From: a virus
Taxonomy: Duplodnaviria > Heunggongvirae > Uroviricota > Caudoviricetes
Direction: 5' to 3' (one strand)
Virus record (IMG/VR): IMGVR_UViG_3300012663_000707
Span: 6,897 to 70,896 of that record
Length of the DNA: 64,000 nucleotides
Part shown: one piece after another, positions 1 to 64,000 of the stretch
How positions within the stretch are numbered: the stretch's first letter is position 1
Layout of the letters: every line of letters begins with the position of its first letter
Translations under genes and position numbers: made by a program
The notes under the pieces: generated by a model
Seen by the model: only the letters and a program-made list of their open reading frames with translations
Told to the model about the DNA's origin: nothing
The model's database searches: none

Positions 1-549
1 TTCTATTAGATTACAAAGTGCAATATAGGACCATCTTTCATACGCCACTGCTTTTTGGTTCATTTTTAATTGTGGTATGTATTGTCTAATTGCAAAATCA
101 TAACCGAACTGCATTAAGAACTTCTTTGCACTTTCATATGTAAATCCATTAATAGGACCTTGTAACTTTGCATTCTCTGCAGTTTTACCAGATCTTTGTT
201 TCTTTATAAAACCCTCTTTTTGTTTATAAATAGCGTCTAATAATTCAATCCTTACTTTTGAAGGTAATAGATTTAAATTAATACCAACATCGTTCTTTTG
301 GTCGCTAGGATTCAGTGCTAATACTACTGGATGTCTATCCCACCAAGGTAACTCTTCTTTATGCTTAGGTTTCATATAATTAAAGACATAGATCATACCA
401 GGTTTAAAAGGTTTCCTAACACTGGCAACTGTATTGTCTTTTAATTTTGCAGCGCCACGCTCAAACCAACCTTCTGCTTCTTTTATTGCAGCGGCTCTAC
501 TACCGTGCTTTTTAAAAAGTTCTTGTATTTCGTCTTTAATTACGCCCAT
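1..549 (-). CDS. hypothetical protein, N-terminal 183 codons (ATG at 549; C-terminus runs off window start)
   Basis: Manual reverse-complement translation gives an uninterrupted frame MGVIKDEIQELFKKHGSRAAAIKEAEGWFERG... to position 1. It is co-oriented with and abuts the downstream gene. It is absent from the ORF track because no stop codon lies inside the window. Confidence 0.45.
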   Translation of the reverse strand, partial: MGVIKDEIQELFKKHGSRAAAIKEAEGWFERGAAKLKDNTVASVRKPFKPGMIYVFNYMKPKHKEELPWWDRHPVVLALNPSDQKNDVGINLNLLPSKVRIELLDAIYKQKEGFIKKQRSGKTAENAKLQGPINGFTYESAKKFLMQFGYDFAIRQYIPQLKMNQKAVAYERWSYIALCNLIE

Positions 550-550
550 T

Positions 551-1024
551 TTACTTCAATGATTTTTCAGTTAATACAATAAACCGCCAACCGCGGTTTG
601 AAGCATAAGCCTTTGCATATCCATATTTATCTCGGTTTCTAACATACTGTTCTGCAAGATATTTATAAGATTCCAATGCCTTCTTTGAATTTTTCATTGG
701 AGGTACTGGTTTCTTAATCTGTGCTTCTGGTTTTATTTCAACTAGAAACTCTTCAACTCCATCTTCAGTTTTAGTTTTCATATAGAAGTCTGGATAATAA
801 GTATGTTCCTTTTGATCTATTGAAGAGATGTATTTAACTTGAACTGGTTCACTAGCCCATGCAACAACTTTTTCTTTAGTGTCACACATAATCATAAACT
901 TACGTTCCCATGAACTTCTATAAATGATAGGTGTTGTACCTATGTACTTCTCTGGATTCTTAGGATTATAATAGCCTTGAATAAATCCACTTTTTGTAGT
1001 AGGTTTAACCTTCTTTATAGACAT
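551..1024 (-). CDS. PD-(D/E)XK-type nuclease-like protein (TnsA/restriction-endonuclease fold candidate)
   Basis: 157 aa; motif YYPDFY...VEIKP fits a PD-x(n)-E-x-K catalytic signature. Tightly packed in the operon with the upstream gene. Confidence 0.4.
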   Translation of the reverse strand: MSIKKVKPTTKSGFIQGYYNPKNPEKYIGTTPIIYRSSWERKFMIMCDTKEKVVAWASEPVQVKYISSIDQKEHTYYPDFYMKTKTEDGVEEFLVEIKPEAQIKKPVPPMKNSKKALESYKYLAEQYVRNRDKYGYAKAYASNRGWRFIVLTEKSLK

Positions 1025-1026
1025 TC

Positions 1027-1398
1027 TTAGATATTGAACATGCCACCATCATTATCACCTGTGTTGATACGATCGATTGACATTGTATTTTTATATTTTA
1101 CCGGGTGGATTTTATTCCAACCTTTAGCATAACCTCGTTTTGCGATCTCTGTAAAATATGCAAATGCGTTTGTGTACTTTGGATTAAAACCTCTCCAGTA
1201 TTTTAATAAATCCAATAAAGCGAATTGTAGACAATCTTGTCGATCGTCATTGTTTACGTAGCTTAATTTGTTAATTGCCTTTTCAGCTAGTAAGATTAAC
1301 ATCTTTTCTGCTTCAGGTGTAAGTTTATTCTGCTCAATAGACAATACGATCTGATCGTATAAATCTTTGTTATTCAGGTATTGTTTTTTTCTAGCCAC
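1027..1398 (-). CDS. T4 gp55-like late-transcription sigma factor
   Basis: 123 aa; YxNNKxLYxxI N-terminus and central TNAFAYFTEIAKRGY block resemble gp55-family late sigma factors. Apparent GTG start at 1398. Confidence 0.65.
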   Translation of the reverse strand: MARKKQYLNNKDLYDQIVLSIEQNKLTPEAEKMLILLAEKAINKLSYVNNDDRQDCLQFALLDLLKYWRGFNPKYTNAFAYFTEIAKRGYAKGWNKIHPVKYKNTMSIDRINTGDNDGGMFNI

Positions 1399-1422
1399 TT
1401 TATGTGTTGTTAATGTATTTAG

Positions 1423-1430
1423 TATTTATA
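1423..1430 (-). promoter_or_regulatory. TATAAATA (T4 late-promoter consensus) on the minus strand, about 35 nt upstream of the gp55-like gene
   Basis: Plus-strand tatttata at 1423-1430 is TATAAATA on the coding strand, directly after a hairpin terminator. Confidence 0.35.
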
Positions 1431-1433
1431 TGC

Positions 1434-1464
1434 AAAAAAACCCGTCTGTTTCCAAACGGGTTCC
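1434..1464 (-). terminator. rho-independent terminator-like hairpin downstream of 1485..2675
   Basis: Minus strand reads AACCCGTTTGGAAACAGACGGGTT followed by TTTTTTTGC. Confidence 0.5.
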
Positions 1465-1484
1465 TTATATTAATTTAGTGTGAG

Positions 1485-2675
1485 TTACACAGTTTCTGTA
1501 GAAGGCATTTCAATTCTAAATTTCTCAACTCTTACTGGATTGTCTTGAATGAAAACTGTTAAAATATCTTCTTTACCTGCTGAAGTATAATCTAAGGCAT
1601 CTACTTTAATTTCAGTACCTGTAGCATATTCTTCAATTTTAGTATTTAGGAATGCAGTGATAAAACCATCGTTTCTAGTTAGATTTTCTTCTTCTTCTAA
1701 ACCTTGGATTTCAGTACTAATCTTATTGATTTCTTCATCGATCAACAAATCTGCTGCTTTAATAGAAGGGATTGTTTTATTTGCTTCAGCTAATCTACCT
1801 TTTTGATCTTTCAAGAACGAAATCATTTCGTAACGCATGTCGATCTGACCTTGACGGTTAGCTGTCTTGCTTTTAAAGTGTTCTAAGATGTCTTCAACCA
1901 TGAAAGATACATCTACACCAGTCTGTTCAGCAACGTAATCTACGACAAGATCTGCATGCATCTTCTTGAATGTAGAAAGCTTAGTTGCTTCATTAATTCT
2001 GTATACGAAGATATTGTTTTCTGATCTCATTGTCAAAACCTTAACATTTTCATCAATTGATTCTGTTAAGAATTCTAAACGTACAAACTTATTAAAGTTC
2101 TTTGCTGCATATTCAAATAAATTTAAAAGATTTTTATCTTCATATTTAATTGCTGCCATTGCAAATGCATGTTCAGTTAAACCGAAATCAGATACAAAAG
2201 CATCTGCGATTTCTCTACTGCCCATAAAGAATTTGTTATCTTCTGCAACATATTTAAAATGAATAGCCAACGGGCCATTTTTAAATTCTTGAATTGCACC
2301 TTCAGTAAGTTTGATTTCATTCTCAACTTCTGGTAAAGCATTAACTTTATTCTGTAAAGATAGTTCTTTTTTAGTTTCTGTTAAGAAGCTTAACTTTTCT
2401 TCAAGTTTAAACATCTTCTCTAGATTTTTAACCGCAGTTTCATCTACTTTAGTGATTTGCGATTTTCTGTTCCAATCATAATAGAATTCAATACCATTTT
2501 CGTTGATCGTAAATGTTTTACTAGCTTCTACTAATGCATTAAATTCAGGTGTGATATTAACGAACTCCTGGATATGATTACCGGTCATTTTAAAGTTTTG
2601 ACCAGCAGCATGGAATACATATCCATGACCATGTTCCATTACAGGTGAGATCGTATATTTTTTAACTTCTGCCAT
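1485..2675 (-). CDS. hypothetical protein (396 aa), possibly virion-associated
   Basis: Long ORF in the operon; no recognisable catalytic motif. Confidence 0.5.
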   Translation of the reverse strand: MAEVKKYTISPVMEHGHGYVFHAAGQNFKMTGNHIQEFVNITPEFNALVEASKTFTINENGIEFYYDWNRKSQITKVDETAVKNLEKMFKLEEKLSFLTETKKELSLQNKVNALPEVENEIKLTEGAIQEFKNGPLAIHFKYVAEDNKFFMGSREIADAFVSDFGLTEHAFAMAAIKYEDKNLLNLFEYAAKNFNKFVRLEFLTESIDENVKVLTMRSENNIFVYRINEATKLSTFKKMHADLVVDYVAEQTGVDVSFMVEDILEHFKSKTANRQGQIDMRYEMISFLKDQKGRLAEANKTIPSIKAADLLIDEEINKISTEIQGLEEEENLTRNDGFITAFLNTKIEEYATGTEIKVDALDYTSAGKEDILTVFIQDNPVRVEKFRIEMPSTETV

Positions 2676-2713
2676 TTTGGTATATTTTTGTTTTTTATAT
2701 ATATCTTAGTTTT

Positions 2714-3772
2714 TTACTCATTGAACGGTAAGTCTCTACCGGTTACCTTATAGTTGTCTCCTAACAAAGGTTTCTGATTTTCTGAACTCTCTTTAACTAT
2801 ATCCGATGAACCTAATGTAAACATTCTATTAGATTCAGGTCTTCTACGTGAGATTCGCTCAATAAATTCATCTTGTATTGCAGGTTCTACTAGATCACCA
2901 GGTTGAATTACATGGTTTTCTGCAGTCAAAATCCATAATCCCGTGTTGTTACATTCCCAAACACTGTTATTACTAGAGAAATATTTAGTACCTTCAGGTG
3001 CATACGTGATATTGCCGCTTGCATTTGGATCTTCATAAGTTCCAAAAATATTACCGTTAGCGTATGTAGAAATTGTGACTTTCTTATAGATGTCTTCTTC
3101 AAAATCAAATGCTGGAATAAATGAATTTACTTCAATTGAAAAGGTTACTTTATGTGCACCTTTGTCATCAAATCCAAATTCAATAGGTCTCTCTTGTCCG
3201 TAATCATCTGGCATTGCATATTCCGATGCGATTCTATATGTACCGTCTTCAATATGTCCAGCATCAACTTGAAAGTTGTTTGCCTTATACATCTTAGTGA
3301 TTAAAGATTCTGTAACCTTAAACATATCCAGTTGACTTTCTAATAAGATCTCAATATCGATACCGATTACAATTGGAATCATTTGAAACTCAGAAACAAA
3401 GCCTTGTAAATTACCTTCTTCATTAATTCTAGTATAATGACCTAAATTTCGTTTGTTAACTAATTTAGATGGATCTACAGAAAGAGAAGTTAAAGTTACA
3501 ATACCTCTTGGAATCCTATCGTAGTTACCATTTGCTTTACTTGGATCTGGATCACAATTCTCACCATTTAATGTGCTAAACAAAAAGTTATCTCTCATGA
3601 AATTCTCATCACCTGAAATTGAATAATAGAAAGGCACGTCAACGATTACACGTCTATCATTAGTGATCTGCCTAGCAAAACTTAATTTTTTATTTAAGTC
3701 TGCTAGTAGACCAATCAAGATGTGTCTTATAACACTGTCATCTTTATTATATTTTAGGTTGTAAGTTGCCAT
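2714..3772 (-). CDS. hypothetical protein (352 aa), possibly virion-associated
   Basis: Long ORF, co-oriented, abuts the fibre-like gene upstream. Confidence 0.5.
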   Translation of the reverse strand: MATYNLKYNKDDSVIRHILIGLLADLNKKLSFARQITNDRRVIVDVPFYYSISGDENFMRDNFLFSTLNGENCDPDPSKANGNYDRIPRGIVTLTSLSVDPSKLVNKRNLGHYTRINEEGNLQGFVSEFQMIPIVIGIDIEILLESQLDMFKVTESLITKMYKANNFQVDAGHIEDGTYRIASEYAMPDDYGQERPIEFGFDDKGAHKVTFSIEVNSFIPAFDFEEDIYKKVTISTYANGNIFGTYEDPNASGNITYAPEGTKYFSSNNSVWECNNTGLWILTAENHVIQPGDLVEPAIQDEFIERISRRRPESNRMFTLGSSDIVKESSENQKPLLGDNYKVTGRDLPFNE

Positions 3773-3777
3773 ATGTT

Positions 3778-5082
3778 TTAACTAAATGTTAATGAAATTG
3801 GTTGACCAGAAACAAATGATGCTGCTGATGTTACTGTTTGTGTAGCTTGTCCAGTTTGGATAAAAATGAATTCATTTTCAGTATCGACAAGGAATACACC
3901 AGGCGATGTACTCGTATATGTTACAGCATTTGCACCTTGAGTTATAGTTATTGTACCACCATTAGTCGACAATGCTGTAAACTGAGTTGTATAATCTACA
4001 CCAGTACTATCACTTAAATTAAGATAAATTTCATTAGCACCACCTACTTTATTTGGATTAAATGTTTCAGTAACTACATTTTGATTATCTCTGATCAAGA
4101 ATACTGCGTTACCTTGTTGAATTGGTGGCGCTGCATTTAATGCACCTTCATCACTATAGAAGTACCAAGAACCTGATCCTGTTCCACTTGTACCTGAAGT
4201 TCCACTTGTACCTGAAGTTCCACTTGTACCTGAAGTACCATTTCCAGCACCGCTACCAACTATAACATTAATTGAATCTGCATTAGCACCTGTACCCCAT
4301 GTATAAGTATAAGTTCCATCTACAAAACCTACACCTGCTAAAGTTTGATTTCCAAATGTTTGAGTACTTGTAATTTGATCTCCGGTAGTATAACCTACAG
4401 GAACTACTAAATGATGTGGTGGTGCTCCTTGGTAGATAACACCTAATATATCACCACTACTTGAAGTTGAACCAAATCCATTCATTCCTGTTCCAAAATT
4501 AGAAGGAACTGATGTGAATCCCGAATACTCATCATAATATGCTGGAGTTGAACCCATTGCCCACGTTGCAGTATTAATTCCCATACCACCACCACCGAAT
4601 GGCCCGTTATTAGTAGCAACTAGAGTTAAATCATTAATATTAAGTGTACCAGTAGTTGTCATAACAATATCAGATCCAACTTGATCGATAGTTATTGTTA
4701 ATCCACTAGTAGGCGGTGTACCTGAATCTAAACCAAAAGAAGTCCAGAAACCTGCATTGATAAGTGCATTTTTTGCTACTGTTGTATCCGCTGTTGTATA
4801 TGTAGCGTTTAGAAGTTTATTTGCTAAAGTAATAAACGAAGCATCTGTTTTAGCTGGAGATCTCCAAAACCCAACATATGCTGGTTGTCCATCTGCACCC
4901 ATTTGAGGTTGACTAGAAGATCGAGCAACAACATATCCGTTGTCTTCGTCTGGTCCATTCCACCATTTTAAGTTAGTAGCTTCAAAACCACCGGTAGGAT
5001 AACCTACCGCTAGATTTGTAAATTGTTCGGTACCTGCTATATTAGGTCCTAAATTTTTTGTAAAAGGTCTGGCAGTTGCCAT
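3778..5082 (-). CDS. Gly/Thr/Ser-rich repeat protein, fibre-like
   Basis: 434 aa, very Gly/Thr/Ser rich, with a (SGT)n stretch GNGTSGTSGTSGTSGTSGTSGTGSGS encoded by a perfect 18-bp tandem repeat. Confidence 0.55.
   Translation of the reverse strand: MATARPFTKNLGPNIAGTEQFTNLAVGYPTGGFEATNLKWWNGPDEDNGYVVARSSSQPQMGADGQPAYVGFWRSPAKTDASFITLANKLLNATYTTADTTVAKNALINAGFWTSFGLDSGTPPTSGLTITIDQVGSDIVMTTTGTLNINDLTLVATNNGPFGGGGMGINTATWAMGSTPAYYDEYSGFTSVPSNFGTGMNGFGSTSSSGDILGVIYQGAPPHHLVVPVGYTTGDQITSTQTFGNQTLAGVGFVDGTYTYTWGTGANADSINVIVGSGAGNGTSGTSGTSGTSGTSGTSGTGSGSWYFYSDEGALNAAPPIQQGNAVFLIRDNQNVVTETFNPNKVGGANEIYLNLSDSTGVDYTTQFTALSTNGGTITITQGANAVTYTSTSPGVFLVDTENEFIFIQTGQATQTVTSAASFVSGQPISLTFS
4180..4233. repeat. 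perfect 18-bp tandem repeat x3 (gttccacttgtacctgaa) inside the fibre-like gene
   Basis: Seen directly in the sequence; encodes the (SGT) repeats. Confidence 0.85.
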
Positions 5083-5107
5083 AATTCTAATGCTTTATTT
5101 TTAATGA

Positions 5108-6487
5108 TTATAAGTATCTTGATGCCATTCTCTTCCAGTTCGATAGACCTGCTAGTTTAAAACCTGCAGCTTTTACGAATGTTCTCATTGAGATGTCTTT
5201 TGCTTCTTTCATGAATTCAAAGATCTCCTCTTTGTCTGCTATCGGCAATTCTCTTGGCTCTAAATGAGGTAGAAGGATTTTCATACGTTCCATTAATGTA
5301 GCATCATCTGGATCTACGTCAATTAAGATTGATCTTGATCTGATTGCTCCATCTGGATCTGCTACGTCTTTCTTCAAGTTTGAGATGAAGATTACACGAC
5401 CTGCAAATTCAAAATAAGCTGGTACTAAACCTGACTCAAGTGCATTAAATTCTGCTTCTGGATTATCTGCAACATCCAATGGATCAAATACAATTGAAGA
5501 TTTCTTTAACCAACTGATTTTTCTAATCTTCTTAGTATCTAGGGCTGCTTTTAGCATGTTTCTACCATTCTCATCACGGAATACAGAATCACAGTCATCA
5601 AAGATAAGTGTTTTATTTCTGTATTGGTACATTTTCTTGTACATCATGATTGGTGAAACCGCACCAGAAACTATGATATAGTCATCTTCATCGATTAGAC
5701 CTTCGTCTTGCATTGCTCTTTCAACGTTGAAAGTTTTACCAGTACCTGCACGACCAGAGATAAACAATGAGTTGAATGCTCCAGCAGCAACTCTTCTTGA
5801 GATTTGGTAAATATCTTCCATAGTCTCTTCAAAGAATTTAACTTTATCTGTTAAAGTCAATTCATTTTCTTGTTCAGCTTTACCTGGTGCTTCAGTAGCA
5901 CTTAAGTTTCTCTTTAATTTTACGATTGCTCTATATGGAATGCTTAGTTCTTCTGCAATTTGTGTTGCAGGAGTACCAGATGCTAACATAGATTCAACTT
6001 GCTTAAGTTCTGGTTTGCTAAAATTGTATTTGCTTGATTCTTCAACAGCATCATAAGCCTCAGTAACTGAAGCAGCATAACTTTTATCATTTACCATTAA
6101 GATAAATTCATTTACTAATGATACGATTGGGAAATTGTCTGAACTTACACTAAAATCTACTCTACCAGATGCATGATCCGCTGAGTATTCTAATGCACCA
6201 ACTAATCCAGGAACTCCTGGCATTGTTCCAGTTACTCTGAATGCTGCATCACTTTTATTTGAGTAAAAAATAATACCTTCGGTACTAATTCCATCAACAG
6301 TATAATAAACTGTGAATGGGAATTTCTTAAAGTCTAGACTAGTCTTCTTGTTAATAAAACTTGCAATTGCATCTGCAGCTTTATCTAATCTTGGATTGAT
6401 GTCTACTGTTTTAGCTTCGTTAATAAAGCTTTCAAAATCTAAAATTTTCATGTTATTATTGGGTGTTTGTTTTCTTTTATATATCAC
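5108..6487 (-). CDS. AAA+ family ATPase with CTS-like N-terminus
   Basis: Walker A FISGRAGTGKTF, Walker B-like LIFDDCD, and IRSRSILIDVD (arginine finger/sensor). N-terminus reads MKILDFESFINEAKT when read from the internal Met. Confidence 0.6.
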   Translation of the reverse strand: MIYKRKQTPNNNMKILDFESFINEAKTVDINPRLDKAADAIASFINKKTSLDFKKFPFTVYYTVDGISTEGIIFYSNKSDAAFRVTGTMPGVPGLVGALEYSADHASGRVDFSVSSDNFPIVSLVNEFILMVNDKSYAASVTEAYDAVEESSKYNFSKPELKQVESMLASGTPATQIAEELSIPYRAIVKLKRNLSATEAPGKAEQENELTLTDKVKFFEETMEDIYQISRRVAAGAFNSLFISGRAGTGKTFNVERAMQDEGLIDEDDYIIVSGAVSPIMMYKKMYQYRNKTLIFDDCDSVFRDENGRNMLKAALDTKKIRKISWLKKSSIVFDPLDVADNPEAEFNALESGLVPAYFEFAGRVIFISNLKKDVADPDGAIRSRSILIDVDPDDATLMERMKILLPHLEPRELPIADKEEIFEFMKEAKDISMRTFVKAAGFKLAGLSNWKRMASRYL

Positions 6488-6495
6488 CCAAAAAA

Positions 6496-8166
6496 TTACT
6501 CTATATTTTCAATAGTAAACTTAGAAAAGCCGTTTTCACGGTAGATTTGAATCTTTTTATCGAAGATCTCATGTGGCAACACTGTATGGTTAATTACAAA
6601 CGTGTTGATCTTGTTTTCTTTGATCACTTGATTTAAGATTTTAAGCATATTGTAGATACCATCGTGATCTACTGAACTAAGCAATTCATCTAGGAACAAT
6701 AAGTTCAATTGTGGGAATCTCAGTTTCAATATTTTGATAATTGCGATCACAATAATGAAGTCTGCTTTCTTACGTTCTCCAGTTGAAAGTGTAAGTGGAT
6801 TAATATCTTCGCCTAAGTGATTGATGATACAGTTAAACTTCTCATCAAATCTAATATGGAATGGTAAGTGCATGGTTTGACCCATTGCAGCAATATTTGC
6901 ATTTAAACCTGGTAAGATCGTTTTAACTGCAAGATTCTTTACACCATCTTCACCTAAAACTTGTTCCACTATTTCCATGAAATTATAGTCAGATGAGATT
7001 GTATCTTTCTTATTAGATTTTTCAGATTCGCTCTCTTCAAATTCTTCGATAAGAGTTTTAAGGTGATCAAACTGACCATCAGTAGCATCGTTCTTAATTT
7101 TTAGCAACTCATTCTTTAGAGTTTGCATATTGTATTTAATATCGGATGCTCTATCCGTGATCGATTTCTTCTGCTTTTTTAACTCTTCAGCAGCATCATG
7201 GATTGAATCCATCTCAGTTTTATAGATTCTAATCTGATCAGTATCTTCTGCTATCTTTTTAGTAAACTGGTCTTTCTGTTCAATATGCCATTCTGAATCC
7301 AGATGCGTTTCACATGTTGGACATTGACCTGCTTGGTAAAGATCTAGCTTTTTCTTAAGGTGCTCGATCTCATGTTTAAGTGAACTAGCATCATTTCTAA
7401 CATCTTCATAAGATTCTTTCTTAAGTGCAAGTTCAGTATCTAACTGATCCATCTCAGCTTTCATAGACTTAGCAGTATCATTTAATTCTACTAAGCTATT
7501 TTTAAGCTCATCAATTTTATCTTTATTCTTTTGTGAAGATTCTTCTAATAAAGTATTTAATTTATGGCGAACTGATTTAATGGATTCCATGATCTGATTT
7601 AACTCAGATTCATAAGTGTCCATATCCATCTTTAAGATCCTTCTCTCATTCTTAATAAAGGTCTGCATATCATTCAAGATAGAAAAGCCAAACATCTTAT
7701 CGATGATTTGCTTTTTATCAGAAGGTGACATTGTCAAAAAAGATTTAAAATCGTTAATTGACAATATGATGATATTTTTAAATACGTGGTATGGAATCCC
7801 AAACACCTCTTCTTCAAGGTAATCTTGTACTGACTTTTTACCAGCACGATCATATTCAACTCCGTTGATTAACACAGAGAATTTATTAGGCATTAAGCCT
7901 CTTTCGATTTCAACATTAATAGTTCCGCATTGAACTCCGATCTTAACCCAAAGTTCTTTGTTGATTCTATTCGGTAAGTCTGAAAGCTTTACACCTTCTA
8001 CTTTACCATACAATGCATATATAATTGCATTTGCGATAGTGGTTTTACCATCGCCATTTTTGCCTAACGTTAAGAAAAGTTCAGATTTGTCCTGATCGAA
8101 TGTTAGTTTTTGTTTTTGATTCCCGTATGATGCGAAATTCTTGAACTCTATGTAGTCTATTCTCAT
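6496..8166 (-). CDS. sbcC: SbcC/Rad50-family recombination ATPase (T4 gp46-like)
   Basis: Walker A GKNGDGKTT, coiled-coil middle with CPTC zinc hook, ABC signature LSTGERKK, Walker B LLFLDE, H-loop INHT. Confidence 0.85.
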   Translation of the reverse strand: MRIDYIEFKNFASYGNQKQKLTFDQDKSELFLTLGKNGDGKTTIANAIIYALYGKVEGVKLSDLPNRINKELWVKIGVQCGTINVEIERGLMPNKFSVLINGVEYDRAGKKSVQDYLEEEVFGIPYHVFKNIIILSINDFKSFLTMSPSDKKQIIDKMFGFSILNDMQTFIKNERRILKMDMDTYESELNQIMESIKSVRHKLNTLLEESSQKNKDKIDELKNSLVELNDTAKSMKAEMDQLDTELALKKESYEDVRNDASSLKHEIEHLKKKLDLYQAGQCPTCETHLDSEWHIEQKDQFTKKIAEDTDQIRIYKTEMDSIHDAAEELKKQKKSITDRASDIKYNMQTLKNELLKIKNDATDGQFDHLKTLIEEFEESESEKSNKKDTISSDYNFMEIVEQVLGEDGVKNLAVKTILPGLNANIAAMGQTMHLPFHIRFDEKFNCIINHLGEDINPLTLSTGERKKADFIIVIAIIKILKLRFPQLNLLFLDELLSSVDHDGIYNMLKILNQVIKENKINTFVINHTVLPHEIFDKKIQIYRENGFSKFTIENIE

Positions 8167-9278
8167 TGCTCAATATCATAATTATAAGCACATTGCGTGT
8201 ATAGTTGTTTTAGCTTCTGTTTAAGCTTTTGTTTCACTTCGTCATCAACTTGAATGCCATCTACATAAACATTACATAAATTTAAAATATTGTAATTCTT
8301 GTACATCTCTTCGATTGCATCAATGTCATGGAAGTCTCTATCTATAAAGTTCTCTTCTTGATAGATGTTTGGTTCTAACTTTCTACTAATATGCTGGATT
8401 TTACCAACCAATTGAGATAGTGCGTTTGATGTTGCAATTTGACTTGGTACATACAGATCCACAAAGTTATTTCTAATCTGCTCCTTAAATTTACCTAATG
8501 GCATTTCAAAGAGTTGTGTGATGTTGTATTTTAAAAACTTAGGAGATGCATGATTCTCAAAGAAAGTCTCATGCATGGTCTCTAAATCAACCAGGTCGAA
8601 ACCTTTAGCATTGTTAGCATCTGATCTTGTTAATTGATATGGAGTTCCTACCATTAGCAATCTACCTCTTTCTTGTCTATAATGAATATGACCGCTATAA
8701 ACTCTAGTGTATTTTGTATAGATGTTGCTATCTGTACCGTGTTCATTCTTTACCTTTGAGTTCAAATAAATACCTTTAACTTCTGAGTGACAGAATACTA
8801 TTTCTGCAGTTGGATAATTAGCCAATGTTTCTGCTTCATGATCTGAATCTCGTCTCCAAGGCATCATTAAGATCTTTCTACCGGACCAAGTTATAAGTTC
8901 TGGTTCTTTATATATTTGCACATTTGGGATCCACTTTAACGTATCAATTGATGTGATTTCATTTGACTTTTTAGCCCAAATGTCATGGTTACCGCAAATA
9001 ATATGAACTGGCAGAATCTTACCTAATCTTTCAAATAGATCTACTGCATAATTTAGAACCTTAATATTAATAGATTGTCGGTTATCAAACGTGTCTCCAA
9101 CTTGAACCAAGACATCTCCTGGTTGTACATTCTTTACTAAATTAGGTATGAATACCTTTTCAAAGAATTCTTGTTGAATTTCTAGCCATTCTTGTGAATT
9201 AGCTCGTACGCCAAAATGTAGGTCTCCTAGGACCCACACTCTTTTAGCACCTGCTTTGATTACCTTTGCTTCTATCAT
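8163..9278 (-). CDS. sbcD: SbcD/Mre11-family nuclease (T4 gp47-like)
   Basis: Calcineurin-like phosphoesterase motifs VLGDLHFG, GDTFDN, GNHD. Overlaps sbcC by 4 nt. Confidence 0.85.
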   Translation of the reverse strand: MIEAKVIKAGAKRVWVLGDLHFGVRANSQEWLEIQQEFFEKVFIPNLVKNVQPGDVLVQVGDTFDNRQSINIKVLNYAVDLFERLGKILPVHIICGNHDIWAKKSNEITSIDTLKWIPNVQIYKEPELITWSGRKILMMPWRRDSDHEAETLANYPTAEIVFCHSEVKGIYLNSKVKNEHGTDSNIYTKYTRVYSGHIHYRQERGRLLMVGTPYQLTRSDANNAKGFDLVDLETMHETFFENHASPKFLKYNITQLFEMPLGKFKEQIRNNFVDLYVPSQIATSNALSQLVGKIQHISRKLEPNIYQEENFIDRDFHDIDAIEEMYKNYNILNLCNVYVDGIQVDDEVKQKLKQKLKQLYTQCAYNYDIEQ

Positions 9279-9280
9279 TA

Positions 9281-9718
9281 TTAGAATAATTTTTTAATGT
9301 TCTTTTTCTGTAAGATTCCAGTTCTAATATCCAATTCTTGGATTAGATCTTCTTTGTACACGTTTGATAATGAGCTATAAAACTTGTCGGCTTTAATGTC
9401 AAAATAAATGCATAATTCTGAGAATACATCGATGCGGCTATATTTAGCAACCATCTCATCGATTATGAAACCATAGATTTCATTGATGTCTGCTTTCTTA
9501 AGTTTTGTACATCTGCCTAGATCGTCAACATCATTAAATGATTTGAATCTAGAACCTTGTACTAGTGAATGGATTTGTCTAGCGATCATATCAAAATGGA
9601 TCCTATCCTCTTCGTCCATGCTACCTCTAAAATCTGATTCTACCTCAAAACTCATGTTTGGGTTTACATCATATTCAGGTGCATCGAAACTGTTGTTAAA
9701 AATTTTGTCGTGTGCCAT
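9281..9718 (-). CDS. hypothetical protein (145 aa)
   Basis: ORF in the operon between sbcD and the helicase. Confidence 0.45.
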   Translation of the reverse strand: MAHDKIFNNSFDAPEYDVNPNMSFEVESDFRGSMDEEDRIHFDMIARQIHSLVQGSRFKSFNDVDDLGRCTKLKKADINEIYGFIIDEMVAKYSRIDVFSELCIYFDIKADKFYSSLSNVYKEDLIQELDIRTGILQKKNIKKLF

Positions 9719-9719
9719 T

Positions 9720-11036
9720 TTAAATGCTGTGTATGTTTGAATTTGTAATTTGATCTGTCTCTATTAAACGCATATAATTATAATCGATATTTAATTTACA
9801 TTTAACACCTTTACCTTCACCATCCCTGATCTTTAGGATTTTAAGCCAATACTCTAGATTTGCTTTCATGATGTCGTCTTGAATAATACCTAGCATAATA
9901 TCTGCAGTGTGTGAAAGACCTGCAGATTCTGCAACATCACCCATTGAAATATCTGATGAATTATAAGCGCCTCTAGTAATCTGTGTTGCTGTTACAATTA
10001 ACCAGTTGTTACGAATACCCATTGCTCTAAGATCTTCTGCAATTTGCTTGATCTTCATATAAGTATTTTCCGTATTTGGGTTTCTGTAGTTTGCCAAGAT
10101 ATTGATGTAGTCAATTACAACTGCACCAATCTTAATTTGTTTCTCCTCTTCAATTTGACTTACATAAGCTTCAATATCTAATACTGTTGCTTGTGAAGTA
10201 GGAAACTGTTTAACAAATAATTGACCTGGAGGTGTAAAGCCAGTACCAACCGTTTCTAATCTACGTTTGATGTGTTCTTTATTCTTTGACTTCTCAGCAT
10301 AATCATTAATGTTAATGCTTAATAGATTAGAACCGATACGTTTAACGAATTTATGTGCTGCCATCTCCGCAGTAACTACTACAGTATTTGTACCCATTTT
10401 AACAAAACTTGCAGCATCATTTGCTAAGAAGATTGATTTACCGATATTCTGTTCACCAGCATAAACGATTAAGTTTCCACCTTTGTCATATCCACCAGAT
10501 AGCAATCTATCGATGAAGTTATAACCAGAACTAACTTTATCAGTATCTTTCTGGTCGTGTGCGTCTGGATCAAAGAAATCTAAACCTAAATCTGAATTGA
10601 AGGTTAGATTATTACGATCGTTGATTAAGCTTTTTACCTTTTGGATAATACTATCTGCGTTATCTGGCGTTACCTGAGTTGTTTTAATGAACTCAATTGT
10701 ATCAATCAATGAAGTATCGAAGGTTCTCCACTTAATCCATGATTCAGCAGTTGAGGTTAACCATTCGTCATCATACTGGTCTAGATCTGTATTAAAGATC
10801 ATATCCATCATTGAATCGGAAATCTTATCCTTGGCTTTGCTTGAATGCTGAACAAGAAGTTTTAATTGCTCTTTGGAAGGTGTCTCATTAAACTTTGCAT
10901 AGAACTTATTGGCAAGATAACTTAACACATCGATTTCTTCAGATGTATAATATCCTGTCTTTATCGTCTGTAAATATTTAGGCTTATGTAGTGATAGCTT
11001 AAAAAAGATCTTCTCAAATTCTTGTCCGAATTGCAT
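9720..11036 (-). CDS. DnaB-like replicative helicase (T4 gp41-like)
   Basis: C-terminal RecA-fold with Walker A LIVYAGEQNIGKS and Walker B VVIDYINIL. Size and position are consistent with a gp41-type helicase. Confidence 0.7.
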   Translation of the reverse strand: MQFGQEFEKIFFKLSLHKPKYLQTIKTGYYTSEEIDVLSYLANKFYAKFNETPSKEQLKLLVQHSSKAKDKISDSMMDMIFNTDLDQYDDEWLTSTAESWIKWRTFDTSLIDTIEFIKTTQVTPDNADSIIQKVKSLINDRNNLTFNSDLGLDFFDPDAHDQKDTDKVSSGYNFIDRLLSGGYDKGGNLIVYAGEQNIGKSIFLANDAASFVKMGTNTVVVTAEMAAHKFVKRIGSNLLSININDYAEKSKNKEHIKRRLETVGTGFTPPGQLFVKQFPTSQATVLDIEAYVSQIEEEKQIKIGAVVIDYINILANYRNPNTENTYMKIKQIAEDLRAMGIRNNWLIVTATQITRGAYNSSDISMGDVAESAGLSHTADIMLGIIQDDIMKANLEYWLKILKIRDGEGKGVKCKLNIDYNYMRLIETDQITNSNIHSI

Positions 11037-11059
11037 ATTTTTATGTTGTTATGTTCTAA

Positions 11060-11377
11060 TTAAAGTGACGTTGCGTCATCAAACGGATTGATTAAAATCT
11101 TATACGCTTGTTTTCCGTCTTCATTGCACGTTTGTTCGATAAGACCTAATTTAATAAGTTCATCTAATGATTGTATGAGATGATCTTGTTCTGTTTCTGG
11201 AAACCTATATGTTTTCAATGCATGTAAAGTGAAAGAACCTTTGTATCGGTCCGGACTTTTCACACACATTCTAACTTCATTATATAGAATATCAAAACTG
11301 CCAGGATAACCCGGCAGTTCTTTTTCTATACCCAAGATATACTTAATAGGTATGTTGTCTTCGTTAATCTTCATCAC
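11060..11377 (-). CDS. hypothetical protein (105 aa)
   Basis: ORF between uvsX and the helicase; overlaps the uvsX end. Confidence 0.4.
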   Translation of the reverse strand: MMKINEDNIPIKYILGIEKELPGYPGSFDILYNEVRMCVKSPDRYKGSFTLHALKTYRFPETEQDHLIQSLDELIKLGLIEQTCNEDGKQAYKILINPFDDATSL

Positions 11378-12479
11378 CGATTTCGATTAATTCTTCAATA
11401 TCGATCTCATCAACTGATGTGTTATAATTAAAGATACTGTAAATTTTCTTATCGATCTTCTCAAGAACTTCTTGTGTAAATACTTTTTCAGTAAAGAATT
11501 CGTGGTTTTGTACTACTTCATCTAAGTGTTTACAGATCCAACCTCTTGCAGTTGCTTTAGGTACTTTAACACCTTTCTCGATTGATCCTTTAGCAATACC
11601 GATTTCATCCCAGTCAATGTATTGTTCTAGACCTACAAATCGGTTCATACCTTTTGAAAAGTCTAAGTGGAATTTAACAGGAGTTGGTTTTGCGAAACGA
11701 TTCTTGTTTGGTTTTGCAGTTACAATGATACCAGTCTTTTCTCCACCTTCTTTAAGTTGTGCTTTGTTCAAGAACAAAACGATTGAAGCTGCATACTCAG
11801 GTCCAGTTCCACCACCAGCAACTTGACGACTAATAAAGTCTTGTGTTTGGTATGTGTGGTTTGTAAATAAGAAAGGAATCTTAAGATCTGCCATTGGTGT
11901 CATGATAATTCTAAAGATTGATTTAAGTACTTTAGATCTAGTCATGTCAGATTTATCTGATCCAGAAGCTGCATCATCAATTTCTTTTTGTGTTGCCAAG
12001 TTACCAGCAGAATCTAAAATAATCATTACTTTAGGAATGCTAGCTCCAGCTCTTTTAGCCTCTTGCATTCTTCTAGTAATTGAAGTTACTGAAGTTCTAA
12101 ATTCTTGTACCGTGTTGATTGGTTGGTAGTTTACTTTAGTAGTATCAATACTGAAGTTCTCCATTAAAGTTTTATCGACAGCTGCTTCTGAATCATAAAA
12201 GATTACATTGTAGCCCATGTCGATTGCTCTTTTAATAGAGTTAAGGATTAGGTATGTCTTACCAGTTCCTGAAGGTCCTGCAATTGAACAAGATCTATTA
12301 TTAGGCCAACCACCGAAAAGTGATCCGGAGACACATGCGTTTAAATTGTAATTTCCAGTGTCGATCCATTCTGTAACTTCACTGAAATTTGATTGATCCA
12401 TTACGGATCCCATTGGGTTTAACTCTGCCAACTCTTTGTTGATGTCGTCAAAACTGAATTCTGATAGTTTCTTTGCCAT
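11364..12479 (-). CDS. uvsX: UvsX/RecA-family recombinase
   Basis: Walker A CSIAGPSGTGKT; RecA-like core IFYDSE...ILDSAGNLAT. Confidence 0.85.
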   Translation of the reverse strand: MAKKLSEFSFDDINKELAELNPMGSVMDQSNFSEVTEWIDTGNYNLNACVSGSLFGGWPNNRSCSIAGPSGTGKTYLILNSIKRAIDMGYNVIFYDSEAAVDKTLMENFSIDTTKVNYQPINTVQEFRTSVTSITRRMQEAKRAGASIPKVMIILDSAGNLATQKEIDDAASGSDKSDMTRSKVLKSIFRIIMTPMADLKIPFLFTNHTYQTQDFISRQVAGGGTGPEYAASIVLFLNKAQLKEGGEKTGIIVTAKPNKNRFAKPTPVKFHLDFSKGMNRFVGLEQYIDWDEIGIAKGSIEKGVKVPKATARGWICKHLDEVVQNHEFFTEKVFTQEVLEKIDKKIYSIFNYNTSVDEIDIEELIEIGDED

Positions 12480-12486
12480 AATAGTT

Positions 12487-12666
12487 TTACTCTGCGTTTG
12501 GAAATAGTTTATTTTCTAAGTCTCTTAATTCCTGTAGTTCTGACAGAATGTCCGCTGCTGCATTTTTCAGTTCTACCATTCTAAATTCAATATCACTTAG
12601 TTTAGTGTAGAGCTGTTGATATTTTGCGACATGCTCTGCTTGTTCTGGTGTTAGATTAAGATCCAT
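12487..12666 (-). CDS. small hypothetical protein (59 aa), predicted helical
   Basis: Manual translation: MDLNLTPEQAEHVAKYQQLYTKLSDIEFRMVELKNAAADILSELQELRDLENKLFPNAE. Not in the ORF track (below the size cutoff) and sits in an otherwise empty 175-bp gap. Confidence 0.3.
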   Translation of the reverse strand: MDLNLTPEQAEHVAKYQQLYTKLSDIEFRMVELKNAAADILSELQELRDLENKLFPNAE

Positions 12667-12797
12667 GTTGATTTTTTTGTTCGAGTTCAGTGATAAGTTT
12701 TCTAACTTTATCTCCTAATTCATAATTGTTTGGGTGTGCTTTTGCAAGTTGTATTAACTCGTCAAGAGTAACTGTGATTTGCGATTGCTCTTCCATA

Positions 12798-13040
12798 TTA
12801 TTCTTTGTCTTTGTTTTCGTAATCCTCGTTGTAATCTTCGATAGCTCTGTATTTTTGTAAGTAGCTTTGGTATGCGCCAAACATAAAATATGCAAATCCA
12901 CCAATAAAAATTACTTCAAGTACTGTGGTTCCATAAGATTTAACTAACCAGAAGAAACCGGTCATCCCTAATGTGATCAATAAGAAAAGTCCTACTGTTG
13001 ATAAAAGGGCTTTGAATTGTGGTGTTTTAAAATAACTCAT
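12798..13040 (-). CDS. small membrane protein (80 aa, two predicted TM helices)
   Basis: Hydrophobic stretches LLSTVGLFLLITLGMTGFFWLV and VLEVIFIGGFAYFMFGAY. Confidence 0.4.
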   Translation of the reverse strand: MSYFKTPQFKALLSTVGLFLLITLGMTGFFWLVKSYGTTVLEVIFIGGFAYFMFGAYQSYLQKYRAIEDYNEDYENKDKE

Positions 13041-13042
13041 AA

Positions 13043-14251
13043 TTAAAAAAGTGCTGATGCGTAAATAAGATTAGTGTCTAATGTTTGAAGACCAATTGCT
13101 GAAAGAACTCTATTCAAAGGATCGATCATTGATTTCTCGAATTGAATGTCATAATCTACAGGTGGTGCAAATTCATAAGGATGTTCGTTAGGTAGATATG
13201 CATACATCTCTGATATTGGAGACTTGCAATGATAGATCTTTAACTTTTCACCGTTATTAATTACCTTATATTTGGTCTTGTATTTTGTGTTGTTATTCAA
13301 CAAGTAATTGTAGTAACCTGCTGCTTTTACGTTTGCTGGACATTTAAGTCCAATTTGAAGTTCGATCTGATCATCCACAATATACTTATCAATGTTGTTT
13401 GTTCTCTTATTAAAAGAGATGTCATCGATATTTGCCATGTGGAATTCTTTCTTAGTCTCTTTCATGAAGACAACCAACTTCTCTAAATCTGTTGCTGTTG
13501 GTTTAAAGCCGCTTGTAAAAATAAGCTTAAGTGCAGCTACAAGTTTCTCACGAACAAACTTTGGTGTTGAAGATTGAATGGTATCATATCCGATTGTCTT
13601 AACCTTCTTTAAAGGTGGATGACGGTCTGTTGTTTCAAGTTTGTCATCCCATGCAATATTTTGGATATACTTTTTCTTTGCAAGCCAGATACCGTTATAT
13701 GCAATAGTCTCAAGTTCAAATACCAAGAAGTTGTCTGTGTTTCTTTTGTCAGCATAACGCTCCATGGATTTAACAATGTATTCCTTTAGTCTAAAGTGAT
13801 ACAAAGCTAAGATGAATACATCAATGCTCATCTTCTTCTCTTCGTCTAGCCAAACAATTGATTCATACATATCTTGAAACTGAACGTAACAAGAATCTGT
13901 GTCAATGTAAATTACCGCAGGCTTTTCTACTTTACCTTTAACTTTAAGTCCAAACTGTTTATGTACAAGTTCGTCTTTATGCCAAAAGTCATTTACATAT
14001 TTGTTTAAGACTGCTTCGGAATAAAGGATTGCATTCTTACCTTGCTTGGTAATAGATTCTGCAATATTAATGTTAAAGAAGTGGAACCATTTATTACCGA
14101 AAGCTCCGTAGATTGAATTTAGAGTCAGTTTAACTGCTTGTTCATACGCAGTGTACTTAGCAGAAAGCTGCTCATAGTGTTCTATGAGCAGCTCCGCTTC
14201 TTCTTTTGAAAGTTGATCGACTGGTTTATGTTCTAACTCTGTAATATTCAT
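13043..14251 (-). CDS. family-B DNA polymerase, C-terminal fragment (motif B to thumb)
   Basis: Motif B KLTLNSIYGAFGN (KxxxNSxYG) and motif C IYIDTDSCYV (YxDTDS). Begins immediately downstream of the clamp-like gene. Confidence 0.8.
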   Translation of the reverse strand: MNITELEHKPVDQLSKEEAELLIEHYEQLSAKYTAYEQAVKLTLNSIYGAFGNKWFHFFNINIAESITKQGKNAILYSEAVLNKYVNDFWHKDELVHKQFGLKVKGKVEKPAVIYIDTDSCYVQFQDMYESIVWLDEEKKMSIDVFILALYHFRLKEYIVKSMERYADKRNTDNFLVFELETIAYNGIWLAKKKYIQNIAWDDKLETTDRHPPLKKVKTIGYDTIQSSTPKFVREKLVAALKLIFTSGFKPTATDLEKLVVFMKETKKEFHMANIDDISFNKRTNNIDKYIVDDQIELQIGLKCPANVKAAGYYNYLLNNNTKYKTKYKVINNGEKLKIYHCKSPISEMYAYLPNEHPYEFAPPVDYDIQFEKSMIDPLNRVLSAIGLQTLDTNLIYASALF

Positions 14252-14254
14252 CTA

Positions 14255-14998
14255 TTAAGCAGTTTGGCAAGTTGATATAGTTAACAAAGTTTCTGAGTCA
14301 TTAGATTGGAATACAACCTTTGATCCTGAAACGTATACCGTTTGCTCTTCGCGATCTAATAGATTTAAATATTTTTTATAGACTGTAACGTCACCGTTAC
14401 CTTTTGAGTCTGGATTTACTACCACGTTAAATGTTTTACCTTTAACATTAACACCGGTTGTGCTTGAGTTGATGCTAAATGTTTCGTCTTTATCCAAACT
14501 GAATAAGTTCTTAACTTTAGTCAACATGTGGTTATCAATACCGAATGAGAAAGTGCTATTATCTCTAGCGAAGATTGCATTTACTTGATCTTCAGTAAGA
14601 TCTTTAAATCCTAAAGATGGTTCTGAACAAGAAAGTGTAATTTCCAACTCATCGTTGTAGATTCTAAATGTAGAAGCAACTAAGTCTTCTTCATTTTCAA
14701 TGAATTCGATTTCACCTTTAATAGCATCATGGTCGAAGTGCTTAATAGCTTCAATAACTTTGTTACCTTCAAAGAATGCAATTTTCATTTCTTTGTCAGT
14801 ATCCGGCCATTCACTTACTTGCAAGATAGTATCTGCGGAAACAGAGTGTGACTTAACAGCATCACGTTGTGGTAAGTACACAGTAGATTGAATTCTACCA
14901 TTAGAAACTTTCATATAGATGAAAGAATCAATTAATTTAACGCGACTGATAAAATCGGTTAGTGCATGTTGGTCAATGCGATCAATTTTTAACTTCAT
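14255..14998 (-). CDS. sliding clamp candidate (T4 gp45-like)
   Basis: 247 aa; N-terminus MKLKIDRID...LTDF...YMKVSNGRIQSTVY parallels gp45 MKLSKD...LKNF...IMTRAVNGTTY. Size fits a clamp. Confidence 0.45.
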   Translation of the reverse strand: MKLKIDRIDQHALTDFISRVKLIDSFIYMKVSNGRIQSTVYLPQRDAVKSHSVSADTILQVSEWPDTDKEMKIAFFEGNKVIEAIKHFDHDAIKGEIEFIENEEDLVASTFRIYNDELEITLSCSEPSLGFKDLTEDQVNAIFARDNSTFSFGIDNHMLTKVKNLFSLDKDETFSINSSTTGVNVKGKTFNVVVNPDSKGNGDVTVYKKYLNLLDREEQTVYVSGSKVVFQSNDSETLLTISTCQTA

Positions 14999-15038
14999 TT
15001 TTTTTATTTTTTGTTTATTGTTTTATGTGAAACTTAAC

Positions 15039-15974
15039 TTAATGTTTCACTGTGAATTCTTCTTTAACAGCATTGGCAGCTTCTAGGAAATCTAATTGAC
15101 TTACTAGTTCCATACCGATTGCTGCTTGTGCTTCAATTGTAGATCCTGCGATATGAGGAGTTACGATAATTCTTGGATTGTTTAATAGTCTTTCGTCTGG
15201 TGTTGGTTCACCTACAAAAGTATCTAAACATGCTCCAGCAATTGTGTTAGTTCTGATTGCATCTATCAAATCTTGCTCATTTACACAACCACCTCTAGAA
15301 CAGTTGATGATAATTGCGTTATTTTTCATTTTAACAATATCATTTGAGTTCAATACTTCGGCTTTACCAGAGATATGAATTGTTATGAAATCAGATTCTG
15401 CTAAAAGTTGTTCCTTTGAGACAAAAATACTGTCATCAATTGATGAAATATATGGATCGTGGATTAATACTCGCATTCCATTTGCAGATGCAAGTTTAGT
15501 TACTTCTTTTCCAATGTTACCATATCCGATAACTCCAAGTGTTTTACCGTATACTTGAGTAGAACATTCTAGATCTTTTTTCAATTCTTTGAAGTTCTCA
15601 GTGGATAAAGTAGTTGTTGCTGTATGGATATGTCTAGAGCTTGTATAAATATAACCGATTACAAGTTCTGCAACTGAACGAGAACTAGCTTTTGGCGTAT
15701 TGTAAACGTTTCTTCCAAGTTCTTTTGCTGCATCTAGGTCTATATTATCTAGACCAACTCCAGCTCTACCAATAAAGATTAGTCCTGGGCAAGCTTCCAT
15801 AAGTTCTCTAGTAACTTTAGTTGCTGAACGTACCAATAGACATTCTATATTTTTAAGGTTAATAAATGTTGCTAATTCTTCTGGATTTATTTTACCAGTG
15901 AAAACAGTATGACCTGCTTTTGTAAAGGCTTTAATGGCTTCTGTATCAAGACCATCATTCGCTAAAATGTACAT
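15039..15974 (-). CDS. D-isomer-specific 2-hydroxyacid dehydrogenase family (SerA/phosphoglycerate dehydrogenase-like)
   Basis: NAD-binding GVIGYGNIGKEV...D, catalytic region NCSRGG, and HIAGST; 311 aa. Confidence 0.8.
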   Translation of the reverse strand: MYILANDGLDTEAIKAFTKAGHTVFTGKINPEELATFINLKNIECLLVRSATKVTRELMEACPGLIFIGRAGVGLDNIDLDAAKELGRNVYNTPKASSRSVAELVIGYIYTSSRHIHTATTTLSTENFKELKKDLECSTQVYGKTLGVIGYGNIGKEVTKLASANGMRVLIHDPYISSIDDSIFVSKEQLLAESDFITIHISGKAEVLNSNDIVKMKNNAIIINCSRGGCVNEQDLIDAIRTNTIAGACLDTFVGEPTPDERLLNNPRIIVTPHIAGSTIEAQAAIGMELVSQLDFLEAANAVKEEFTVKH

Positions 15975-16027
15975 ATAAAAAGATTAAGATTATTTAGTAA
16001 TTATACGTTGAAACTAGTAAAAGTTTC

Positions 16028-16063
16028 ATAAAAAAAGGGCAAGGAGTAGCGAATTCCTTGCCC
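16028..16063 (-). terminator. rho-independent terminator after nrdA
   Basis: Minus strand GGGCAAGGAATTCGCTACTCCTTGCCC followed by TTTTTTT. Confidence 0.55.
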
Positions 16064-16117
16064 ATGTCCGAAACTATTTCGGTCCTAAGAAGTGGTTTTT
16101 ACACCACCACTATCTTT

Positions 16118-17947
16118 CTAACCATCGCAACTTAAACAGTCTGGGTTCATTGCTGCACTAGCAATATCTCCTCTAAGAACTGATTCTGTTCGCATATAAT
16201 AAAGAGTCTTGATTCCTTGTTTATAAGCTTCAAGATGTACTTGATTAATAAACTTAGGTTCTGCCTCTTTTGGAAAAGCTAGATTTAATGAAACTGCTTG
16301 GTCTACGTATTGTTGACGAATTCCAGCTTGTTTTACTAGATCTAGTTGGTTAACTTCTTTAAATGTTTTATAAACCTCTGCTAAAGGTACATACTCTGTT
16401 TTTTCCATATCAGATAGAGTATCGTATTTCTCTTTAGTGATTGGTTTATTATTTTTGTCGTCAATATGAGTTGCATGTTTAACAAAGTAATTCTCAATCC
16501 AAGATAATCCATAAACTGATCCTTCGTCTGCAAGTATTTGATCCCAAGTTTCTTTAGTATCTTTACCGATTTTTGATAGAGTTCTTTGTAACGTTGGGTT
16601 TTTACGAATGAATGTTCCTTTTGCTGTTTGTTCTGTGAAAACGTTAGCGGCCCAAGGTTCAATACCAGCAGATACATTACCGCTTAACTTTGAGTTGCTT
16701 ACAGTAGGTGCAATGGCTCTGAGGTGTGTGTTTCTCATTCCAGTACCAACACACCAAAGTGGTTCACCGAATTCTTGTGCCATATCTCTACTTGCTCTTT
16801 CAGATTCAATTTTGATTTGACTAAAAATCTTTCTAGTTTCAAATTGTGCAGTTAAACCTTCAAACGGAATGTTACGTTCTTGTAAATATGAATGCCATCC
16901 AAGAACTCCAAGCCCTAATGCTCTACCTTTTTCTGCAGAACGAACTGAGTTTTCAAAGCCTCTCATGTATTTTGCCTTAGTAATAAATTCTTCTAAGACT
17001 CCATCCAAGAACCAAGTTGCTGTGTAGATTAGATCTGTATCTTTCCATTCGTCATACTTAGTTAAGTTAACTGAAGATAGACAACAAACAAATGAATGGT
17101 TTTCATCGGTGTGTAACGTAATTTCAGAACAGATGTTAGTCATATAAACTTTCAATCCGTTTTGTTTGTAAGCGTCTGGATTAGCACGATTGACATTACC
17201 TTTGTACATGATGTAAGGCTCTCCTGTAGTTCTGCGTTTACGCAATACAGCTGCCCATCTTTTTCTAGCTTCTTTATCTCCTGCTTCTAATTTAGCCATA
17301 AAGCTATCAGAAACAATAACACATTGGTGGATATTCAATGATTGACGATTAACATCACCTTTAGGTTCTCTAATTTCTAACCATTCCCAGAAATCACCAT
17401 GCTCAATATCAATGTTAACTGATGCTGCACCTCTACGAACCGAACCTTGATTAGTTGCAAGAATTGCAGAATCATAGATTTTAATAAAAGGTACAACTCC
17501 ATCTGAAGTTCCGTTACCTTTGATCTTAGCTCCAGCTGGACGAATCATATTAACTCCGATTCCAACTCCACCACCATGCTTTGCAAGTAACATCATCTCT
17601 CTAGTTTTAGTTCCAATCTCATCAATTGAATCTCCTACATCCATACCGAAACAAGAAATAGGAAGACCTCTTTCAGTACCAGTGTTAGATAGAACTGGTG
17701 AAGCTAGATTTAACCAACCTCTCCAAATATAATCAAAGAACTTACTAGCAAGTTCTGGTTTATTTAAACGCTTTGCAGCTGTTGCTGAAACTCTCCAATA
17801 AGCATCTCTTGGTACTTCTCCTTCTAGAAGATAGCCACGGCTAATTGTTTTAATGTAAATTTCTGTATTACCCCATGTAGGAAAATCCACACCTATTTCC
17901 CAGCCTAATGCTTCGCCATGGTTAATTGTATTGTCTTCTTTTGTCAT
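16118..17947 (-). CDS. nrdA: ribonucleotide reductase large subunit, class I (NrdA-like, no obvious ATP-cone)
   Basis: Active-site NICSEI (C-x-E), upstream cysteine region PISCFGMD, and C-terminal redox pair CLSCDG. Confidence 0.85.
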   Translation of the reverse strand: MTKEDNTINHGEALGWEIGVDFPTWGNTEIYIKTISRGYLLEGEVPRDAYWRVSATAAKRLNKPELASKFFDYIWRGWLNLASPVLSNTGTERGLPISCFGMDVGDSIDEIGTKTREMMLLAKHGGGVGIGVNMIRPAGAKIKGNGTSDGVVPFIKIYDSAILATNQGSVRRGAASVNIDIEHGDFWEWLEIREPKGDVNRQSLNIHQCVIVSDSFMAKLEAGDKEARKRWAAVLRKRRTTGEPYIMYKGNVNRANPDAYKQNGLKVYMTNICSEITLHTDENHSFVCCLSSVNLTKYDEWKDTDLIYTATWFLDGVLEEFITKAKYMRGFENSVRSAEKGRALGLGVLGWHSYLQERNIPFEGLTAQFETRKIFSQIKIESERASRDMAQEFGEPLWCVGTGMRNTHLRAIAPTVSNSKLSGNVSAGIEPWAANVFTEQTAKGTFIRKNPTLQRTLSKIGKDTKETWDQILADEGSVYGLSWIENYFVKHATHIDDKNNKPITKEKYDTLSDMEKTEYVPLAEVYKTFKEVNQLDLVKQAGIRQQYVDQAVSLNLAFPKEAEPKFINQVHLEAYKQGIKTLYYMRTESVLRGDIASAAMNPDCLSCDG

Positions 17948-18192
17948 TTTTTATTTAATATATTATCAATGCGTTGTTCGACTTCGTGTGAGTCTATTGT
18001 GTTTGGACTACAATAAAATCTACTGTAACCCCATTTTTCTTTTATCTGTGAATATGAAAATTCAGGAACCTTTACAAATTCCTGAAACTTTTCATCCAAA
18101 TATTTAACTACTTCTGCATCATCTATTGCTAAACCATAGTGTCTTGGTTCTAAATATGCTTCGTATTTTTTATTAAATTCTTTACTAGTCAT
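17944..18192 (-). CDS. hypothetical small protein (82 aa) between nrdB and nrdA
   Basis: ORF with a 4-nt ATGA overlap into nrdA. Confidence 0.4.
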   Translation of the reverse strand: MTSKEFNKKYEAYLEPRHYGLAIDDAEVVKYLDEKFQEFVKVPEFSYSQIKEKWGYSRFYCSPNTIDSHEVEQRIDNILNKK

Positions 18193-18194
18193 TC

Positions 18195-19196
18195 TTAATC
18201 AAATAAATCGTCTTCGTCCCAATTTTCATCTTCTCCTGATTTTGCATAATCAGTAGGTCTAATTGCAAAGAAGTCAGTATGTGTATGTCCTCCAGTTAAA
18301 TGGTAAAACCAATCTAATTCTGCAGCCATTTCTTTGTCATATTCAAATGCAGATTCGTAACCTAACTCAATTAATTTCTCGTTGGTTCTCTTGTTGATAA
18401 ATTCTTTAAGATCATTTGGTTTAAGATTTTCCAAATCACCCATTTCAAAGATCTTATCAATAAATTTGTGTTCCATTTGACGCATTAGATCTGCTGCTTG
18501 TAATACGTCTTTATATACCTCTTGTTTCAACTCTGGAAACTCTTCACACATATGTCTGAATAACTGGCATCCCATTTTAGAGTGCAGTGATTCATCTCTA
18601 ACTGACCATTTCATTTGTTGGCCAATTCCTTTTAATAGATTTCTCATTTGGAATGAGTAAAGTACTGCAAACGAAGAATACAAAGATACTCCTTCTGCAA
18701 ATGCACTAAAGATTGCTAACGATCTAGCAACTTGTTTTCTTGCTCTTGCATTTGTAGCAAGATCTTCATGAGTCCAATCCGCTTCAACTGAAGTTAAATG
18801 TTCAAACTTCTCTGCGGTTGCAGGTTCATGTAAGAATGCAGAAAAATCATCTAATCCTAATGTCTCATTTAAATATGAGTATGCTGTGGCATGGATTGTT
18901 TCTTGTGAACCAAACATCATTGCCATTTGGCGAATCTCATGTTTTGGAAACCATTTGGTAACCATATTAGTCCAGTAATCAGAAACAGCACATTCTGTTT
19001 GTGCAAAACCTAGTAAAATGTTGCCGACCAGGTTCTTTTCATGCTCTTCTAATCTCTCGTTCCAATCTTTAACATCACCTTGCATTGAAATCTCCGTATG
19101 GAGCCAAAATGCCTGGGCTTGTTTTAACCATCCTTCGGTATAATACTCAGGGTATTCGAATGGTTTATATTCTATTCTTTCTGTAAATAATGACAT
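18195..19196 (-). CDS. nrdB: ribonucleotide reductase small subunit, class I (NrdB)
   Basis: Ferritin-like di-iron motifs (ETIHATAYSY, EGVSLYSSF, ESLHS) and an acidic aromatic C-tail ...DEDDLFD. Confidence 0.85.
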   Translation of the reverse strand: MSLFTERIEYKPFEYPEYYTEGWLKQAQAFWLHTEISMQGDVKDWNERLEEHEKNLVGNILLGFAQTECAVSDYWTNMVTKWFPKHEIRQMAMMFGSQETIHATAYSYLNETLGLDDFSAFLHEPATAEKFEHLTSVEADWTHEDLATNARARKQVARSLAIFSAFAEGVSLYSSFAVLYSFQMRNLLKGIGQQMKWSVRDESLHSKMGCQLFRHMCEEFPELKQEVYKDVLQAADLMRQMEHKFIDKIFEMGDLENLKPNDLKEFINKRTNEKLIELGYESAFEYDKEMAAELDWFYHLTGGHTHTDFFAIRPTDYAKSGEDENWDEDDLFD

Positions 19197-19260
19197 TTGC
19201 TAATATTTTTTTATTTTTAACCATAGACCAAAAAAGGTCCTCTTTTCAGTAGACCCATTC

Positions 19261-19344
19261 TAACCTCGATCGAGCAATTCAATAAAAATACTAGCAGCGC
19301 TGCTTGTATTCTATATATCAACGTCTCGATCGAAATTGAGGTTA
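19261..19344 (-). promoter_or_regulatory. structured intergenic element: nested palindromes between the polymerase N-fragment and nrdB
   Basis: taacctcgatcgag (19261-19274) pairs with ctcgatcgaaattgaggtta (19325-19344). A perfect 12-nt palindrome agcagcgctgct sits at the centre (19294-19305). Confidence 0.35.
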
Positions 19345-20745
19345 TGATCTGAATTTTTTCTTTAATTCATCTGCTTTTGTGTAGTAAGAATAAGATGTTT
19401 TCTTGTAATCTTTACGTTGAGCATATAGGTCACTTAAGATTAATTTTAACATTGAATCTTCTTTCTTATATACTACGCCATTTTCACAAACAATAATACT
19501 GTCATCTTTTCTTCTGGCTTCGATCTCTCTTTCTGGAATGATCTCAACATATGAATCGGGCGAGATATTAAATTGTCTCATGATCGAAGGATATAGAGAT
19601 GCAAAGTCAAACGCAGATACTCCAGAGTAATAACCGACAATTGGTTCTTTTACAAAGGCACCTTCATATTTGGTTTCTTTCTTACTATCTTCTTTATCAA
19701 ATTCAACTGCAATCTTCATATTAGAATCTACTAATTTTCTAGCAATTAATGATTCTGTTACTGCCACTGGAGATGCTGCTTTATATAGAGGCATTTTAGT
19801 GATCGTAGCTAATGTAAGTAGTACTTCCATTGATCTTAGTTTACGGTCAATATAGTAAACCAACACGGAATCGACTACGTTATAATATACAAATTTTGTA
19901 AAGTTATCACGATATAGATCTTGTAGAGATCCAGTATATTTGATCTTGCTTACATCCAATACTTGACCAGATACAAAGTCTAATGAGCTGGATTCTTTAA
20001 CAGCAACACTACGGTCATATTTGTCATAAAGTTGCATGTAATCTAGGATTCCCATATGTAATGGTCTACTGTCTGCTTTATCTAAAGCTCCAGTGATTGC
20101 AACTTCAGTAAGATCGATTTGTAGTCTTTTACATCTATTTACAATATACTGCCAGTCATAGTTGATGAAATTCCAACCAGTCATCATTGGAAACTTAGGT
20201 AAGAACTTATGCAAGAATGTATACAACATATTGTACTCATCCTTAAATTTGTAATACGTAAATGTCCAATCTTGATCTAGGTCTTTGAAGTGTGCGTTTG
20301 TATCATCTTCGATCTTTTTAATATCTGCAGCAGATAGATCTTCTAGTCCAAGTACAATTGCTTTACGTTCTGGTGTGATAATTGAGAAGGTTAAAATCCT
20401 ACTCTTAGCTTCTTCTGGCTTTGGAAAACCATCTACGATTTCTGTCTCAATATCGACATAATACGTTCTAGGCATATTGAACTCATAGATCTCATTACGA
20501 TCTTCTTCAGGCAATGAATCCATAAAATACAATAGACTGAACTTGTTAAAAGATCTAGCTCTATTTTTCTTAATGGATCGACCATCCCAGTTTTTAAAAC
20601 GTTGGTCTTTATACTTGTCATTATCTTCTGCAATTACCCAATTTTGGAATTCTTTTACTGGGTATCTTTTGAAGGCAACTTTACCTTCACGATCGTAATA
20701 AGAAACGATCAGTTCTTTTTCGGTTTGTTCAATGTCTAATAGCAT
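19342..20745 (-). CDS. family-B DNA polymerase, N-terminal fragment (3'-5' exonuclease domain through motif A)
   Basis: Exo I YYVDIETEI, an Exo II-like YNVVDS block, and polymerase motif A FDFASLYPSI. Ends in a stop after motif A; motif B resumes in 13043..14251. Confidence 0.8.
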   Translation of the reverse strand: MLLDIEQTEKELIVSYYDREGKVAFKRYPVKEFQNWVIAEDNDKYKDQRFKNWDGRSIKKNRARSFNKFSLLYFMDSLPEEDRNEIYEFNMPRTYYVDIETEIVDGFPKPEEAKSRILTFSIITPERKAIVLGLEDLSAADIKKIEDDTNAHFKDLDQDWTFTYYKFKDEYNMLYTFLHKFLPKFPMMTGWNFINYDWQYIVNRCKRLQIDLTEVAITGALDKADSRPLHMGILDYMQLYDKYDRSVAVKESSSLDFVSGQVLDVSKIKYTGSLQDLYRDNFTKFVYYNVVDSVLVYYIDRKLRSMEVLLTLATITKMPLYKAASPVAVTESLIARKLVDSNMKIAVEFDKEDSKKETKYEGAFVKEPIVGYYSGVSAFDFASLYPSIMRQFNISPDSYVEIIPEREIEARRKDDSIIVCENGVVYKKEDSMLKLILSDLYAQRKDYKKTSYSYYTKADELKKKFRS

Positions 20746-21212
20746 TAATAATTATTCTTTTGGCGATTAACATTCTCTTCAGCTTTTGCAAAATAATAGT
20801 TGTATGCTGTCTTAGCATCTAAACCGATTGATGCTGCATAATTAATAAAGAAGTGTAGAATGTCTACCCATTCCATATATAATTCTTTCTTGTCGCCTTC
20901 AGATAGATCTGAAACTTTCATTGTTTCGTACTTGGTAAAGTCTTTCTTCCAGTATTTCCATACTGCATTTCCACTACCATCTTTAATACCACCAAGTGCA
21001 TCTGTCATCTCGTGGATTTCATCAATTACTGCGTGAGTGTTAACATGCCAGAAGTTCATTACTTCTCTAAGTGTCATGTCTTCGAATTTAAAACCATAAG
21101 TCTGCTCTTGCATCTTTTTTTGGTTTTCCATTATATCTGCTAAATGTGTTGTTGATTGGTCGTAAAAATCTTTTACATCAAGATCTTTACATTCGTTGTC
21201 TATGTTTGCCAT
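20745..21212 (-). CDS. MazG-like all-alpha NTP pyrophosphohydrolase
   Basis: EIHE ... EWVD spacing matches the MazG ExxE...ExxD metal-binding pattern; 155 aa. Confidence 0.45.
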   Translation of the reverse strand: MANIDNECKDLDVKDFYDQSTTHLADIMENQKKMQEQTYGFKFEDMTLREVMNFWHVNTHAVIDEIHEMTDALGGIKDGSGNAVWKYWKKDFTKYETMKVSDLSEGDKKELYMEWVDILHFFINYAASIGLDAKTAYNYYFAKAEENVNRQKNNY

Positions 21213-21263
21213 TATCTTTTATTTAGTTTAATACAGTTAATATGTCTTAAGTTTCATGTATTT

Positions 21264-22160
21264 TTACAAGTCGGTGTCGTTTACTTGACCCCAATCTCTA
21301 TAAGAATCTGTGATCAATTTCGTCTCTGCATTCTCAGGTTTTGGATCTCCACCTACATTCCAGAACCAAGCTCCAGGATTACCATGTGTCTTCATGAATT
21401 CCCATGCCTTTGCATCATAATTAAGTGCTGATGGAAATGGTGGCATGAATTTAGCGTCTACATTTTGACTAAATTCTTTTGGATGTGACCAAACTTTAGC
21501 TCTTCCTAGTTCACCATCTTTAATGTTACGTGCAACAGCAACTGCATTAAAGTCTGCGTTAGGCCATGCGATTTGTAGGGCTCTTGATAGAACTCCAGTA
21601 GAAATAGCAGACCAAACTTCTTTAGGTTCTCCATGTTTCTGTGCAAGATCATAAGCTACTCGAACTGCTGCTGCAGTTACCAACTCGTGTCTTAATCCAA
21701 GTGGAATAAAGAATGCATTGTTTTGTTCTGCCCATTTTTTAGCATGTGCATTTAGAACTGGCATTGCTGCAATTCGTTGAAACTTCATCTCAGCTCCTCT
21801 TTCAATACAAATTGCTTGGTGGTCTGAGATCTCTTGTTGACTAGGACTGAAAAGTACAAGTTTCTTATTGTACTTATTTGCAAGATAAGCCAATGAGATT
21901 CCTGCAAATCCATATCTAGGCTGTACGTATACCAGTGTGTCTGATTGCGCGTTCTGAACTAAGATGTCACCAAATCTACATTTAGATCCAAAGCCCATCA
22001 TATCTTCTCTAACTACGTTAAATCCATCATGTTCTGTTATAATCGGATCTGGAAATGGATCTTTCCAATCTCCTGCTAACTCTAACCATGCATCTCTATT
22101 CGGATACATTAGATTTAAATCCTGGTTAAAGTTCTTTTTAGTGTGTTGATTATGCGACAT
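21264..22160 (-). CDS. hypothetical enzyme-sized protein (298 aa)
   Basis: Conserved-looking glycine-rich blocks (GFGSKCRFGD, GAWFWNVGGDP); no confident family assignment. Confidence 0.5.
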   Translation of the reverse strand: MSHNQHTKKNFNQDLNLMYPNRDAWLELAGDWKDPFPDPIITEHDGFNVVREDMMGFGSKCRFGDILVQNAQSDTLVYVQPRYGFAGISLAYLANKYNKKLVLFSPSQQEISDHQAICIERGAEMKFQRIAAMPVLNAHAKKWAEQNNAFFIPLGLRHELVTAAAVRVAYDLAQKHGEPKEVWSAISTGVLSRALQIAWPNADFNAVAVARNIKDGELGRAKVWSHPKEFSQNVDAKFMPPFPSALNYDAKAWEFMKTHGNPGAWFWNVGGDPKPENAETKLITDSYRDWGQVNDTDL

Positions 22161-23367
22161 ATAATTTTGCTACTTTGTTTTTATACTCTTCAACGCTTAC
22201 TCCAGCTTCTACTAAAATTTTATCATCCGATGGGTGGTTTGCCATCCCATTAAATGTTTTTATTAGACCTAGATCCAACATTGCTTTTTGTCTACCGTAT
22301 GGATGGTCTAGAATTGTTGAACTGTTCCAGATTTTATCCATATCAATATGGTTGTAATTAGCACCTGGTTTTAAATAATTCTCAATCCAACGAATAAAGT
22401 CACATGCAACGTCCTCAGCATTATAAGGTAGACTTCCAGTGTCCTCATAGATTCTATTCATTACTGCATCTAAGAAGTCTGTACTTCCTTTACCTTTGCC
22501 ATTCAATGGATCTGCTAAGTAACCAATACATTCCGTTGCGTTTGTTCCATAATAGAACATACTGTCTCTATGAATAAATTCAGGAAACCAATCAGCAACA
22601 TCTGCAATTACTGCAGCATACTGGAATCTATAAACTCTAAGTCCATTTGCTTGATTCCAAGCAAACATCCAATCGCCAAGTTCACGAAGTGTTTTCTTTT
22701 CACCTTGCTGCAAATAAGTTGCCATCTCTCTTGCAAGTCTAGGTGCATATTCGCAAAGATAGTAATCGCCACCTCTTTTATAAGTGTAGTCTTGGTTTGT
22801 AAAACCGGACATGCCGATGAATAAATCATCAGCGTGAGTTGGTTGAGGTGGCTTTGGAAATGCTGGAAACTGATAACCTACCGAAGTATAAAATGGTTTA
22901 TCATAACCTTTGATCACTTCACACATTTGCTCGATTGTATCTGCTTCATGTAAGTGAAATAGAATTGTGTTATGGTATCCAGATGGTTTGGTTGCATAGT
23001 TAATAGCAGAACCAGTAACTCGATGTAGAATAAATAGGTAAAGCCAATCTGCTAGATCTAACGTATTTCTTTTACCGGTCCAGTTATTTGCAACCGTATT
23101 TCGTTGTGGATGAATCTTACCGGCTTTCATATGTTCCCAATAAGGGTGTTCTTCTGACCAACCGTAAAAAATGTCATTTACTATTTGACTGAAACCCGCA
23201 TATTTACGTTCCACCACATCGTATAAGTGAATGTGTTCCATTAGATCATCATTCATACCACTTTCTTCATGTGGTACCATACCTAAGTTAGAAAGTTCTT
23301 GCTGTTTTAAAGCAAGATCAAAATACCTTAGGAATTCGTCGTAATATTTTGTTGTTTTAATCTCCAT
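22150..23367 (-). CDS. hypothetical protein (405 aa)
   Basis: Long ORF overlapping its neighbours by a few nt (operon packing); no confident motif. Confidence 0.5.
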   Translation of the reverse strand: MEIKTTKYYDEFLRYFDLALKQQELSNLGMVPHEESGMNDDLMEHIHLYDVVERKYAGFSQIVNDIFYGWSEEHPYWEHMKAGKIHPQRNTVANNWTGKRNTLDLADWLYLFILHRVTGSAINYATKPSGYHNTILFHLHEADTIEQMCEVIKGYDKPFYTSVGYQFPAFPKPPQPTHADDLFIGMSGFTNQDYTYKRGGDYYLCEYAPRLAREMATYLQQGEKKTLRELGDWMFAWNQANGLRVYRFQYAAVIADVADWFPEFIHRDSMFYYGTNATECIGYLADPLNGKGKGSTDFLDAVMNRIYEDTGSLPYNAEDVACDFIRWIENYLKPGANYNHIDMDKIWNSSTILDHPYGRQKAMLDLGLIKTFNGMANHPSDDKILVEAGVSVEEYKNKVAKLYVA

Positions 23368-24443
23368 TAGAAAAGTGCTGATGTAATTTGTCTGTGTTCA
23401 AGCTTTTTGTTAGGTTCGTTCTTAACGAGATCCCAACGATAATATTCTCGTGCAATATGAACTGACTTAGGTTTTTCCATCACTTCAAAATCCAATTCTC
23501 CGATTGAATTCTTGTAGACTGAAGGATGTTCCCAAGTTGACCAGCCATTTCTATTGCACATGTCTTTGATCATTCGATTAAAGTTGTGTACCAATTCTGT
23601 TCGTTCAGCCCAAGTGCCAATGAAAGGCGTTCCTTTGTAGAAACCAGTCTTAGGTAAGACTCTGCTTTCGTTTTCAATCGGTAATGCTTGAACTACTTCG
23701 ATCTCTTTAATACACAATTGCTTCAATTGTTGTTCGTAATCCAAGACCATTTTTTCTAGTGATTCCAAAGGTTTACTTTGACGCATCAAGTGGTGTCTAA
23801 TATCGATATTGCCCAAGTAGATTCTTAACGTTGTGATCGAAGGATCTACAAATGTATTAATACCTTTCTTTAAAGTACCGAATAGAGTCATACCATCATT
23901 ACGGTCACACATATAACCTGGAGTGTACTGGCTGAATGAATGGCTATCACCGAAGCATAGACTATTGGTTTGTTCAATCATGTCTACACGTTGAATCTTT
24001 GAGCAAATTGAGATTGCATCTTCAATTCTAGACTCTAACGTTTTAAACAATTCGGAACCAGTCTTTAATCTACCTTTGATTAGATCACCTACGTTCGGCA
24101 TGTCATGGTGCAGTGAATACATTCTAGTACCTTCGGTAAATAGACGATTGACTTGGTGATATAAGTCATCGTTTGCTCCACCGAAGATATTAAAGGTACC
24201 TTTGTATTCCATGCCATGTTCGATTAAGATCACATCGTAATCAGACCAATCTGTTTCAGTCTTGGTGATAACTTCAGCATTCTTATAACCTGCACTCCAC
24301 AACTGGTTGCACAACATATGTGCCCAACCAGATTTATGTGAACTTAACTTCTCGCTTAGTTTTCCAACAAGTGCTGAAATACCAACTCGAATGTTTTTAT
24401 CTGACTCATAGTCAGTAAAGAATTTAGATTCCGCTATTTGCAT
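23367..24443 (-). CDS. two-domain protein with C-terminal SGNH/GDSL-hydrolase-like motif
   Basis: SLCFGDSHSF resembles the GDSx block I of SGNH hydrolases; the N-terminal domain is unassigned. Confidence 0.45.
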   Translation of the reverse strand: MQIAESKFFTDYESDKNIRVGISALVGKLSEKLSSHKSGWAHMLCNQLWSAGYKNAEVITKTETDWSDYDVILIEHGMEYKGTFNIFGGANDDLYHQVNRLFTEGTRMYSLHHDMPNVGDLIKGRLKTGSELFKTLESRIEDAISICSKIQRVDMIEQTNSLCFGDSHSFSQYTPGYMCDRNDGMTLFGTLKKGINTFVDPSITTLRIYLGNIDIRHHLMRQSKPLESLEKMVLDYEQQLKQLCIKEIEVVQALPIENESRVLPKTGFYKGTPFIGTWAERTELVHNFNRMIKDMCNRNGWSTWEHPSVYKNSIGELDFEVMEKPKSVHIAREYYRWDLVKNEPNKKLEHRQITSALF

Positions 24444-24828
24444 CTGATAAATCTATAGGTTTCTCTGTTTCTTTATAACCGTACTTTTTGATATAGTTGT
24501 CCAGACCTCCGATATATGCAACTGCATCTAATAAGTTATCTTCTTTGTAATTGTATGAATGTCTACTAAGTTTCAATGCAACTAATGCTGCATACATGTC
24601 TGCACCGGACCATTCTTTACCAGTCATACCTGAACAGATCATTGCGGCTCTACGCATACCCTCTTCAAAGGGACCGTACATACGTTCTTTTTCTTCTGAT
24701 CTGTGATTAATGATTTTGTCTGCTTCTTCTAAGATATTGCTCATATTTAATACTTTAAGTGTTATATGGACTAAGTTTGCTTTGTTTAGATATGTATATA
24801 AGAAAGCTGGGCAACGCGTTTCTTGCAT
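24424..24828 (-). CDS. hypothetical protein (likely start at internal MSNILEE)
   Basis: ORF in the operon. Confidence 0.4.
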   Translation of the reverse strand: MQETRCPAFLYTYLNKANLVHITLKVLNMSNILEEADKIINHRSEEKERMYGPFEEGMRRAAMICSGMTGKEWSGADMYAALVALKLSRHSYNYKEDNLLDAVAYIGGLDNYIKKYGYKETEKPIDLSDANSGI

Positions 24829-24840
24829 TGCCCAGGCTCG

Positions 24841-25122
24841 TTATAATGGATAATTTGCGTTGTAGATCAACTTGCAATAGAAAGGTAACATCCTTACGTT
24901 AGTACCATCTGCTCTACCGACAGCTTCCATTAATTTGTTATCAACAACTGCTTGTACGAAACTACCTCCAGGAAAACCGATGTTCCATTTTGTACACAAG
25001 ATTGAAGTTCCAATGTTGATGATGTGATCTCGTTCGTCTTCAGAATATTTGTACTCAAATGATTTATCCAAGTAAGCTTCTACAACGTTACGTACTGCTT
25101 TGATTTGATCTACTGTTTCCAT
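24841..25122 (-). CDS. hypothetical protein (93 aa)
   Basis: ORF immediately downstream of intergenic cassette E1. Confidence 0.4.
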   Translation of the reverse strand: METVDQIKAVRNVVEAYLDKSFEYKYSEDERDHIINIGTSILCTKWNIGFPGGSFVQAVVDNKLMEAVGRADGTNVRMLPFYCKLIYNANYPL

Positions 25123-25138
25123 ACTTTATTTGTTTTTT

Positions 25139-25215
25139 GTTACAGTGTAAATATAATAAAAAAGCCTGACATAAAAAAATGTCAGGCCAATTATTTTGCC
25201 AAAAGTTATTAACAA
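25139..25215 (-). repeat. conserved intergenic cassette copy E1 (stop-proximal TTGTTAATAACTTTT box, hairpin terminator, ATTATATTTACAC box)
   Basis: Minus strand TTGTTAATAACTTTTGGCAAAATAATTG-GCCTGACATTTTTTTATGTCAGGC-TTTTTTATTATATTTACACTGTAAC. Near-identical to 32847-32923. Confidence 0.8.
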
Positions 25216-25698
25216 TTACTTTACGTTCTTAAGAACTGTTCTAAGTCTACCGATTGCTGCATCTAATGAACTGTAGATTGGAACGTTGTATCTGCTACAA
25301 ATAACATCTACGTTTCCTTTTCTCCAGAATTCATCCGGACAACAAACGATCATCTTACCGGAAGCAGCGTACAATCCAAGTTCTGCTAAACTAATTGGAC
25401 TCTTAGTTCCTGGTGAGAAGTACATAAAGATGATGTCGCAATTATCTAACATATCCATTTCCCAATTTACTTGTTCGTTGAATTGTGGGTTAGCTTCTGT
25501 TTGTTCCCAACTTGAATCCCAATCATCACGTCTAGGATTTAAAAAGACTATATCTTCACGATCCTGAAATTGATTAGGAATTACCTCTTGCCAATTTTCA
25601 GCAGCTCCCATTTCGATAGATCCTGCTAAGAATATAGTAAGTTGTTTTTGGTCTCCGTATGGGAGTGGTATTTGATTTGGTGCTTTAACTATGTTCAT
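25216..25698 (-). CDS. nucleoside 2-deoxyribosyltransferase-like (NDT/DNPH1 fold) protein
   Basis: IFLAGSIEMG N-terminal motif and SPISLAELGLYAASGKMIV resemble the NDT-family Rossmann-like signature. Confidence 0.45.
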   Translation of the reverse strand: MNIVKAPNQIPLPYGDQKQLTIFLAGSIEMGAAENWQEVIPNQFQDREDIVFLNPRRDDWDSSWEQTEANPQFNEQVNWEMDMLDNCDIIFMYFSPGTKSPISLAELGLYAASGKMIVCCPDEFWRKGNVDVICSRYNVPIYSSLDAAIGRLRTVLKNVK

Positions 25699-25701
25699 AA
25701 T

Positions 25702-25971
25702 TTATTTATTGATTTGATTATGTATCGGGTTTTTACAATTACCTTTATGAGATCCCCATTGAGTTTGTCCAATTCCACCTACAATATATTCACAACCTTC
25801 AAGAGTATAAACTCTATAATTTTGGTCAAAATACTTTGAACTATTGTCTAGTTCCATTTTATGCGGATTTGATTGAGTCGAAACTTGTACGTTGCCTTCG
25901 CAACTTGTAACCATAAAGGCTACAAGTGCTGCAAAGATCAATAAGAATAGAGTTATATTTTTTCTGTTCAT
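25702..25971 (-). CDS. small secreted lipoprotein (89 aa)
   Basis: Signal peptide with lipobox LVAFMVTSC; cysteine-containing mature part. Confidence 0.5.
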   Translation of the reverse strand: MNRKNITLFLLIFAALVAFMVTSCEGNVQVSTQSNPHKMELDNSSKYFDQNYRVYTLEGCEYIVGGIGQTQWGSHKGNCKNPIHNQINK

Positions 25972-27470
25972 TTAGCAGATTTTAAACGTTCTCTGATTTC
26001 AGTTAATGTTGTTTGGTTTTCAAAGAAACCATTTCTATAAATAGTCTGTAATTCACCTTTTGCCTCATCTTCCCATGAACATTGATCCAGTAAAATTAAT
26101 AATCCAGCGGAGTTATATACACTCAACAATCCAGTTGCTGATTTCTTTGTCCCATCATCTGTAATTGGGTCTTTAAAGATTTGTCTACCTTCGCCATTAA
26201 CATCAACATACGTTGCTTTCATTGCGAAACCAAATGTGTCTCTGGTATTGTATTGGTATGTGAATGAACCTACACCTAAAACGATGTTTGTACTTGCAAA
26301 TCCTTTTGCTTCTAAACGCTTACAGATTTCTTCAGCTCTTTCAATTGTAATTGAGTCTCCGTAGATTGCTCCGATATGAGAGTCAAGAACTTTGTAACCT
26401 TGTTCGTTGATAGTTCCTCCGAAAACATCCCAAAGTAATTCAATAACACCTTTCTTTTCAGGACTATCAGAATTAGTGATTACATTATCATCGCCAAATG
26501 TTGCTTTATTTGATTGAATCCATGATGAATTATCATAACCACAAATAATATCGACCGGATCACCAGAGTCAGGTCTAATAACTACTTTACCATCACGAGC
26601 TAAAATCTCTTCTTTCAAAGTAACTACGTGTTCGGTACAAACTTTCCATAAGTCCCAAGTATCTGATACGATTGAAAGAATTCCTGTTGGATATGTTTCC
26701 ATCAAGTTTCTAAATGTTCCAACCTCATCTTCTTTAGATCCAGCGCACATAACTGAATGTTCAGTTGCATTCACACTTCCACAAACAGTATCTGTTGCAC
26801 CATAAAATTTACGTGCTCCATAAATTGTTGGTAAACTATCTGAACCTAAGAAACTTGTTAAGTGACCAAGACCTGAAGAGATTACTGCCTCCACTGAATC
26901 CATACCTCTCATTGAGAAATCATGTCCTTGCCAATCAATAAACCATCCGCGCTCAGCATCAGTTTTTTCTTGCCATTTGGTCAATACCTTACGGTAAGTA
27001 TGGGCAATAGTTGCAGAAGTCATTGGTTTCCATAACAAGTTTGAAAGGATAGTTTCCAAGTAATTTGTTACCCAATAGAAATCTGGATGTGTATTATAGA
27101 TTGTTAATACAGGAACTTTGATAGGAACTAATGTACCTTCTGGAAGAGCTTTAACCGCGATTGGCAAATAACCTAGATCATGTAGGGCTTCAAAGTGACT
27201 AACATCATAATCAGTTCCAAGGTACATTGATAACTCACGTTTCATTTCTCCACAAACCTCATCTTTTGGTTTGCTAAAGAAATCCTTCTCAAAAGATTCG
27301 TGAATTTGCTTCATTACCATTTGTTGTCCAAACGATACTAATTGGTCGCAACCCTTTGGTGCATACTTGTTACTTCTTGGTGTGAAGTTTGAATAAACCA
27401 ACGTAGTTCCTTTTGGATATTGTTGGTGGTGTCCTGTTTTGTACCCGTCTGTTAAAAATAATGGATTCAT
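25968..27470 (-). CDS. nadV: nicotinamide phosphoribosyltransferase family (NadV/NAMPT-like; could equally be the Namat type)
   Basis: N-terminus MNPLFLTDGYKTGHHQQYP is typical of NAMPT; 500 aa. Confidence 0.85.
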   Translation of the reverse strand: MNPLFLTDGYKTGHHQQYPKGTTLVYSNFTPRSNKYAPKGCDQLVSFGQQMVMKQIHESFEKDFFSKPKDEVCGEMKRELSMYLGTDYDVSHFEALHDLGYLPIAVKALPEGTLVPIKVPVLTIYNTHPDFYWVTNYLETILSNLLWKPMTSATIAHTYRKVLTKWQEKTDAERGWFIDWQGHDFSMRGMDSVEAVISSGLGHLTSFLGSDSLPTIYGARKFYGATDTVCGSVNATEHSVMCAGSKEDEVGTFRNLMETYPTGILSIVSDTWDLWKVCTEHVVTLKEEILARDGKVVIRPDSGDPVDIICGYDNSSWIQSNKATFGDDNVITNSDSPEKKGVIELLWDVFGGTINEQGYKVLDSHIGAIYGDSITIERAEEICKRLEAKGFASTNIVLGVGSFTYQYNTRDTFGFAMKATYVDVNGEGRQIFKDPITDDGTKKSATGLLSVYNSAGLLILLDQCSWEDEAKGELQTIYRNGFFENQTTLTEIRERLKSAK

Positions 27471-27490
27471 ATGTTTATTGTTTTAATTTT

Positions 27491-27565
27491 GATATGTAAA
27501 TATAATCAATTTATTTTGATCCCGAAAACATTTTTCAATTTATTTTCAAAAAGTTATTAACAATC
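27491..27565 (-). repeat. intergenic cassette copy E5 (hairpin replaced by a duplicated AAAATAAATTGA segment)
   Basis: Shares the TTGTTAATAACTTTTTGAAAATAA and ATTATATTTACA boxes with E1-E4. Confidence 0.6.
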
Positions 27566-28015
27566 TACAAGATTCGCCAAAACACTTTTTACCATGCCAA
27601 TCTCTGCACGACCTTGGTATCTTTTATTAAATTCACCAATAGTTTTACCTTGCAAAGCCTGTGGATTTGTAATAGTAACAGACAAATCCTGTAGAATTTC
27701 CTTTAAAGCCAATACAATCTCATCAGCTGTCATTTGAGCTGGCATATATCTTCTAAGAACTGCACTTTCATCTGCCTCTTTTTTCGCCAATTCTGGTCGA
27801 TTTGCAACATCATACATTTTTTGGGCATCCTCTCTGGTCTTGATCGCTTTATTAACGATTTTAATAATCTCAGCATCGGTTGCAACCCAAGTTCCATTGT
27901 TTTTTTCAGCAACCTGGATTGCTGCTTTAATACTACCTAATGCATCCTTTGCATTTGTGTCTTTTGCTTTGTATGCAGCAATATAATCTGCATCTATTCT
28001 TTCTTTAATTGTCAT
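27557..28015 (-). CDS. GatB/YqeY domain protein
   Basis: 152 aa helical protein whose pattern (IKERIDADYIAAYKAKD...LGSIKAAIQ...) is typical of YqeY-like proteins. Confidence 0.65.
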   Translation of the reverse strand: MTIKERIDADYIAAYKAKDTNAKDALGSIKAAIQVAEKNNGTWVATDAEIIKIVNKAIKTREDAQKMYDVANRPELAKKEADESAVLRRYMPAQMTADEIVLALKEILQDLSVTITNPQALQGKTIGEFNKRYQGRAEIGMVKSVLANLVDC

Positions 28016-28021
28016 CTTTCT

Positions 28022-28237
28022 TTATTTTATGTTTTCTAATGGGTATGCGTTTAAAATGAAATTTTTATCATTAAGATGGTCCCAAGTACCTTCAGGTAAT
28101 TCATATTCTGCTTGAGAATCTACAGCCTTTAATGCTTGTTCAACATGGTACCTTGCAAATAATACACCAAATTCTTTCCAGTCGAATGCGTATTTACCGT
28201 TTTCACTGATATGGTCTAAAAAATCTTCTGCTGTCAT
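28022..28237 (-). CDS. hypothetical small protein (71 aa)
   Basis: ORF in the operon. Confidence 0.35.
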   Translation of the reverse strand: MTAEDFLDHISENGKYAFDWKEFGVLFARYHVEQALKAVDSQAEYELPEGTWDHLNDKNFILNAYPLENIK

Positions 28238-28243
28238 CTTTCT

Positions 28244-28450
28244 TTAGTTTTTTCTGATTCCTGTTACCATAACGTATTTAAACGTTCCATCCTTTTTAAA
28301 CATATGCTGAATAAATGTTACATCATACGTTTTAAATCCATTGTCAAATTCCATTGTTATTTGTTCATCGATTAATGGTTTTTCAACTTCACAAATAAAA
28401 TCACTTTCACAGACTCCACCATTCATTAAAACAAATCTACACCTTGTCAT
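28244..28450 (-). CDS. hypothetical small protein (68 aa)
   Basis: ORF in the operon, overlapping the Thg1-like gene end. Confidence 0.35.
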   Translation of the reverse strand: MTRCRFVLMNGGVCESDFICEVEKPLIDEQITMEFDNGFKTYDVTFIQHMFKKDGTFKYVMVTGIRKN

Positions 28451-29378
28451 AATCTATATTTTTAGATGGGTTTAATAGTCCTTTAATAAAAAATCTGTCT
28501 TGTGTAAATGTTGGAGTTTCAATAACTTTCCATTTGTTTCGCTTTACAATTTGATTTGGATCGATCATATGAGTTTTACCATCATTAACAAATTTTGTTG
28601 TAGTTGATCCAATCGTAACAACTTCTACTTTACCAATCACAGCACCTCTTTTCTTACGAAAATCATAATCATTCCAGTTGATTCCCTTTTGAAAAATCAT
28701 CTCTTGCATCTGATCTGTCTTTACACCATTTAATTCTTTTGGACTATAAAGACTTTGTGCAACTGAAGAGATACTGTTTCGTACAGCGTCTTGTTGTCTC
28801 CAAATAAAATAGTTTTCAACTTCATCAATGAATGGAATTTGAAAAGCTCTGGCATCAAATTGAGCCATTTTGAATTTTTGAATTTCATTCTCAGTTAATA
28901 AGTTTTCAACATAGTCTCCCATGATGTCATTACATGCTCTTATTAATCTTAAACGATTAAATTCAGAAGTTGCCATAGAGGCAGCAACACTTACCATTTT
29001 CTGTAAGTTATTGTCAAACCATGCATGAGTTCCTAATTCATCAAAGTCTGTTAGGACTAAACTAATCTCATCTGATTGTACGTAACCAAACTTGGCACCT
29101 TGGATATTTTTACATAGATATGCAGTAGTTGCATTCATGTCTTCAATAAGTCCTTGGTCAAATGGTCGTTCTAATCCTCGAGTGTAAGTGTGGAATGCTT
29201 TTCCGTCAATACGGATAATTGTGAATGTTCTCCTTGGGAGCTTGATTCTAGTTCTATCTTCGTAGAACTCTTTCATACGGTCGCCTAATGCGTCTTTCAT
29301 AATATATGTTATTGTGCAACCTTCGTTAGTTGGATGCTGGTTATGTTCTTTATACTTAGAACATTTGTTTTGTTTCAA
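28437..29378 (-). CDS. Thg1-like protein (tRNA-His guanylyltransferase / 3'-5' nucleotidyltransferase family)
   Basis: IIRIDGKAFHTYTRGLERPFD, GYVQSDEISLVL and the downstream block match Thg1 motifs VVRIDGKKFH..., ..GESDEYSF... Probable true start is the internal MKDALG at about 29300, which clears the adjacent tRNA-like gene. Confidence 0.75.
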   Translation of the reverse strand: MKQNKCSKYKEHNQHPTNEGCTITYIMKDALGDRMKEFYEDRTRIKLPRRTFTIIRIDGKAFHTYTRGLERPFDQGLIEDMNATTAYLCKNIQGAKFGYVQSDEISLVLTDFDELGTHAWFDNNLQKMVSVAASMATSEFNRLRLIRACNDIMGDYVENLLTENEIQKFKMAQFDARAFQIPFIDEVENYFIWRQQDAVRNSISSVAQSLYSPKELNGVKTDQMQEMIFQKGINWNDYDFRKKRGAVIGKVEVVTIGSTTTKFVNDGKTHMIDPNQIVKRNKWKVIETPTFTQDRFFIKGLLNPSKNIDYDKV

Positions 29379-29380
29379 AT

Positions 29381-29505
29381 TGTAGTCAGGACAGGATTCG
29401 AACCTGTGATAGTCTCCATCAGCACATTGATAAAGCAGAGACTCCGTAGCAGTTGGGGAACTTACTCAATGTTTCGGGGCGTGTTTCCATCTCGCCACCT
29501 GACTA
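29381..29505 (-). tRNA. tRNA-like gene, atypically long (about 125 nt)
   Basis: Minus strand has T-arm ACAGG-TTCGAAT-CCTGT, a 3' acceptor strand CCTGACT+A, and a perfectly complementary 5' end TAGTCAGG. The D-arm-like GGCG/CGCC is present. The body is too long for a canonical tRNA, suggesting an insertion or intron, or a tRNA-like stable RNA. Confidence 0.4.
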
Positions 29506-29661
29506 TATTGACTTTAAGAGCACGTTGTTCTTTGCATCTCTTTGATATTCTCCGCGGTTAGTCAAACCGGATATAAATTTGTTATATCAGCAGTCCCATG
29601 CAGGTAATCACCCTGCTTCTCATCATATTAGGCATACTATTCGGTGATGAACCGAACCGTG

Positions 29662-29741
29662 TCGTCAGGGCCGGACTCGAACCGGATAAGCAACCATTTA
29701 ACTGGATTCGGGGACCAATCCCTCATTACGCCCACCTGACT
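29662..29741 (-). tRNA. tRNA-like gene (80 nt) with GGTTCGAGTCC T-loop region
   Basis: Minus strand AGTCAGGTGGGCG...CCGGTTCGAGTCCGGCCCTGACGA. Six of seven acceptor pairs are Watson-Crick, and the 5' end is identical to that of the first tRNA-like gene. The anticodon arm could not be assigned by eye. Confidence 0.45.
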
Positions 29742-29870
29742 ATTTTAGCTGTTTATTCCGCTTCTTTTTTTTCAGTTACTTCAACTTCAATTTCCTTTAA
29801 AACATAAGTAGATCCTAAGATTACATCATGTTCAAGTACTACTACTTCAATTGTTTCTTTCTTGCTCATA

Positions 29871-30785
29871 TTAAAATACATTAAATTGTGTTACTAAATT
29901 AGGTTTTGTTATACTTGATCCTTTACTATTTGTAGTAGAAGCTTTATCTCCGGATACTTTAGATTCAATATCTTCATAAGAATTAGTGCAGAATATGCCA
30001 TCAAATAATTCATTAAGATCATGGAATCCACTACTAAAAATACCGTGAGTGACCACCAAATAAATTTTAGCAGTTGGGCGTCCTTCTTTAATCGCCTTTG
30101 CCAATTCAACGAATGTTCTACCTCCGTCGCAAATATCATCCACGATTACATATTTAATATCATCATGTTGATTTAATACTGGGATCTCAGTTCTAAGAAT
30201 ATTTCCGGTTCTCATATCCCTTACTTTATTTGCAGTAATGATATTGTTAATGCCGAATTTCTTAGCAACATCAAAGATCTTTTTGTAGGCTCCAGCATCT
30301 GGACTTACTAAGCAGATGCGTGATTGAGCATCGTTTTTGTTGTCTATAGCGGTAAGAGCATATTTGACTAATAGATGATTGTCCACTTTGTCATAGTTGT
30401 TTAGGCATGCCTCTAATACATCTGAGTGCGGATCTAGAGTTAAGACTGTACTTAAGTTTAATGAATTGATGATTGGGCAAATAACTTGCTTTAAGTAGTT
30501 AACTCCGCCATCAACAAATTTACGGTCTGAACGAGCTCCTAAGAAATAAGGAACATAAAGTGCAATCTCTTTGTTTGGTACGATGTTACGTATCGCTTGC
30601 ACTGCGCAGATAAGTAATTCTACGTCTCCGAATGAATTCAAACGAGTGCTTAATTTAACTGCATCGTCATTATTCATCAAAATACTCCAACTTGTAAGAT
30701 CTACAGTTTGTTGTCCGTCAGGAAACTTACTGATCTTATACTTGATTTGAGATTTTTCTTGATCGATTAAATTTAATGTTATCAT
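29871..30785 (-). CDS. prs: ribose-phosphate pyrophosphokinase family (Prs; possibly ADP-ribose pyrophosphokinase Adps-type)
   Basis: PRPP-binding loop YVIVDDICDGGRTF; 304 aa; a two-domain PRTase-like layout. Confidence 0.8.
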   Translation of the reverse strand: MITLNLIDQEKSQIKYKISKFPDGQQTVDLTSWSILMNNDDAVKLSTRLNSFGDVELLICAVQAIRNIVPNKEIALYVPYFLGARSDRKFVDGGVNYLKQVICPIINSLNLSTVLTLDPHSDVLEACLNNYDKVDNHLLVKYALTAIDNKNDAQSRICLVSPDAGAYKKIFDVAKKFGINNIITANKVRDMRTGNILRTEIPVLNQHDDIKYVIVDDICDGGRTFVELAKAIKEGRPTAKIYLVVTHGIFSSGFHDLNELFDGIFCTNSYEDIESKVSGDKASTTNSKGSSITKPNLVTQFNVF

Positions 30786-30800
30786 GTGTTTGTTTGTTTG

Positions 30801-30875
30801 TATAGTGTAAATATAATAAAAAAGATTGACAATTAAAAATTTATTTGCAATTATTTTGCAAAAGTTATTAACAAT
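30801..30875 (-). repeat. intergenic cassette copy E2 (hairpin degenerate)
   Basis: TTGTTAATAACTTTTGCAAAATAATTG ... TTTTTTATTATATTTACAC boxes conserved. Confidence 0.7.
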
Positions 30876-31473
30876 TTTCTAAGCTATCTGGGTAATACAA
30901 GAGAGTTGGATTCTTCTTCTGAATGTCAACCTCCGGGTATTGTTTCTTGAATGCCAAAACATCGAAGCGATCTGTAATCAAATGGAAACCATTTTTAGTA
31001 GGAATGACAAATTTAGTCTTTGGTCCTTCTGGCTTACATTTGTTAATAGTAACTTGAATGTTACGTAACTCTTGCATGTCTTTCGTATCAATATCGACGA
31101 TCCAAAGTTTCTCTTTAGTCTTAATTTGCCCAACAACAGAGTCGAATAAACCTTTTTGGTTATGGTTACCATCTTGGATCCTCTGTGCTAATTGAACCAT
31201 CATATTTAAACTGACATCAAAGTGGTTTTGTTTCTGTACATGGATGTAAGCTCTGGCTTTAAACATTTCACAAAGCTGCATGATCTCATCATATCTTCTT
31301 TCTAAGTGATCAATGCTTTCAATACAATAAGTACTGATTGTTCTTACCGATTGATGGTTGTCTCTTTCTCCTTCTGGTTGATCCTTCTTACGCTTAAAAA
31401 CATAAAGCATATAGAAGTCTCCTTTGTTTTCAAAGTTTAAGAGATGTTTGATTATTTCTAGATTGTTTATCAT
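30868..31473 (-). CDS. hypothetical protein (201 aa)
   Basis: ORF flanked by cassettes E2 and E3. Confidence 0.5.
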   Translation of the reverse strand: MINNLEIIKHLLNFENKGDFYMLYVFKRKKDQPEGERDNHQSVRTISTYCIESIDHLERRYDEIMQLCEMFKARAYIHVQKQNHFDVSLNMMVQLAQRIQDGNHNQKGLFDSVVGQIKTKEKLWIVDIDTKDMQELRNIQVTINKCKPEGPKTKFVIPTKNGFHLITDRFDVLAFKKQYPEVDIQKKNPTLLYYPDSLENC

Positions 31474-31485
31474 CTTGTTCGTTTG

Positions 31486-31565
31486 TTACAGTACAAATAT
31501 AATAAAAAAGCCTGAGACTAAAAAATCTCAGGCAAATTATTTTGTAAAAGTTATTAACAATTTTA
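31486..31565 (-). repeat. intergenic cassette copy E3 (hairpin carries compensatory substitutions)
   Basis: Hairpin GCCTGAGATTTTTTAGTCTCAGGC differs from E1/E4 GCCTGACAT...ATGTCAGGC by paired changes that preserve the stem. Confidence 0.8.
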
Positions 31566-32423
31566 TTTGATGCCAATCATTGCATTGGTTTTATCACCTA
31601 ACATTGTTTCTGGTAATTTACCATTCCATTTGTTAATCCACTCAAGTTGAAGCAACATTGGCGTAATGGTCTTCTGTTTTAGACTATTTGCCTCCGCTTC
31701 AGCTTTTGCACCGGTTAACATTGCCTGAGCATTACCATTTGCGGTTGCAATTTTGATCTTGGCTTGTGCCTCCGCTGTCTTAACTTCATTTTCAGCTCGT
31801 AATGCTGCTTGTACTGCATTGTTCTTAGCTTCAATTGATTTCTTAAACGTTTCAGGATAGACCAAGTTTGATGTGAATTGATTAATGACAAAGCCTTCGG
31901 TCAATAATTGCCCTTCCAATAGTCTACGTACTTCAATTTCAAATAGTGCACGATTAGAAATTAGATCATCTGCGGTATACTTGTTCGTAGCTAATCGGAA
32001 CGCATCATAAACTGCAGTCTTTAAGAAACCTTCTTCAATCTCTGGCAAACTTCTGCGGTATTTAGAGAAGATCTGTGGTACTTTCTCTCGTGCGATTGAG
32101 TAGTTAATGATCGGACTTACATGGAACTCAGATCCATCCTTTGAGTTAACTACGAATGATTCGTCTGCTACAACTACACCTTCTTCTACGACTTGCTTAT
32201 ACTCTTTGTGCTGCATAAAGATTGGAAACTCATAGATCTTTTGTGTAAACGGGTTAAAGAATGCCCAACCTGTAACTTCGGTAACATCTGAGACTCCTTT
32301 GCTAGATCCATACATGTTTACCTTTACTCCAACGTGACCTGCATCAATACGTTCACATGAGTTAATTCCTAGAGTTAATCCTGCAAGGATAATTACTCCT
32401 ACTAAAATTGCTTTGATTTTCAT
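31563..32423 (-). CDS. SPFH/band-7 (prohibitin/HflK-like) lipoprotein
   Basis: Signal peptide plus lipobox LGINSC; the downstream GHVGVKVNMYG... region and Ala/Glu-rich coiled-coil tail are typical of an SPFH domain. Confidence 0.55.
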   Translation of the reverse strand: MKIKAILVGVIILAGLTLGINSCERIDAGHVGVKVNMYGSSKGVSDVTEVTGWAFFNPFTQKIYEFPIFMQHKEYKQVVEEGVVVADESFVVNSKDGSEFHVSPIINYSIAREKVPQIFSKYRRSLPEIEEGFLKTAVYDAFRLATNKYTADDLISNRALFEIEVRRLLEGQLLTEGFVINQFTSNLVYPETFKKSIEAKNNAVQAALRAENEVKTAEAQAKIKIATANGNAQAMLTGAKAEAEANSLKQKTITPMLLQLEWINKWNGKLPETMLGDKTNAMIGIK

Positions 32424-32425
32424 TT

Positions 32426-32632
32426 TTATTTGTTTTTACGGTTTAAAATTTTAATACCTAAATCTGCTAATGTGTATCCGATGAATACTCCAATAGTTGC
32501 TACGATTGCAGTGCCTGACCAAAAGGAAACTGTACTCTTTTTATTCATTAACTCAAATCCAAAGGTTAAGAGTTCTACTGATGCGATACCAGCTAGGAAA
32601 TAAACTATCCCTGTAATTATGTTCTTTTTCAT
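32426..32632 (-). CDS. small membrane protein (68 aa, two TM)
   Basis: IITGIVYFLAGIASVELLTFGF and TAIVATIGVFIGYTLADL. Confidence 0.4.
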   Translation of the reverse strand: MKKNIITGIVYFLAGIASVELLTFGFELMNKKSTVSFWSGTAIVATIGVFIGYTLADLGIKILNRKNK

Positions 32633-32668
32633 GTATGTTGTATTGTATGTTACCGGTTTTGTTCCAAA

Positions 32669-32836
32669 TTAATCCTGATCGGTTGGATCTTCTTTGTGTC
32701 TTGTTTTACGAGAATAGACATTCATGTTACCATGATCCCGAGTAATCATCTTACGTCGAATAATAGCCGAGACATGTCGGTCCGATAATCCATTTAAGTT
32801 TGGATTTGGTTTATTCTTTTTATTTTTCTTTGCCAT
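32669..32836 (-). CDS. small highly basic protein (55 aa), not in the ORF track
   Basis: Manual translation MAKKNKKNKPNPNLNGLSDRHVSAIIRRKMITRDHGNMNVYSRKTRHKEDPTDQD. Starts about 10 nt downstream of cassette E4. Confidence 0.35.
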   Translation of the reverse strand: MAKKNKKNKPNPNLNGLSDRHVSAIIRRKMITRDHGNMNVYSRKTRHKEDPTDQD

Positions 32837-32846
32837 TGTGTTTTAG

Positions 32847-32923
32847 TTACAGTGTAAATATAATAAAAAAGCCTGACATAAAAAAATGTCAGGCCAATTA
32901 TTTTGAAAAAGTTATTAACAATC
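32847..32923 (-). repeat. intergenic cassette copy E4
   Basis: Near-identical to E1, including the GCCTGACAT-TTTTTTT-ATGTCAGGC hairpin. Confidence 0.8.
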
Positions 32924-33535
32924 TTATCTAAAGTCTGCGTTAACTTTAAACTTTCTATTCTTAATGATGTCGTTCATCTTGTTAGAAAGATATGCTAGGA
33001 TCTCCATCTGAGCATTCTTTGCTGCTTCATCAATTGAATCTTCAGCCATATCTTCTTTAAAGTCTTCCCAGTTGTTATCTGTATCATTGTACCATTGTTC
33101 GAAAGCATCTACAAGTTCGTCAGCAGGCTCCATTAAACTTGGTAGTTCAATAAATTCTTCATTGACTTTTTTTGTTGTTTGTGTTTTGCTATTTATAAAA
33201 GATTCGAAATTCATAGTCTTTTTTATTTTTTTCATTCTTTTTTTGTATTCTTCTTCAGCATCACCTTTACCTGCTGGTTTATCACCAGATCCAGGTTCTG
33301 TTTGTGTTGGAAATGCTGGTGCACCCATACCATGCATACTTGCTGGTGTTATATTCTCTTTTACCTCAGGTAAATTATCATGCTTTGTGCTAGCAAAGTC
33401 TTTTAATTGCTGTAAAGTCATTGAGTCGGCTAAGTCTTTAACCTCTTGGCTTGCCTCTTTAGGATCTAGATCACCTTTCTTATAGGCATAAGCCATACCC
33501 ATTAATCTTTGTTGTACTTTACTAGTTGCTGGCAT
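32924..33535 (-). CDS. hypothetical protein with conserved MPATSKVQQRLMGMAYAYKKG N-terminus and an internal CTS-like MNFESFINS
   Basis: 203 aa. The N-terminal 20 residues look like a conserved phage-family signature; the second half begins with the F-E-S-F-I-N motif. Confidence 0.5.
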   Translation of the reverse strand: MPATSKVQQRLMGMAYAYKKGDLDPKEASQEVKDLADSMTLQQLKDFASTKHDNLPEVKENITPASMHGMGAPAFPTQTEPGSGDKPAGKGDAEEEYKKRMKKIKKTMNFESFINSKTQTTKKVNEEFIELPSLMEPADELVDAFEQWYNDTDNNWEDFKEDMAEDSIDEAAKNAQMEILAYLSNKMNDIIKNRKFKVNADFR

Positions 33536-33543
33536 GTCTTAAA

Positions 33544-34080
33544 TTATTTTATATCGATTTGCATGTATTCAACATCTCTGATTTCAACATTGTTATATCC
33601 TACTTGAGAATCAAAAGTACCGTAGATGTCTTCACCCATTTGAATTCCAGTATTCATCATACCACCTAATTTTCTTGAGAATTTAGAACCATCAACATCA
33701 TCCATGAAACCAACGTTAATTACAAAGTCACCTGGTATTGCAATAAACAATGCATCGCTTCCTCTGTTTAGATTGTTAATCTCATCAGCTTTCCATTTTT
33801 TATGGAGGCCGCTAACATGCACATATACTACTTGATCCATGTCTTTAACTACCTTTTTAACTTCATCCAAGATAATTTTTACACCATCTTTATGGAAATC
33901 TTCCCAAGCAGCGTTAACTTCATCAAGCGTAGCGTTAACGTTTTCTTCGAATTTAACTCTCTCGATTTGTTTTTTAAAGGCCTGCATTAATTTACCAATA
34001 AGTCCTTTAGATGTATAAATGCCTGTCATTCGGTATACTTTCTCGTTGACAAACTGTTCAAATAATTGTACGTGTTTCAT
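33544..34080 (-). CDS. hypothetical protein with CTS-like N-terminus (MKHVQLFEQFVNEK)
   Basis: 178 aa; shares the N-terminal motif. Confidence 0.5.
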   Translation of the reverse strand: MKHVQLFEQFVNEKVYRMTGIYTSKGLIGKLMQAFKKQIERVKFEENVNATLDEVNAAWEDFHKDGVKIILDEVKKVVKDMDQVVYVHVSGLHKKWKADEINNLNRGSDALFIAIPGDFVINVGFMDDVDGSKFSRKLGGMMNTGIQMGEDIYGTFDSQVGYNNVEIRDVEYMQIDIK

Positions 34081-34099
34081 TTTAATATCTTATTTTAAA

Positions 34100-35746
34100 T
34101 TACCAAGCGTAATCCATGTTTTCAATTTTTCTAACTCTATCTTGTATAGTTTTAGCATAGTTTGCAGCTTCGCGTTTGTAATATTGATCGCTAGTACCAT
34201 ATCTCTTTTCTGATTCAATTGAACTTGAAAGTGCACTAACATATCTAGAATAATCGTCTAGTAAGTTTCTCATAATGTTTGCAGCATCTGATAATTTAAC
34301 ATCACGATCTTTCTTATCTTTACCGATTAAGATTTCACCGTATTGTGATTTTACATTTTTAGCGACTGCATCTTTAATATGTGATGATAATGTATCAATA
34401 CAATCCAATACAATTTTATCCAAAGGCAATTCCATTGCTTTTTGAGATAAGATCTTGTTGTATCTTGCGATGTTTGCATCTTTAAACTCTTTATCATTCA
34501 TGAATACAGTAGCACCTTTTTTCGCTTCTGCTCTTGATCCTCTAACAGATTCAGCTGAGTATCTTTGTTTAAGAATATCGATGTCTAAGATGATTGCTCT
34601 ATCTGCAACTTCTGAGATTCTCTTTGCATTATAAAGTCCAGTTGCATCATAACCTCTGTAAACTTTACCAATACCGATACTGTCATTACCTGGCTTACCG
34701 TCAATCTTTTTGAATGTACGAGAATTTAAACCACGAACATATGCAGTTCCGTAGAATGTATTTTCAGCATCAGTTACAGCTAATAAATAACCACCACCTG
34801 GTACCATCTTGTTAGTTCTATAAGAATCTGAAGGTGCATATGGATTTTCCTTTTCTACATCCGAGATATAGAATACAAATTTGCTTCCACCTTTAGCTTT
34901 GTAAGCTGCATCTGGAGAAACCTCAATTAGATCGAAATCTTCAATTTGGTCTAATTGCAATCTAGTCGAGTTATAAAAAGCCTTTGATAATTCTTTTGCT
35001 TGATTACCTGCAGTTGCAAATAGGTTTGAAAGTCTTGTAGATTTAAAAGCCTCATTTACTGGTTTAGTTGCAGAGATAAACTCACTGAATGACTCATATA
35101 AGAAAGTATTCTTAGATTCAAAAGTACCGCTAGTTGCTAAATCACATAAGATCTCAGCAATCTTTTTAGCTTGAGTACCTTTATGTCCATAAGATTCTAC
35201 TGTATCTTGCGCTTCTTCTGGCAACATATCTTTTAATTCCCATGGATCGTGTTCTGCCAATAGATCTTGCAAGATTGCTTTAGCTTCTTTTTCTTCTTTA
35301 GACTCGTTCATTTTTTCTTCTTCTTTAATTATTGTTTTATCTTTTACTGTAACTGGAAAAGTTTTACCATTGAATTCAAATTCTGTTAAACCTTCTTGTT
35401 TTGCTTTTTTTGCAGCTCCAGTAAATTTATTACCTTCATGAACAATAATAGAATCTAGGATTTTCTTACCGAATGATGAAAGTGAAATACCGCCATCTTC
35501 TGAGACAGTAAAATATTTCTTATTTGTAGTAAACCATCTCTTTGCATTTGTAGAATGCTCAGAAACAATTTTCATTAATTCTTCTTGATTTAATGTACCA
35601 TCAGCAATTGCCTCTAATACTTTATTTCTGATCTTAGCATGTAGACCTGCAGTCATTGCTGGATGTTGATCAGTATATTGTCTCTTAAGAGTAACTGTTT
35701 TGGTTTCATTAATAAAACCGTCAAATGAAGTTGAAATAGTTTCCAT
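34100..35746 (-). CDS. hypothetical protein (548 aa) with CTS-like N-terminus (METISTSFDGFINETK)
   Basis: Long ORF preceded by TATAAATA 10 nt upstream of the ATG. Confidence 0.55.
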   Translation of the reverse strand: METISTSFDGFINETKTVTLKRQYTDQHPAMTAGLHAKIRNKVLEAIADGTLNQEELMKIVSEHSTNAKRWFTTNKKYFTVSEDGGISLSSFGKKILDSIIVHEGNKFTGAAKKAKQEGLTEFEFNGKTFPVTVKDKTIIKEEEKMNESKEEKEAKAILQDLLAEHDPWELKDMLPEEAQDTVESYGHKGTQAKKIAEILCDLATSGTFESKNTFLYESFSEFISATKPVNEAFKSTRLSNLFATAGNQAKELSKAFYNSTRLQLDQIEDFDLIEVSPDAAYKAKGGSKFVFYISDVEKENPYAPSDSYRTNKMVPGGGYLLAVTDAENTFYGTAYVRGLNSRTFKKIDGKPGNDSIGIGKVYRGYDATGLYNAKRISEVADRAIILDIDILKQRYSAESVRGSRAEAKKGATVFMNDKEFKDANIARYNKILSQKAMELPLDKIVLDCIDTLSSHIKDAVAKNVKSQYGEILIGKDKKDRDVKLSDAANIMRNLLDDYSRYVSALSSSIESEKRYGTSDQYYKREAANYAKTIQDRVRKIENMDYAW

Positions 35747-35755
35747 TTTACTTTT

Positions 35756-35763
35756 TATTTATA
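35756..35763 (-). promoter_or_regulatory. TATAAATA late-promoter-like motif upstream of 34100..35746
   Basis: Plus tatttata at 35756-35763; minus strand reads TATATAAATAAAAAGTAAAATG. Confidence 0.3.
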
Positions 35764-37597
35764 TATTTTTAAGAAATTCATTGAATGTTAGGAAGTTACT
35801 CTCGTTAGTAGCCATTGACTGCTGAAGTTTATCCTTAAGCTCAGTATACATACCATGAATTGCTCTAGGTGTTAATTTTTTAAATGTCTTTTCGTCATCT
35901 TCTAACATTGCATTTCTAACTTGAGTAGCTGAAACATCATTGTCACCTCTTGTAATTTCAAATAAACCAAAGTCTGGTCTTACATTTAAATCATTTCTAT
36001 ACTCTTCTTTGTCTACTTGATATGAATAAGTCTTCATTCTATCAGTACCGGTACCCCATAAAACTGGTTCGTACTTGGGTCTAAGTTCATTAAACATCAA
36101 ATCAATACCAGCGCTTGGCAAGATAAATACATCTTGAATCGGGTAAGTACTCTTTAACGCTTCAAGCATTCTTACTTGTGTATCTTCATCATAAGGTCTA
36201 GAGAAAGCATCTTCTTTCTTTTTAGTCTTAGATTTAATTAAGAAGATTACAACTGGATAGCCATTTTGTTTCTGCATGTTCTCAATAACTTTGGCATGTC
36301 CTAATGTAAATGGTTGGAATCTACCAACAAACATATTTACCGGCATTTTACCATGGTCAGTTGTATTAACTTTTAATGCTTCCAAGATTGGACTAGTTTG
36401 CACTGATAAGTTTTGGTGTTTTAAATAAGATTGGAAATTCAATACGTCTCCTTCTTTTATTGTACCCATAACGATATTTTCTATTTCGTTCACAATATCA
36501 TTAATTTGAGCCATTAGATCAGCATTGATAATCGTGGTTTCTTTAGTTCTAATTTTTCTAAAAGAACCTAAGATAATTTTAAAAAGTTCAGCAACAACTT
36601 TATTTTGTACTAATGCAACCGTCTTTTCATTTTGAATATACTTAGTGTTCAATTCAAAACCTGGAATTGTTGCAAAGTCTGCTGAGTCGAAAGAAGCACC
36701 AATATACTTGGTAGCATTATCTTCCATATATGCATTAAAGATGATCGACATTAATTCTAAATATCTTTCATCTGTTTTTTCTGCTTTTAGTTCTACCTTA
36801 CTTAGATCATATTGAGCCATATACTCTACTAGATCTAAGATTGAGATTTGATACATGTCCGATGGAGCTCTATCCACTGGTGCTTTTTTATCAAATCTTT
36901 CTAGTTTAAAACTTTTAACGGCTTTACCATCAAAGAAATTTAAGATTAGGCAGTCGATTGGTTTATCAAGATCTCTATTTAACGCAGTGTTGTTTAGACC
37001 TTTATTAAAAATATTGTAAACATATCTTGTAAATGATCGATCATTAAAGTAAGATGTAAAATCGCCATCAGACATACTTAAGAGATCCGTTAACGCATCC
37101 TTTTGGTCCGACTGTAAGATTCCATTGTAAATAACTTGAGGTCGCTGTACTTCAAGATAATCAGCCCATTCGTTTAAAACTTTAGGATCTCTAATTACCT
37201 TTTTAACTTGAGTTAGATCTACAGGATTCAATACTTGAATATGAGTTAAAACCAAATGATTCTTTGGCAACATATCATATTCGATGTCTACTGTCTTTGG
37301 ATCTATCATATAGTCAAATCCAAATTTCCAGTCTACTGGCATCTTTTCTCTAACGTCGGCAGATAATGTGCCGAAATAATTAATAGCATTCTCGTAATAT
37401 TTTACGATCGTGCGATCAACTTTATCCATTTCACTTTTTTGACCACTTTTAAAATAGTCAAAGCCTTCCGATGTTTTTTTAACATGGAAAGAAGATGCTT
37501 GTATCTTTTCAGTAACAACGCATGGAACCGTTAATAAGTCCGTGAACTCATTAGTATTAGCCGATTCAAAATATGTTTTTAAGTTTTGTAGAGCCAT
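35759..37597 (-). CDS. large protein with C-terminal NMNAT-type (cytidylyltransferase-like) nucleotidyltransferase domain
   Basis: Class-I nucleotidyltransferase motifs GRFQPFTLGH (HxGH) and VSATQVRN (ISSTxxR) in the last 200 aa. The roughly 400-aa N-terminal part is unassigned. The C-terminus ends ...NFLTFNEFLKNI. Confidence 0.55.
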   Translation of the reverse strand: MALQNLKTYFESANTNEFTDLLTVPCVVTEKIQASSFHVKKTSEGFDYFKSGQKSEMDKVDRTIVKYYENAINYFGTLSADVREKMPVDWKFGFDYMIDPKTVDIEYDMLPKNHLVLTHIQVLNPVDLTQVKKVIRDPKVLNEWADYLEVQRPQVIYNGILQSDQKDALTDLLSMSDGDFTSYFNDRSFTRYVYNIFNKGLNNTALNRDLDKPIDCLILNFFDGKAVKSFKLERFDKKAPVDRAPSDMYQISILDLVEYMAQYDLSKVELKAEKTDERYLELMSIIFNAYMEDNATKYIGASFDSADFATIPGFELNTKYIQNEKTVALVQNKVVAELFKIILGSFRKIRTKETTIINADLMAQINDIVNEIENIVMGTIKEGDVLNFQSYLKHQNLSVQTSPILEALKVNTTDHGKMPVNMFVGRFQPFTLGHAKVIENMQKQNGYPVVIFLIKSKTKKKEDAFSRPYDEDTQVRMLEALKSTYPIQDVFILPSAGIDLMFNELRPKYEPVLWGTGTDRMKTYSYQVDKEEYRNDLNVRPDFGLFEITRGDNDVSATQVRNAMLEDDEKTFKKLTPRAIHGMYTELKDKLQQSMATNESNFLTFNEFLKNI

Positions 37598-37601
37598 TCT
37601 T

Positions 37602-39002
37602 TTATCTACCGTATTTAATGATACCCATTAGTTGGTTAATTGCAGCAAAGGTACCTGTTAATTTGTAAGTATGTCCTTTGTATCTGAATACTAGGCCTTC
37701 TGTCGGAATGATGGATTGTACACCACCGATTCTATCCAATCTAGCAAGTTCAGATTCTACTTTATCTATCTGTTTTTGGTCACCGCCTTTTCTAACGTTT
37801 TCAGCTGCATTTTTAATCTCGTTATGCAACCTTTGCATTTCTTTATCTGGTGACAAAGCTAAAAAGTTAGAAGCATTTTTAAGGATGATCGAACCTAGTT
37901 CTAAGAAAATATCTTCAAAAGGTCTAATGTTTTCTTTATACTTCTTTTTTGCATCTTCTTTATCAAATTGCTTGATTGCAGCTTCTTGTTCTTTGCTTAA
38001 AGACTTTCCTAAATCTCTTAGATTCAAAGTCTTCTTGTCATCGTAAGCCCATCTTAACATTAAACCTTCTTTAATGTCTTGTGGCATTTCTCCAAAGATA
38101 GCATCGATTTGTTCTCTCCACCACATTTCGTGGTATTTAGAAACTGGATCTGAATCCATTAAACCATATTGGTCTCTTAATGCTTCGATCTTTTTGATAA
38201 ATTTATCTTTGTTAGTATCAAAGTCGATGTCTTTTCTTAGTTGAATGATTTGTGGGGGAATTATTGTAAATTTAGAACCTACGTTTGCATTCAATTCTTT
38301 TAATACTTTAGCGATCTCTGACGCAGCTTTAGGCTGTTCATTAATGATATTACCTTCGCCATCAGTTTCTTTAATACCATGGAACTGGATCACATCTACA
38401 TCATAATGAATTACATTAGGATTAAGTGAATAGATCAACTCCATGTTCATAAAGTTCTTTCCATTTTGGAAAGTGCTATCTTGTACACCTTTTGGAAGTC
38501 TAATTAATAGACTTGCCAAATCCGCTGCTGCGAATTGAAAAGTATCTTGTACTAATTTGCTAGGGTGTCCTTCAAACTTAGATTGGAAATCAGCAAGAGA
38601 CATCGGTAATTTCATATCACCTTTATTTCTTGCAAATTTAACTTCACCATCTTGGATAGTAGCAAATACATTTTGACCATCTGTTTTTTCAGTCGGTTGC
38701 TCTTCAAAATTAAGTTCACCTTGTAAACCTGATTCTGCCATAGCTTTTAAATCGCCGAAAGTCAAATCCTTATTATCAAATGGGTGTGACATGTGTCCTG
38801 CTGCACCACCTTCTAATACAAGTTGGTTAAACATTTTAGCTTCATATGTTTGTACAAAGCCTTCTGTTAAAAATTGATCTAAGTTAAGTAATTTCATTTC
38901 TTTATAATCTATTAAAGACCCAGTTGCCCAGGTCTTTTGTTTTGTTTGTTTTATTAAGCTTCTTGTGAAATCATTGCTTGAATAACATTGCTTGAGATCC
39001 AA
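37602..39002 (-). CDS. hypothetical protein with KxDG nucleotidyltransferase-like motif (ligase-like candidate), CTS-like MKLLNLDQFLTEG near the N-terminus
   Basis: EKTDGQNVFATIQDGEVKF resembles ligase/capping motif I (KxDG); other ligase motifs were not confidently located. Confidence 0.3.
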   Translation of the reverse strand: MDLKQCYSSNDFTRSLIKQTKQKTWATGSLIDYKEMKLLNLDQFLTEGFVQTYEAKMFNQLVLEGGAAGHMSHPFDNKDLTFGDLKAMAESGLQGELNFEEQPTEKTDGQNVFATIQDGEVKFARNKGDMKLPMSLADFQSKFEGHPSKLVQDTFQFAAADLASLLIRLPKGVQDSTFQNGKNFMNMELIYSLNPNVIHYDVDVIQFHGIKETDGEGNIINEQPKAASEIAKVLKELNANVGSKFTIIPPQIIQLRKDIDFDTNKDKFIKKIEALRDQYGLMDSDPVSKYHEMWWREQIDAIFGEMPQDIKEGLMLRWAYDDKKTLNLRDLGKSLSKEQEAAIKQFDKEDAKKKYKENIRPFEDIFLELGSIILKNASNFLALSPDKEMQRLHNEIKNAAENVRKGGDQKQIDKVESELARLDRIGGVQSIIPTEGLVFRYKGHTYKLTGTFAAINQLMGIIKYGR

Positions 39003-40315
39003 CCTGCTTTTTTAAAGAATTCTTGTGCTAATTTCTTAATATTTTGAATTTGTGCACCTTTGATGCGATTTTCAGCACCGTCAGCTTCTTGATTCCAGTA
39101 AACTACTGCATCTTCGAATGTATCTTCAAAATCTTTAGATTTCACTTCGTGTTCTTTTTGACCTTGACCAGAAGTATCTGTATTGTAATCCGACCAGTAT
39201 TTAACATCAATTGATTCGTTTGAAACTGATTCTCCTAAAGAACTTGTTAACATACCAACACATTTACCATAGTCACCATCACATTTACCAAGGATACCTG
39301 TAACTACATCATTTGCTTTAGCCTCATCAAAATCAGCACCAAATGCTTTTTTCAAAATAGTCATTGCATATTCTTTAAACTCATCATCAGATTTAATCTC
39401 TGCTGCTTCATTTAATGTAGACTCTTTAATGTATTCTGCTAATTCAGGCTCATCCCAACCTGCAGTAGGATCTGATAATACTGTTGTTAGATCTTTTTTA
39501 CTACCGGTTAATTTTACTTCCCATCCTGCAGGATTTTCACCTAGTACTTTCATCTTAACGTTATTCTTCTTTAATAACTTTTTAAGGTTTTCATCTTCTG
39601 GTTGTAATGCATCAAGGTTAATTGTAGCTTCATGTAGTTTGCTCTCGTTAAACAGTCCATTGAAATCATCAATCAACGCTTGGCCAGTTCCAGCCATACC
39701 AATTGAATCTAAATATAAACCGGTACCTTCAACGATTGTAATACCACCCCACTCGCCAGCACTTGAAATTCTACTATAAACGCTATCTAAATAAGCATTA
39801 ATAGTTTGTGGTCCAACTGCAACTGCAAAGTTTCCTAATTCCGGAGAATTAATCGTAATTGTTTTAAATTTAGAAGGTGCTCTGAAGAGTTTAAGCAATT
39901 GGTAACCTTCTTTAGCAAAGTTTGCATCTTCCATAGCTAACCAAAAAAGTTGTCTTAGAGCCATAATATGTACTTCTTTATCTTTTGTAAGCAATGTTGC
40001 TTCAGTAAAGATTTTATTATATACATTGAATACTTTGTTAGCGCCTCTCTTAGAAGAAACTTTAACAGCTTCAGTAACTGAATCGCCATCGATCACCATT
40101 GATTCGCTGATCCCTTGACCTCTTAATTTTTCAAAGAATTCTGATCTTTGTTCTTCTGCTAATTCTTTAACTGTTGCAACACCATACTCTGATAATAGAG
40201 CTTTGAATGTGTTTGCTGAATTAGTTCTTTTTGCTTCTTGTTCTTCTCTGATAGCCGCTTGTGTTTGTTCAGCTTTCTGACTTGAGAATTGTTCAAATGA
40301 TACTAGTTTATTCAT
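38954..40315 (-). CDS. hypothetical protein (453 aa) with CTS-like N-terminus (MNKLVSFEQFSS)
   Basis: Long ORF; shares the N-terminal motif. Confidence 0.5.
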   Translation of the reverse strand: MNKLVSFEQFSSQKAEQTQAAIREEQEAKRTNSANTFKALLSEYGVATVKELAEEQRSEFFEKLRGQGISESMVIDGDSVTEAVKVSSKRGANKVFNVYNKIFTEATLLTKDKEVHIMALRQLFWLAMEDANFAKEGYQLLKLFRAPSKFKTITINSPELGNFAVAVGPQTINAYLDSVYSRISSAGEWGGITIVEGTGLYLDSIGMAGTGQALIDDFNGLFNESKLHEATINLDALQPEDENLKKLLKKNNVKMKVLGENPAGWEVKLTGSKKDLTTVLSDPTAGWDEPELAEYIKESTLNEAAEIKSDDEFKEYAMTILKKAFGADFDEAKANDVVTGILGKCDGDYGKCVGMLTSSLGESVSNESIDVKYWSDYNTDTSGQGQKEHEVKSKDFEDTFEDAVVYWNQEADGAENRIKGAQIQNIKKLAQEFFKKAGWISSNVIQAMISQEA

Positions 40316-40348
40316 TTTAATTATTTTTTGTTTTTCAAGATTATTAGA

Positions 40349-41857
40349 TTATATATCCCCCTCAAAAGATACATTTTTTATTTCGTATTGAAACTTCTGT
40401 TCTTTATAGATTTTTTGTCTAGACTTAGCATGTCGCATTAGATAGTTATCCCAATCAGGTGATGATATGTCATCTACAAAATCAATGATATTAACAATGT
40501 CTTTTGATTGATGTTGTCTTAGACCTCTACCAATCGATTGACGTATGATTACTTCTGATTTGAAGGACTCCGTAAAGAAAATGTTGTGTATCTTTTTAAT
40601 TGAGATACCAGTTGAGAATGTACCGTAAGATGCTACGATTACGATTTCTTCACCGGCTTCCATTTTCTTTTTAAACTCTTCTCGTATATCTTTGTCGATA
40701 CCTCCATCAACATAATAGACCGTCTTGTCACTCTCTTGGCGAAGCTTTTCATATATCTTTTTACCGTGTTCAATTCTATGGAATAATACCAAACTATTCC
40801 TGCGTACTCTGGAAATAATGCTGCAAATAAAGTTAAGGCGACCTGGGGAATTGATGATATAATTTTGTTCAAATTTAAAAACATCTTTACTTTCATATTT
40901 ATTAAATGCCATTTCTCTAAAAGCATTCTTAGCAGATTCAGGTGCATAGTTCATCTGAATCACTTTAACTTGACATTTAGCAATGTGGCCTTCGTTCTGT
41001 AAGAAATTTGCACTTACATCTGCGATTACTGGACCTGTATATGACATTAGTGTCAATCGATCCAAAGTACCAGGTTTAGGTATTGTACCTGATAAACCAA
41101 ATCTATAATTTGCTTTAGTACACTTCTGTAAAATCGTCTTGATTGAAGCCGATTTTGCTTTATGTGTTTCATCAATTATAACAGCATCAAACTGTTCAAA
41201 ATATTCTTTCTCTTTTTTAACTAGAGATTGATAAGTTCCAATTACAACATTTCTACCTGGTCTAATCTTCTGTCCACTATATATTTGCTGGATTTTGATT
41301 GGCACTCTATTTTGCCAATTGTACTCGGTAAAATCTTCAGTAGCTTGTACTACCAAAGATACGTTTGGAACTATAAATAGAATCTTTTCAGCCTTTTGTT
41401 TTTCTAGCATATAAGCTACAGTCATAAAGGAGATCATTGTCTTTCCAGCAGAGGTTGCTAGTTCAGCAAGACATTTTCTAAATTTAAGGATATTAAACGC
41501 AGCTTCAATTTGATAATCGTGTGGTGTTAATTTATAACCATCAAAGAAATCAATTGCCCATTTTTCAAATGGTTCAGTTTGGATATTTTTATCGAATAGA
41601 TTAGTAATACCGTTGATCTTTAATTCATAACGGTATTCCTTACATATATTCATGACTTCACGCCAAAGACCTGCTGGAATCCATTTATCTTCTTTAATAT
41701 AAGAGATATAACCGTCCCAGAGTCCTTTCTTTACTAAAGGGTGAAATCTCCAGTTTTCTACCCTTCGGTTTAACGAAATATTCAATTGCTCGATTTCCAT
41801 CTCGGAAGCCGAATCAATTCGCAGCAACTGCATATTTTCTGTTAAACTTATTTCCAT
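40349..41857 (-). CDS. SF2 DNA/RNA helicase (UvsW-like candidate)
   Basis: Motif I AELATSAGKT, motif II IIDETHKA (DExH), and motif VI QSIGRGLRQ. Confidence 0.8.
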   Translation of the reverse strand: MEISLTENMQLLRIDSASEMEIEQLNISLNRRVENWRFHPLVKKGLWDGYISYIKEDKWIPAGLWREVMNICKEYRYELKINGITNLFDKNIQTEPFEKWAIDFFDGYKLTPHDYQIEAAFNILKFRKCLAELATSAGKTMISFMTVAYMLEKQKAEKILFIVPNVSLVVQATEDFTEYNWQNRVPIKIQQIYSGQKIRPGRNVVIGTYQSLVKKEKEYFEQFDAVIIDETHKAKSASIKTILQKCTKANYRFGLSGTIPKPGTLDRLTLMSYTGPVIADVSANFLQNEGHIAKCQVKVIQMNYAPESAKNAFREMAFNKYESKDVFKFEQNYIINSPGRLNFICSIISRVRRNSLVLFHRIEHGKKIYEKLRQESDKTVYYVDGGIDKDIREEFKKKMEAGEEIVIVASYGTFSTGISIKKIHNIFFTESFKSEVIIRQSIGRGLRQHQSKDIVNIIDFVDDISSPDWDNYLMRHAKSRQKIYKEQKFQYEIKNVSFEGDI

Positions 41858-41881
41858 TATCTTTAATTCTGTTTCTTCTCC

Positions 41882-42304
41882 TTATAGATCTTTTAATGCA
41901 AGTCTATTTCGGATGGCAAAGCCCATGTTATCCAAAGTCTTTACCGACTCCCTGAAAAAGTCAAGTTGATTTTCAAGGTGTGAAAGTATCATATTGTCTG
42001 CTTCAAGATCATTCTCAATAAAGCGTTCTTTCTGTTTTTCAGCTAATTTATAGTCGTACTCATAGTATCTAATATATGCGTCTCTATAACGACTATTGAG
42101 TTTTGCTTTCTGTTCTTTTACCTTTACGTTAACATATGCAATCTGATCGATTAACATTTGTCTAGAAGATAGAACATCTGCAATTGTTGACTCAAGTGTA
42201 TTAAGATGTCTTAAACTCTGTGCAAGTTCTTTAATCTTATCTGACCATTCGGTCCTTTGTTGACTTAACTTACCGTCAAGTGCTAATATTTTTTCTTTGC
42301 TCAT
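41882..42304 (-). CDS. hypothetical coiled-coil protein (140 aa)
   Basis: ORF in the operon. Confidence 0.45.
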   Translation of the reverse strand: MSKEKILALDGKLSQQRTEWSDKIKELAQSLRHLNTLESTIADVLSSRQMLIDQIAYVNVKVKEQKAKLNSRYRDAYIRYYEYDYKLAEKQKERFIENDLEADNMILSHLENQLDFFRESVKTLDNMGFAIRNRLALKDL

Positions 42305-42314
42305 TTCTTAATTT

Positions 42315-42530
42315 TTAAAAGAGCGACTTATCATTCCCTTTAGGTTTAATGTAAGTGCTTATTGTTTGTTTCTTTTTAAACTTGGGCTTCCCCGGATCAA
42401 AAGAAGGTGTTTCAACCTTGATATTAATCTGGTTGAAATCTATCAGCAGCTTCATTTGTTTAAACCTAGCTCCGTCTCTATAAAAATCGTCTAGTTGATC
42501 TTCCACTTCAAAACTTTTTATACGTACCAT
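42315..42530 (-). CDS. hypothetical small protein (71 aa)
   Basis: ORF overlapping the primase end. Confidence 0.35.
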   Translation of the reverse strand: MVRIKSFEVEDQLDDFYRDGARFKQMKLLIDFNQINIKVETPSFDPGKPKFKKKQTISTYIKPKGNDKSLF

Positions 42531-43594
42531 AGGTCTAATTGACTTGATGTAAAATACTGATCTATCTTTTTGTGCGCGTTATTCTTTAGCTCAAAACATT
42601 TTAACATCAGATCGTTTAGATCCTTTATATTATATGTATCTAGCCCATTTTCTTTAAGGAATTTAGACCACATGAATACTGGTCTGCCTCTCTTTAGTTT
42701 CTCTGCCATTTTCTTTCTACCGGTATCATCATTATCAAACATATACCTAACTGTAGCCATTTGATCGAATTCTTCAGTAGATCTACCTGCAGTTGCTAAT
42801 GCAATAGAGTTATGCATGAACTTAGCATCGATCGGACCTTCAAATAAAGTTACTGATTGCTGGAAATTGATTTGCATGATACCAAAGAGTGTAGAAGCTT
42901 TGTTGACATGGTTTAGAGCCTCTGGTTCGAGGTTTAATTCTTTCCCCATCTCATCATACAGTTTTCCTAGATCATACGTTAGATAGCGTGTACCATAGCC
43001 TTTCATACGTCTAATTTGTGCACCCATAATTTTACCGGTGTTTGTTAGATTTAAAATCCATAGACGATGGCCCTTTGGACTATAAAGAAATTCTTCACTT
43101 CTTTTATGTAGAAGTCTTTCTTTAAGTTTAAACCAGATCCAATCTCCAGGCTCGATCTTTGTTGCACCAAAATGCTTTTTAAATTCATCAACTGTAATTG
43201 CCAATTCTTCAACCTTAACCATGACTTCATGTTTCATGGTATCAGCATCTTCAGCTTTGGTTTTATGTTGTTGAATAAAATCGATTACTGCAAATGAGTC
43301 TTCAGATTTATCTAACTTTAAATTATGATCTTTAAGAAGGGTATGGACATTAGAGTGTTGACTACAATTATAACAGTGATATTGTAGAGTGTCCCAGTAC
43401 ATATTGCCACGTTTCTTCGTGTCATCTGTATATGAATCGCCACAATAAGGACAAGCCAGGGTTATTCGCCCTGGCATGTTCTTAAGTAGTTGCTTGTTAG
43501 GAGTTGAATGTTCTTGAACAACTAAGGCTTTAAGCGCTAGTTTGATCTTCTCCTTAAGCTTTTCAGTTAATTGTATGTTAGATGTCGAGGTCAT
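42518..43594 (-). CDS. DNA primase, zinc-ribbon plus TOPRIM (T4 gp61-like)
   Basis: N-terminal CPYCGDSY...CYNCSQH zinc finger; C-terminal FDNDDTGRKK (DxD TOPRIM). Confidence 0.75.
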   Translation of the reverse strand: MTSTSNIQLTEKLKEKIKLALKALVVQEHSTPNKQLLKNMPGRITLACPYCGDSYTDDTKKRGNMYWDTLQYHCYNCSQHSNVHTLLKDHNLKLDKSEDSFAVIDFIQQHKTKAEDADTMKHEVMVKVEELAITVDEFKKHFGATKIEPGDWIWFKLKERLLHKRSEEFLYSPKGHRLWILNLTNTGKIMGAQIRRMKGYGTRYLTYDLGKLYDEMGKELNLEPEALNHVNKASTLFGIMQINFQQSVTLFEGPIDAKFMHNSIALATAGRSTEEFDQMATVRYMFDNDDTGRKKMAEKLKRGRPVFMWSKFLKENGLDTYNIKDLNDLMLKCFELKNNAHKKIDQYFTSSQLDLWYV

Positions 43595-44528
43595 TCAAGA
43601 AAGCATCTAAGTCATCTTCAGAATTAACGTTGTTTTTGGCTGCTGGACTTTCATCCACTCCAAAGCCAAAGTCTTCATCATTAGATGTTGCTTCTCCAGC
43701 TGCTTCAGCAACTTTGCTTTTTGCAGGAGCTGCTTTACTTTCTTTCTTGCTTGATCCTGTAATTTCAGCGATTGAGTCACCTGGATTCAAATACATACGT
43801 AATACGTTATTAACGAAGTTACGTGTTTCTTCATCCCATACTTTGTAATCATAAGTATCCAAAGAAGGTGCAGCATCTAATTCTGCTTTAATTACAGACA
43901 TACTTTCTTTACTACGTTCTGCTGGTTTACCGTCAAGTGCGATAGATGAGCGAGTAGATGAGAATTTAGATTTGTCATAGTTGTTGAATTCACCTTGACG
44001 GTTAATGATCAACTCAAAGTTCTTACCTTCAAAAAGGTCGAATACTTGTGTTGGCTCACCAAAGTCTGGTTTCAATTCAGCATCAATTTTCTCTTTGATC
44101 TTGTAACCAAATTTGAAGATCTTGTAAGTACCTTCTAATTCTGGGTTTTGAGGATCTTTAACGATTTTGATCAATGCGTAGTACTGCTCGCGTCTTTTAA
44201 GCTTTTCAGAAGCTTTACGATCTACTGCTGAATCTGATTTACGAAGTTTCCAGAATACATCAGCAATTGGACACTTTTCACCGATAGATGAAGGAGAGTC
44301 AACAAGCTTACCGTCTCCTGAAGAATCAGTTAACCAGTGTACGTACTTTTGAATTAGTGATTTACGTGGGTTTGATGGATTAGGAACGAAACGAATCATC
44401 GCTTTGTAGGTTCCATCTTTGCCGTCATCGGCTGTTGGTTTGTAGATCTCTGTTGATGATCCGCTTTTTTGGGGTTGGTGGGTTTCCACGTCTTCCACGC
44501 CCAAGTTAAAAATGTCAAATTCTGCCAT
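43578..44528 (-). CDS. ssDNA-binding protein (T4 gp32-like)
   Basis: YKAMIRFVPNPSNPRK parallels gp32 GQAVIRFLPSKND. A long acidic C-tail ...EDDLDAFLNDLDI is typical of SSB protein-interaction tails. Confidence 0.65.
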   Translation of the reverse strand: MAEFDIFNLGVEDVETHQPQKSGSSTEIYKPTADDGKDGTYKAMIRFVPNPSNPRKSLIQKYVHWLTDSSGDGKLVDSPSSIGEKCPIADVFWKLRKSDSAVDRKASEKLKRREQYYALIKIVKDPQNPELEGTYKIFKFGYKIKEKIDAELKPDFGEPTQVFDLFEGKNFELIINRQGEFNNYDKSKFSSTRSSIALDGKPAERSKESMSVIKAELDAAPSLDTYDYKVWDEETRNFVNNVLRMYLNPGDSIAEITGSSKKESKAAPAKSKVAEAAGEATSNDEDFGFGVDESPAAKNNVNSEDDLDAFLNDLDI

Positions 44529-44609
44529 GTCTTTAATACTTTAATTTTGTTAAATTGGTTATCTGTTAAAAAACTTTTAAGTGTCTTTCGAAACTTATAG
44601 TGTACGCAA

Positions 44610-44792
44610 TTAAATAGTTTCAGGCGAATGAAGGGTTAATACAGAATTTTCATCTTGTCTCCAGAGGTCTCCTTCAAGCTTAAGTAGCCCTGACTTATGG
44701 AGGAAGTCTTCACGCTCAACATTTGTGATGCGTTCTTCTCTAACCATATTAACTAGGATCTCGTTGAGTCTAATGTAGTGTATTGTTACCAT
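44610..44792 (-). CDS. hypothetical small protein (60 aa from ATG; the track's longer version uses a GTG start)
   Basis: Isolated small ORF flanked by two hairpins (ggaacaata...tattgttcc and tagtttc-gca-gaaacta). Confidence 0.3.
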   Translation of the reverse strand: MVTIHYIRLNEILVNMVREERITNVEREDFLHKSGLLKLEGDLWRQDENSVLTLHSPETI

Positions 44793-44960
44793 TCTAAATT
44801 TGCCCACAACATATAGTCATTGTGTACATATTATATATCTGATCTCTGCTTAGTTTCGCAGAAACTAAATAAAATTATTTTGAATCTTTTTGTAAATAGT
44901 TTGGAACAATAGCCTGGGCCTTGCATATAAGTATTGTTCCTTTTGGAAAGGTAAGGTTAG

Positions 44961-45608
44961 CTAAGAGCCAGAAGCACACAAAGCAGCCAGAAAGAATGCA
45001 TCAACAAGGTCATCAAGCGGTTTAGGAATCTTCTTATCGCACTCTAAAGCAGAAACATAGCTAAAGAACTGGCTTTTAAGCAGAGACTTATCTTCAATAC
45101 GATTTGTTTGGAAAGCCATAAACAATTCAGTCTTATTCATATTACCTTTACCTGCAAATTTCTTTAGTGATGTCGGTGCAATAGTTCTAATATCATCTGG
45201 CTTCAAAGTCTTAAGAATCTTAAGTTTTAAAATCGCTGCTCCTGCTGCCATATCGATCATATTATTGGTTCCCATCTTAGAACCATAAGAAGTTCCTTCG
45301 AACGCAATAATAAAGCCGTCACCAGCAAATGAGTTTTGTAATATTAAATTAATGATGTCATCAGCCATTCGATCATATCTTTTGATCTTTGCTAATTCTC
45401 CATCTGAATAACCTTCTTCTTTTGTAAAATCAGGTTGATGGATTAAAGTTACATCTGAAAGCAGACCAATTTCTTCCTGCAGCTTTTGTTCAGCTTTAGT
45501 TCCGGTCTTCAGTTTAATGTAACTTATAAAATGGTATTTTTTACTCTTATCGTTATAGACACAAATGCCTGGCGAGTTAAGAGAATAATCGACTGCTACA
45601 AAATTCAT
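44961..45608 (-). CDS. RuvC-like Holliday junction resolvase
   Basis: VAVDYSLNSPGICV (N-terminal catalytic Asp), AFEGTSYG (Glu), and C-terminal LDDLVDAFFLAA acidic pair in RuvC-fold order. Confidence 0.5.
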   Translation of the reverse strand: MNFVAVDYSLNSPGICVYNDKSKKYHFISYIKLKTGTKAEQKLQEEIGLLSDVTLIHQPDFTKEEGYSDGELAKIKRYDRMADDIINLILQNSFAGDGFIIAFEGTSYGSKMGTNNMIDMAAGAAILKLKILKTLKPDDIRTIAPTSLKKFAGKGNMNKTELFMAFQTNRIEDKSLLKSQFFSYVSALECDKKIPKPLDDLVDAFFLAALCASGS

Positions 45609-45986
45609 TTATACACGTTTACCGATAGAAGCACCTAAAGCGGTACCAACTAATCTTGATGTTAATAGATCAAATAAGATACCTCTTTCAACACCTAATA
45701 CTCTACAGATCATAGAACCTATAGATTTACCTAATGCAAATCCGGTTAAACCACCAATAATAGAACCTAATAGTCCTTCATTAGTAATCTCTTCATTAAG
45801 ACGATCTAAATCAAATGTACCATCTTCATTCTGATACTCTTTAATAAAGGCATCGATCGCTTCATTTACTTTAGCTTCTAATTCCGGAGTCCATTCTGAT
45901 TGTAATCCTTCTTTAAGCATTTGTAGATCTTCTTCTGTATATTGATTCTCCGTTAGGTAATCGTTAAAAGTCTTAATGTTTTCCAT
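45609..45986 (-). CDS. glycine-zipper membrane protein (holin or membrane-active candidate) with CTS-like N-terminus (KTFNDYLTE)
   Basis: C-terminal GSIIGGLTGFALGKSIGS and VGTALGASIG GxxxG repeats. Confidence 0.45.
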   Translation of the reverse strand: MENIKTFNDYLTENQYTEEDLQMLKEGLQSEWTPELEAKVNEAIDAFIKEYQNEDGTFDLDRLNEEITNEGLLGSIIGGLTGFALGKSIGSMICRVLGVERGILFDLLTSRLVGTALGASIGKRV

Positions 45987-45996
45987 ATTTTATATA

Positions 45997-46545
45997 TCAA
46001 TCTATTTCAATTCTTAAATCAAGCTTGTTATAAACAAAGTTCAATTCGAATGTATTAAATGCGGCAACGTTTTCTGAAAAACTTAGATTTAAATCATTCA
46101 TAGATTTTAAAATAGGTTTTTGAAATTCCATATATGCAACACTAGCTCCTTCAGCATCCAAGATTCTTAATGTTAAATCTTGACAATAAGGATCCTTAGT
46201 ACTTCTTGCATAATACCACAATAACGTATCCATCATGATCCAGTAATTAATGTAACCATCTAATAGTTGCATGGTCACTGTAAATTCCCTATTAATCGTA
46301 TTTTGGATTGGCACTGCTCCTCTATGGTATCTTAACGTACCGTCATTATCTTGTAAAGTTACCGGATCAAAAGAAACTCCAGGTATATTAATGCCTTGAA
46401 CTGAATAATTTACAATATCAATAGGTTCTGCTAAAAGAGCACCAGGAATTTTATCCATGTACTTTCTGTACTTGGCAGCAACTACTTCCGGAATAAACTT
46501 TCTCGGAAATTTAAAGTCGAATGAATTATTTCTACTACTTAACAT
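45997..46545 (-). CDS. hypothetical virion protein (182 aa)
   Basis: Within the contiguous structural operon. Confidence 0.45.
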   Translation of the reverse strand: MLSSRNNSFDFKFPRKFIPEVVAAKYRKYMDKIPGALLAEPIDIVNYSVQGINIPGVSFDPVTLQDNDGTLRYHRGAVPIQNTINREFTVTMQLLDGYINYWIMMDTLLWYYARSTKDPYCQDLTLRILDAEGASVAYMEFQKPILKSMNDLNLSFSENVAAFNTFELNFVYNKLDLRIEID

Positions 46546-46547
46546 GC

Positions 46548-48608
46548 TTAGATATTAAAATTACCTTTAGTAACCATAGTTTCTGTGGTTCCGTTATTAA
46601 TTGAAATGTAGAATTTATTATTGGCCATCCCTCTAATTGCAGCAGCATTAGCATCATTAATAAAGAATAAAACTTCACCAGTTGCCATGTTGATACTTTG
46701 ATCAGTTACATGGTTAAATCTAAGTTTGTTTTGTCCATCAATAAATGAAAGTACTACATTCTCGACGTTATCGAAAGTTAGGTACTCTAAATCGTTACCT
46801 CTTAATTTAGCAATCTTAAATTTGTAATAACTTGCAAATGGAGATACGTAAATATTTAGATCGTTCTCGTTAACATAAGGCATTGTATCTACTTCAATTG
46901 CTTCAACTTGTCCATTAACTCCAGTCGAAGCTAAAAATTCTACGTTTGATGCAGAAGCTACTACATTATATCTTTCTACAAATGCAGGTACTTTTTTAAT
47001 GCTTCTAGGCATTGTACTACTAATCAAGTCTCTAACCGCTCTATTCGCACTTACGTTGGGCAGGATGTTATAAATCTCAGTAGTTGCGTTACCATTCAAT
47101 TTAACTTGCAATAGTCTCTTACCGTACTTACCGGCTTGTGGTATTGTCAATGACGCTTTCTTTACAATCTGCGTATTATCAGTTTGGTTATAAATTCTCA
47201 TCGTAACATCGATTGAGAAGTTAACCGCAATATTTGAATTAATAACAACCGGTCTAAAAAGAATCGGTGTACTAAAGTCTTCTGTTTGTGAGAATATCGT
47301 TGAGAATGTTTTAACTTCACTAGCTCCAATTTGTTCAAACTGTTCTACTTCATATAGAACTACAATATCATCGCTTGTTAAATTAATTCTTTCTAAGATG
47401 TAAGCCTCAAATTTTTCAATTGCCCCGAATCTTTCACCGTAGATTTTAAAGTAATCTCCATCTGGTGCATCTTCTACAACTACTGTAAAACTCTGGAACT
47501 CATCTTCTCTAGATACAGTTAAACTATTTTCTAGACCAGTAAAAATATAATCGAATCCGTTGATAGTTTTCAACTGATCAATCATCTTTAGATTGATCTT
47601 ATAATTTGTATCTACTTTAAGATCCGAAGAGTTTGCGGTACCATCACCGTAGAATAAATCCAAGAATTCAGGATTTTGTTGTACTACTGTCGGTAATTTA
47701 ACCTCAATAAATTTAGCATATAAAGTTTCTCCTAAGATAAAAGGCTTAGGGTTTGCAATTTCATAATTTGAAGTATTAAGATATACAAGTTGCGTTAAGT
47801 TATTTGATACTCCTGAATTTCTTTCAGCAAGTACTTCAAACATAAAACCTTGTAAACCTCTTGAAGCAAAAGAATATCCGCTTCTTAAATGCAATCTAAC
47901 AGTATCGTATTTGATATAGTTAATATTTGCAGTATTATAACTTTGGCTTTGGATTAAATCAGTCTCTTTAGAACCTAACCAAGCAGTATTGTTATTAATA
48001 TAATTGAACTTCTCATAAGTACCCGTAGAATCATAACCGATTAAAGCATACTTAGTTTTATCTTCAGCGGTTTGAACTGCATGGTATCTACCTAAAGTTT
48101 GGTTTATATCGTTACCTGTATTTTCACTTGGATTTGCAAAAAATGGATTTGCTTTTGCAGCAACTGTAATCTTACCACCAATTAAACCAGGGTATTCATA
48201 AGAAACCGTACCGTTTTGAGTTGGTACATAAGTGCCTATTCCAGACGATACTGAAAATGACCAGATACCTAAATTACCTGTAATTTGAAAATCAGCAGGA
48301 TTAGAAAGAGCACTAAGATCAAACTTATAAGTCTTTCCGTTTTGTAGTAATAAAGTTCTTGCTGCAAAACTTTCAATTGCGATATAACCACTGGTTGATG
48401 TCACATCAAAGTTAACAACATCAGATCCAAGTTCATGAATCAAGTGTCTCTTCGAGAAAGAATCTCCAAGTACTGTATCGACAAACATAACTTCACTACC
48501 ATTGTCATCAACTTCAATATGATATGCAGTTGGGTTTGATTGATCATGATAGATGAATTCTAGTAGAATGTCTTGGTCTATTCTATAATATTTAGATGAT
48601 TGTGCCAT
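46548..48608 (-). CDS. virion structural protein (686 aa)
   Basis: Large ORF within the structural operon. Confidence 0.5.
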   Translation of the reverse strand: MAQSSKYYRIDQDILLEFIYHDQSNPTAYHIEVDDNGSEVMFVDTVLGDSFSKRHLIHELGSDVVNFDVTSTSGYIAIESFAARTLLLQNGKTYKFDLSALSNPADFQITGNLGIWSFSVSSGIGTYVPTQNGTVSYEYPGLIGGKITVAAKANPFFANPSENTGNDINQTLGRYHAVQTAEDKTKYALIGYDSTGTYEKFNYINNNTAWLGSKETDLIQSQSYNTANINYIKYDTVRLHLRSGYSFASRGLQGFMFEVLAERNSGVSNNLTQLVYLNTSNYEIANPKPFILGETLYAKFIEVKLPTVVQQNPEFLDLFYGDGTANSSDLKVDTNYKINLKMIDQLKTINGFDYIFTGLENSLTVSREDEFQSFTVVVEDAPDGDYFKIYGERFGAIEKFEAYILERINLTSDDIVVLYEVEQFEQIGASEVKTFSTIFSQTEDFSTPILFRPVVINSNIAVNFSIDVTMRIYNQTDNTQIVKKASLTIPQAGKYGKRLLQVKLNGNATTEIYNILPNVSANRAVRDLISSTMPRSIKKVPAFVERYNVVASASNVEFLASTGVNGQVEAIEVDTMPYVNENDLNIYVSPFASYYKFKIAKLRGNDLEYLTFDNVENVVLSFIDGQNKLRFNHVTDQSINMATGEVLFFINDANAAAIRGMANNKFYISINNGTTETMVTKGNFNI

Positions 48609-48610
48609 AC

Positions 48611-49435
48611 TTAGTTAAATCTTAGCCATTTTGGTGACCAGATAGCATTAATGCCAATGGTCGGACCGAACGATACAATATTTCCAGGAGTTAAGCATAC
48701 GCCATAACCAACACCAAGTCCAATCGACCATCCAGCTTTCTTTTCGAGCTTCTGGTTCAGTTTATTATTTATCAGGTTTATATTTTCAATGTCATTGAAT
48801 TTTAAACCTGGGTAATCTGTTGTTATTTTTAATTGTTGCACTCCAGTTGATTCATCAATTGCAGCGACCAATTTTATATTTTGATCCAATACAAAGATTG
48901 GATTTTGTGCGATAATTTCATTTGTAAGATAGTTTCTCTTAACAATCACAGATCCCTTTAAAGATCTAGAATTCCCATTACCAAAATCATTTGTTTTATC
49001 AAATTCTAATCTGGTCGTTAAACTATCTACTTTAACTTGTCTTAAGTTTGCAATAATACTATCTTTGATTCCAATGTCAAACATCAATAAAGAGTTAACA
49101 TTCTTTAAATCCTTATTTAAGTTTAACGCAGTTCTATACTTTTCAGTTAGTTTCTTCTGTTCATCTCTTAAGTTTGCAACATCAAATTCATAACTTTTAA
49201 TTTCAGCAACAAGACCACCTGTTTTATTCTTATAATAACGAACGCTATCATTTGCAGCATTATTGTTATTAATTTCACGTTGTGTTGATTCGGTTGCAGC
49301 CTTTACATCTTGTTTTAAGTCTGATATTTGATTACATTGCTTTAGGAACAATAAAATAAAAAGCATGCCCAAAACAAAGGATATAAGCCCTCTATTTTTA
49401 TCTATTATGTCTAACCATTTTTTCATTGTTTCCAT
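48611..49435 (-). CDS. membrane-anchored coiled-coil protein (274 aa)
   Basis: N-terminal TM helix (LISFVLGMLFILLFL) and a coiled-coil region. Confidence 0.45.
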   Translation of the reverse strand: METMKKWLDIIDKNRGLISFVLGMLFILLFLKQCNQISDLKQDVKAATESTQREINNNNAANDSVRYYKNKTGGLVAEIKSYEFDVANLRDEQKKLTEKYRTALNLNKDLKNVNSLLMFDIGIKDSIIANLRQVKVDSLTTRLEFDKTNDFGNGNSRSLKGSVIVKRNYLTNEIIAQNPIFVLDQNIKLVAAIDESTGVQQLKITTDYPGLKFNDIENINLINNKLNQKLEKKAGWSIGLGVGYGVCLTPGNIVSFGPTIGINAIWSPKWLRFN

Positions 49436-49443
49436 ATTAATTA

Positions 49444-51468
49444 TTAGTTACCTCCTGCTGGTCCACCGTTAATACCCGCCAAACTAATACTGCCATCTTC
49501 AGTATACATTGCTCTAACTGTCGAAATCACTGGTTGATCAAATGAATCATCATTAGTAGGCATTACAAAATTAAATTCTAAAGTTACTTTACCAACTAAA
49601 TTCCATGCTGCAGAAAAATCTTCTAGATTCATATAAGTTGCAGTCCAATTGTTAGGATCAATACCAGATGTTCCAGCTGCTTCTGGTGATGTACCTGGTA
49701 TTGTAACTTCTCTAGACTTAACTTGCATAATATTAAAACAAGCTTGTCCAGGGAAGATTACACCATAATATTGCATATTTTCTTCAGACAATGCAGTAGG
49801 TGACACATAATCCAATCCTTGTAAACTAACGGTAATAGGGAAGATTACTTTCTGTCCACTAGTCACGTTTCTATAAGGCCATGTTTTTGCTTGTGCTGGA
49901 AATATACCTATTCTTGATACTTTAGCAGCCGAACTTTCAGAAGTTCCTGTTGTTTGTCCTCTAAAATTAACAGAACCAGCTGGATTTAATTGATAATTAA
50001 CAGGATGCGGCCAAAACGTAATATTACCCCAAACTGATACTTGGTGTCCTACCTTTGTATAAGATATTTTTGAAGCAACAGTATCGATCATTACAGATAC
50101 TGGTGTTTTAGGATATGCTTCATCACCAACAGCACTAATTCTCCTATGTGTATAGAATAAATCAGTACTAATTTTATCCACTGTAGTTTCAATGGTTCTA
50201 GTAATCTGAGAACCCGACGCGTAACTATTATCAAACGGTGACGTATCAGTAGAAGTTACAACAGAATCATCTGCTACAACAGAACTACGGTAAAAATAAT
50301 CATGAATCGTTCTTCTATCAATTGCACTACCATAATTAGGCGGTTGTAAACCAGACGATGCACTCTTTGCAGCGTAAGCAGGTCCATCATTAGAACCTAA
50401 AAAGACAATCTTTTTACCAGTGTTAACAAATAAATCTTGTTTTGCTAAAATAGCTTTATTAAAGTTATTAACACCATCATTTTGTACATCTCCTATTTTT
50501 ACAACTTCATCAGAAGTAGTACCTCCGATATAAATTCTAATGATATTATCGTTAGCTGTTTCTTCAGCTGTAATATAAGTATCTCCATCTGTATCTTGTA
50601 ATCCACCGATTGGTTTCCAAGCAGCTCCATAATAACCTTCAAATGCATTATTTTCAGTATTATATCTGGTCATACCTTGCAACGGAGTCCCAGGTCTTTG
50701 TGAATCATCACCGACTGGAAACTTAATAGCACTTGTAGTATCAAAATTAGTATAATCTCTAATAGTCACTGGCATGTCAACGTCCAAGATTCCAGCACCA
50801 TCAGTTTCAAATACAATATTTGTATCTGCTAAAGGTTTAAGTCTTATTTGTTGACCTTGGATTAAAAATTCACTAGAGTTAGCTAATAATGTAATTTTAT
50901 CTAGATCCATTTTAAAGGCAATATCAGTATTACCAAGATCCTTTAAGAATCTAAATTCTGTATAACCTCCATCAACAACACTAGTTATCCTAGCATTTTT
51001 ATTACTTGCATGTCTAAACCTAATATACTCATCAAAGATACCATCTTCTTTTTCTAATGTAAGTCTAGCGTTGCTATCATTTACACCTTCAGCATTAGTA
51101 GTTTCATCATATGAACTATCTCCTAAATAAAGAGCAGCAAAATTAAGGTATTGTGTAGGAGTACCATCTCCATCAACATCAATCGATGTTTTAGGTTTAA
51201 GAATTACAGCATCTCCACTAACATGTTCAATAACACCCCAAGGTGAATCCGTAACTCCAACTTCACCTTTTAAACCAATTTCACCTTTGTCACCTTTACC
51301 ACCTTTTAAGCCGGTTAAACCCTGGTCACCCTGGATTCCTTTTTCACCTTTAGGTCCAGTTGGTCCACCTCCATTTGCAAGGATTTGGTCAAAATTATAG
51401 TTGACTTTACCCCATTTAATAGAGTCAGAGTCAGTTGGGTGTAGTACTTCTTTTATATTAATCGCCAT
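49444..51468 (-). CDS. collagen-like repeat tail fibre protein
   Basis: G-X-Y repeats GPTGPKGEKGIQGDQGLTGLKGGKGDKGEIGLKGEVG near the N-terminus (about 51250-51370); 674 aa. Confidence 0.7.
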   Translation of the reverse strand: MAINIKEVLHPTDSDSIKWGKVNYNFDQILANGGGPTGPKGEKGIQGDQGLTGLKGGKGDKGEIGLKGEVGVTDSPWGVIEHVSGDAVILKPKTSIDVDGDGTPTQYLNFAALYLGDSSYDETTNAEGVNDSNARLTLEKEDGIFDEYIRFRHASNKNARITSVVDGGYTEFRFLKDLGNTDIAFKMDLDKITLLANSSEFLIQGQQIRLKPLADTNIVFETDGAGILDVDMPVTIRDYTNFDTTSAIKFPVGDDSQRPGTPLQGMTRYNTENNAFEGYYGAAWKPIGGLQDTDGDTYITAEETANDNIIRIYIGGTTSDEVVKIGDVQNDGVNNFNKAILAKQDLFVNTGKKIVFLGSNDGPAYAAKSASSGLQPPNYGSAIDRRTIHDYFYRSSVVADDSVVTSTDTSPFDNSYASGSQITRTIETTVDKISTDLFYTHRRISAVGDEAYPKTPVSVMIDTVASKISYTKVGHQVSVWGNITFWPHPVNYQLNPAGSVNFRGQTTGTSESSAAKVSRIGIFPAQAKTWPYRNVTSGQKVIFPITVSLQGLDYVSPTALSEENMQYYGVIFPGQACFNIMQVKSREVTIPGTSPEAAGTSGIDPNNWTATYMNLEDFSAAWNLVGKVTLEFNFVMPTNDDSFDQPVISTVRAMYTEDGSISLAGINGGPAGGN

Positions 51469-51469
51469 T

Positions 51470-54400
51470 TTATGACTTTATTTTTACCATAGGACGTATG
51501 TCGTATGAATATCCTAGTCTTTTATTATATATCAACCTGAAATTAAGCGGAGTTTGACCATGCATCTTATACGTATATGATGTGTCTTCAGCAAATCCAG
51601 TTGAACTTAATTCAGCAAGAGTTGAACTACTGATCACATTAGATACTGTTTCTTTCTGAGGTCTAACATATAGACTAATACCGTTGATTGTATACAAATC
51701 TAATAGATTTTTAAATACATAAGATTCTGTGTCATCAATTAATGAAGTCTTATCTCCGATTGAATCTTGTGGATTTATAAATCTAGTCAATGTATTTAAT
51801 ACACCATCATCTTTTAGCCTTTTATAAACCACGTCTGTCATATAGAAATCTATAACCACTCTATTTCTATCTTCAAATATAACAACATCAGTCTTATTAT
51901 TTGAATTCTTTAAAATCAGATCTAGATCTTCTTCGGTATCAACTACCATTGATGTAAATGCAGTCAAATCATATAAAGCTTTTACAGTCATTATGGTTGA
52001 AGCCATATAAGATCTTTCTTCAATTGCATCTAGAGTTCCAGGTACTTGTTCAGTTCTACCAGCCTCTAAAGATCTAGTATAATAGAAATTATCCCATGAA
52101 GATCTAAATACATTTACATCTTTTTTGTCAATTGCAATTTCACCAATCAAAGGATATAACGGTGAGTCTTCAGCAGAAGCACTTAATTTAGTTACTGACG
52201 TCGGATTGATTTCATTTACTTTATGATAGAAATGGTTTTTAATTTTACCCCAATTAGAATCATGTGTTCCATCATCTTTGATGAAACCAATATTAAATGA
52301 GATTCCAGTTCTATTATATTTTTTATAGTATGATTTAGCAATATTAATTGCAACAATATCAGTTAACGAATGTTTGTATAAAGCTTCTTCAAATTGCTTT
52401 TCATACGGATTAAAAGTAAACTGATCAGTATTGGATTTAAAATGCGTATATAAATCAGTGAACGTAACCACAGGTGTAAGATCAACTGTGTAGTTTCCTG
52501 AATGTCTAACCAACGTTGGATAGTAAACTCCAGTTTCTTCAATTTGATAACCGATTGCGCCTTTAAATAATTTATAACTTTTAGGAATATTAGGATCCTC
52601 CGTAATTGTTAAATTAGAGATCTTTAAGAATTCCTTACCATTATCAAATTCAACCGTAAATCTATTGCTTAATTGAGTACCATCTTCTTCAATTGTAGTA
52701 TACTTAATTAACTCATCATTAGTTCTTAATAAATTAGCAACATAACCAATAGAAAGCTTATTCAATAAAGTAGTGTTTGCATTTGCACCTCCATTTTGAT
52801 AGATATAACTTGCATTAGCAATTTGGGATTGACTAAGATATTGTGGTTGTAGGAAATTAGTAGGATCTGTAATATCTACAGGTAAGCCTTTAATTTCTAT
52901 TTCAGTCGAACTTATAACTGAAATTACATCAATTGCATAAGTAGTTCCTGTACCATAATCAACCAGAATTTTACCGTAAATTTTATCAGCACCTAAAGTC
53001 ATTTGTACATCAAATATAGGATCTGTATTATTTCCAATATGGTGTATACCTTTTACAAGGTAAGGTCCTTGTGCTGCAAAATCTACTATATTTAAGGCTA
53101 ATGCTCCATCTAATTGAAGATCACTATATTCGTAACCCATAGTTATATCATTAACAACATCATGTTGTAATTCATACATTAATTTTCGGTTCATATAACC
53201 ATGAGTCCATACGTCCGCAATATTTAATGTGATGTAGAATATTACAAAATCAAACTTCTTGTTTTGAATTACTTCATAGTCAATTGAATTACTTGCAGCG
53301 CCAGCATTAACTTTAACAAGTGTGCTAAATCTATAACCATTAAACTCTGTGCCCTTTAAAAATTCAGATGGATTTGCTTTATCAAATTCCTTTCTATTTT
53401 TAAAGAATACTTTAATGCCTTTAAATATTGTACTTGCAAAAGATAAATCACTACCTCCATCAACCGGACTATATTTTTTTGATCTATCAGTTTTAAGGAA
53501 AGTATTTATGTCAAAATTACCCTCATTAACAGACATTAAGTCTGAAGAATCTGACATAACTTCTAGGCCATCCATGATCATAAACCTATCAAAATAATCA
53601 GCCGTTGTACTTTTAAATAAATCTTTAGTTAATTCAAAACCTTGTACAAAATTAACATAACTAAAAGAATCATTAACCATATTATATCTAAAGTAGACTG
53701 GTAACTTATCTAAGTAGAACCATTCATGTGTGAATAGATCTTTATTTCTATCGACTGCAGTTATATCTGGCGTAAAATTAGTTTTACCAAATGCTTCATT
53801 TGCATTTAAGTAATATGGATTATCTCTACATGTAAATGCATCTTTTAAAACCCATTTATTAATCGTAGGTACCACTCTAGAATCCAGAGCAAATGTCTTA
53901 TTATAGTTTTCTTTTAATCTATCAAACTCATTTGTAATAGCAGCAGGTTCATCACTATGCACCGACTCATCTTTTAATAGAGGTTGTAGACCTGAAAAAT
54001 ATAAATCAGGGCTTAAACTAAAATCAGGACCAAAAATATTTAAAATATCTATTAATTCCCAGTAAACTAAATTTATAGGTGAATTAGCAATACCAGCAGG
54101 TACTGTAGTTAATGCTGTATAATTAGAACCTTGGTATTCAACCAGGTCGCCTGTATTATAACTAACAGTAGCATTCCATGCAACAGGTACGATATACGGT
54201 TGGTAATCTATATTAGCATCCGTTTCATATTTTAATTCTTTAAGATCAGAATTAGAAGTATCATAGAAATCAAAGTTCATGTCATACATATCATATGCAG
54301 AGAATAAACCTATTCTTAAACCAGACTCATGGTAAACCTTAGTCTCTCCTGAATCTATGTTTGAAGCTTCAGTTAAGATACATTTTTTATAGCCAAGTCT

Positions 54401-57400
54401 TAAATCATCAGTATAGTCTACGATGTCAATAATCTTATTATATTTGCCAGCATACATAGTCGGCAAATAATCTCCAATTACTAATTGAGATTGAGTCTCA
54501 TTAGTTACAAGGAATGATTTCTTAGGTGAATGTCCACCTTTTAAATAATGGGTAGTCCAATATGTTAGTATCACATCACTTAATTCTAGCTCGTTATTAG
54601 AATCTAAATTTTCAGCAGTAATGAACTGACTATTATTTGTTACAGCTAACATAAATGCATGTTGCATTAATTTATAACCGCCTATTTTAGCACTTACGTA
54701 AACATTATTTCCTAATGTAGTTGCTGTAAATTTACCAGCTTTATTCACTGCAGCAGCAATTGCAATTGCAATATCACTATAAGTACCATCCGATGAAAAT
54801 CTATTTTCAGAGAAAGTACCTTTGTCTAATTCACCAGGTGAAGCAGCAAAGAAAGTTTCATCTGCTAGACTTACGTTTGTATAAATACTATTAACTCGAA
54901 TAACGTTAGCATTCGCAACCGAAATATATAGACCTAAACTTTCTAAGCTAGCTTTCTTTTCAGTAAGTATAATTGTACTTACATCTGGTCTAGAAAGTTT
55001 AAATTGAGAACTAAATGAAGTAGAAGCGTTAAAACTTGTAGTAAAAGCATCAAACGCTGCTTCAATATCAGTCGAAGTATTAAAACTAAACGAGTTGCCA
55101 TGTACATCTTCTACAGTTACTGTAGTCGAAGGCATATGTTTTATGAATTTAAATTTAAATGCTTCTTCTTTAATTGATACCACTGCAAATTTATCGTTTG
55201 CGCCTGGAGTATCTACCACTTCAAGTTTGATATAATCATATCCGATATTATCATTCTTTAATATATTAACCGAAGGTCCTTTAGCATTAACACCTAATAA
55301 AGTTTTAATCTCATTTTGTGAATCTTCAACATTTAAGCTGTATTTAGATTCGTCGTAGAACTTGTTATTAGCGATCTTGTAATACTTACCGGCAATAGAA
55401 ACATAACCTAAGGTCGGTGTCTCTGACATCATCTTACTTGCTGGGATTGCGGACTGTGGTATCGTTGAATTCACATAAGAATCCAAAGATTTAAATTTAA
55501 GTTTACCTTTTTCAGCAACCGTTACATTTCCATAACCTGAATCAATATCATCTACGTAAAGTCCAAAGTATCTATTAACACTATAATCTGTTGAAGTAGG
55601 ATCATTGAACAAAAATTCAAGATTCATAATGTTAGCAACAGCCAACATATTTCTTTTAAAACCATCAGTAATTAAATCGTTTGCCTCAATTAAAGGTTTA
55701 TCTTTAACGACAAAGTCTTCGTACATATATTCAGCCTTAGTTGTAAAGCCACCTTTCTTTAAGTCAATTCCATTGTATGTTGATTTCTCTCCGTTTTCAA
55801 AAGAGAAAGTCAAAGGTGCTTTTGGGAAGAATTCATCTTGTACATGGTTTCTTAAATAGTTACCAATTGATGAACTTCTAGTTAGATCAAATGTTTTTAC
55901 GATCTCTGCATTTGCCAACATGGATTGAATTCTTTTCAAGTTATCAGAAGCACCATCGCCTAAACCTTTAGCATCGATCGGATTGTTAACTTTAAAGATA
56001 ACAAACATTTTAGGGATATTTACATCTAACCAAATAGGAGCAAATATTCTAAAGTCTTCATCGTGTAATTTAGAAAAATTAGAGATAGCACCAGATTGGT
56101 ATGTCTCTTCTAATTGGAACTGATATGAATCTAATACTGATAAATCCGAAGATTCTCTTTTAACAGCATACATTATTTCAGCAGGTGTTCTTCTAGTATT
56201 GTAGAACGCTGCTAAATCTTGAGCATACGAACTACTTCTACTTAATTCAAATTTCTTATATTCAACAGATGCTAACTCTTTAGTCGCATCAATAGATTCT
56301 AAAAATATCTGGTCGCTTTCATTAACCACCACTTTTACGTTTGTGGTTAATTTAGGATTTGTTCTAAGCAAAGGCTTGGATACATTATCCAAATTATAAT
56401 TCTTTTCAAGATCTAAATTTGGACCTTCTTCTTGAGGTACCGAACCTTCGATAACGCCAAATCCATAAGTACCAACTGGTGACGCATTAGTTGCGCATGC
56501 ATTACAATCAGATCTTAATGCCAATGTATTGTTACTAAAAATTCCAACGTATGCTGGATTTACTTGTTGAATCCAAGTGGCATCATAACCCGCAATCTGT
56601 ACTAATAATAACTCTGCTTCAGCAATACTGTTTGCAATTATTTTATGAGTATAACTCATGCATTCAGTTCCTGGAGTATTCTTAAATGTATTTAATCCAG
56701 TTGAATTAATTACATCTATAAAATTTGTAATATGATTTGTTTGCCCATTTAAGTGATCTCCATCGATCAAATACATTGGCCATAAAATTTGTGTATTGTT
56801 AACTACAGGTACACAAGACCAGAACGAATAGTATACTTTAGCAGCAAATGGATTTGGGCTCGTAATTAATTCAGTCCCGTAACCATTTGGCTGTTGATAT
56901 AATGAACAAGAACCACCAGTTGTAATTCCAGTACCAGATGTTAAAGCACCTGCATTATCAAAACCATACCATTGGTATGCAGTACCGTTATTATCATTAA
57001 TCCAAACATAGAATCCATCTGAATCATTTGGATCGTCTAATATATTTGTTTTAACCATAGTTAACGGGCTTGAATTATAAGCACCGCTTGCTGTATTATA
57101 AATAGGTATGTTATTAACAGCAATATCATTTAATGATAGGTTACTGTTCTCATCATACATATAATAGTATGTCTTCTGTTCTTTTACATCAGTACAGAAT
57201 TCTGCTACAGTAGGATCGTTATAATTTACAGATCTTTCTACAGTAATTGCATATAATTGTTGAGGTACTTGCACTGGACAAGGCGAACCTGAAGTCCATG
57301 TCAAAGAACTACTATTCCAAATATAAGGGAAAGCCGTTGATATACCAAAAATAGAATTTTGCCAAACGCCAGTTGAAGTTCCAATTTGCCCTGCATTTAA

Positions 57401-58432
57401 TGCAGATGCATAAGCACCTGCAAACCCAGCAGTTGTAAATGGATATAAGCCAGCGTTTACAATATCTGATAATGTACTTAATGGATTAATTGAAACATAA
57501 AAGAATGAGGTATTAGGTACGCTAGATGTACAAAAATCATTATATGTAGATTGCCATAAACCTGTCCAAGGCCAAACTGAATATGTTTGTTGGGATGAAC
57601 ATGGTTCTATTGTAATAATTTTACCACTACCACCATCAATGAAAAATGCAGTGCCATCAAGCACATATGCTCTCCATTCATCGCCATTTGTTGGTATGTA
57701 TTCAGTACCTGGTACTGCAGTTGGATCTGTGTATAAAAAATCACCAGGCTGAATTGCAGATACAACAGTTGCTGAATATAGAATAAAACTAGCAGTATCC
57801 AAACATGCTTCACCCTTACTAGGGTGTCCTGAATCTGATACTGTTAATTGATTCGATGATCCAGTATTACATGCACCACCAGCCATAATAGCTCCCATGT
57901 TATTAACTTGCATTGCAGTTTCACCTGAATTTAAAAACCATTTATTGTTACCATTAAATGGCGTCAATAAAAGTATATTAGAATACAGTAACGTTGGTAC
58001 ACTAAATATATCACTTAATTGATTATCAGAATAAACAGTAGCACTTAAATTCGCAGCACAAGCTGATGTCTGATCTATATCACCGTTGCTTCTTAAAAAA
58101 GAGTATAAAGAGTTAGGATTATTAGTAAGATCACAATCAAAGATTTGAATAATCTCTCCGTCACTATTAAGACGTACACTTATACCAGGCGTTGTATTAT
58201 AATTATAATCGATATAAATCCAAAACATAGACTGATCATCCACAGGGGACGTAGTCGCATTGGTATCGTAATATAAAATAGTACCTAACGTAGGAGTTGC
58301 TAATGCAACACCGTTAAAGTATAAATCGATAACACCCGGGCCACCTATACCACTTGCGCCTGTAGCACAAGCATCCGGTCCATTAGTAACGACCAGGTCG
58401 AATATTTGAGCGTGAATTGTATTTACTGCCAT
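51470..58432 (-). CDS. giant virion protein (2320 aa) with CBM5/12-like carbohydrate-binding motif
   Basis: AWNATVSYNTGDLVEYQGSNYTALTTV resembles the CBM5/12 chitin-binding consensus (AW..T.Y..GD.V.Y.G..Y.A). Size and position suggest a fibre, adhesin or baseplate component. Confidence 0.6.
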   Translation of the reverse strand: MAVNTIHAQIFDLVVTNGPDACATGASGIGGPGVIDLYFNGVALATPTLGTILYYDTNATTSPVDDQSMFWIYIDYNYNTTPGISVRLNSDGEIIQIFDCDLTNNPNSLYSFLRSNGDIDQTSACAANLSATVYSDNQLSDIFSVPTLLYSNILLLTPFNGNNKWFLNSGETAMQVNNMGAIMAGGACNTGSSNQLTVSDSGHPSKGEACLDTASFILYSATVVSAIQPGDFLYTDPTAVPGTEYIPTNGDEWRAYVLDGTAFFIDGGSGKIITIEPCSSQQTYSVWPWTGLWQSTYNDFCTSSVPNTSFFYVSINPLSTLSDIVNAGLYPFTTAGFAGAYASALNAGQIGTSTGVWQNSIFGISTAFPYIWNSSSLTWTSGSPCPVQVPQQLYAITVERSVNYNDPTVAEFCTDVKEQKTYYYMYDENSNLSLNDIAVNNIPIYNTASGAYNSSPLTMVKTNILDDPNDSDGFYVWINDNNGTAYQWYGFDNAGALTSGTGITTGGSCSLYQQPNGYGTELITSPNPFAAKVYYSFWSCVPVVNNTQILWPMYLIDGDHLNGQTNHITNFIDVINSTGLNTFKNTPGTECMSYTHKIIANSIAEAELLLVQIAGYDATWIQQVNPAYVGIFSNNTLALRSDCNACATNASPVGTYGFGVIEGSVPQEEGPNLDLEKNYNLDNVSKPLLRTNPKLTTNVKVVVNESDQIFLESIDATKELASVEYKKFELSRSSSYAQDLAAFYNTRRTPAEIMYAVKRESSDLSVLDSYQFQLEETYQSGAISNFSKLHDEDFRIFAPIWLDVNIPKMFVIFKVNNPIDAKGLGDGASDNLKRIQSMLANAEIVKTFDLTRSSSIGNYLRNHVQDEFFPKAPLTFSFENGEKSTYNGIDLKKGGFTTKAEYMYEDFVVKDKPLIEANDLITDGFKRNMLAVANIMNLEFLFNDPTSTDYSVNRYFGLYVDDIDSGYGNVTVAEKGKLKFKSLDSYVNSTIPQSAIPASKMMSETPTLGYVSIAGKYYKIANNKFYDESKYSLNVEDSQNEIKTLLGVNAKGPSVNILKNDNIGYDYIKLEVVDTPGANDKFAVVSIKEEAFKFKFIKHMPSTTVTVEDVHGNSFSFNTSTDIEAAFDAFTTSFNASTSFSSQFKLSRPDVSTIILTEKKASLESLGLYISVANANVIRVNSIYTNVSLADETFFAASPGELDKGTFSENRFSSDGTYSDIAIAIAAAVNKAGKFTATTLGNNVYVSAKIGGYKLMQHAFMLAVTNNSQFITAENLDSNNELELSDVILTYWTTHYLKGGHSPKKSFLVTNETQSQLVIGDYLPTMYAGKYNKIIDIVDYTDDLRLGYKKCILTEASNIDSGETKVYHESGLRIGLFSAYDMYDMNFDFYDTSNSDLKELKYETDANIDYQPYIVPVAWNATVSYNTGDLVEYQGSNYTALTTVPAGIANSPINLVYWELIDILNIFGPDFSLSPDLYFSGLQPLLKDESVHSDEPAAITNEFDRLKENYNKTFALDSRVVPTINKWVLKDAFTCRDNPYYLNANEAFGKTNFTPDITAVDRNKDLFTHEWFYLDKLPVYFRYNMVNDSFSYVNFVQGFELTKDLFKSTTADYFDRFMIMDGLEVMSDSSDLMSVNEGNFDINTFLKTDRSKKYSPVDGGSDLSFASTIFKGIKVFFKNRKEFDKANPSEFLKGTEFNGYRFSTLVKVNAGAASNSIDYEVIQNKKFDFVIFYITLNIADVWTHGYMNRKLMYELQHDVVNDITMGYEYSDLQLDGALALNIVDFAAQGPYLVKGIHHIGNNTDPIFDVQMTLGADKIYGKILVDYGTGTTYAIDVISVISSTEIEIKGLPVDITDPTNFLQPQYLSQSQIANASYIYQNGGANANTTLLNKLSIGYVANLLRTNDELIKYTTIEEDGTQLSNRFTVEFDNGKEFLKISNLTITEDPNIPKSYKLFKGAIGYQIEETGVYYPTLVRHSGNYTVDLTPVVTFTDLYTHFKSNTDQFTFNPYEKQFEEALYKHSLTDIVAINIAKSYYKKYNRTGISFNIGFIKDDGTHDSNWGKIKNHFYHKVNEINPTSVTKLSASAEDSPLYPLIGEIAIDKKDVNVFRSSWDNFYYTRSLEAGRTEQVPGTLDAIEERSYMASTIMTVKALYDLTAFTSMVVDTEEDLDLILKNSNNKTDVVIFEDRNRVVIDFYMTDVVYKRLKDDGVLNTLTRFINPQDSIGDKTSLIDDTESYVFKNLLDLYTINGISLYVRPQKETVSNVISSSTLAELSSTGFAEDTSYTYKMHGQTPLNFRLIYNKRLGYSYDIRPMVKIKS

Positions 58433-58521
58433 TTATGTATGAATCTTTCTTTATAGTATACGCATCTATTTAGAGCGTTCCTCTATTATATATTCAACAA
58501 AATTATGGCTATATCAGCTTA

Positions 58522-61500
58522 CTATCTAACTAATTGTGCTGCTCTAATAGAACTTAAGTTTTTACCCTTAGGTGCATATTTAGAGAATACTTCTAAATCA
58601 AATGTAAATTGACTATCAAACTTATCAAATATGTCAATACCCAATACTTTAGTATATGTTAAATTAGAGAAACCTAGTTTAGCAAATCCACCAACTCTAC
58701 CTAAATCAGTAGAAGGATCGTTACCTGCGTAATCGGTCATTCTATATTGGAACACAATATCAACAGCAACTGAGTTGTTATCACCATACGCGATTTTCTT
58801 AGTGCCTTGTTTATTGTCTCCATCAACTGATAATGTAGAAATATTATTAGGTGCAATGAATAAGAATGCTCCGCATGATTTACCACCTAGAAGATATTGA
58901 TCATTTGCGTCAAACGACATTTTAAATGATCTGTCTCCGGCATTAATCATACCATTCATTTTCATATATCCTAATTGCTTCTTAGCATTTGCACCACCAG
59001 AAACTATAGGTGATACTGCTGGGTTATAAATAGAATAAGCACCACCAGTTTCAATATTTGCCGTAATAGGCATTGTATAGATTGCATTGTCAATTAAAGC
59101 TTGAACGCTTTCTTTCATTTCAGTTTCAGTAACAGCCGCAGCATCTACAGCAGCATTTGCGTAGTCTGAATAAATAGCAGTTAAGTCTGGGTGTTCTTTA
59201 TGCATATAAATACCCGAGTTGTATTCCAACGCTCCAACTTCTGCAATATCCACTAAAGCTTCTCCAAACGGAGCAGATATATCATATGTTGTCGCAATAC
59301 CAGCTGCAAATCTACCAAAAGTACCAGCCCAAATAAAACCTGTATCACCAGCATCTCCAGTTGGAGTTAACAAAGTTAATGTTGTAGGATCTCCTTCAAA
59401 ACCAGCGTAACCTAAACTATACTCGTATTCTGAAAATACGTTAGTTCCGTTAATCATCGGTGACACAACATAAAGAGCTTCTTTATTAGATACGTCCATA
59501 AATCTTGAGTAGATAAATTGACCTCTTCTTTGCGCTGATTGATATGGCACATCTGCTATTAAATTATATGTAGCAAGTTCTGTAGTCGATAAATTTTGAT
59601 ATTGTATTGGTGCTAAATCGTACATTCCTTCGGTTGTATAATAAGCATCAGATACGATCTTATTGTCTACTGCAATATTACCTTCATCATTGATAGGATT
59701 ACCAAATCCGTTTAATGAAGCAGTACCAGTAGCTCCAACCGATTTGTAAGCAGGCCAGTTTCTATCTCCAGAGATTCTAGAAATAAGTTCAAGCATTGTA
59801 GCTTTAGTATTTTCAAGAACCAATTTAAATGTTTTAGTAACAATGTGTCCTTTCTTAACGCTTAACTGTGCAACTTCATCTGTATAATAACCAGCAAAGA
59901 TTTGGTTCACACTATTATTTTGAATCATAGTGACTGTACCATCTTCTGCAACCAACTTAACTCTAAGTTCACCTTTAGCAGCAGCAATCTGTTCTTGTAA
60001 TGCTAGGATTTGTTGTTGTAATTCTGCAATCTTATCAAATACTGAAATTGGTTTTTGTTCAGCGGATAAGAATCCAGAAGCAACATCGGTTGCAGTATGT
60101 GCATAATACTTTTCATTTGCAGTAAAACTACCAGCAACGTGAGTATAAACACCTTGAGCTGTTAGTTCTTCCGTAAGACGTACTTTAGCACTCTCAGCGA
60201 TGTTCTGGTTAACTAATGCTTGCAAGTCTGTAGTATCTACTTCTCCGTCTGGAAAATCAATCTTGATTGGCGCAGACCATTGTGACATGATCGGATTTGC
60301 TGGATAACCAGCTTCTGAAACAGATTTAATTCTGATCTCAACGCTTTCACCTTGATTAATTGCAATGTCTAATTGATTGAAATTAACTGCTTGACCATCT
60401 TCAATAGCCGGAGTTAACCAAACGAATTTACCTTCGGCATTTCTAGCTCTATCACGAGGTGGAGTTTTCATTTCATTCCAGTTAGAGAAAATCGCAGTCT
60501 TTTCAGTTGATTCAGCAGTAAAAGGAATTTGTGTAACTTCAGGTGATTTACCACCAGTTGAAATATATCTATATTGTACAACGAATTGTATAACTTCTTG
60601 GTCTACAGTATTAGCAACTTGTTTAGCAGTTGGTACCGCCCAGAAACCACGTACTCTATATTTAGGAGCAATGTTACTTAAGTTTGTATCTGTTGATAGA
60701 CTTTGAATTTGATTCACGATAGAAGCATATAACTTAGCCTCAGATGATCTTTGTTCAACCAATGAGCTTAAATCACTTTTATCTTTATCAGATGCAATAG
60801 AAGACTTATATTTTTTAGTCGCAATCTCAGATCTCTTCTTATAGATTGTATCGTCTAATTTCTTAATTGTTTCTTCACTAGATATTTTATCTGCGCTTAA
60901 TTTCTTAATTTTATTTGCAGAATCACTATCCGTTAAGTGTTTATTAATTTGTACAACTTTAAAGTTATTAACATAAATAGCCGGAGCATCAGGTTCAACA
61001 CCTTGTGCTGATGGCGGAATTGCATCTTCTTTTAATGCGCTAATAAATCTTCCAAAGTCTACAACTTCAGTCTTATAATATACAGCAAGATCTTCGATCG
61101 AACCGTCTTCTTTAATATGTACTAATTCATTAGAGTATAAACCAACACCAGGCGACCAGTTTTCAGCAACCATTTTAGAGTCAGCATCAATTGGCTTAAC
61201 GAAGATTAAGATTCTTTCATTAAATCCAACATTGATCTCAACGTTTAAAGTATCATCAATACTTTTATAAATTGAAAGTACATCTGCACCAATTCTAATT
61301 GGCTCATAACCTTCAATCAATTCTAATTCAACTTGACGTGATGAAGTATCAATCTTAGCAACTTTATATCTTGTATTCCTATTGTTAGAATTAACTAATA
61401 GTTCGTCATTTACTTTTAGGAACTCAGTGTTATTTAAATCTTTCGAACCATCGTTATAAGTCAATTGATCTAATGTATAAAGTTTAATGTTTTTCTTTTG

Positions 61501-62190
61501 TGTAACTCCAGAAATAACTACATCCTTTTGAGAATCAATGATAGAGATGACATCAAATTTACCACTATATCTACTAGTTCTGTAAGGCATCATTCTAACC
61601 TCTTCATCAATTAGATGTGGGATTTTATTATTTACGATGTCTCTACTTGCCGTAGCAAAACTAATATTATTTTGGTTTCTATAGTTATCATTAAAGAAGT
61701 CTACAGAAATAGGACTAGTTGAATCAAAAATATATCTTCTAACTAAAACTTGTTCAGTCTCAACCGGAACTTGTCCAGTAACATCAAGGTTTATCGTTAA
61801 TAAAGGATTTAAGAAATCTTCAAAGAAAAGATTAGACTTAGTGTTAAATTCCACGGGACGGTTAACGCTTGTAATATCATTCGCAGGAGTCTTCAAAGTT
61901 GAAGTCATAATAGTCTGGAATGTACCATCCGGTAATTTAACTTTCGTACTACCAGTACCTAAACCAGATAACGCTTTAAGATTTGCATCTAAGCGCTCAA
62001 GTTCTCTCTTCATGAAACCAAATGATGGCACATAAACGGTTTTAGTACCTTCTGGAGTTAATATCTCTAATGGGACATTCTTCTCATCAGTGGTCACTGC
62101 TTCATTAATTCTCTCGAATGTTTTCAATGAATTAACATTGATCTCGAGCAATTGTTTGATCGCGTTTGAAATAGAGTTGTTACTGTTCAT
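58522..62190 (-). CDS. large virion structural protein (1222 aa)
   Basis: Long ORF, co-transcribed with neighbours; internal coiled coil (QQQILALQEQIAAAKGEL). Confidence 0.55.
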   Translation of the reverse strand: MNSNNSISNAIKQLLEINVNSLKTFERINEAVTTDEKNVPLEILTPEGTKTVYVPSFGFMKRELERLDANLKALSGLGTGSTKVKLPDGTFQTIMTSTLKTPANDITSVNRPVEFNTKSNLFFEDFLNPLLTINLDVTGQVPVETEQVLVRRYIFDSTSPISVDFFNDNYRNQNNISFATASRDIVNNKIPHLIDEEVRMMPYRTSRYSGKFDVISIIDSQKDVVISGVTQKKNIKLYTLDQLTYNDGSKDLNNTEFLKVNDELLVNSNNRNTRYKVAKIDTSSRQVELELIEGYEPIRIGADVLSIYKSIDDTLNVEINVGFNERILIFVKPIDADSKMVAENWSPGVGLYSNELVHIKEDGSIEDLAVYYKTEVVDFGRFISALKEDAIPPSAQGVEPDAPAIYVNNFKVVQINKHLTDSDSANKIKKLSADKISSEETIKKLDDTIYKKRSEIATKKYKSSIASDKDKSDLSSLVEQRSSEAKLYASIVNQIQSLSTDTNLSNIAPKYRVRGFWAVPTAKQVANTVDQEVIQFVVQYRYISTGGKSPEVTQIPFTAESTEKTAIFSNWNEMKTPPRDRARNAEGKFVWLTPAIEDGQAVNFNQLDIAINQGESVEIRIKSVSEAGYPANPIMSQWSAPIKIDFPDGEVDTTDLQALVNQNIAESAKVRLTEELTAQGVYTHVAGSFTANEKYYAHTATDVASGFLSAEQKPISVFDKIAELQQQILALQEQIAAAKGELRVKLVAEDGTVTMIQNNSVNQIFAGYYTDEVAQLSVKKGHIVTKTFKLVLENTKATMLELISRISGDRNWPAYKSVGATGTASLNGFGNPINDEGNIAVDNKIVSDAYYTTEGMYDLAPIQYQNLSTTELATYNLIADVPYQSAQRRGQFIYSRFMDVSNKEALYVVSPMINGTNVFSEYEYSLGYAGFEGDPTTLTLLTPTGDAGDTGFIWAGTFGRFAAGIATTYDISAPFGEALVDIAEVGALEYNSGIYMHKEHPDLTAIYSDYANAAVDAAAVTETEMKESVQALIDNAIYTMPITANIETGGAYSIYNPAVSPIVSGGANAKKQLGYMKMNGMINAGDRSFKMSFDANDQYLLGGKSCGAFLFIAPNNISTLSVDGDNKQGTKKIAYGDNNSVAVDIVFQYRMTDYAGNDPSTDLGRVGGFAKLGFSNLTYTKVLGIDIFDKFDSQFTFDLEVFSKYAPKGKNLSSIRAAQLVR

Positions 62191-62191
62191 C

Positions 62192-64000
62192 TTATCTTAA
62201 AATATCTGCTTCGAATTCGTAGTTTGTTGGGTTTATACAAGTAATTTCAATGTATGGCTTGTTTGAAGCAAGCTGACTAGGTTGAATCGTTGCTACGATT
62301 TTATCAAAGCCTGTTGATTTTTTTGTTTTAATGATAATGTCATTGGCACCCATGTTGATTGTATCAAATGCAATTTTGAAAACTTGTCCAGCTTTCCATA
62401 CATTAGAACTATCATCAATGTATATATTTAGGTTCCCGTTAGGGTCACTACTAAATGATTGTTTTAAACTCAATCGGTTGTCATAAGGTAAAAGTTTTGT
62501 CCAAATACCATATTGTGTTGCACCTGATCCTGCTAAACCTGCATCAAAAGGTAAAGCCGATGTGATTTGAGAAGTTACAGTTGAACCAGCAATATTCCAT
62601 AAGAATTTAACATTCAAAGAATAGCCATCAACTATATTGTGTATTTTAATTTTACCATCAACTGATTTATCGACTTGAGTACCTCTACCCGGAAAAATTA
62701 CATCTGTGTTATATTGTAATTCTACAGGAATTGTACCGTCAATCATTGAGTTAATTTTATCGTGTGCCTTAGTGATCAATTTAAGTAAAGCTTCGCTATC
62801 TTGTAATTGGACAGCTGAGTTTTGAAATAATTGTTCTAATGCAGCAACTCTAGAAGTTAACTCACTTGAATTTTGAGTAGACATTACCATTGCCTCGATA
62901 GTATCAAGTCTTAAAGCTTGATTTGTATATCTTGTATTGGCTTGGAGCATCAACTCGGTTGCATTTTCTAATGCAGTTGTAGTATCCATAAACAAATCCA
63001 TCGAGAATGTTGTAAAGTCGTTGATCGAAGTTTCAACACCAACATTATCCAATGATGAATTAAATTTAAGATTTAATTTTAATGAGAACGCATTACCATT
63101 TAAACCTGTAATCTCATTAGGTTTATTTTTAATTTGTTCGTGAATTTTAGAACCAGAACCACCAACAGTTTTAATATCATCAAGAATTAAAATTCCATAT
63201 AGATTTGTTGCTCTGTTTGAAGGCACTGATTGACTATATAAATCATAATAGATTAAAATAGCGTTAAACGTAAACTGTTGTCCAGATTTAGCATAATCCA
63301 ATAAACTCTTCATGCTAGAGTTATTGGTAATCGCAGCATAAGACTGTGGATTCCAATCGATTCCAACTGCCACTGTAGAATTTTCATTGATACTATAATA
63401 TGCACCTTCATTTTGTGTATAAGCATCAACTACAGATTCCATATTGATATTTGGATCTGGGTGTTGTTGTCCTGCTCTACCTGAAATATAATTGCTAGCA
63501 TACAACTTAGTTGCAGTAGTATTATAATTACTAGGATTAAAAAGAACGGTTGGTGTATTACCAACTGCAGTCGGTACATTAATGTAAACCTCATGATAAG
63601 TATTACCTACATAAGATACGTCATTTTCTGCATCGATTGAACCTAAATATTTAACAACTCGATCATACACAATACCAGTCTGTGTAGAATCATTATCTTC
63701 AGCATAACCTCCTAGAATACTCTCATTAGAATCTGCAGATCTAAGTCTTAGTGCACCAAGTGCATCTAACCATTTAAAAAAGATTTTTTCAGAGTCTGAT
63801 TGCATTAAGATAGGATCTCGATCATCATCTTGCAATAGTAATTCTTCAATGTTTAACGCATAATTTTGAAAAGTTTGTGCGAAATCAACATTAGGTTGGC
63901 TGGCAATATAGCTAGCACCTGAAGCCTGTTTAAGGTTCACTTCAAAGTCGATGGTATTAGAACCATTAACTGGTGTTGTAAAATCAGGTAGATCTAACAA
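62192..64000 (-). CDS. virion structural protein, partial (N-terminus beyond window end)
   Basis: ORF open to the window edge with a stop at 62192. Confidence 0.5.
   Translation of the reverse strand: MLDLPDFTTPVNGSNTIDFEVNLKQASGASYIASQPNVDFAQTFQNYALNIEELLLQDDDRDPILMQSDSEKIFFKWLDALGALRLRSADSNESILGGYAEDNDSTQTGIVYDRVVKYLGSIDAENDVSYVGNTYHEVYINVPTAVGNTPTVLFNPSNYNTTATKLYASNYISGRAGQQHPDPNINMESVVDAYTQNEGAYYSINENSTVAVGIDWNPQSYAAITNNSSMKSLLDYAKSGQQFTFNAILIYYDLYSQSVPSNRATNLYGILILDDIKTVGGSGSKIHEQIKNKPNEITGLNGNAFSLKLNLKFNSSLDNVGVETSINDFTTFSMDLFMDTTTALENATELMLQANTRYTNQALRLDTIEAMVMSTQNSSELTSRVAALEQLFQNSAVQLQDSEALLKLITKAHDKINSMIDGTIPVELQYNTDVIFPGRGTQVDKSVDGKIKIHNIVDGYSLNVKFLWNIAGSTVTSQITSALPFDAGLAGSGATQYGIWTKLLPYDNRLSLKQSFSSDPNGNLNIYIDDSSNVWKAGQVFKIAFDTINMGANDIIIKTKKSTGFDKIVATIQPSQLASNKPYIEITCINPTNYEFEADILR

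Follow-up and report, generated by a model that had tools for sequence, protein, structure and literature searches.

A T4-like phage carries, next to each other and on one strand, a gene for a Thg1-like protein (TLP) and two genes for tRNA-shaped RNAs that lack an anticodon, and our analysis suggests that these are probably two separate things that became neighbours by chance in this lineage. The source is an uncultured phage, and the locus was read within a 64-kb window, by which we mean the whole stretch of DNA analysed (64,000 nucleotides). The RNAs, here called elements A and B, belong to a very widespread class, of which type A has a covarying core and type B an invariant tRNA-Leu-like scaffold with fast-evolving inserts. 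The initial annotation of this DNA had read the enzyme and the RNAs as a possible tRNA end-repair module; the weakness of their partnership tempers that claim, and we regard the RNA family as the more interesting part.

Results

The TLP gene and its surroundings

The TLP gene belongs to a clade found in uncultured T4-like phages with a conserved auxiliary gene block, Prs–TLP–YqeY–NAMPT. The arrangement TLP–(orf68)–YqeY–NAMPT, with Prs upstream, recurs in ~14 related loci, and the YqeY gene, downstream of the TLP gene in ~14 related loci, is the most conserved neighbour of the clade (Table 1). The 68-aa ORF also adjoins the TLP gene in L002, L006, L007 and L010-L012; neither this ORF nor its 71-aa companion matched a family in Pfam or PHROGs. 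No kinase/phosphatase or CCA-adding enzyme was found within the window, searches for a Ro/TROVE gene and for a close cultured-phage relative of the RNA region returned nothing, and the ORF at 30868..31473 gave a low-confidence structure model with no significant fold match. A further ORF, which had been called ligase-like, shows KTDG and EGLVFRYKG motifs by eye and has no match in Pfam, PHROGs, NCBIfam or PDB sequences. The top four Foldseek matches of its AF2 model (pLDDT 65) are T4 Rnl1 and Rnl2, all of them non-significant (E=0.05-1.3, TM <0.2).

Table 1. Coordinates of the features discussed, in positions of the window.
Feature	Position	Strand	Basis or remark
YqeY-like protein gene	27557..28015	-	Pfam YqeY, E=2.2e-28; related to GatB tail domain
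Small ORFs of 71 aa and 68 aa, between TLP and YqeY	28022..28450	-	
TLP gene, 287 aa from the probable start ATG at 29300	28437..29300	-	Pfam, PHROG and PDB matches; homologue alignment
Conserved non-coding TLP leader	29316..29354	-	Nucleotide conservation
Element B, type B tRNA-like RNA	29383..29504	-	Rfam sub-threshold tRNA match; scaffold as in the family consensus
Element B, A73	29383	-	
Element B, acceptor AGUCAGG paired with CCUGACU	29498..29504 with 29384..29390	-	Sequence
Element B, T arm ACAGG-UUCGAAU-CCUGU	29391..29407	-	
Spacer between elements A and B, 157 nt	29505..29661	-	No Rfam match
Element A, type A tRNA-like RNA	29662..29741	-	Covariance model R1
Prs gene and 42-aa ORF region	29753..30785	-	Pfam; sequence reading
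PRPP synthetase-like gene (Prs)	29871..30785	-	Pfam Pribosyltran and Pribosyl_synth
Conserved hypothetical protein, initially 'ligase-like' (37602..39002)	37602..38897	-	~2000 unnamed homologues

The ORF at 28437..29378, assigned at the outset to the Thg1 family from its RIDGKAFH and SDEISL motifs, lies on the minus strand, and Pfam, PHROG and PDB searches agree with the assignment. The Pfam Thg1 profile (PF04446) matches over positions 2-130 of 130 (E=2.1e-28; 99.3 bits, cutoff 29.2), which places the protein inside the Thg1/TLP family, and PHROG 4717, 'tRNA-His guanylyltransferase', matches with E=8.5e-85. The best PDB match found with phmmer is the Bacillus thuringiensis TLP (BtTLP, 4KGK), ~50% identical over residues 3-247 (E=4e-58), whose corresponding motifs line up with IRIDGKAFH and QSDEISL in every column. 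In the structures of Thg1 and BtTLP, RIDG contributes its Asp and SDEIS its Asp-Glu pair to the catalytic metal-binding carboxylates. Candida, yeast and human Thg1 match the phage protein far more weakly than 4KGK does (E=1e-10 to 2e-4), and CHINNLYN of the Candida enzyme (3WBZ) aligns to AVRNSISS, a HINNLYN-type motif being absent. On these alignments the protein is a genuine bacterial-type TLP and not a eukaryotic-type Thg1, and the database label of tRNA-His guanylyltransferase is probably too specific, since the likeness to eukaryotic Thg1 is so much weaker and RNSISS stands in the place of HINNLYN. Phage TLPs had been thought rarely reported; tblastn finds one in 162 GenBank phage records, most of them already carrying that label. 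The chemistry first ascribed to bacterial and archaeal members of the family agrees with what is published for BtTLP, the closest characterised relative of the phage protein: in vitro, BtTLP uses templated 3'-5' addition to repair tRNAs truncated at the 5' end, favours templated U-1 opposite A73 over G-1 by ~40-fold, and adds untemplated G-1 opposite A73 poorly, with truncated-end repair preferred (PMC3061083).

The longest TLP ORF reaches back to a TTG at 29378. We place the start at the ATG because homologues align from that methionine and because the stretch upstream is a conserved non-coding leader; in L006 an in-frame TAG stands just upstream of it, within the leader stretch. The leader is kept at the nucleotide level in the window and in L001, L003, L008, L013, L015 and L029. 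It contains a box, TATAAAGA at 29347..29354, which resembles the T4 late promoter TATAAATA, and the TLP gene thus probably has a late-type promoter of its own. It also contains a weak predicted hairpin, GCAUCC-N10-GGUUGC at 29316..29337 (-4.5 kcal/mol, z=-0.5), which covariation cannot test because its stem does not vary. The motif AUCC-N10-GGUUGC is the same as that in the H4/H2 region of type A RNAs and occurs in five copies in the window, against 0.19 expected; three of the five lie inside ORFs and have no further similarity. That the TLP leader and the type A RNAs have this motif in common hints at a shared RNA-binding partner.

Elements A and B

The two tRNA-like genes beside the TLP gene had been recognised on the correct strand and with nearly exact coordinates, but they lie upstream (5') of the TLP gene and not downstream of it as first described. 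Standard tools do not call them tRNAs: across the whole window, part of a probably much larger genome, ARAGORN reports no tRNA gene, canonical or tRNA-His included, and Rfam no match at its gathering threshold. Nor are they 'odd tRNAs' that decode, both being without an anticodon stem-loop. Element A starts 12 nt past the end of the 42-aa ORF with no predicted terminator in between, so that the elements are probably co-transcribed with that ORF.

Element A consists of a 7-bp acceptor stem with an A1•G72 mismatch, helix H2, the invariant GUAAUGAG, a D-like hairpin (GGGA-UUGG-UCCC), a short hairpin H4 and a T arm (CCGG-UUCGAGU-CCGG), with no anticodon arm. It has no Rfam match at E≤10. With covariance model R1, which was built with element A included, it scores 89.4 bits, and it fits every invariant column of alignment A1, the sole departure being G72 opposite A1. 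The spacer between the elements folds no better than shuffled sequence (z=-0.11). Element B has a fully paired acceptor stem and a tRNA-Leu-like D arm, and an insert of ~64-69 nt replaces the anticodon and variable arms. At a permissive threshold the Rfam tRNA model scores it at 28.4 bits (cutoff 29, E=8.5e-4), with 64 nt inserted at the place of the anticodon arm. Its scaffold is identical to the type B consensus except for a D loop one nucleotide longer, with an insert of 69 nt whose structure is not significant (z=-0.2).

A family of tRNA-shaped RNAs without an anticodon

We defined type A by the order acceptor–H2–GUAAUGAG–D-like hairpin–GAAUCC–H4–GGUUGC–T arm, and type B by an AGUCAGG acceptor, a tRNA-Leu-like D arm, a variable insert, the T arm ACAGGUUCGAAUCCUGU and the 3' end CCUGACU-A-C. 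The collection came to 67 unique type A and 181 unique type B-like sequences. On 47 type A sequences the proposed structure is paired in 95.2% of cells, and 15 of its 21 pairs show compensatory changes, a level reached by none of 500 shuffles. These changes fall in the acceptor, H2, D-like and T helices. The T stem has 4-5 bp, some subgroups having an 8/4 arrangement, and the consensus has no anticodon arm. In type B, compensatory changes can be read directly in the D stem (GCG/CGC versus GUG/CAC). Substitutions in the acceptor stem are mostly G•U wobbles that keep the pairing, and the nucleotides of the tertiary contacts are kept as well, GG in the D loop and UUCGAAU in the T loop.

The missing anticodon is a property of the family. 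A canonical anticodon stem-loop (5-bp stem, 7-nt loop, U33 and R37, placed after the D arm) was present in one of 169 type B elements, compared with 1.8±1.1 for shuffled inserts and with 230 of the 283 canonical tRNAs of the same phages. In the shortest members (74-76 nt) a tetraloop hairpin replaces the anticodon arm, so that an intron would not fit; we therefore rejected the possibility of intron-containing tRNAs, anticodon stem-loops being no more frequent than chance. Having no anticodon, the RNAs of this family cannot decode. Many copies have one type B scaffold sequence in common and carry unrelated inserts of 24-116 nt; the scaffold is conserved over hundreds of contigs and the inserts have diverged beyond alignment. 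Strongly structured inserts were considered and rejected (mean z-score -0.72). We also considered substrates of tRNA 5'-editing of the Acanthamoeba/Dictyostelium mitochondrial type, and found no systematic mismatch in the first three acceptor pairs: among the 181 elements there are nine non-pairs at pair 1 (1:72), two at pair 2 and four at pair 3. A73 is present in 89% of elements, and 123 of the 181 combine it with T at -1.

Distribution, context and processing signals

The family occurs in more than 200 IMG/VR contigs, the type B pattern matching at least 120 and a loose type A pattern at least 120 further ones. By contrast with these, 185,579 species genomes of cellular organisms gave only six matches, each on a MAG contig; one of these contigs measures 25.4 kb and the other five no more than 7.2 kb. 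The family is phage-specific, and the idea that host copies of the scaffold serve as an attachment site was rejected on the same small number of mostly short MAG contigs. Elements keep the company of tRNA genes: for 266 elements in 159 loci the median distance to the closest canonical tRNA is 350 nt, and all 145 scorable elements have the same strand as that tRNA. As many as 11 copies occur in one locus. Elements and canonical tRNAs also agree in their processing context, with T at -1 in 76% of elements and 68% of canonical tRNAs and an N73-C74-A-rich trailer in both. RNase P is known to prefer U(-1). After clustering of 2056 flanking ORFs, no dominant protein family emerged as a partner beside the elements; the largest cluster was terminase (19 loci), and endonucleases were also frequent.

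The family is absent from Rfam 15. On 12 array-bearing loci, Rfam at the gathering threshold returned only low-scoring tRNA matches for the elements and their inserts; one real tmRNA came to light, in an element-bearing phage (L135). ARAGORN mis-calls family members as random isotypes, and phage tRNA inventories are contaminated as a result. Tenacibaculum phage pT24 has different 'tRNA-Undet' genes that are likewise without a normal anticodon arm. Our literature searches on the scaffold sequence, on phage Thg1-like proteins and on anticodon-less tRNA-like RNAs found no description of the family, which is large and apparently undescribed. A catalogue of viral structured RNAs, whose motifs only sometimes overlap ARAGORN tRNA calls, may include it (PMC10690425).

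Association between the TLP gene and the elements

The arrangement with elements immediately upstream of the TLP gene is confined to three lineages, that of the window and the related L001 and L003-L005 (an identical set), whose TLPs are ~78% identical. Elsewhere the two go separate ways. Of 231 element-bearing loci, only one has a TLP gene within ~7 kb of an element; in this TLP clade, a search out to 3 kb shows no element at most loci; and many element-bearing contigs, which seem to derive from small phages, have a terminase gene close by but no TLP in the stretch examined. The proposed repair module is consequently not a conserved unit, the neighbours that the clade does keep being Prs, YqeY and NAMPT, and the link between TLP and elements is weak. 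That adjacency was kept in three lineages could nonetheless reflect function rather than history. In more distant lineages TLP genes sit inside canonical tRNA arrays: two tRNA-Thr genes lie directly upstream of the TLP gene in L044, a tRNA-Arg gene lies downstream in L075, and a tRNA-His(GTG) gene begins 27 nt after the TLP stop codon in L027. On this basis phage TLP genes may plausibly be linked to tRNA genes in general. Among cultured phages, those of Bacillus and Staphylococcus have a TLP gene that adjoins no tRNA gene.

Discussion

If the adjacency were functional, the TLP, perhaps with the tRNA-binding YqeY protein, would specifically mature or maintain the 5' ends of the tRNA-like RNAs, perhaps adding a templated U-1 opposite A73 or replacing a nucleotide 1 that is mismatched or lost, and the leader would mimic part of the type A RNA for feedback control. 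The abutting elements of the three lineages, the A73 and T-1 of the family together with the taste of BtTLP for templated U-1, the A1•G72 mismatch of element A, the leader motif that resembles H4/H2 and the linkage of the YqeY gene to the TLP gene are what one would then expect. Yet T at -1 is as common before canonical tRNAs and fits the preference of RNase P, 1:72 is mismatched in only nine elements, and the leader hairpin is thermodynamically weak and has an invariant stem. Considering also that nearly all element-bearing loci have no TLP gene near an element, that most loci of the TLP clade do without elements, and that elements abound in apparently small phages, we hold such a dedicated pairing to be unlikely. 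Another possibility, rather unlikely in our judgement, is that the TLP acts on phage or host tRNA-His, where it restores or adds G-1, and that the RNAs encoded next to it are irrelevant. Besides the tRNA-His gene of L027 and the name given to the protein in databases, this would draw on the ten phage tRNA-His genes of related and element-bearing loci: all nine with a readable acceptor encode G-1, and three of these pair it with A73, where G-1 may be lost at RNase P cleavage because G-1/A73 forms no Watson-Crick pair. The window itself, however, has no tRNA-His or other canonical tRNA gene, the protein resembles BtTLP far more than it does true Thg1 and has RNSISS at the HINNLYN position, BtTLP is poor at untemplated G-1 addition opposite A73, and the TLP genes of the cultured phages lie beside no tRNA gene.

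It might be asked whether the elements have an RNA function at all. tRNA predictors would reject decayed pseudogenes, or DNA-level repeats of the kind found at recombination sites or mobile-element ends, as they do the elements, and such sequences could show defects like the mismatch of element A or the loss of the T loop in the element next to the TLP gene of L003; homing-endonuclease genes are frequent nearby, and close relatives have or lack elements as discrete units. Against this stand a scaffold retained in hundreds of contigs while inserts changed past alignment, compensatory changes in four helices of type A, substitutions that preserve G•U pairing, the conserved D-loop GG and T-loop UUCGAAU, and the strand and processing context in common with adjacent tRNAs, and we consider an origin of this kind highly improbable.

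The reading we favour, then, is that of an enzyme and an RNA family with separate roles. By homology to BtTLP, the phage TLP would activate a 5'-monophosphate RNA end with ATP or GTP and then add nucleotides in the 3'-5' direction with the 3' strand of the acceptor stem as template, so that 5'-truncated tRNAs would be restored or the -1 base of tRNA-His added. Its most likely role is the general upkeep of tRNA 5' ends during infection. The elements would most likely be transcribed with the upstream genes and then cut out by RNase P and 3' processing enzymes, as the canonical tRNAs of the phage are. Their function would reside in the invariant acceptor/T/D 'top half', which suggests tRNA mimics rather than adaptors, for instance decoys or amino-acid acceptors. 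Like any acceptor stem, they could serve the TLP as substrate, a dedicated pairing being only putative.

A bolder proposal, to which we give little credence, joins both parts in a counter-defence. The RNAs, encoded in many copies, processed and CCA-tailed, would serve as top-half decoys that sequester host toxins or nucleases directed at the acceptor ends of tRNAs, leaving decoding undisturbed because the decoys have no anticodon, or they would be charged for non-ribosomal use. In this phage lineage their 5' ends would be maintained by the TLP as a dedicated partner, perhaps together with YqeY, and the TLP would regulate itself through the leader hairpin, a mimic of part of the type A RNA. The idea of charging rests on the tRNA-Leu-like scaffold with A73. 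If true, this would provide the first natural substrate class for a bacterial-type TLP. Any conserved genomic partner of a TLP would be valuable as a pointer to the physiological substrates of these enzymes. Finding the binding partners of the RNAs could moreover reveal a new layer of the conflict between phage and host over tRNA.

Comparison with known systems

BtTLP (PDB 4KGK/4KGM) belongs to the same subfamily as the phage TLP, with RIDG and SDEIS in common, and the same templated 3'-5' addition and tRNA 5'-end repair are expected of the phage protein from its sequence (PMC3061083, PMC3701042). The phage TLP differs in having an ~18-aa insertion and a ~40-aa C-terminal extension, and its gene is phage-encoded and set in a block of NAD-salvage and YqeY genes. 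Eukaryotic Thg1 (PDB 3WBZ, 3OTB) has the same Pfam domain and catalytic carboxylates, but is similar to the phage protein only at the level given above and has HINNLYN where the latter has RNSISS.

The elements resemble canonical phage tRNAs (RF00005) in their 7-bp acceptor, UUCGAAU T arm and GG in the D arm or D-like hairpin, as well as in U-1, the N73-C74 trailer, their location in tRNA arrays and their strand. Unlike those tRNAs, they have no anticodon stem-loop, score 28-48 bits with the Rfam tRNA model compared with 50-77 for their canonical neighbours, and reuse one scaffold sequence for unrelated inserts. The tRNA-like domain of tmRNA has an acceptor followed by a helix between the post-acceptor and pre-T-arm strands, a GG-bearing D-loop substitute and no anticodon. 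This is the topology of type A, with H2 as the helix, and it extends to the reduced, message-less mitochondrial form of the domain. However, pair 3:70 of type A is U-A, not the G3:U70 pair of alanine identity, and the elements have no coding segment and no match to an Rfam tmRNA family.

YrlA RNA ends in a Ro-binding helix, and its acceptor-like stem is closed by a loop. Like the elements, this Y RNA-like partner of Ro60/Rsr is non-coding and non-decoding, has tRNA-like T and D arms and an acceptor-like stem, and is also found in phages (PMC4201824, PMC7824862). The elements, in contrast, end at the acceptor stem with processing signals of the RNase P type, and have no Rfam match to YrlA.

Comparable in setting are stable RNAs 1 and 2 of the T4 tRNA cluster (rnaC, rnaD) and the tRNA-miRNA encoded RNAs of murine gammaherpesvirus 68, which do not decode, have genes within or next to tRNA clusters and depend on tRNA enzymes for their processing. 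These are virus-encoded small RNAs that are tRNA-like or tRNA-linked, as the elements are, with no sequence relationship to them; in the elements, however, the foreign RNA is embedded inside the tRNA fold and not attached to its end. The engineered 'tRNA scaffold' used for the expression of recombinant RNA likewise embeds foreign RNA in a tRNA fold, and the family described here is a natural counterpart of that scaffold and of the viral tRNA-linked small RNAs.

Results

The protein encoded beside the two tRNA-like elements had been assigned to the Thg1 family from its motifs, and our searches upheld this call. The ORF in its longest form matched Pfam Thg1 (E=2.1e-28, 99.3 bits, cutoff 29.2) and PHROG 4717 'tRNA-His guanylyltransferase' (E=8.5e-85), placing it inside the Thg1/Thg1-like protein (TLP) family. 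Since its nearest solved structure was that of the Bacillus thuringiensis TLP (BtTLP; PDB 4KGK, E=4e-58, with the two catalytic motifs in register), matches to true Thg1 enzymes were much weaker (E=1e-10 to 2e-4) and RNSISS replaces their HINNLYN at the aligned position, the protein is a bacterial-type TLP. Because homologues align from Met 29300, and the 78 nt 5' of it are kept at the nucleotide level even where a stop closes the frame (locus L006), the gene most likely spans 29300..28437 (287 aa). Phage TLPs, which the initial annotation considered rarely reported, are common: we found them in 162 GenBank phage records, and Thg1 has already been named among phage RNA-repair genes in a comparative jumbo-phage study (PMC7824862).

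Along the minus strand Prs comes first, then a 42-aa ORF, element A, a spacer of 157 nt, element B and finally TLP; the two elements were thus correctly placed on the strand of TLP in the initial annotation, but they lie upstream of it, not downstream. Tools for tRNA prediction did not recover them as tRNA genes: ARAGORN returned zero tRNAs over the whole 64-kb window and neither element matched Rfam at the gathering threshold. At a permissive threshold element A gave no Rfam match at all, and element B scored 28.4 bits against the tRNA model (cutoff 29), with the acceptor, D and T arms aligned and a 64-nt insertion at the anticodon-arm position. Both start AGUCAGGUGG and finish GGUUCGA(A/G)UCC…CCUGAC, and they belong to two classes of tRNA-shaped RNA without an anticodon arm, which we call type A and type B.

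The conserved core of type A (67 unique sequences) starts with a 7-bp acceptor stem, followed by helix H2, formed by the strand directly 3' of the acceptor stem and the strand directly 5' of the T arm. The core includes an invariant GUAAUG(A/C)G, then a D-arm-like hairpin of 4 bp with a GG loop of 3-4 nt, and its 3' part runs from GA(A/G)UCC through the short H4 hairpin and GGUUGC to the T arm. In 47 sequences, 95.2% of cells held standard pairs and two-sided changes were seen at 15 of 21 pairs, values reached by 0/500 shuffles; when partners were slid by 1-3 columns, only 25-52% of cells paired. RNAalifold was also run on this type. Acceptor stems of other lineages are very different (GGUUGGG/CCCAACC, GGGAGUG/CACUCCC, GGCUGAC/GUCAGCC). 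In one subgroup (L147, L158, L190, L224, L245, L289) the acceptor stem, UAGUCAGG/CCUGACUA, appears to have 8 bp and the T stem 3-4 bp, which preserves a stack of 12 pairs and matches the 8/4 geometry of 'allo-tRNA' reported by Mukai et al. (PMC5389517).

Type B (181 unique sequences) has a near-invariant acceptor stem, AGUCAGG/CCUGACU, with substitutions that are mostly G•U wobbles, followed by A73 in 89% and C74 in 98%. Its T arm is ACAGG-UUCGAAU-CCUGU and its D arm, UGGCGGAAUGGUAGACGC, identical to that of bacterial tRNA-Leu, shows compensatory stem changes (GCG/CGC vs GUG/CAC). The insert (24-116 nt, median 43) is entirely different between copies and evolves faster than the adjoining protein: inserts of the window and locus L001 are scarcely alignable, although their TLPs are 78% identical. 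A 5-bp stem with a 7-nt loop carrying U33 and R37 was found at the expected site in 1/169 members, compared with 1.8±1.1 for shuffled inserts and 230/283 for the canonical tRNAs that these phages encode. In the shortest members the anticodon-arm site is taken by a hairpin with a GNRA or other tetraloop, and the inserts are only mildly structured (mean z=-0.72; z=-0.2 for the window's own).

At least 120 IMG/VR contigs match the pattern AGTCAGGTGG-N40-70-GGTTCGARTCC, and a lengthened pattern, searched against 185,579 species genomes of bacteria and archaea, matched only 6 contigs, each from a MAG (5/6 of at most 7.2 kb) and binned as Bacteroidota (3) or other phyla (3). No close relatives of the elements were found among GenBank phages, nor any description in the searchable literature, and the family is absent from Rfam 15. 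A survey of 230 loci gave 266 elements in 159 loci, with a maximum of 11 copies (L198); canonical tRNAs also occur in 70 of the 159. The nearest canonical tRNA lies at a median of 350 nt, on the same strand in 145/145 scorable elements. Position -1 is T for 76% of elements, compared with 68% for the canonical tRNAs of these phages, and N73-C74 with an A-rich trailer follows both; these similar flanks argue for common transcription units and for processing of both by RNase P and at the 3' end. Some copies are called by ARAGORN as tRNAs, with an arbitrary isotype, and score 30-48 bits in Rfam vs 50-77 for canonical neighbours. The phage contig L135, with family elements and ~25 tRNAs, carries a full tmRNA (5724..6218; RF00023, 68.5 bits).

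The remaining genes include replication and recombination functions of T4-like type (gp32, UvsW, UvsX, gp41, gp46/47, a family B polymerase in two parts and RNR). Among sequenced phages the nearest in UvsX, at 62% identity, is a huge phage that is uncultured. Between the polymerase halves are the genes for the RNR subunits and a 2-hydroxyacid dehydrogenase. The NAD-salvage set around TLP resembles phage NAD+ reconstitution pathways. The ORF initially described as ligase-like had no match in the profile and sequence databases searched; its ~2000 homologues (at least 68% identical among those listed) are all unnamed, and its best Foldseek matches, T4 Rnl1 and Rnl2, were not significant. It may encode a very divergent ligase. 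Neither a polynucleotide kinase nor a CCA-adding enzyme was found in the 64-kb window. The 201-aa protein has 6644 homologues (at least 83% identical among those listed), some of them 2-5 kb away from type A elements, in six further loci (L208, L232, L251, L271, L306, L308); a structure model and fold search gave nothing informative.

Features of the window, all on the minus strand unless marked
Feature	Position	Strand	Remarks
TnsA-like endonuclease N-terminal domain ORF	551..1024	-	Pfam E=3.5e-18; T4-like phage
Family B DNA polymerase, two ORFs ~5 kb apart	19342..20745, 13043..14251	-	one exonuclease + N-terminal part, other C-terminal polymerase part
ATCC-N5-12-GGTTGC copies within ORFs	22977..22995, 23090..23111, 60072..60093	+, -, +	
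NAMPT	25968..27470	-	NAD salvage
TLP ORF, longest form	28437..29378	-	RIDGKAFH, SDEISL
TLP leader	29316..29354	-	
Element B	29504→29383	-	type B
Element A	29741→29662	-	type A
PRPP synthetase (Prs)	29871..30785	-	NAD salvage
201-aa protein	30868..31473	-	PHROG 14949; motifs like WIVDID, TKNGFH
612-aa protein	35759..37597	-	NAD salvage; cytidylyltransferase-like, NMNAT-type domain
ORF initially called ligase	37602..38897	-	conserved hypothetical protein, 431 aa; KTDG, EGLVFRYKG-x3-KLTG

Discussion

We conclude that the TLP is probably a general tRNA 5'-end upkeep enzyme. Judging from BtTLP, it would activate a 5'-monophosphate end with ATP or GTP and then extend it by Watson-Crick-templated 3'-5' addition, the chemistry described for that enzyme (PMC3061083). 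Elements A and B would be non-decoding tRNA mimics whose function resides in the conserved top half; having acceptor stems, they may also be substrates of the TLP.

The repair module proposed at first, uniting TLP with the tRNA-like genes, was not borne out by the wider survey. Among 80 IMG/VR TLP loci, elements adjoin TLP, besides the window, only in L001 and the identical set L003-L005; a type A copy does so in the window only, and TLP occurs in 1/231 element loci (stretches up to ~7 kb each side). No protein family was found consistently adjoining the elements. A dedicated TLP-RNA pairing therefore seems to us unlikely. It would agree with the conserved A73 of the elements and the preference of BtTLP for templated U-1 opposite A73 (PMC3061083), but U(-1) is just as common before ordinary tRNAs. 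A second lead in its favour is that element A departs from the type A consensus at G72, giving an A1•G72 mismatch, although pair-1 mismatches are rare family-wide. A third comes from the conserved leader just 5' of the TLP ATG in the window and in L001, L003, L008, L013, L015 and L029. It has a box like TATAAATA, of which L013 carries an exact copy and which looks like a T4 late promoter, and then a hairpin, GCAUCC-N10-GGUUGC, with the same AUCC…GGUUGC signature as type A; the window holds 5 copies of ATCC-N5-12-GGTTGC vs 0.19 expected (5 reached by 0/100 shuffles). This hairpin is, however, weak and its stem invariant among loci, and the three ORF-internal copies showed no similarity to the RNA elements beyond the motif.

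General upkeep of tRNA 5' ends is the reading we retain. The conserved neighbourhood of the TLP clade (~14 loci) is Prs, a variable segment, TLP, (68-aa ORF), YqeY and NAMPT, with the TLP–YqeY–NAMPT linkage kept; because of this, and because the tail of GatB, which binds tRNA, is related to the YqeY domain, YqeY is more consistent than the RNAs as a candidate partner. Among more distant lineages TLP sits inside canonical tRNA arrays, flanked by ten tRNAs in L027 (tRNA-His begins 27 nt downstream), preceded immediately 5' by two tRNA-Thr genes in L044 and followed by tRNA-Arg in L075, and no tRNA genes were found near TLP in cultured Bacillus and Staphylococcus phages; the link between TLP and tRNA genes is thus recurrent but loose. 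Bacterial tRNA-His normally has C73, and 3/10 phage tRNA-His genes (L097, L119, L158) encode G at -1 together with A73. RNase P cleavage could remove the G-1 from such tRNAs, and a Thg1-type enzyme would then be needed for its re-addition.

Two 'tRNA-Undet' genes of the cultured Bacteroidota jumbo phage Tenacibaculum phage pT24 (NC_049383.1 192032..192477; L207 5792..5870, 6159..6237) have normal acceptor, D and T arms and a hairpin, GGGUAUAUUACCC, in place of the anticodon arm; their scaffold is unlike types A and B, but the principle is the same. The topology of type A is like that of the tRNA-like domain of tmRNA, but type A has no G3:U70 pair and no tmRNA match. The RNA family is best described as a variant, not seen before, of virus-encoded tRNA-like RNAs, and the TLP is a further member of an already known kind of enzyme.

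Follow-up and report, generated by a model that had tools for sequence, protein, structure and literature searches.

The window analyzed here is the whole stretch of 64,000 nucleotides taken from IMG/VR virus record IMGVR_UViG_3300012663_000707. The genome has a G+C content of 33-35%, and no tRNA genes were found in the window. Eight of the window's genes, all on the minus strand, encode proteins with a short motif, which in six of them is located at the N-terminus. These genes and the associated features are as follows.

551-1024, minus strand: gp4-like head completion protein
1027-1398, minus strand: gp55-like late sigma factor (phrog_234, E 2.6e-9)
5108-6451, minus strand: candidate cargo, 447 aa, Walker-A P-loop domain (phrog_1250)
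6416-6451, minus strand: leader MKILDFESFINE of this AAA-type ATPase-like protein, a match to the strict pattern given below
6477-6485, minus strand: GATATATAA, late-promoter-like; its ATATATAA core starts 33 nt before ATG 6451
32924-33535, minus strand: candidate cargo with DUF3008 domain, Lys-rich linker, internal leader copy, and C-terminal domain
33544-34080, minus strand: candidate cargo of 178 aa without a known family; its leader, MKHVQLFEQFVNE, is at 34042-34080
34100-35746, minus strand: candidate cargo polyprotein of 548 aa, with METISTSFDGFINE as its N-terminal leader (35705-35746)
35759-35766, minus strand: ATATATAA, late-promoter-like, 20 nt before the ATG of 34100-35746
35759-37597, minus strand: candidate cargo, N-terminal domain of unassigned family plus cytidylyltransferase/NMNAT-like domain
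37602-38897, minus strand: candidate cargo of 431 aa, a putative ligase-like nucleotidyltransferase, with leader MKLLNLDQFLTE (38862-38897)
38954-40315, minus strand: candidate cargo of 453 aa; its leader (40277-40315), MNKLVSFEQFSSQ, is degenerate, with Gln replacing Glu
40349-40357, minus strand: GATATATAA, late-promoter-like; its ATATATAA core starts 41 nt before the ATG of 38954-40315
45609-45986, minus strand: candidate cargo, 125 aa, glycine-zipper-like hydrophobic C-terminus; leader MENIKTFNDYLTE at 45948-45986
45990-45998, minus strand: GATATATAA, late-promoter-like; its ATATATAA core starts 11 nt before the ATG of 45609-45986

Among the 59 minus-strand ORF products (20,340 aa), the strict pattern [FL][DEN].[FY][IVL][NT]E has five matches, compared to 0.09 expected from composition. 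All five end 12-14 residues from the likely start codon. The significance of at least five strict matches in the first 15 positions (P about 6e-15) is inflated because the pattern was set post hoc. Weaker copies are present at the N-terminus of one protein (38954-40315), internally in two, and at the C-terminus of one (35759-37597). We also used a pattern-free test, in which the best ungapped 8-mer BLOSUM62 score was determined between N-terminal 22-mers, with internal segments and shuffled sequences as controls. Eighteen pairs scored at least 23, whereas internal segments gave 5-7 such pairs and shuffles gave 7.5. The highest score was 35, versus 25-26 in the controls, and the top pairs were motif bearers. 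The motif is real and far beyond chance. Its copies in the window are encoded by differing codons; therefore, the conservation is at the protein level. A six-frame scan of the window revealed no additional N-terminal leader copies, and when all pairs of tagged window proteins were compared, none showed paralogy below E = 0.05.

The original prediction, made from this DNA without database searches, had placed the motif at or near the N-terminus of most bearers, and the shuffled and internal controls, which lack the signal, agree with this. Rather than occurring as often at random positions, the motif is strongly confined to N-termini. All of the predicted placements were recovered, including the internal MNFESFINS and the C-terminal FLTFNEFLKNI. 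The tally of nine proteins, seven of them N-terminal, was miscounted, as the list given with it holds eight and six. Two of the predicted genes keep their N-terminal motif but have a different start codon: the ATPase-like gene, given as 5108-6487, starts at ATG 6451 (MKILDFESFINE) and not at GTG 6487, and the ligase-like gene, given as 37602-39002, starts at ATG 38897 (MKLLNLDQFLTE), TTG 39002 being rejected because of its overlap with the upstream gene.

Orthologs of the window bearers retain the leader while the adjoining linker varies. In the ATPase-like protein, the leader is kept in 17 orthologs (MRYLDFNQFVNES, MKHVKLFEEFINES, and others), and the N-terminal extension of this protein (180 aa) is specific to the clade; in T4-like and KVP40-like phages, homologs were found for residues 184-443 only. 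The 33544-34080 orthologs carry MKHIKLFEQFINEK and MKYIKLYEDFVTEK, and those of 38954-40315, in which a mobile domain of about 70 aa is followed by TLNE|A, carry MQKLKSFDQFATE and MAKLKSFEQYVAE. The ligase-like protein consists of the leader, a variable linker, and a highly conserved core (70-94% identity across 1,987 homologs); leader and linker are predicted to be disordered in the structure model. Orthologs of the 45609-45986 protein begin with MKTFLKYLEE or MKTFIEYLEE, which have the length and pattern of T4 MKTYQEFIAE. Tagged genes of the window are located among replication and nucleotide-metabolism genes.

The copies away from the N-terminus are also conserved. MNFESFINS is located at aa 109 of the 32924-33535 protein (33185-33211), and an ortholog on another contig has KMLKTFEQFVNES at the same junction. 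The candidate cargo polyprotein 34100-35746 contains a second, internal copy that the original prediction did not list (FLYESFSEFISATKPVNE|A, aa 215-232, 35051-35104). This copy directly precedes a conserved C-terminal domain, whose structure model (pLDDT 83) gave no informative fold match. In homologs of this protein, [ILV]-N-E flanks shuffled or duplicated domains. The C-terminal tail FLTFNEFLKNI* of the 35759-37597 protein (35762-35794) is leader-like without the Glu, and about 20 orthologs end in MTFEQFI[NK]...

The window belongs to a clade with at least 587 MCP relatives in IMG/VR, on contigs of up to about 480 kb. The leader, with consensus MKHIKLFEQFINE and a length of 12-14 residues, is found at the start of many unrelated proteins in this T4-like phage and its relatives. 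Judged from these sequences, the clade consensus is M-K-[HY]-[IV]-K-L-[FY]-E-x-F-[ILV]-N-E, and the motif is the conserved core of this N-terminal leader. In IMG/VR, MK[HY][IV]KLFExF[ILV]NE leads at least 119 unrelated protein families, often as tandem arrays. A Met is located exactly four residues upstream of K-L-F-E-x-F-x-N-E in 125 of the 153 matches. The mature parts of the 259 unique tagged proteins form 119 BLAST clusters; the Glu is residue 13 in 75% of these proteins, [ILVM]-N-E is 4.6-fold enriched in them, and in the sequence logo the conservation ends at the Glu. In a literature search, the strings KLFEQF, KLFEEF, MKHIKLFE, and MKHVKLFE were found in no paper.

The head module was examined in a contig, L027, that is 95-98% identical to window positions 1-5370 and extends past the window start. 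Directly beyond position 1, it encodes gp2, the portal (Portal_T4), a tagged core protein, a Peptidase_S77 (gp21) protease fused to a putative scaffold, and an MCP of the Gp23 family, with the protease located about 3 kb beyond the window start. The protease, whose S77 domain is encoded at 7538-8150 of L027, matches PF03420 and phrog_207, and its GELDHP and SSRA align to 5JBL (T4 His85 and Ser140). A gp21-like protease, which the original prediction had suggested looking for, is thus present with catalytic His and Ser, adjoining the portal and gp23-type genes. The C-terminal 470 aa of the protease fusion are acidic and repeat-rich, with five Y-x-E-[HY]-[LVI]-A-E repeats, and may represent the scaffold. 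Between portal and protease, an acidic protein of about 115 aa bears the leader clade-wide, at about 60 loci (MKIIKTFEDFISE, MKYVKLFEQFIKE, MKYLKLFEQFVNE); it occupies the position of T4 gp67/gp68. The protein encoded after the MCP has a leader-like N-terminus.

The MCP is 29% identical to gp23 over 243 aligned residues. Its N-terminal M-x-x-L-[IL]-N-E|[AS]-E-I occurs without exception in 80 of 80 MCPs and is similar to T4 FLTE|AEIGG. We considered this [IL]-N-E as proof of protease specificity and rejected it: in the gp23 alignment it corresponds to the start of the delta domain (T4 KAELLNKWKPLLE) and not to Glu65, the T4 maturation site, and therefore does not establish the specificity.

In T4, a capsid targeting sequence (CTS) is carried by the internal proteins IPI, IPII, IPIII, and Alt (Mullaney & Black 1996; reviewed in PMC9026906 and PMC3012670). 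IPII and IPIII begin with MKTYQEFIAE and IPI with MKTFKEFTS. Genetic analysis assigned residues 4 and 7 to targeting and residues 8 and 10 to processing (PMC9026906). Both the CTS and the leader described here are short N-terminal sequences shared by otherwise unrelated proteins, with a propeptide status that is predicted for the leader, and both read M-K-...-aromatic-x-x-aromatic-aliphatic-x-Glu. In the leader logo, F/Y at -6, F at -3, I/V/L at -2, and E at 0 have the spacing of T4 MKTYQEFIAE, with the Met offset by three residues in most copies. The parallel to the T4 CTS drawn in the original prediction therefore extends to the positions identified by T4 mutagenesis (aromatic, aromatic at +3, aliphatic, x, Glu). 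As in T4, a gp21-family protease is encoded, which would cleave after the Glu; tagged genes are scattered outside the structural module, and small tagged genes form variable tandem arrays. The leader differs from the T4 CTS in its 13-residue consensus (MKHIKLFEQFINE), compared to 10 residues, and in the Asn that precedes the Glu in place of Ala. Its occurrence extends to a head-module core protein, internal domain junctions, and a C-terminal tail that is predicted to be non-cleavable. The T4 internal proteins are small and fast-evolving, whereas the bearers here include large, highly conserved enzymes besides small variable proteins. Unlike T4, the clade is uncultured, only distantly T4-like, and known from sequence alone. 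With regard to common descent of leader and CTS, the similarity is at the level of pattern, in a peptide too short for a homology statistic.

A promoter-like motif, GATATATAA, is found upstream of tagged and head genes. Of its nine gene-strand copies in the window, eight are followed by an ORF start at a distance of at most 64 nt. Among the window genes, 4 of 6 tagged ones have it upstream, compared to 4 of 53 others (P = 0.002). Across the clade, it is present upstream of the genes for the portal (72/73), the MCP (58/70), and the core protein (43/65). The clade-wide enrichment is modest, with 29% of tagged versus 16% of untagged genes (P = 2.6e-7). From its sequence and placement, GATATATAA is a putative late promoter common to tagged and head genes, and the gp55-like sigma factor would read promoters of the T4 late type. 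The T4 late promoter TATAAATA itself was discarded as the relevant motif, as its 12 copies in the window, versus 10.3 expected, do not represent an enrichment.

The leader probably works like the T4 CTS; in silico, it is most likely a new variant of that sequence. We favor this reading because an S77 protease and T4-type head genes are present, a head-module protein is tagged, the conserved positions match those of the T4 CTS, and GATATATAA is shared. The capsid-targeting interpretation of the original prediction is thereby strengthened, and every sequence-level prediction that could be tested came out positive. Under the proposed mechanism, the two aromatic residues, three positions apart, would dock the protein on the scaffolding core of the assembling prohead. 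The gp21-type Peptidase_S77 would then cut after the Glu of [ILV]-x-E, which would remove the leader and separate multi-domain cargo. Once mature, the proteins would remain with the DNA in the filled head and be injected into the host along with it. Copies without the Glu (the 35759-37597 C-terminal tail and the Gln/Ser variants) would target but stay uncut, which is consistent with the T4 Asp-10 mutant. Packaging, cleavage after the Glu, and ejection are all suggested by sequence and by analogy to T4, and an anti-restriction or takeover role of the cargo is hypothetical.

The leader could instead be only a propeptide for protease processing or activation, or the mark of prohead core proteins that are degraded and expelled, in which case its bearers would not be delivered as effectors. 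We consider this unlikely. The leader on the core protein at the gp67/68 position, the five Y-x-E-[HY]-[LVI]-A-E repeats in the scaffold part of the protease, and the [ILV]-N-E sites at domain junctions would fit such a role; however, in T4, the interior of the prohead is where gp21 acts, and proteins with a CTS are retained there and later ejected (PMC9026906, PMC3012670), and it is unlikely that folded enzymes such as the ligase-like protein, the P-loop ATPase, and the NMNAT fusion would serve only to fill the scaffold.

It appears quite improbable that the leader is a docking or localization signal unrelated to the capsid, whether for binding a chaperone or a replication or compartment factor, for degradation, or for targeting to membranes or secretion. 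A role of this kind would not be expected from the leader on a head-module protein between portal and protease at about 60 loci, from the invariant Glu after an aliphatic residue, which fits S77 specificity, or from the promoter-like motif common to tagged and head genes. The tagged genes are indeed surrounded by genes for replication and nucleotide metabolism, the tail of one bearer is hydrophobic and glycine-zipper-like, and the head association of the bearers is deduced from sequence; however, in the ORF list and the six-frame scan, the leader is absent from every window protein with an assignment to replication or nucleotide metabolism.

Paralogous ancestry, or a nucleotide or translation-initiation constraint in an AT-rich genome, with no functional peptide signal, is extremely improbable and largely refuted: the genome has 33-35% G+C, the codons for Lys, Ile, Phe, Asn, and Glu are AT-rich, and MK starts are common, but the codons differ between copies, the mature parts are unrelated (119 clusters), neither the spacing nor the Glu varies, orthologs retain the internal and C-terminal copies, and the signal is absent from shuffled and internal controls.

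The capsid-targeting reading can also be compared to other loading systems. In the giant phages phiKZ, 201phi2-1, and SPN3US, the prohead receives many proteins of the head interior, enzymes among them, as is predicted here; these ejection and inner-body proteins are trimmed by a related gp21-like protease after the Glu of a three-residue motif, with extra sites within propeptides (PMC5694885, PMC7411985). These phages differ in that their motifs are S/A/G-x-E and their propeptides, most of them longer than 100 residues, have no one short leader in common, whereas here one short leader is common to more than 100 families. Encapsulin cargo-loading peptides and the P22 scaffold tag illustrate that a short peptide at either terminus suffices to bring diverse cargo into an HK97-fold shell. 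These tags bind shell or scaffold without proteolytic removal, and their cargo is not delivered to another cell. The leader resembles them as a short terminal peptide on diverse cargo; removal and delivery are proposed only for the leader.

Should the leader indeed be an address for the capsid, sequence alone would suffice to list the candidate injected proteins of a large group of uncultured phages, and the principle of the T4 targeting sequence would extend far beyond the T-even phages, with new layouts in which the tag is C-terminal, lies at internal junctions, or is carried by a core protein. RNA-repair and NAD-metabolism enzymes may then arrive in the host pre-made, and the leader would be a tag that can be moved to foreign proteins for packaging in phages of the clade. 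The injected T4 protein IPI* counters host restriction; new counter-defense functions would therefore be worth seeking among the hundreds of candidates. More tentatively, one sequence-readable address may serve a large clade to pre-load well over 100 unrelated families, including the RNA-ligase-like protein, the P-loop ATPase, the NMNAT fusion, and small variable arrays, so that the virion would deliver an RNA-repair, NAD-restoring, and anti-defense toolkit with the DNA, the leader working also at C-termini and internal junctions.

The nearest relatives of the clade infect Bacteroidota, and its host is probably a member of the same phylum. A megablast search with the region gave no match. In Tenacibaculum phage PTm1 (MCP 32% identical), no leader was found in the 45 kb examined, which included the head module. 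The closest GenBank genome is LR756500.1, with 52% MCP identity. It gave the only match, a weak one, in a tblastn search with the leader; the 40 kb around its uvsX contain no tagged ORFs, and tagged ORFs of the form MKYIKEYSEFVNE are located elsewhere in this genome.

The pattern [FL][DEN].[FY][IVL][NT]E has five strict matches in 20,340 aa of the window, versus 0.09 expected, and all five end 12-14 residues past the probable start codon; two of these placements depend on taking an internal ATG as the start of the ORF. The start of the ATPase-like gene was corrected to 6451 and that of the ligase-like gene to 38897, whereupon its overlap with the upstream gene disappears. A pattern-free comparison of N-terminal 22-mers singled out the same proteins against internal and shuffled controls, which lack this signal, so the N-terminal motif proposed in the original prediction is borne out. 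A six-frame scan of the window returned no additional N-terminal copies. The weaker copies were found where that prediction had put them; its tally of nine proteins, seven with the motif N-terminal, becomes eight and six by its own list. The codons of the leader vary from copy to copy, which places the selection at the peptide level. The features concerned are as follows.

5108-6451, minus strand: ATPase-like; first 180 residues, including the leader, clade-specific; Walker-A P-loop domain (aa 184-443) homologous to a conserved protein of T4-like and KVP40-like phages
32924-33535, minus strand: opens with DUF3008; weaker internal copy MNFESFINS
33544-34080, minus strand: leader; no function assignable
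34100-35746, minus strand: leader, and an additional internal copy FLYESFSEFISATKPVNE at aa 215-232; no function assignable
35759-37597, minus strand: unclassified N-terminal domain, then a cytidylyltransferase/NMNAT-like domain; weaker C-terminal copy FLTFNEFLKNI*
37602-38897, minus strand: ligase-like; leader
38954-40315, minus strand: weaker N-terminal copy MNKLVSFEQFSSQ; no function assignable
45609-45986, minus strand: leader

Homologues of the P-loop domain are conserved in more than 1,300 records of T4-like, KVP40-like and Bacteroides phages, where they are labelled hypothetical or, wrongly, thioredoxin.

In T4, internal proteins IPII and IPIII start with MKTYQEFIAE and IPI with MKTFKEFTS. 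Suppressor and truncation experiments assigned residues 4 and 7 of this capsid targeting sequence (CTS) to targeting and residues 8 and 10 to processing, and Asp at position 10 blocks cleavage and not targeting (PMC9026906). In all T4-related proteases, cleavage follows the Glu of a three-residue motif (PMC5694885). Conservation within the leader is highest at four positions (F/Y; F three residues later; I/V/L; and, after one variable residue, E), which correspond to T4 positions 4, 7, 8 and 10, and some orthologues of 45609-45986 match the CTS in length as well (MKTFLKYLEE). Some copies have no Glu: 38954-40315 has Gln, the core protein described below has Ser in the contig overlapping the window start, and the C-terminal tail of 35759-37597, kept as MTFEQFI[NK].. 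in ~20 orthologues, also lacks it. By the logic of the Asp-10 mutant, such copies would be targeted and not cut.

Every orthologue of the ATPase-like protein (52-82% identical) starts with a version of the motif, e.g., MKLLDFNDFVNE, MRYLDFNQFVNES, MGLRYLKDYDSFINES, and MKHVKLFEEFINES, as do orthologues of 34100-35746, 33544-34080, 45609-45986, and 38954-40315. For the ligase-like protein there are 1,987 homologues, and the best 120 of them are 68-94% identical; among 21 aligned homologues the core is almost invariant, and all that the N-terminus retains is [FYL]-x-x-F-[ILV]-x-E, after which comes a linker variable in length and sequence. A DNA pattern for K-L-F-E-x-F-x-N-E matched at least 120 stretches of IMG/VR. 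Met lies exactly four residues before the motif in 125 of the 153 matches listed, which makes MK[HYK][IV]KLFExF[ILV]NE the full leader. All loci together yield 259 unique tagged (leader-bearing) proteins, many of them encoded two or three in tandem; BLAST sorts their post-Glu parts (median ~133 aa) into 119 clusters. The Glu stands at residue 13 in 75% of the tagged proteins, with conservation dropping off immediately past it, and in 50 of 78 from loci not chosen by pattern. The modular pattern looks like that of a shared, removable leader.

Searching for the exact protein sequence of the gp4 homologue led to a contig (L027) that is 95-98% identical to window positions 1-5370 and extends 6.8 kb beyond the window start. 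Its genes are, in order:

gp2
T4-type portal (PF07230, phrog_213)
120-aa acidic protein
7538-9547: 669-aa protein, first ~200 residues Peptidase_S77 (phrog_207)
Gp23-family major capsid protein (MCP)

The gp21-like prohead protease that the original prediction proposed to look for is thus encoded on this contig: aligned to the T4 gp21 structure 5JBL, this Peptidase_S77 keeps GELDHP and SSRA (T4 His85 and Ser140). The remainder of the protein is acidic and carries five tandem Y-x-E-[HY]-[LVI]-A-E repeats at aa 280-375 (YSEHVAEKA, YAEHLAEKL, YSEHLAEAV, FANYLAEAH, and YAEYIAESI), and therefore looks like a fused scaffold. The repeats resemble the YQEFIAE of the T4 CTS and would be candidate self-cleavage sites.

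IMG/VR contains 587 relatives of the MCP, and the head module is syntenic in the best 80 of these loci. Portal and protease flank a ~115-aa core protein, in the place that gp67 and gp68 occupy in the T4 core; in most distinct loci among those listed it has the leader at its N-terminus (e.g., MKIIKTFEDFISE, MKYLRLFEQFIKE, MKYVKLFEQFIKE, MKTIKTFEQFISE, and MKYLKLFEQFVNE). The protein 3' of the MCP has a leader-like N-terminus, MKLKSKLKLYEEFVNE, and in some loci the protease-MCP interval holds further small tagged ORFs. At least 10 contigs are common to the leader and MCP matches. The metagenomic phage LR756500.1 also carries tagged ORFs (MKYIKEYSEFVNE and MKYIQTYDDFLNE); Tenacibaculum phage PTm1 has none within the 45 kb examined. 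The MCP itself begins M-x(1-2)-[LKR]-[IL]-N-E-[AS]-E-I in all 80 of these best loci (L149-L228) and in LR756500.1 (L230, 20026-21678); in an alignment to T4 gp23 this stretch falls at the beginning of the delta-domain and not at the cleavage site. Farther inside, the conserved K-L-Y-E-D-A is another possible maturation site.

Throughout the clade, four head genes have a short motif, GATATATAA (core ATATATAA), 5' of their starts, at a distance fixed for each gene:

portal: 72/73 loci, ~30 nt
MCP: 58/70 loci, ~90-107 nt
core protein: 43/65 loci, ~12 nt
protease: 26/75 loci

The window has nine copies on the gene strand versus two on the opposite strand, with sites at 2695-2702, 6477-6485, 35759-35766, 40349-40357, 44831-44839, 45990-45998, 51525-51533, and 58486-58493; eight of the nine lie at most 64 nt 5' of an ORF start (P ~1e-9). 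Four precede tagged genes (5108-6451, 34100-35746, 38954-40315, and 45609-45986) and two precede tail-fibre genes; those at 40356 and 35766 jointly head a six-gene island, 40315-32924. The motif precedes 4/6 tagged versus 4/53 other window genes (P = 0.002), and clade-wide 29% of tagged versus 16% of untagged genes (P = 2.6e-7). No replication gene in the window is directly preceded by it; the copy at 44838 precedes only a 65-aa ORF (44610-44807), ~310 nt 5' of the SSB gene. Given the gp55-like sigma factor, the motif is plausibly the clade's late promoter. The window shows no enrichment of the canonical T4 TATAAATA. All long ORFs of the window (G+C 0.30-0.37) are on the minus strand, including:

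551-1024, minus strand: gp4-like head completion protein
1027-1398, minus strand: gp55-like late sigma factor
11364-12479, minus strand: UvsX, T4-type replication/recombination
40349-41857, minus strand: UvsW, T4-type replication/recombination
minus strand: DnaB-like helicase, primase, gp32-like SSB, and split family-B DNA polymerase, T4-type replication/recombination
46-64 kb, minus strand: tail-fibre-like genes

The tripeptide [ILVM]-N-E occurs 11 times in the 2,385 aa of the tagged window proteins versus 18 times in the remaining 17,955 aa (4.6x, P = 4e-5), and is present in the protease-scaffold, the MCP, and adjoining head proteins. Among homologues of 34100-35746, F-[LV]-[YH]-E-S-F-x-x-F-...-[LV]-N-E|A always stands before the conserved C-terminal domain, a duplicated C-terminal domain has a separate ...VNE|AF, and xNE|[AS] lies on both sides of inserted domains; in some, an extra domain is fused before the N-terminal leader, which becomes internal. 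This architecture is like that of a polyprotein whose module boundaries carry protease sites. A mobile ~70-aa domain (LKKLLKK..V...GP.GWPEV.LTG..KDL..VL....GWD...LAEYI.ES) recurs in differing candidate cargo proteins, namely 38954-40315 (aa ~225-300) and two further carriers, P0139 (aa ~20-95) and P0207 (aa ~200-275), always followed by [LV]-N-E|[AS].

A T4-CTS-like capsid targeting sequence, as originally predicted, is the best explanation of the leader, and we consider it probable. What we observe is an N-terminal leader that is modular and also present on a head-module protein, a protease and head of T4 type, and a common promoter-like motif. By analogy with T4, tagged proteins would bind the core, be cleaved after Glu, stay in the virion, and be ejected. 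Of the main rivals, a role of the leader in processing only, or as core filler, is unlikely, and some other docking function is very unlikely. Paralogy or composition as the source of the motif is essentially excluded. Every pairwise BLASTP E-value among the otherwise dissimilar window bearers is >0.05. The leader strings are absent from all searchable papers and, to our knowledge (see also PMC9026906), CTS-like leaders are described only for T-even-type phages.

No GenBank phage is close to the window at the DNA level. The nearest record is the 462-kb LR756500.1 (UvsX 62%, MCP 52% identical), followed by Prevotella Lak phages (38%) and Tenacibaculum jumbo phages (32%). Phage NAD-reconstitution pathways counter NAD-depleting defences, and the window has an NAD-salvage-like gene set resembling them: NAMPT (PF04095, PF18127), PRPP-synthetase-like, and NMNAT/cytidylyltransferase-like (25968-27470, 29871-30785, and 35759-37597). 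A Thg1-like tRNA-His guanylyltransferase (28437-29378; PF04446, E 2e-28), taken with ligase-like 37602-38897, points to a possible capacity for RNA repair. The family-B DNA polymerase is encoded in two pieces, 19342-20745 and 13043-14251, with ~5 kb between them holding a dehydrogenase (PF02826) and other genes, some of which, by eye, we take to be ribonucleotide reductase-like. No PHROG match was obtained for 46548-48608 and 48611-49435, neighbours of the large tail-fibre-like genes. The products of the latter are very large: 49444-51468 (674 aa, with collagen-like G-x-x repeats), 51470-58432 (2,320 aa), and 58522-62190 (1,222 aa).
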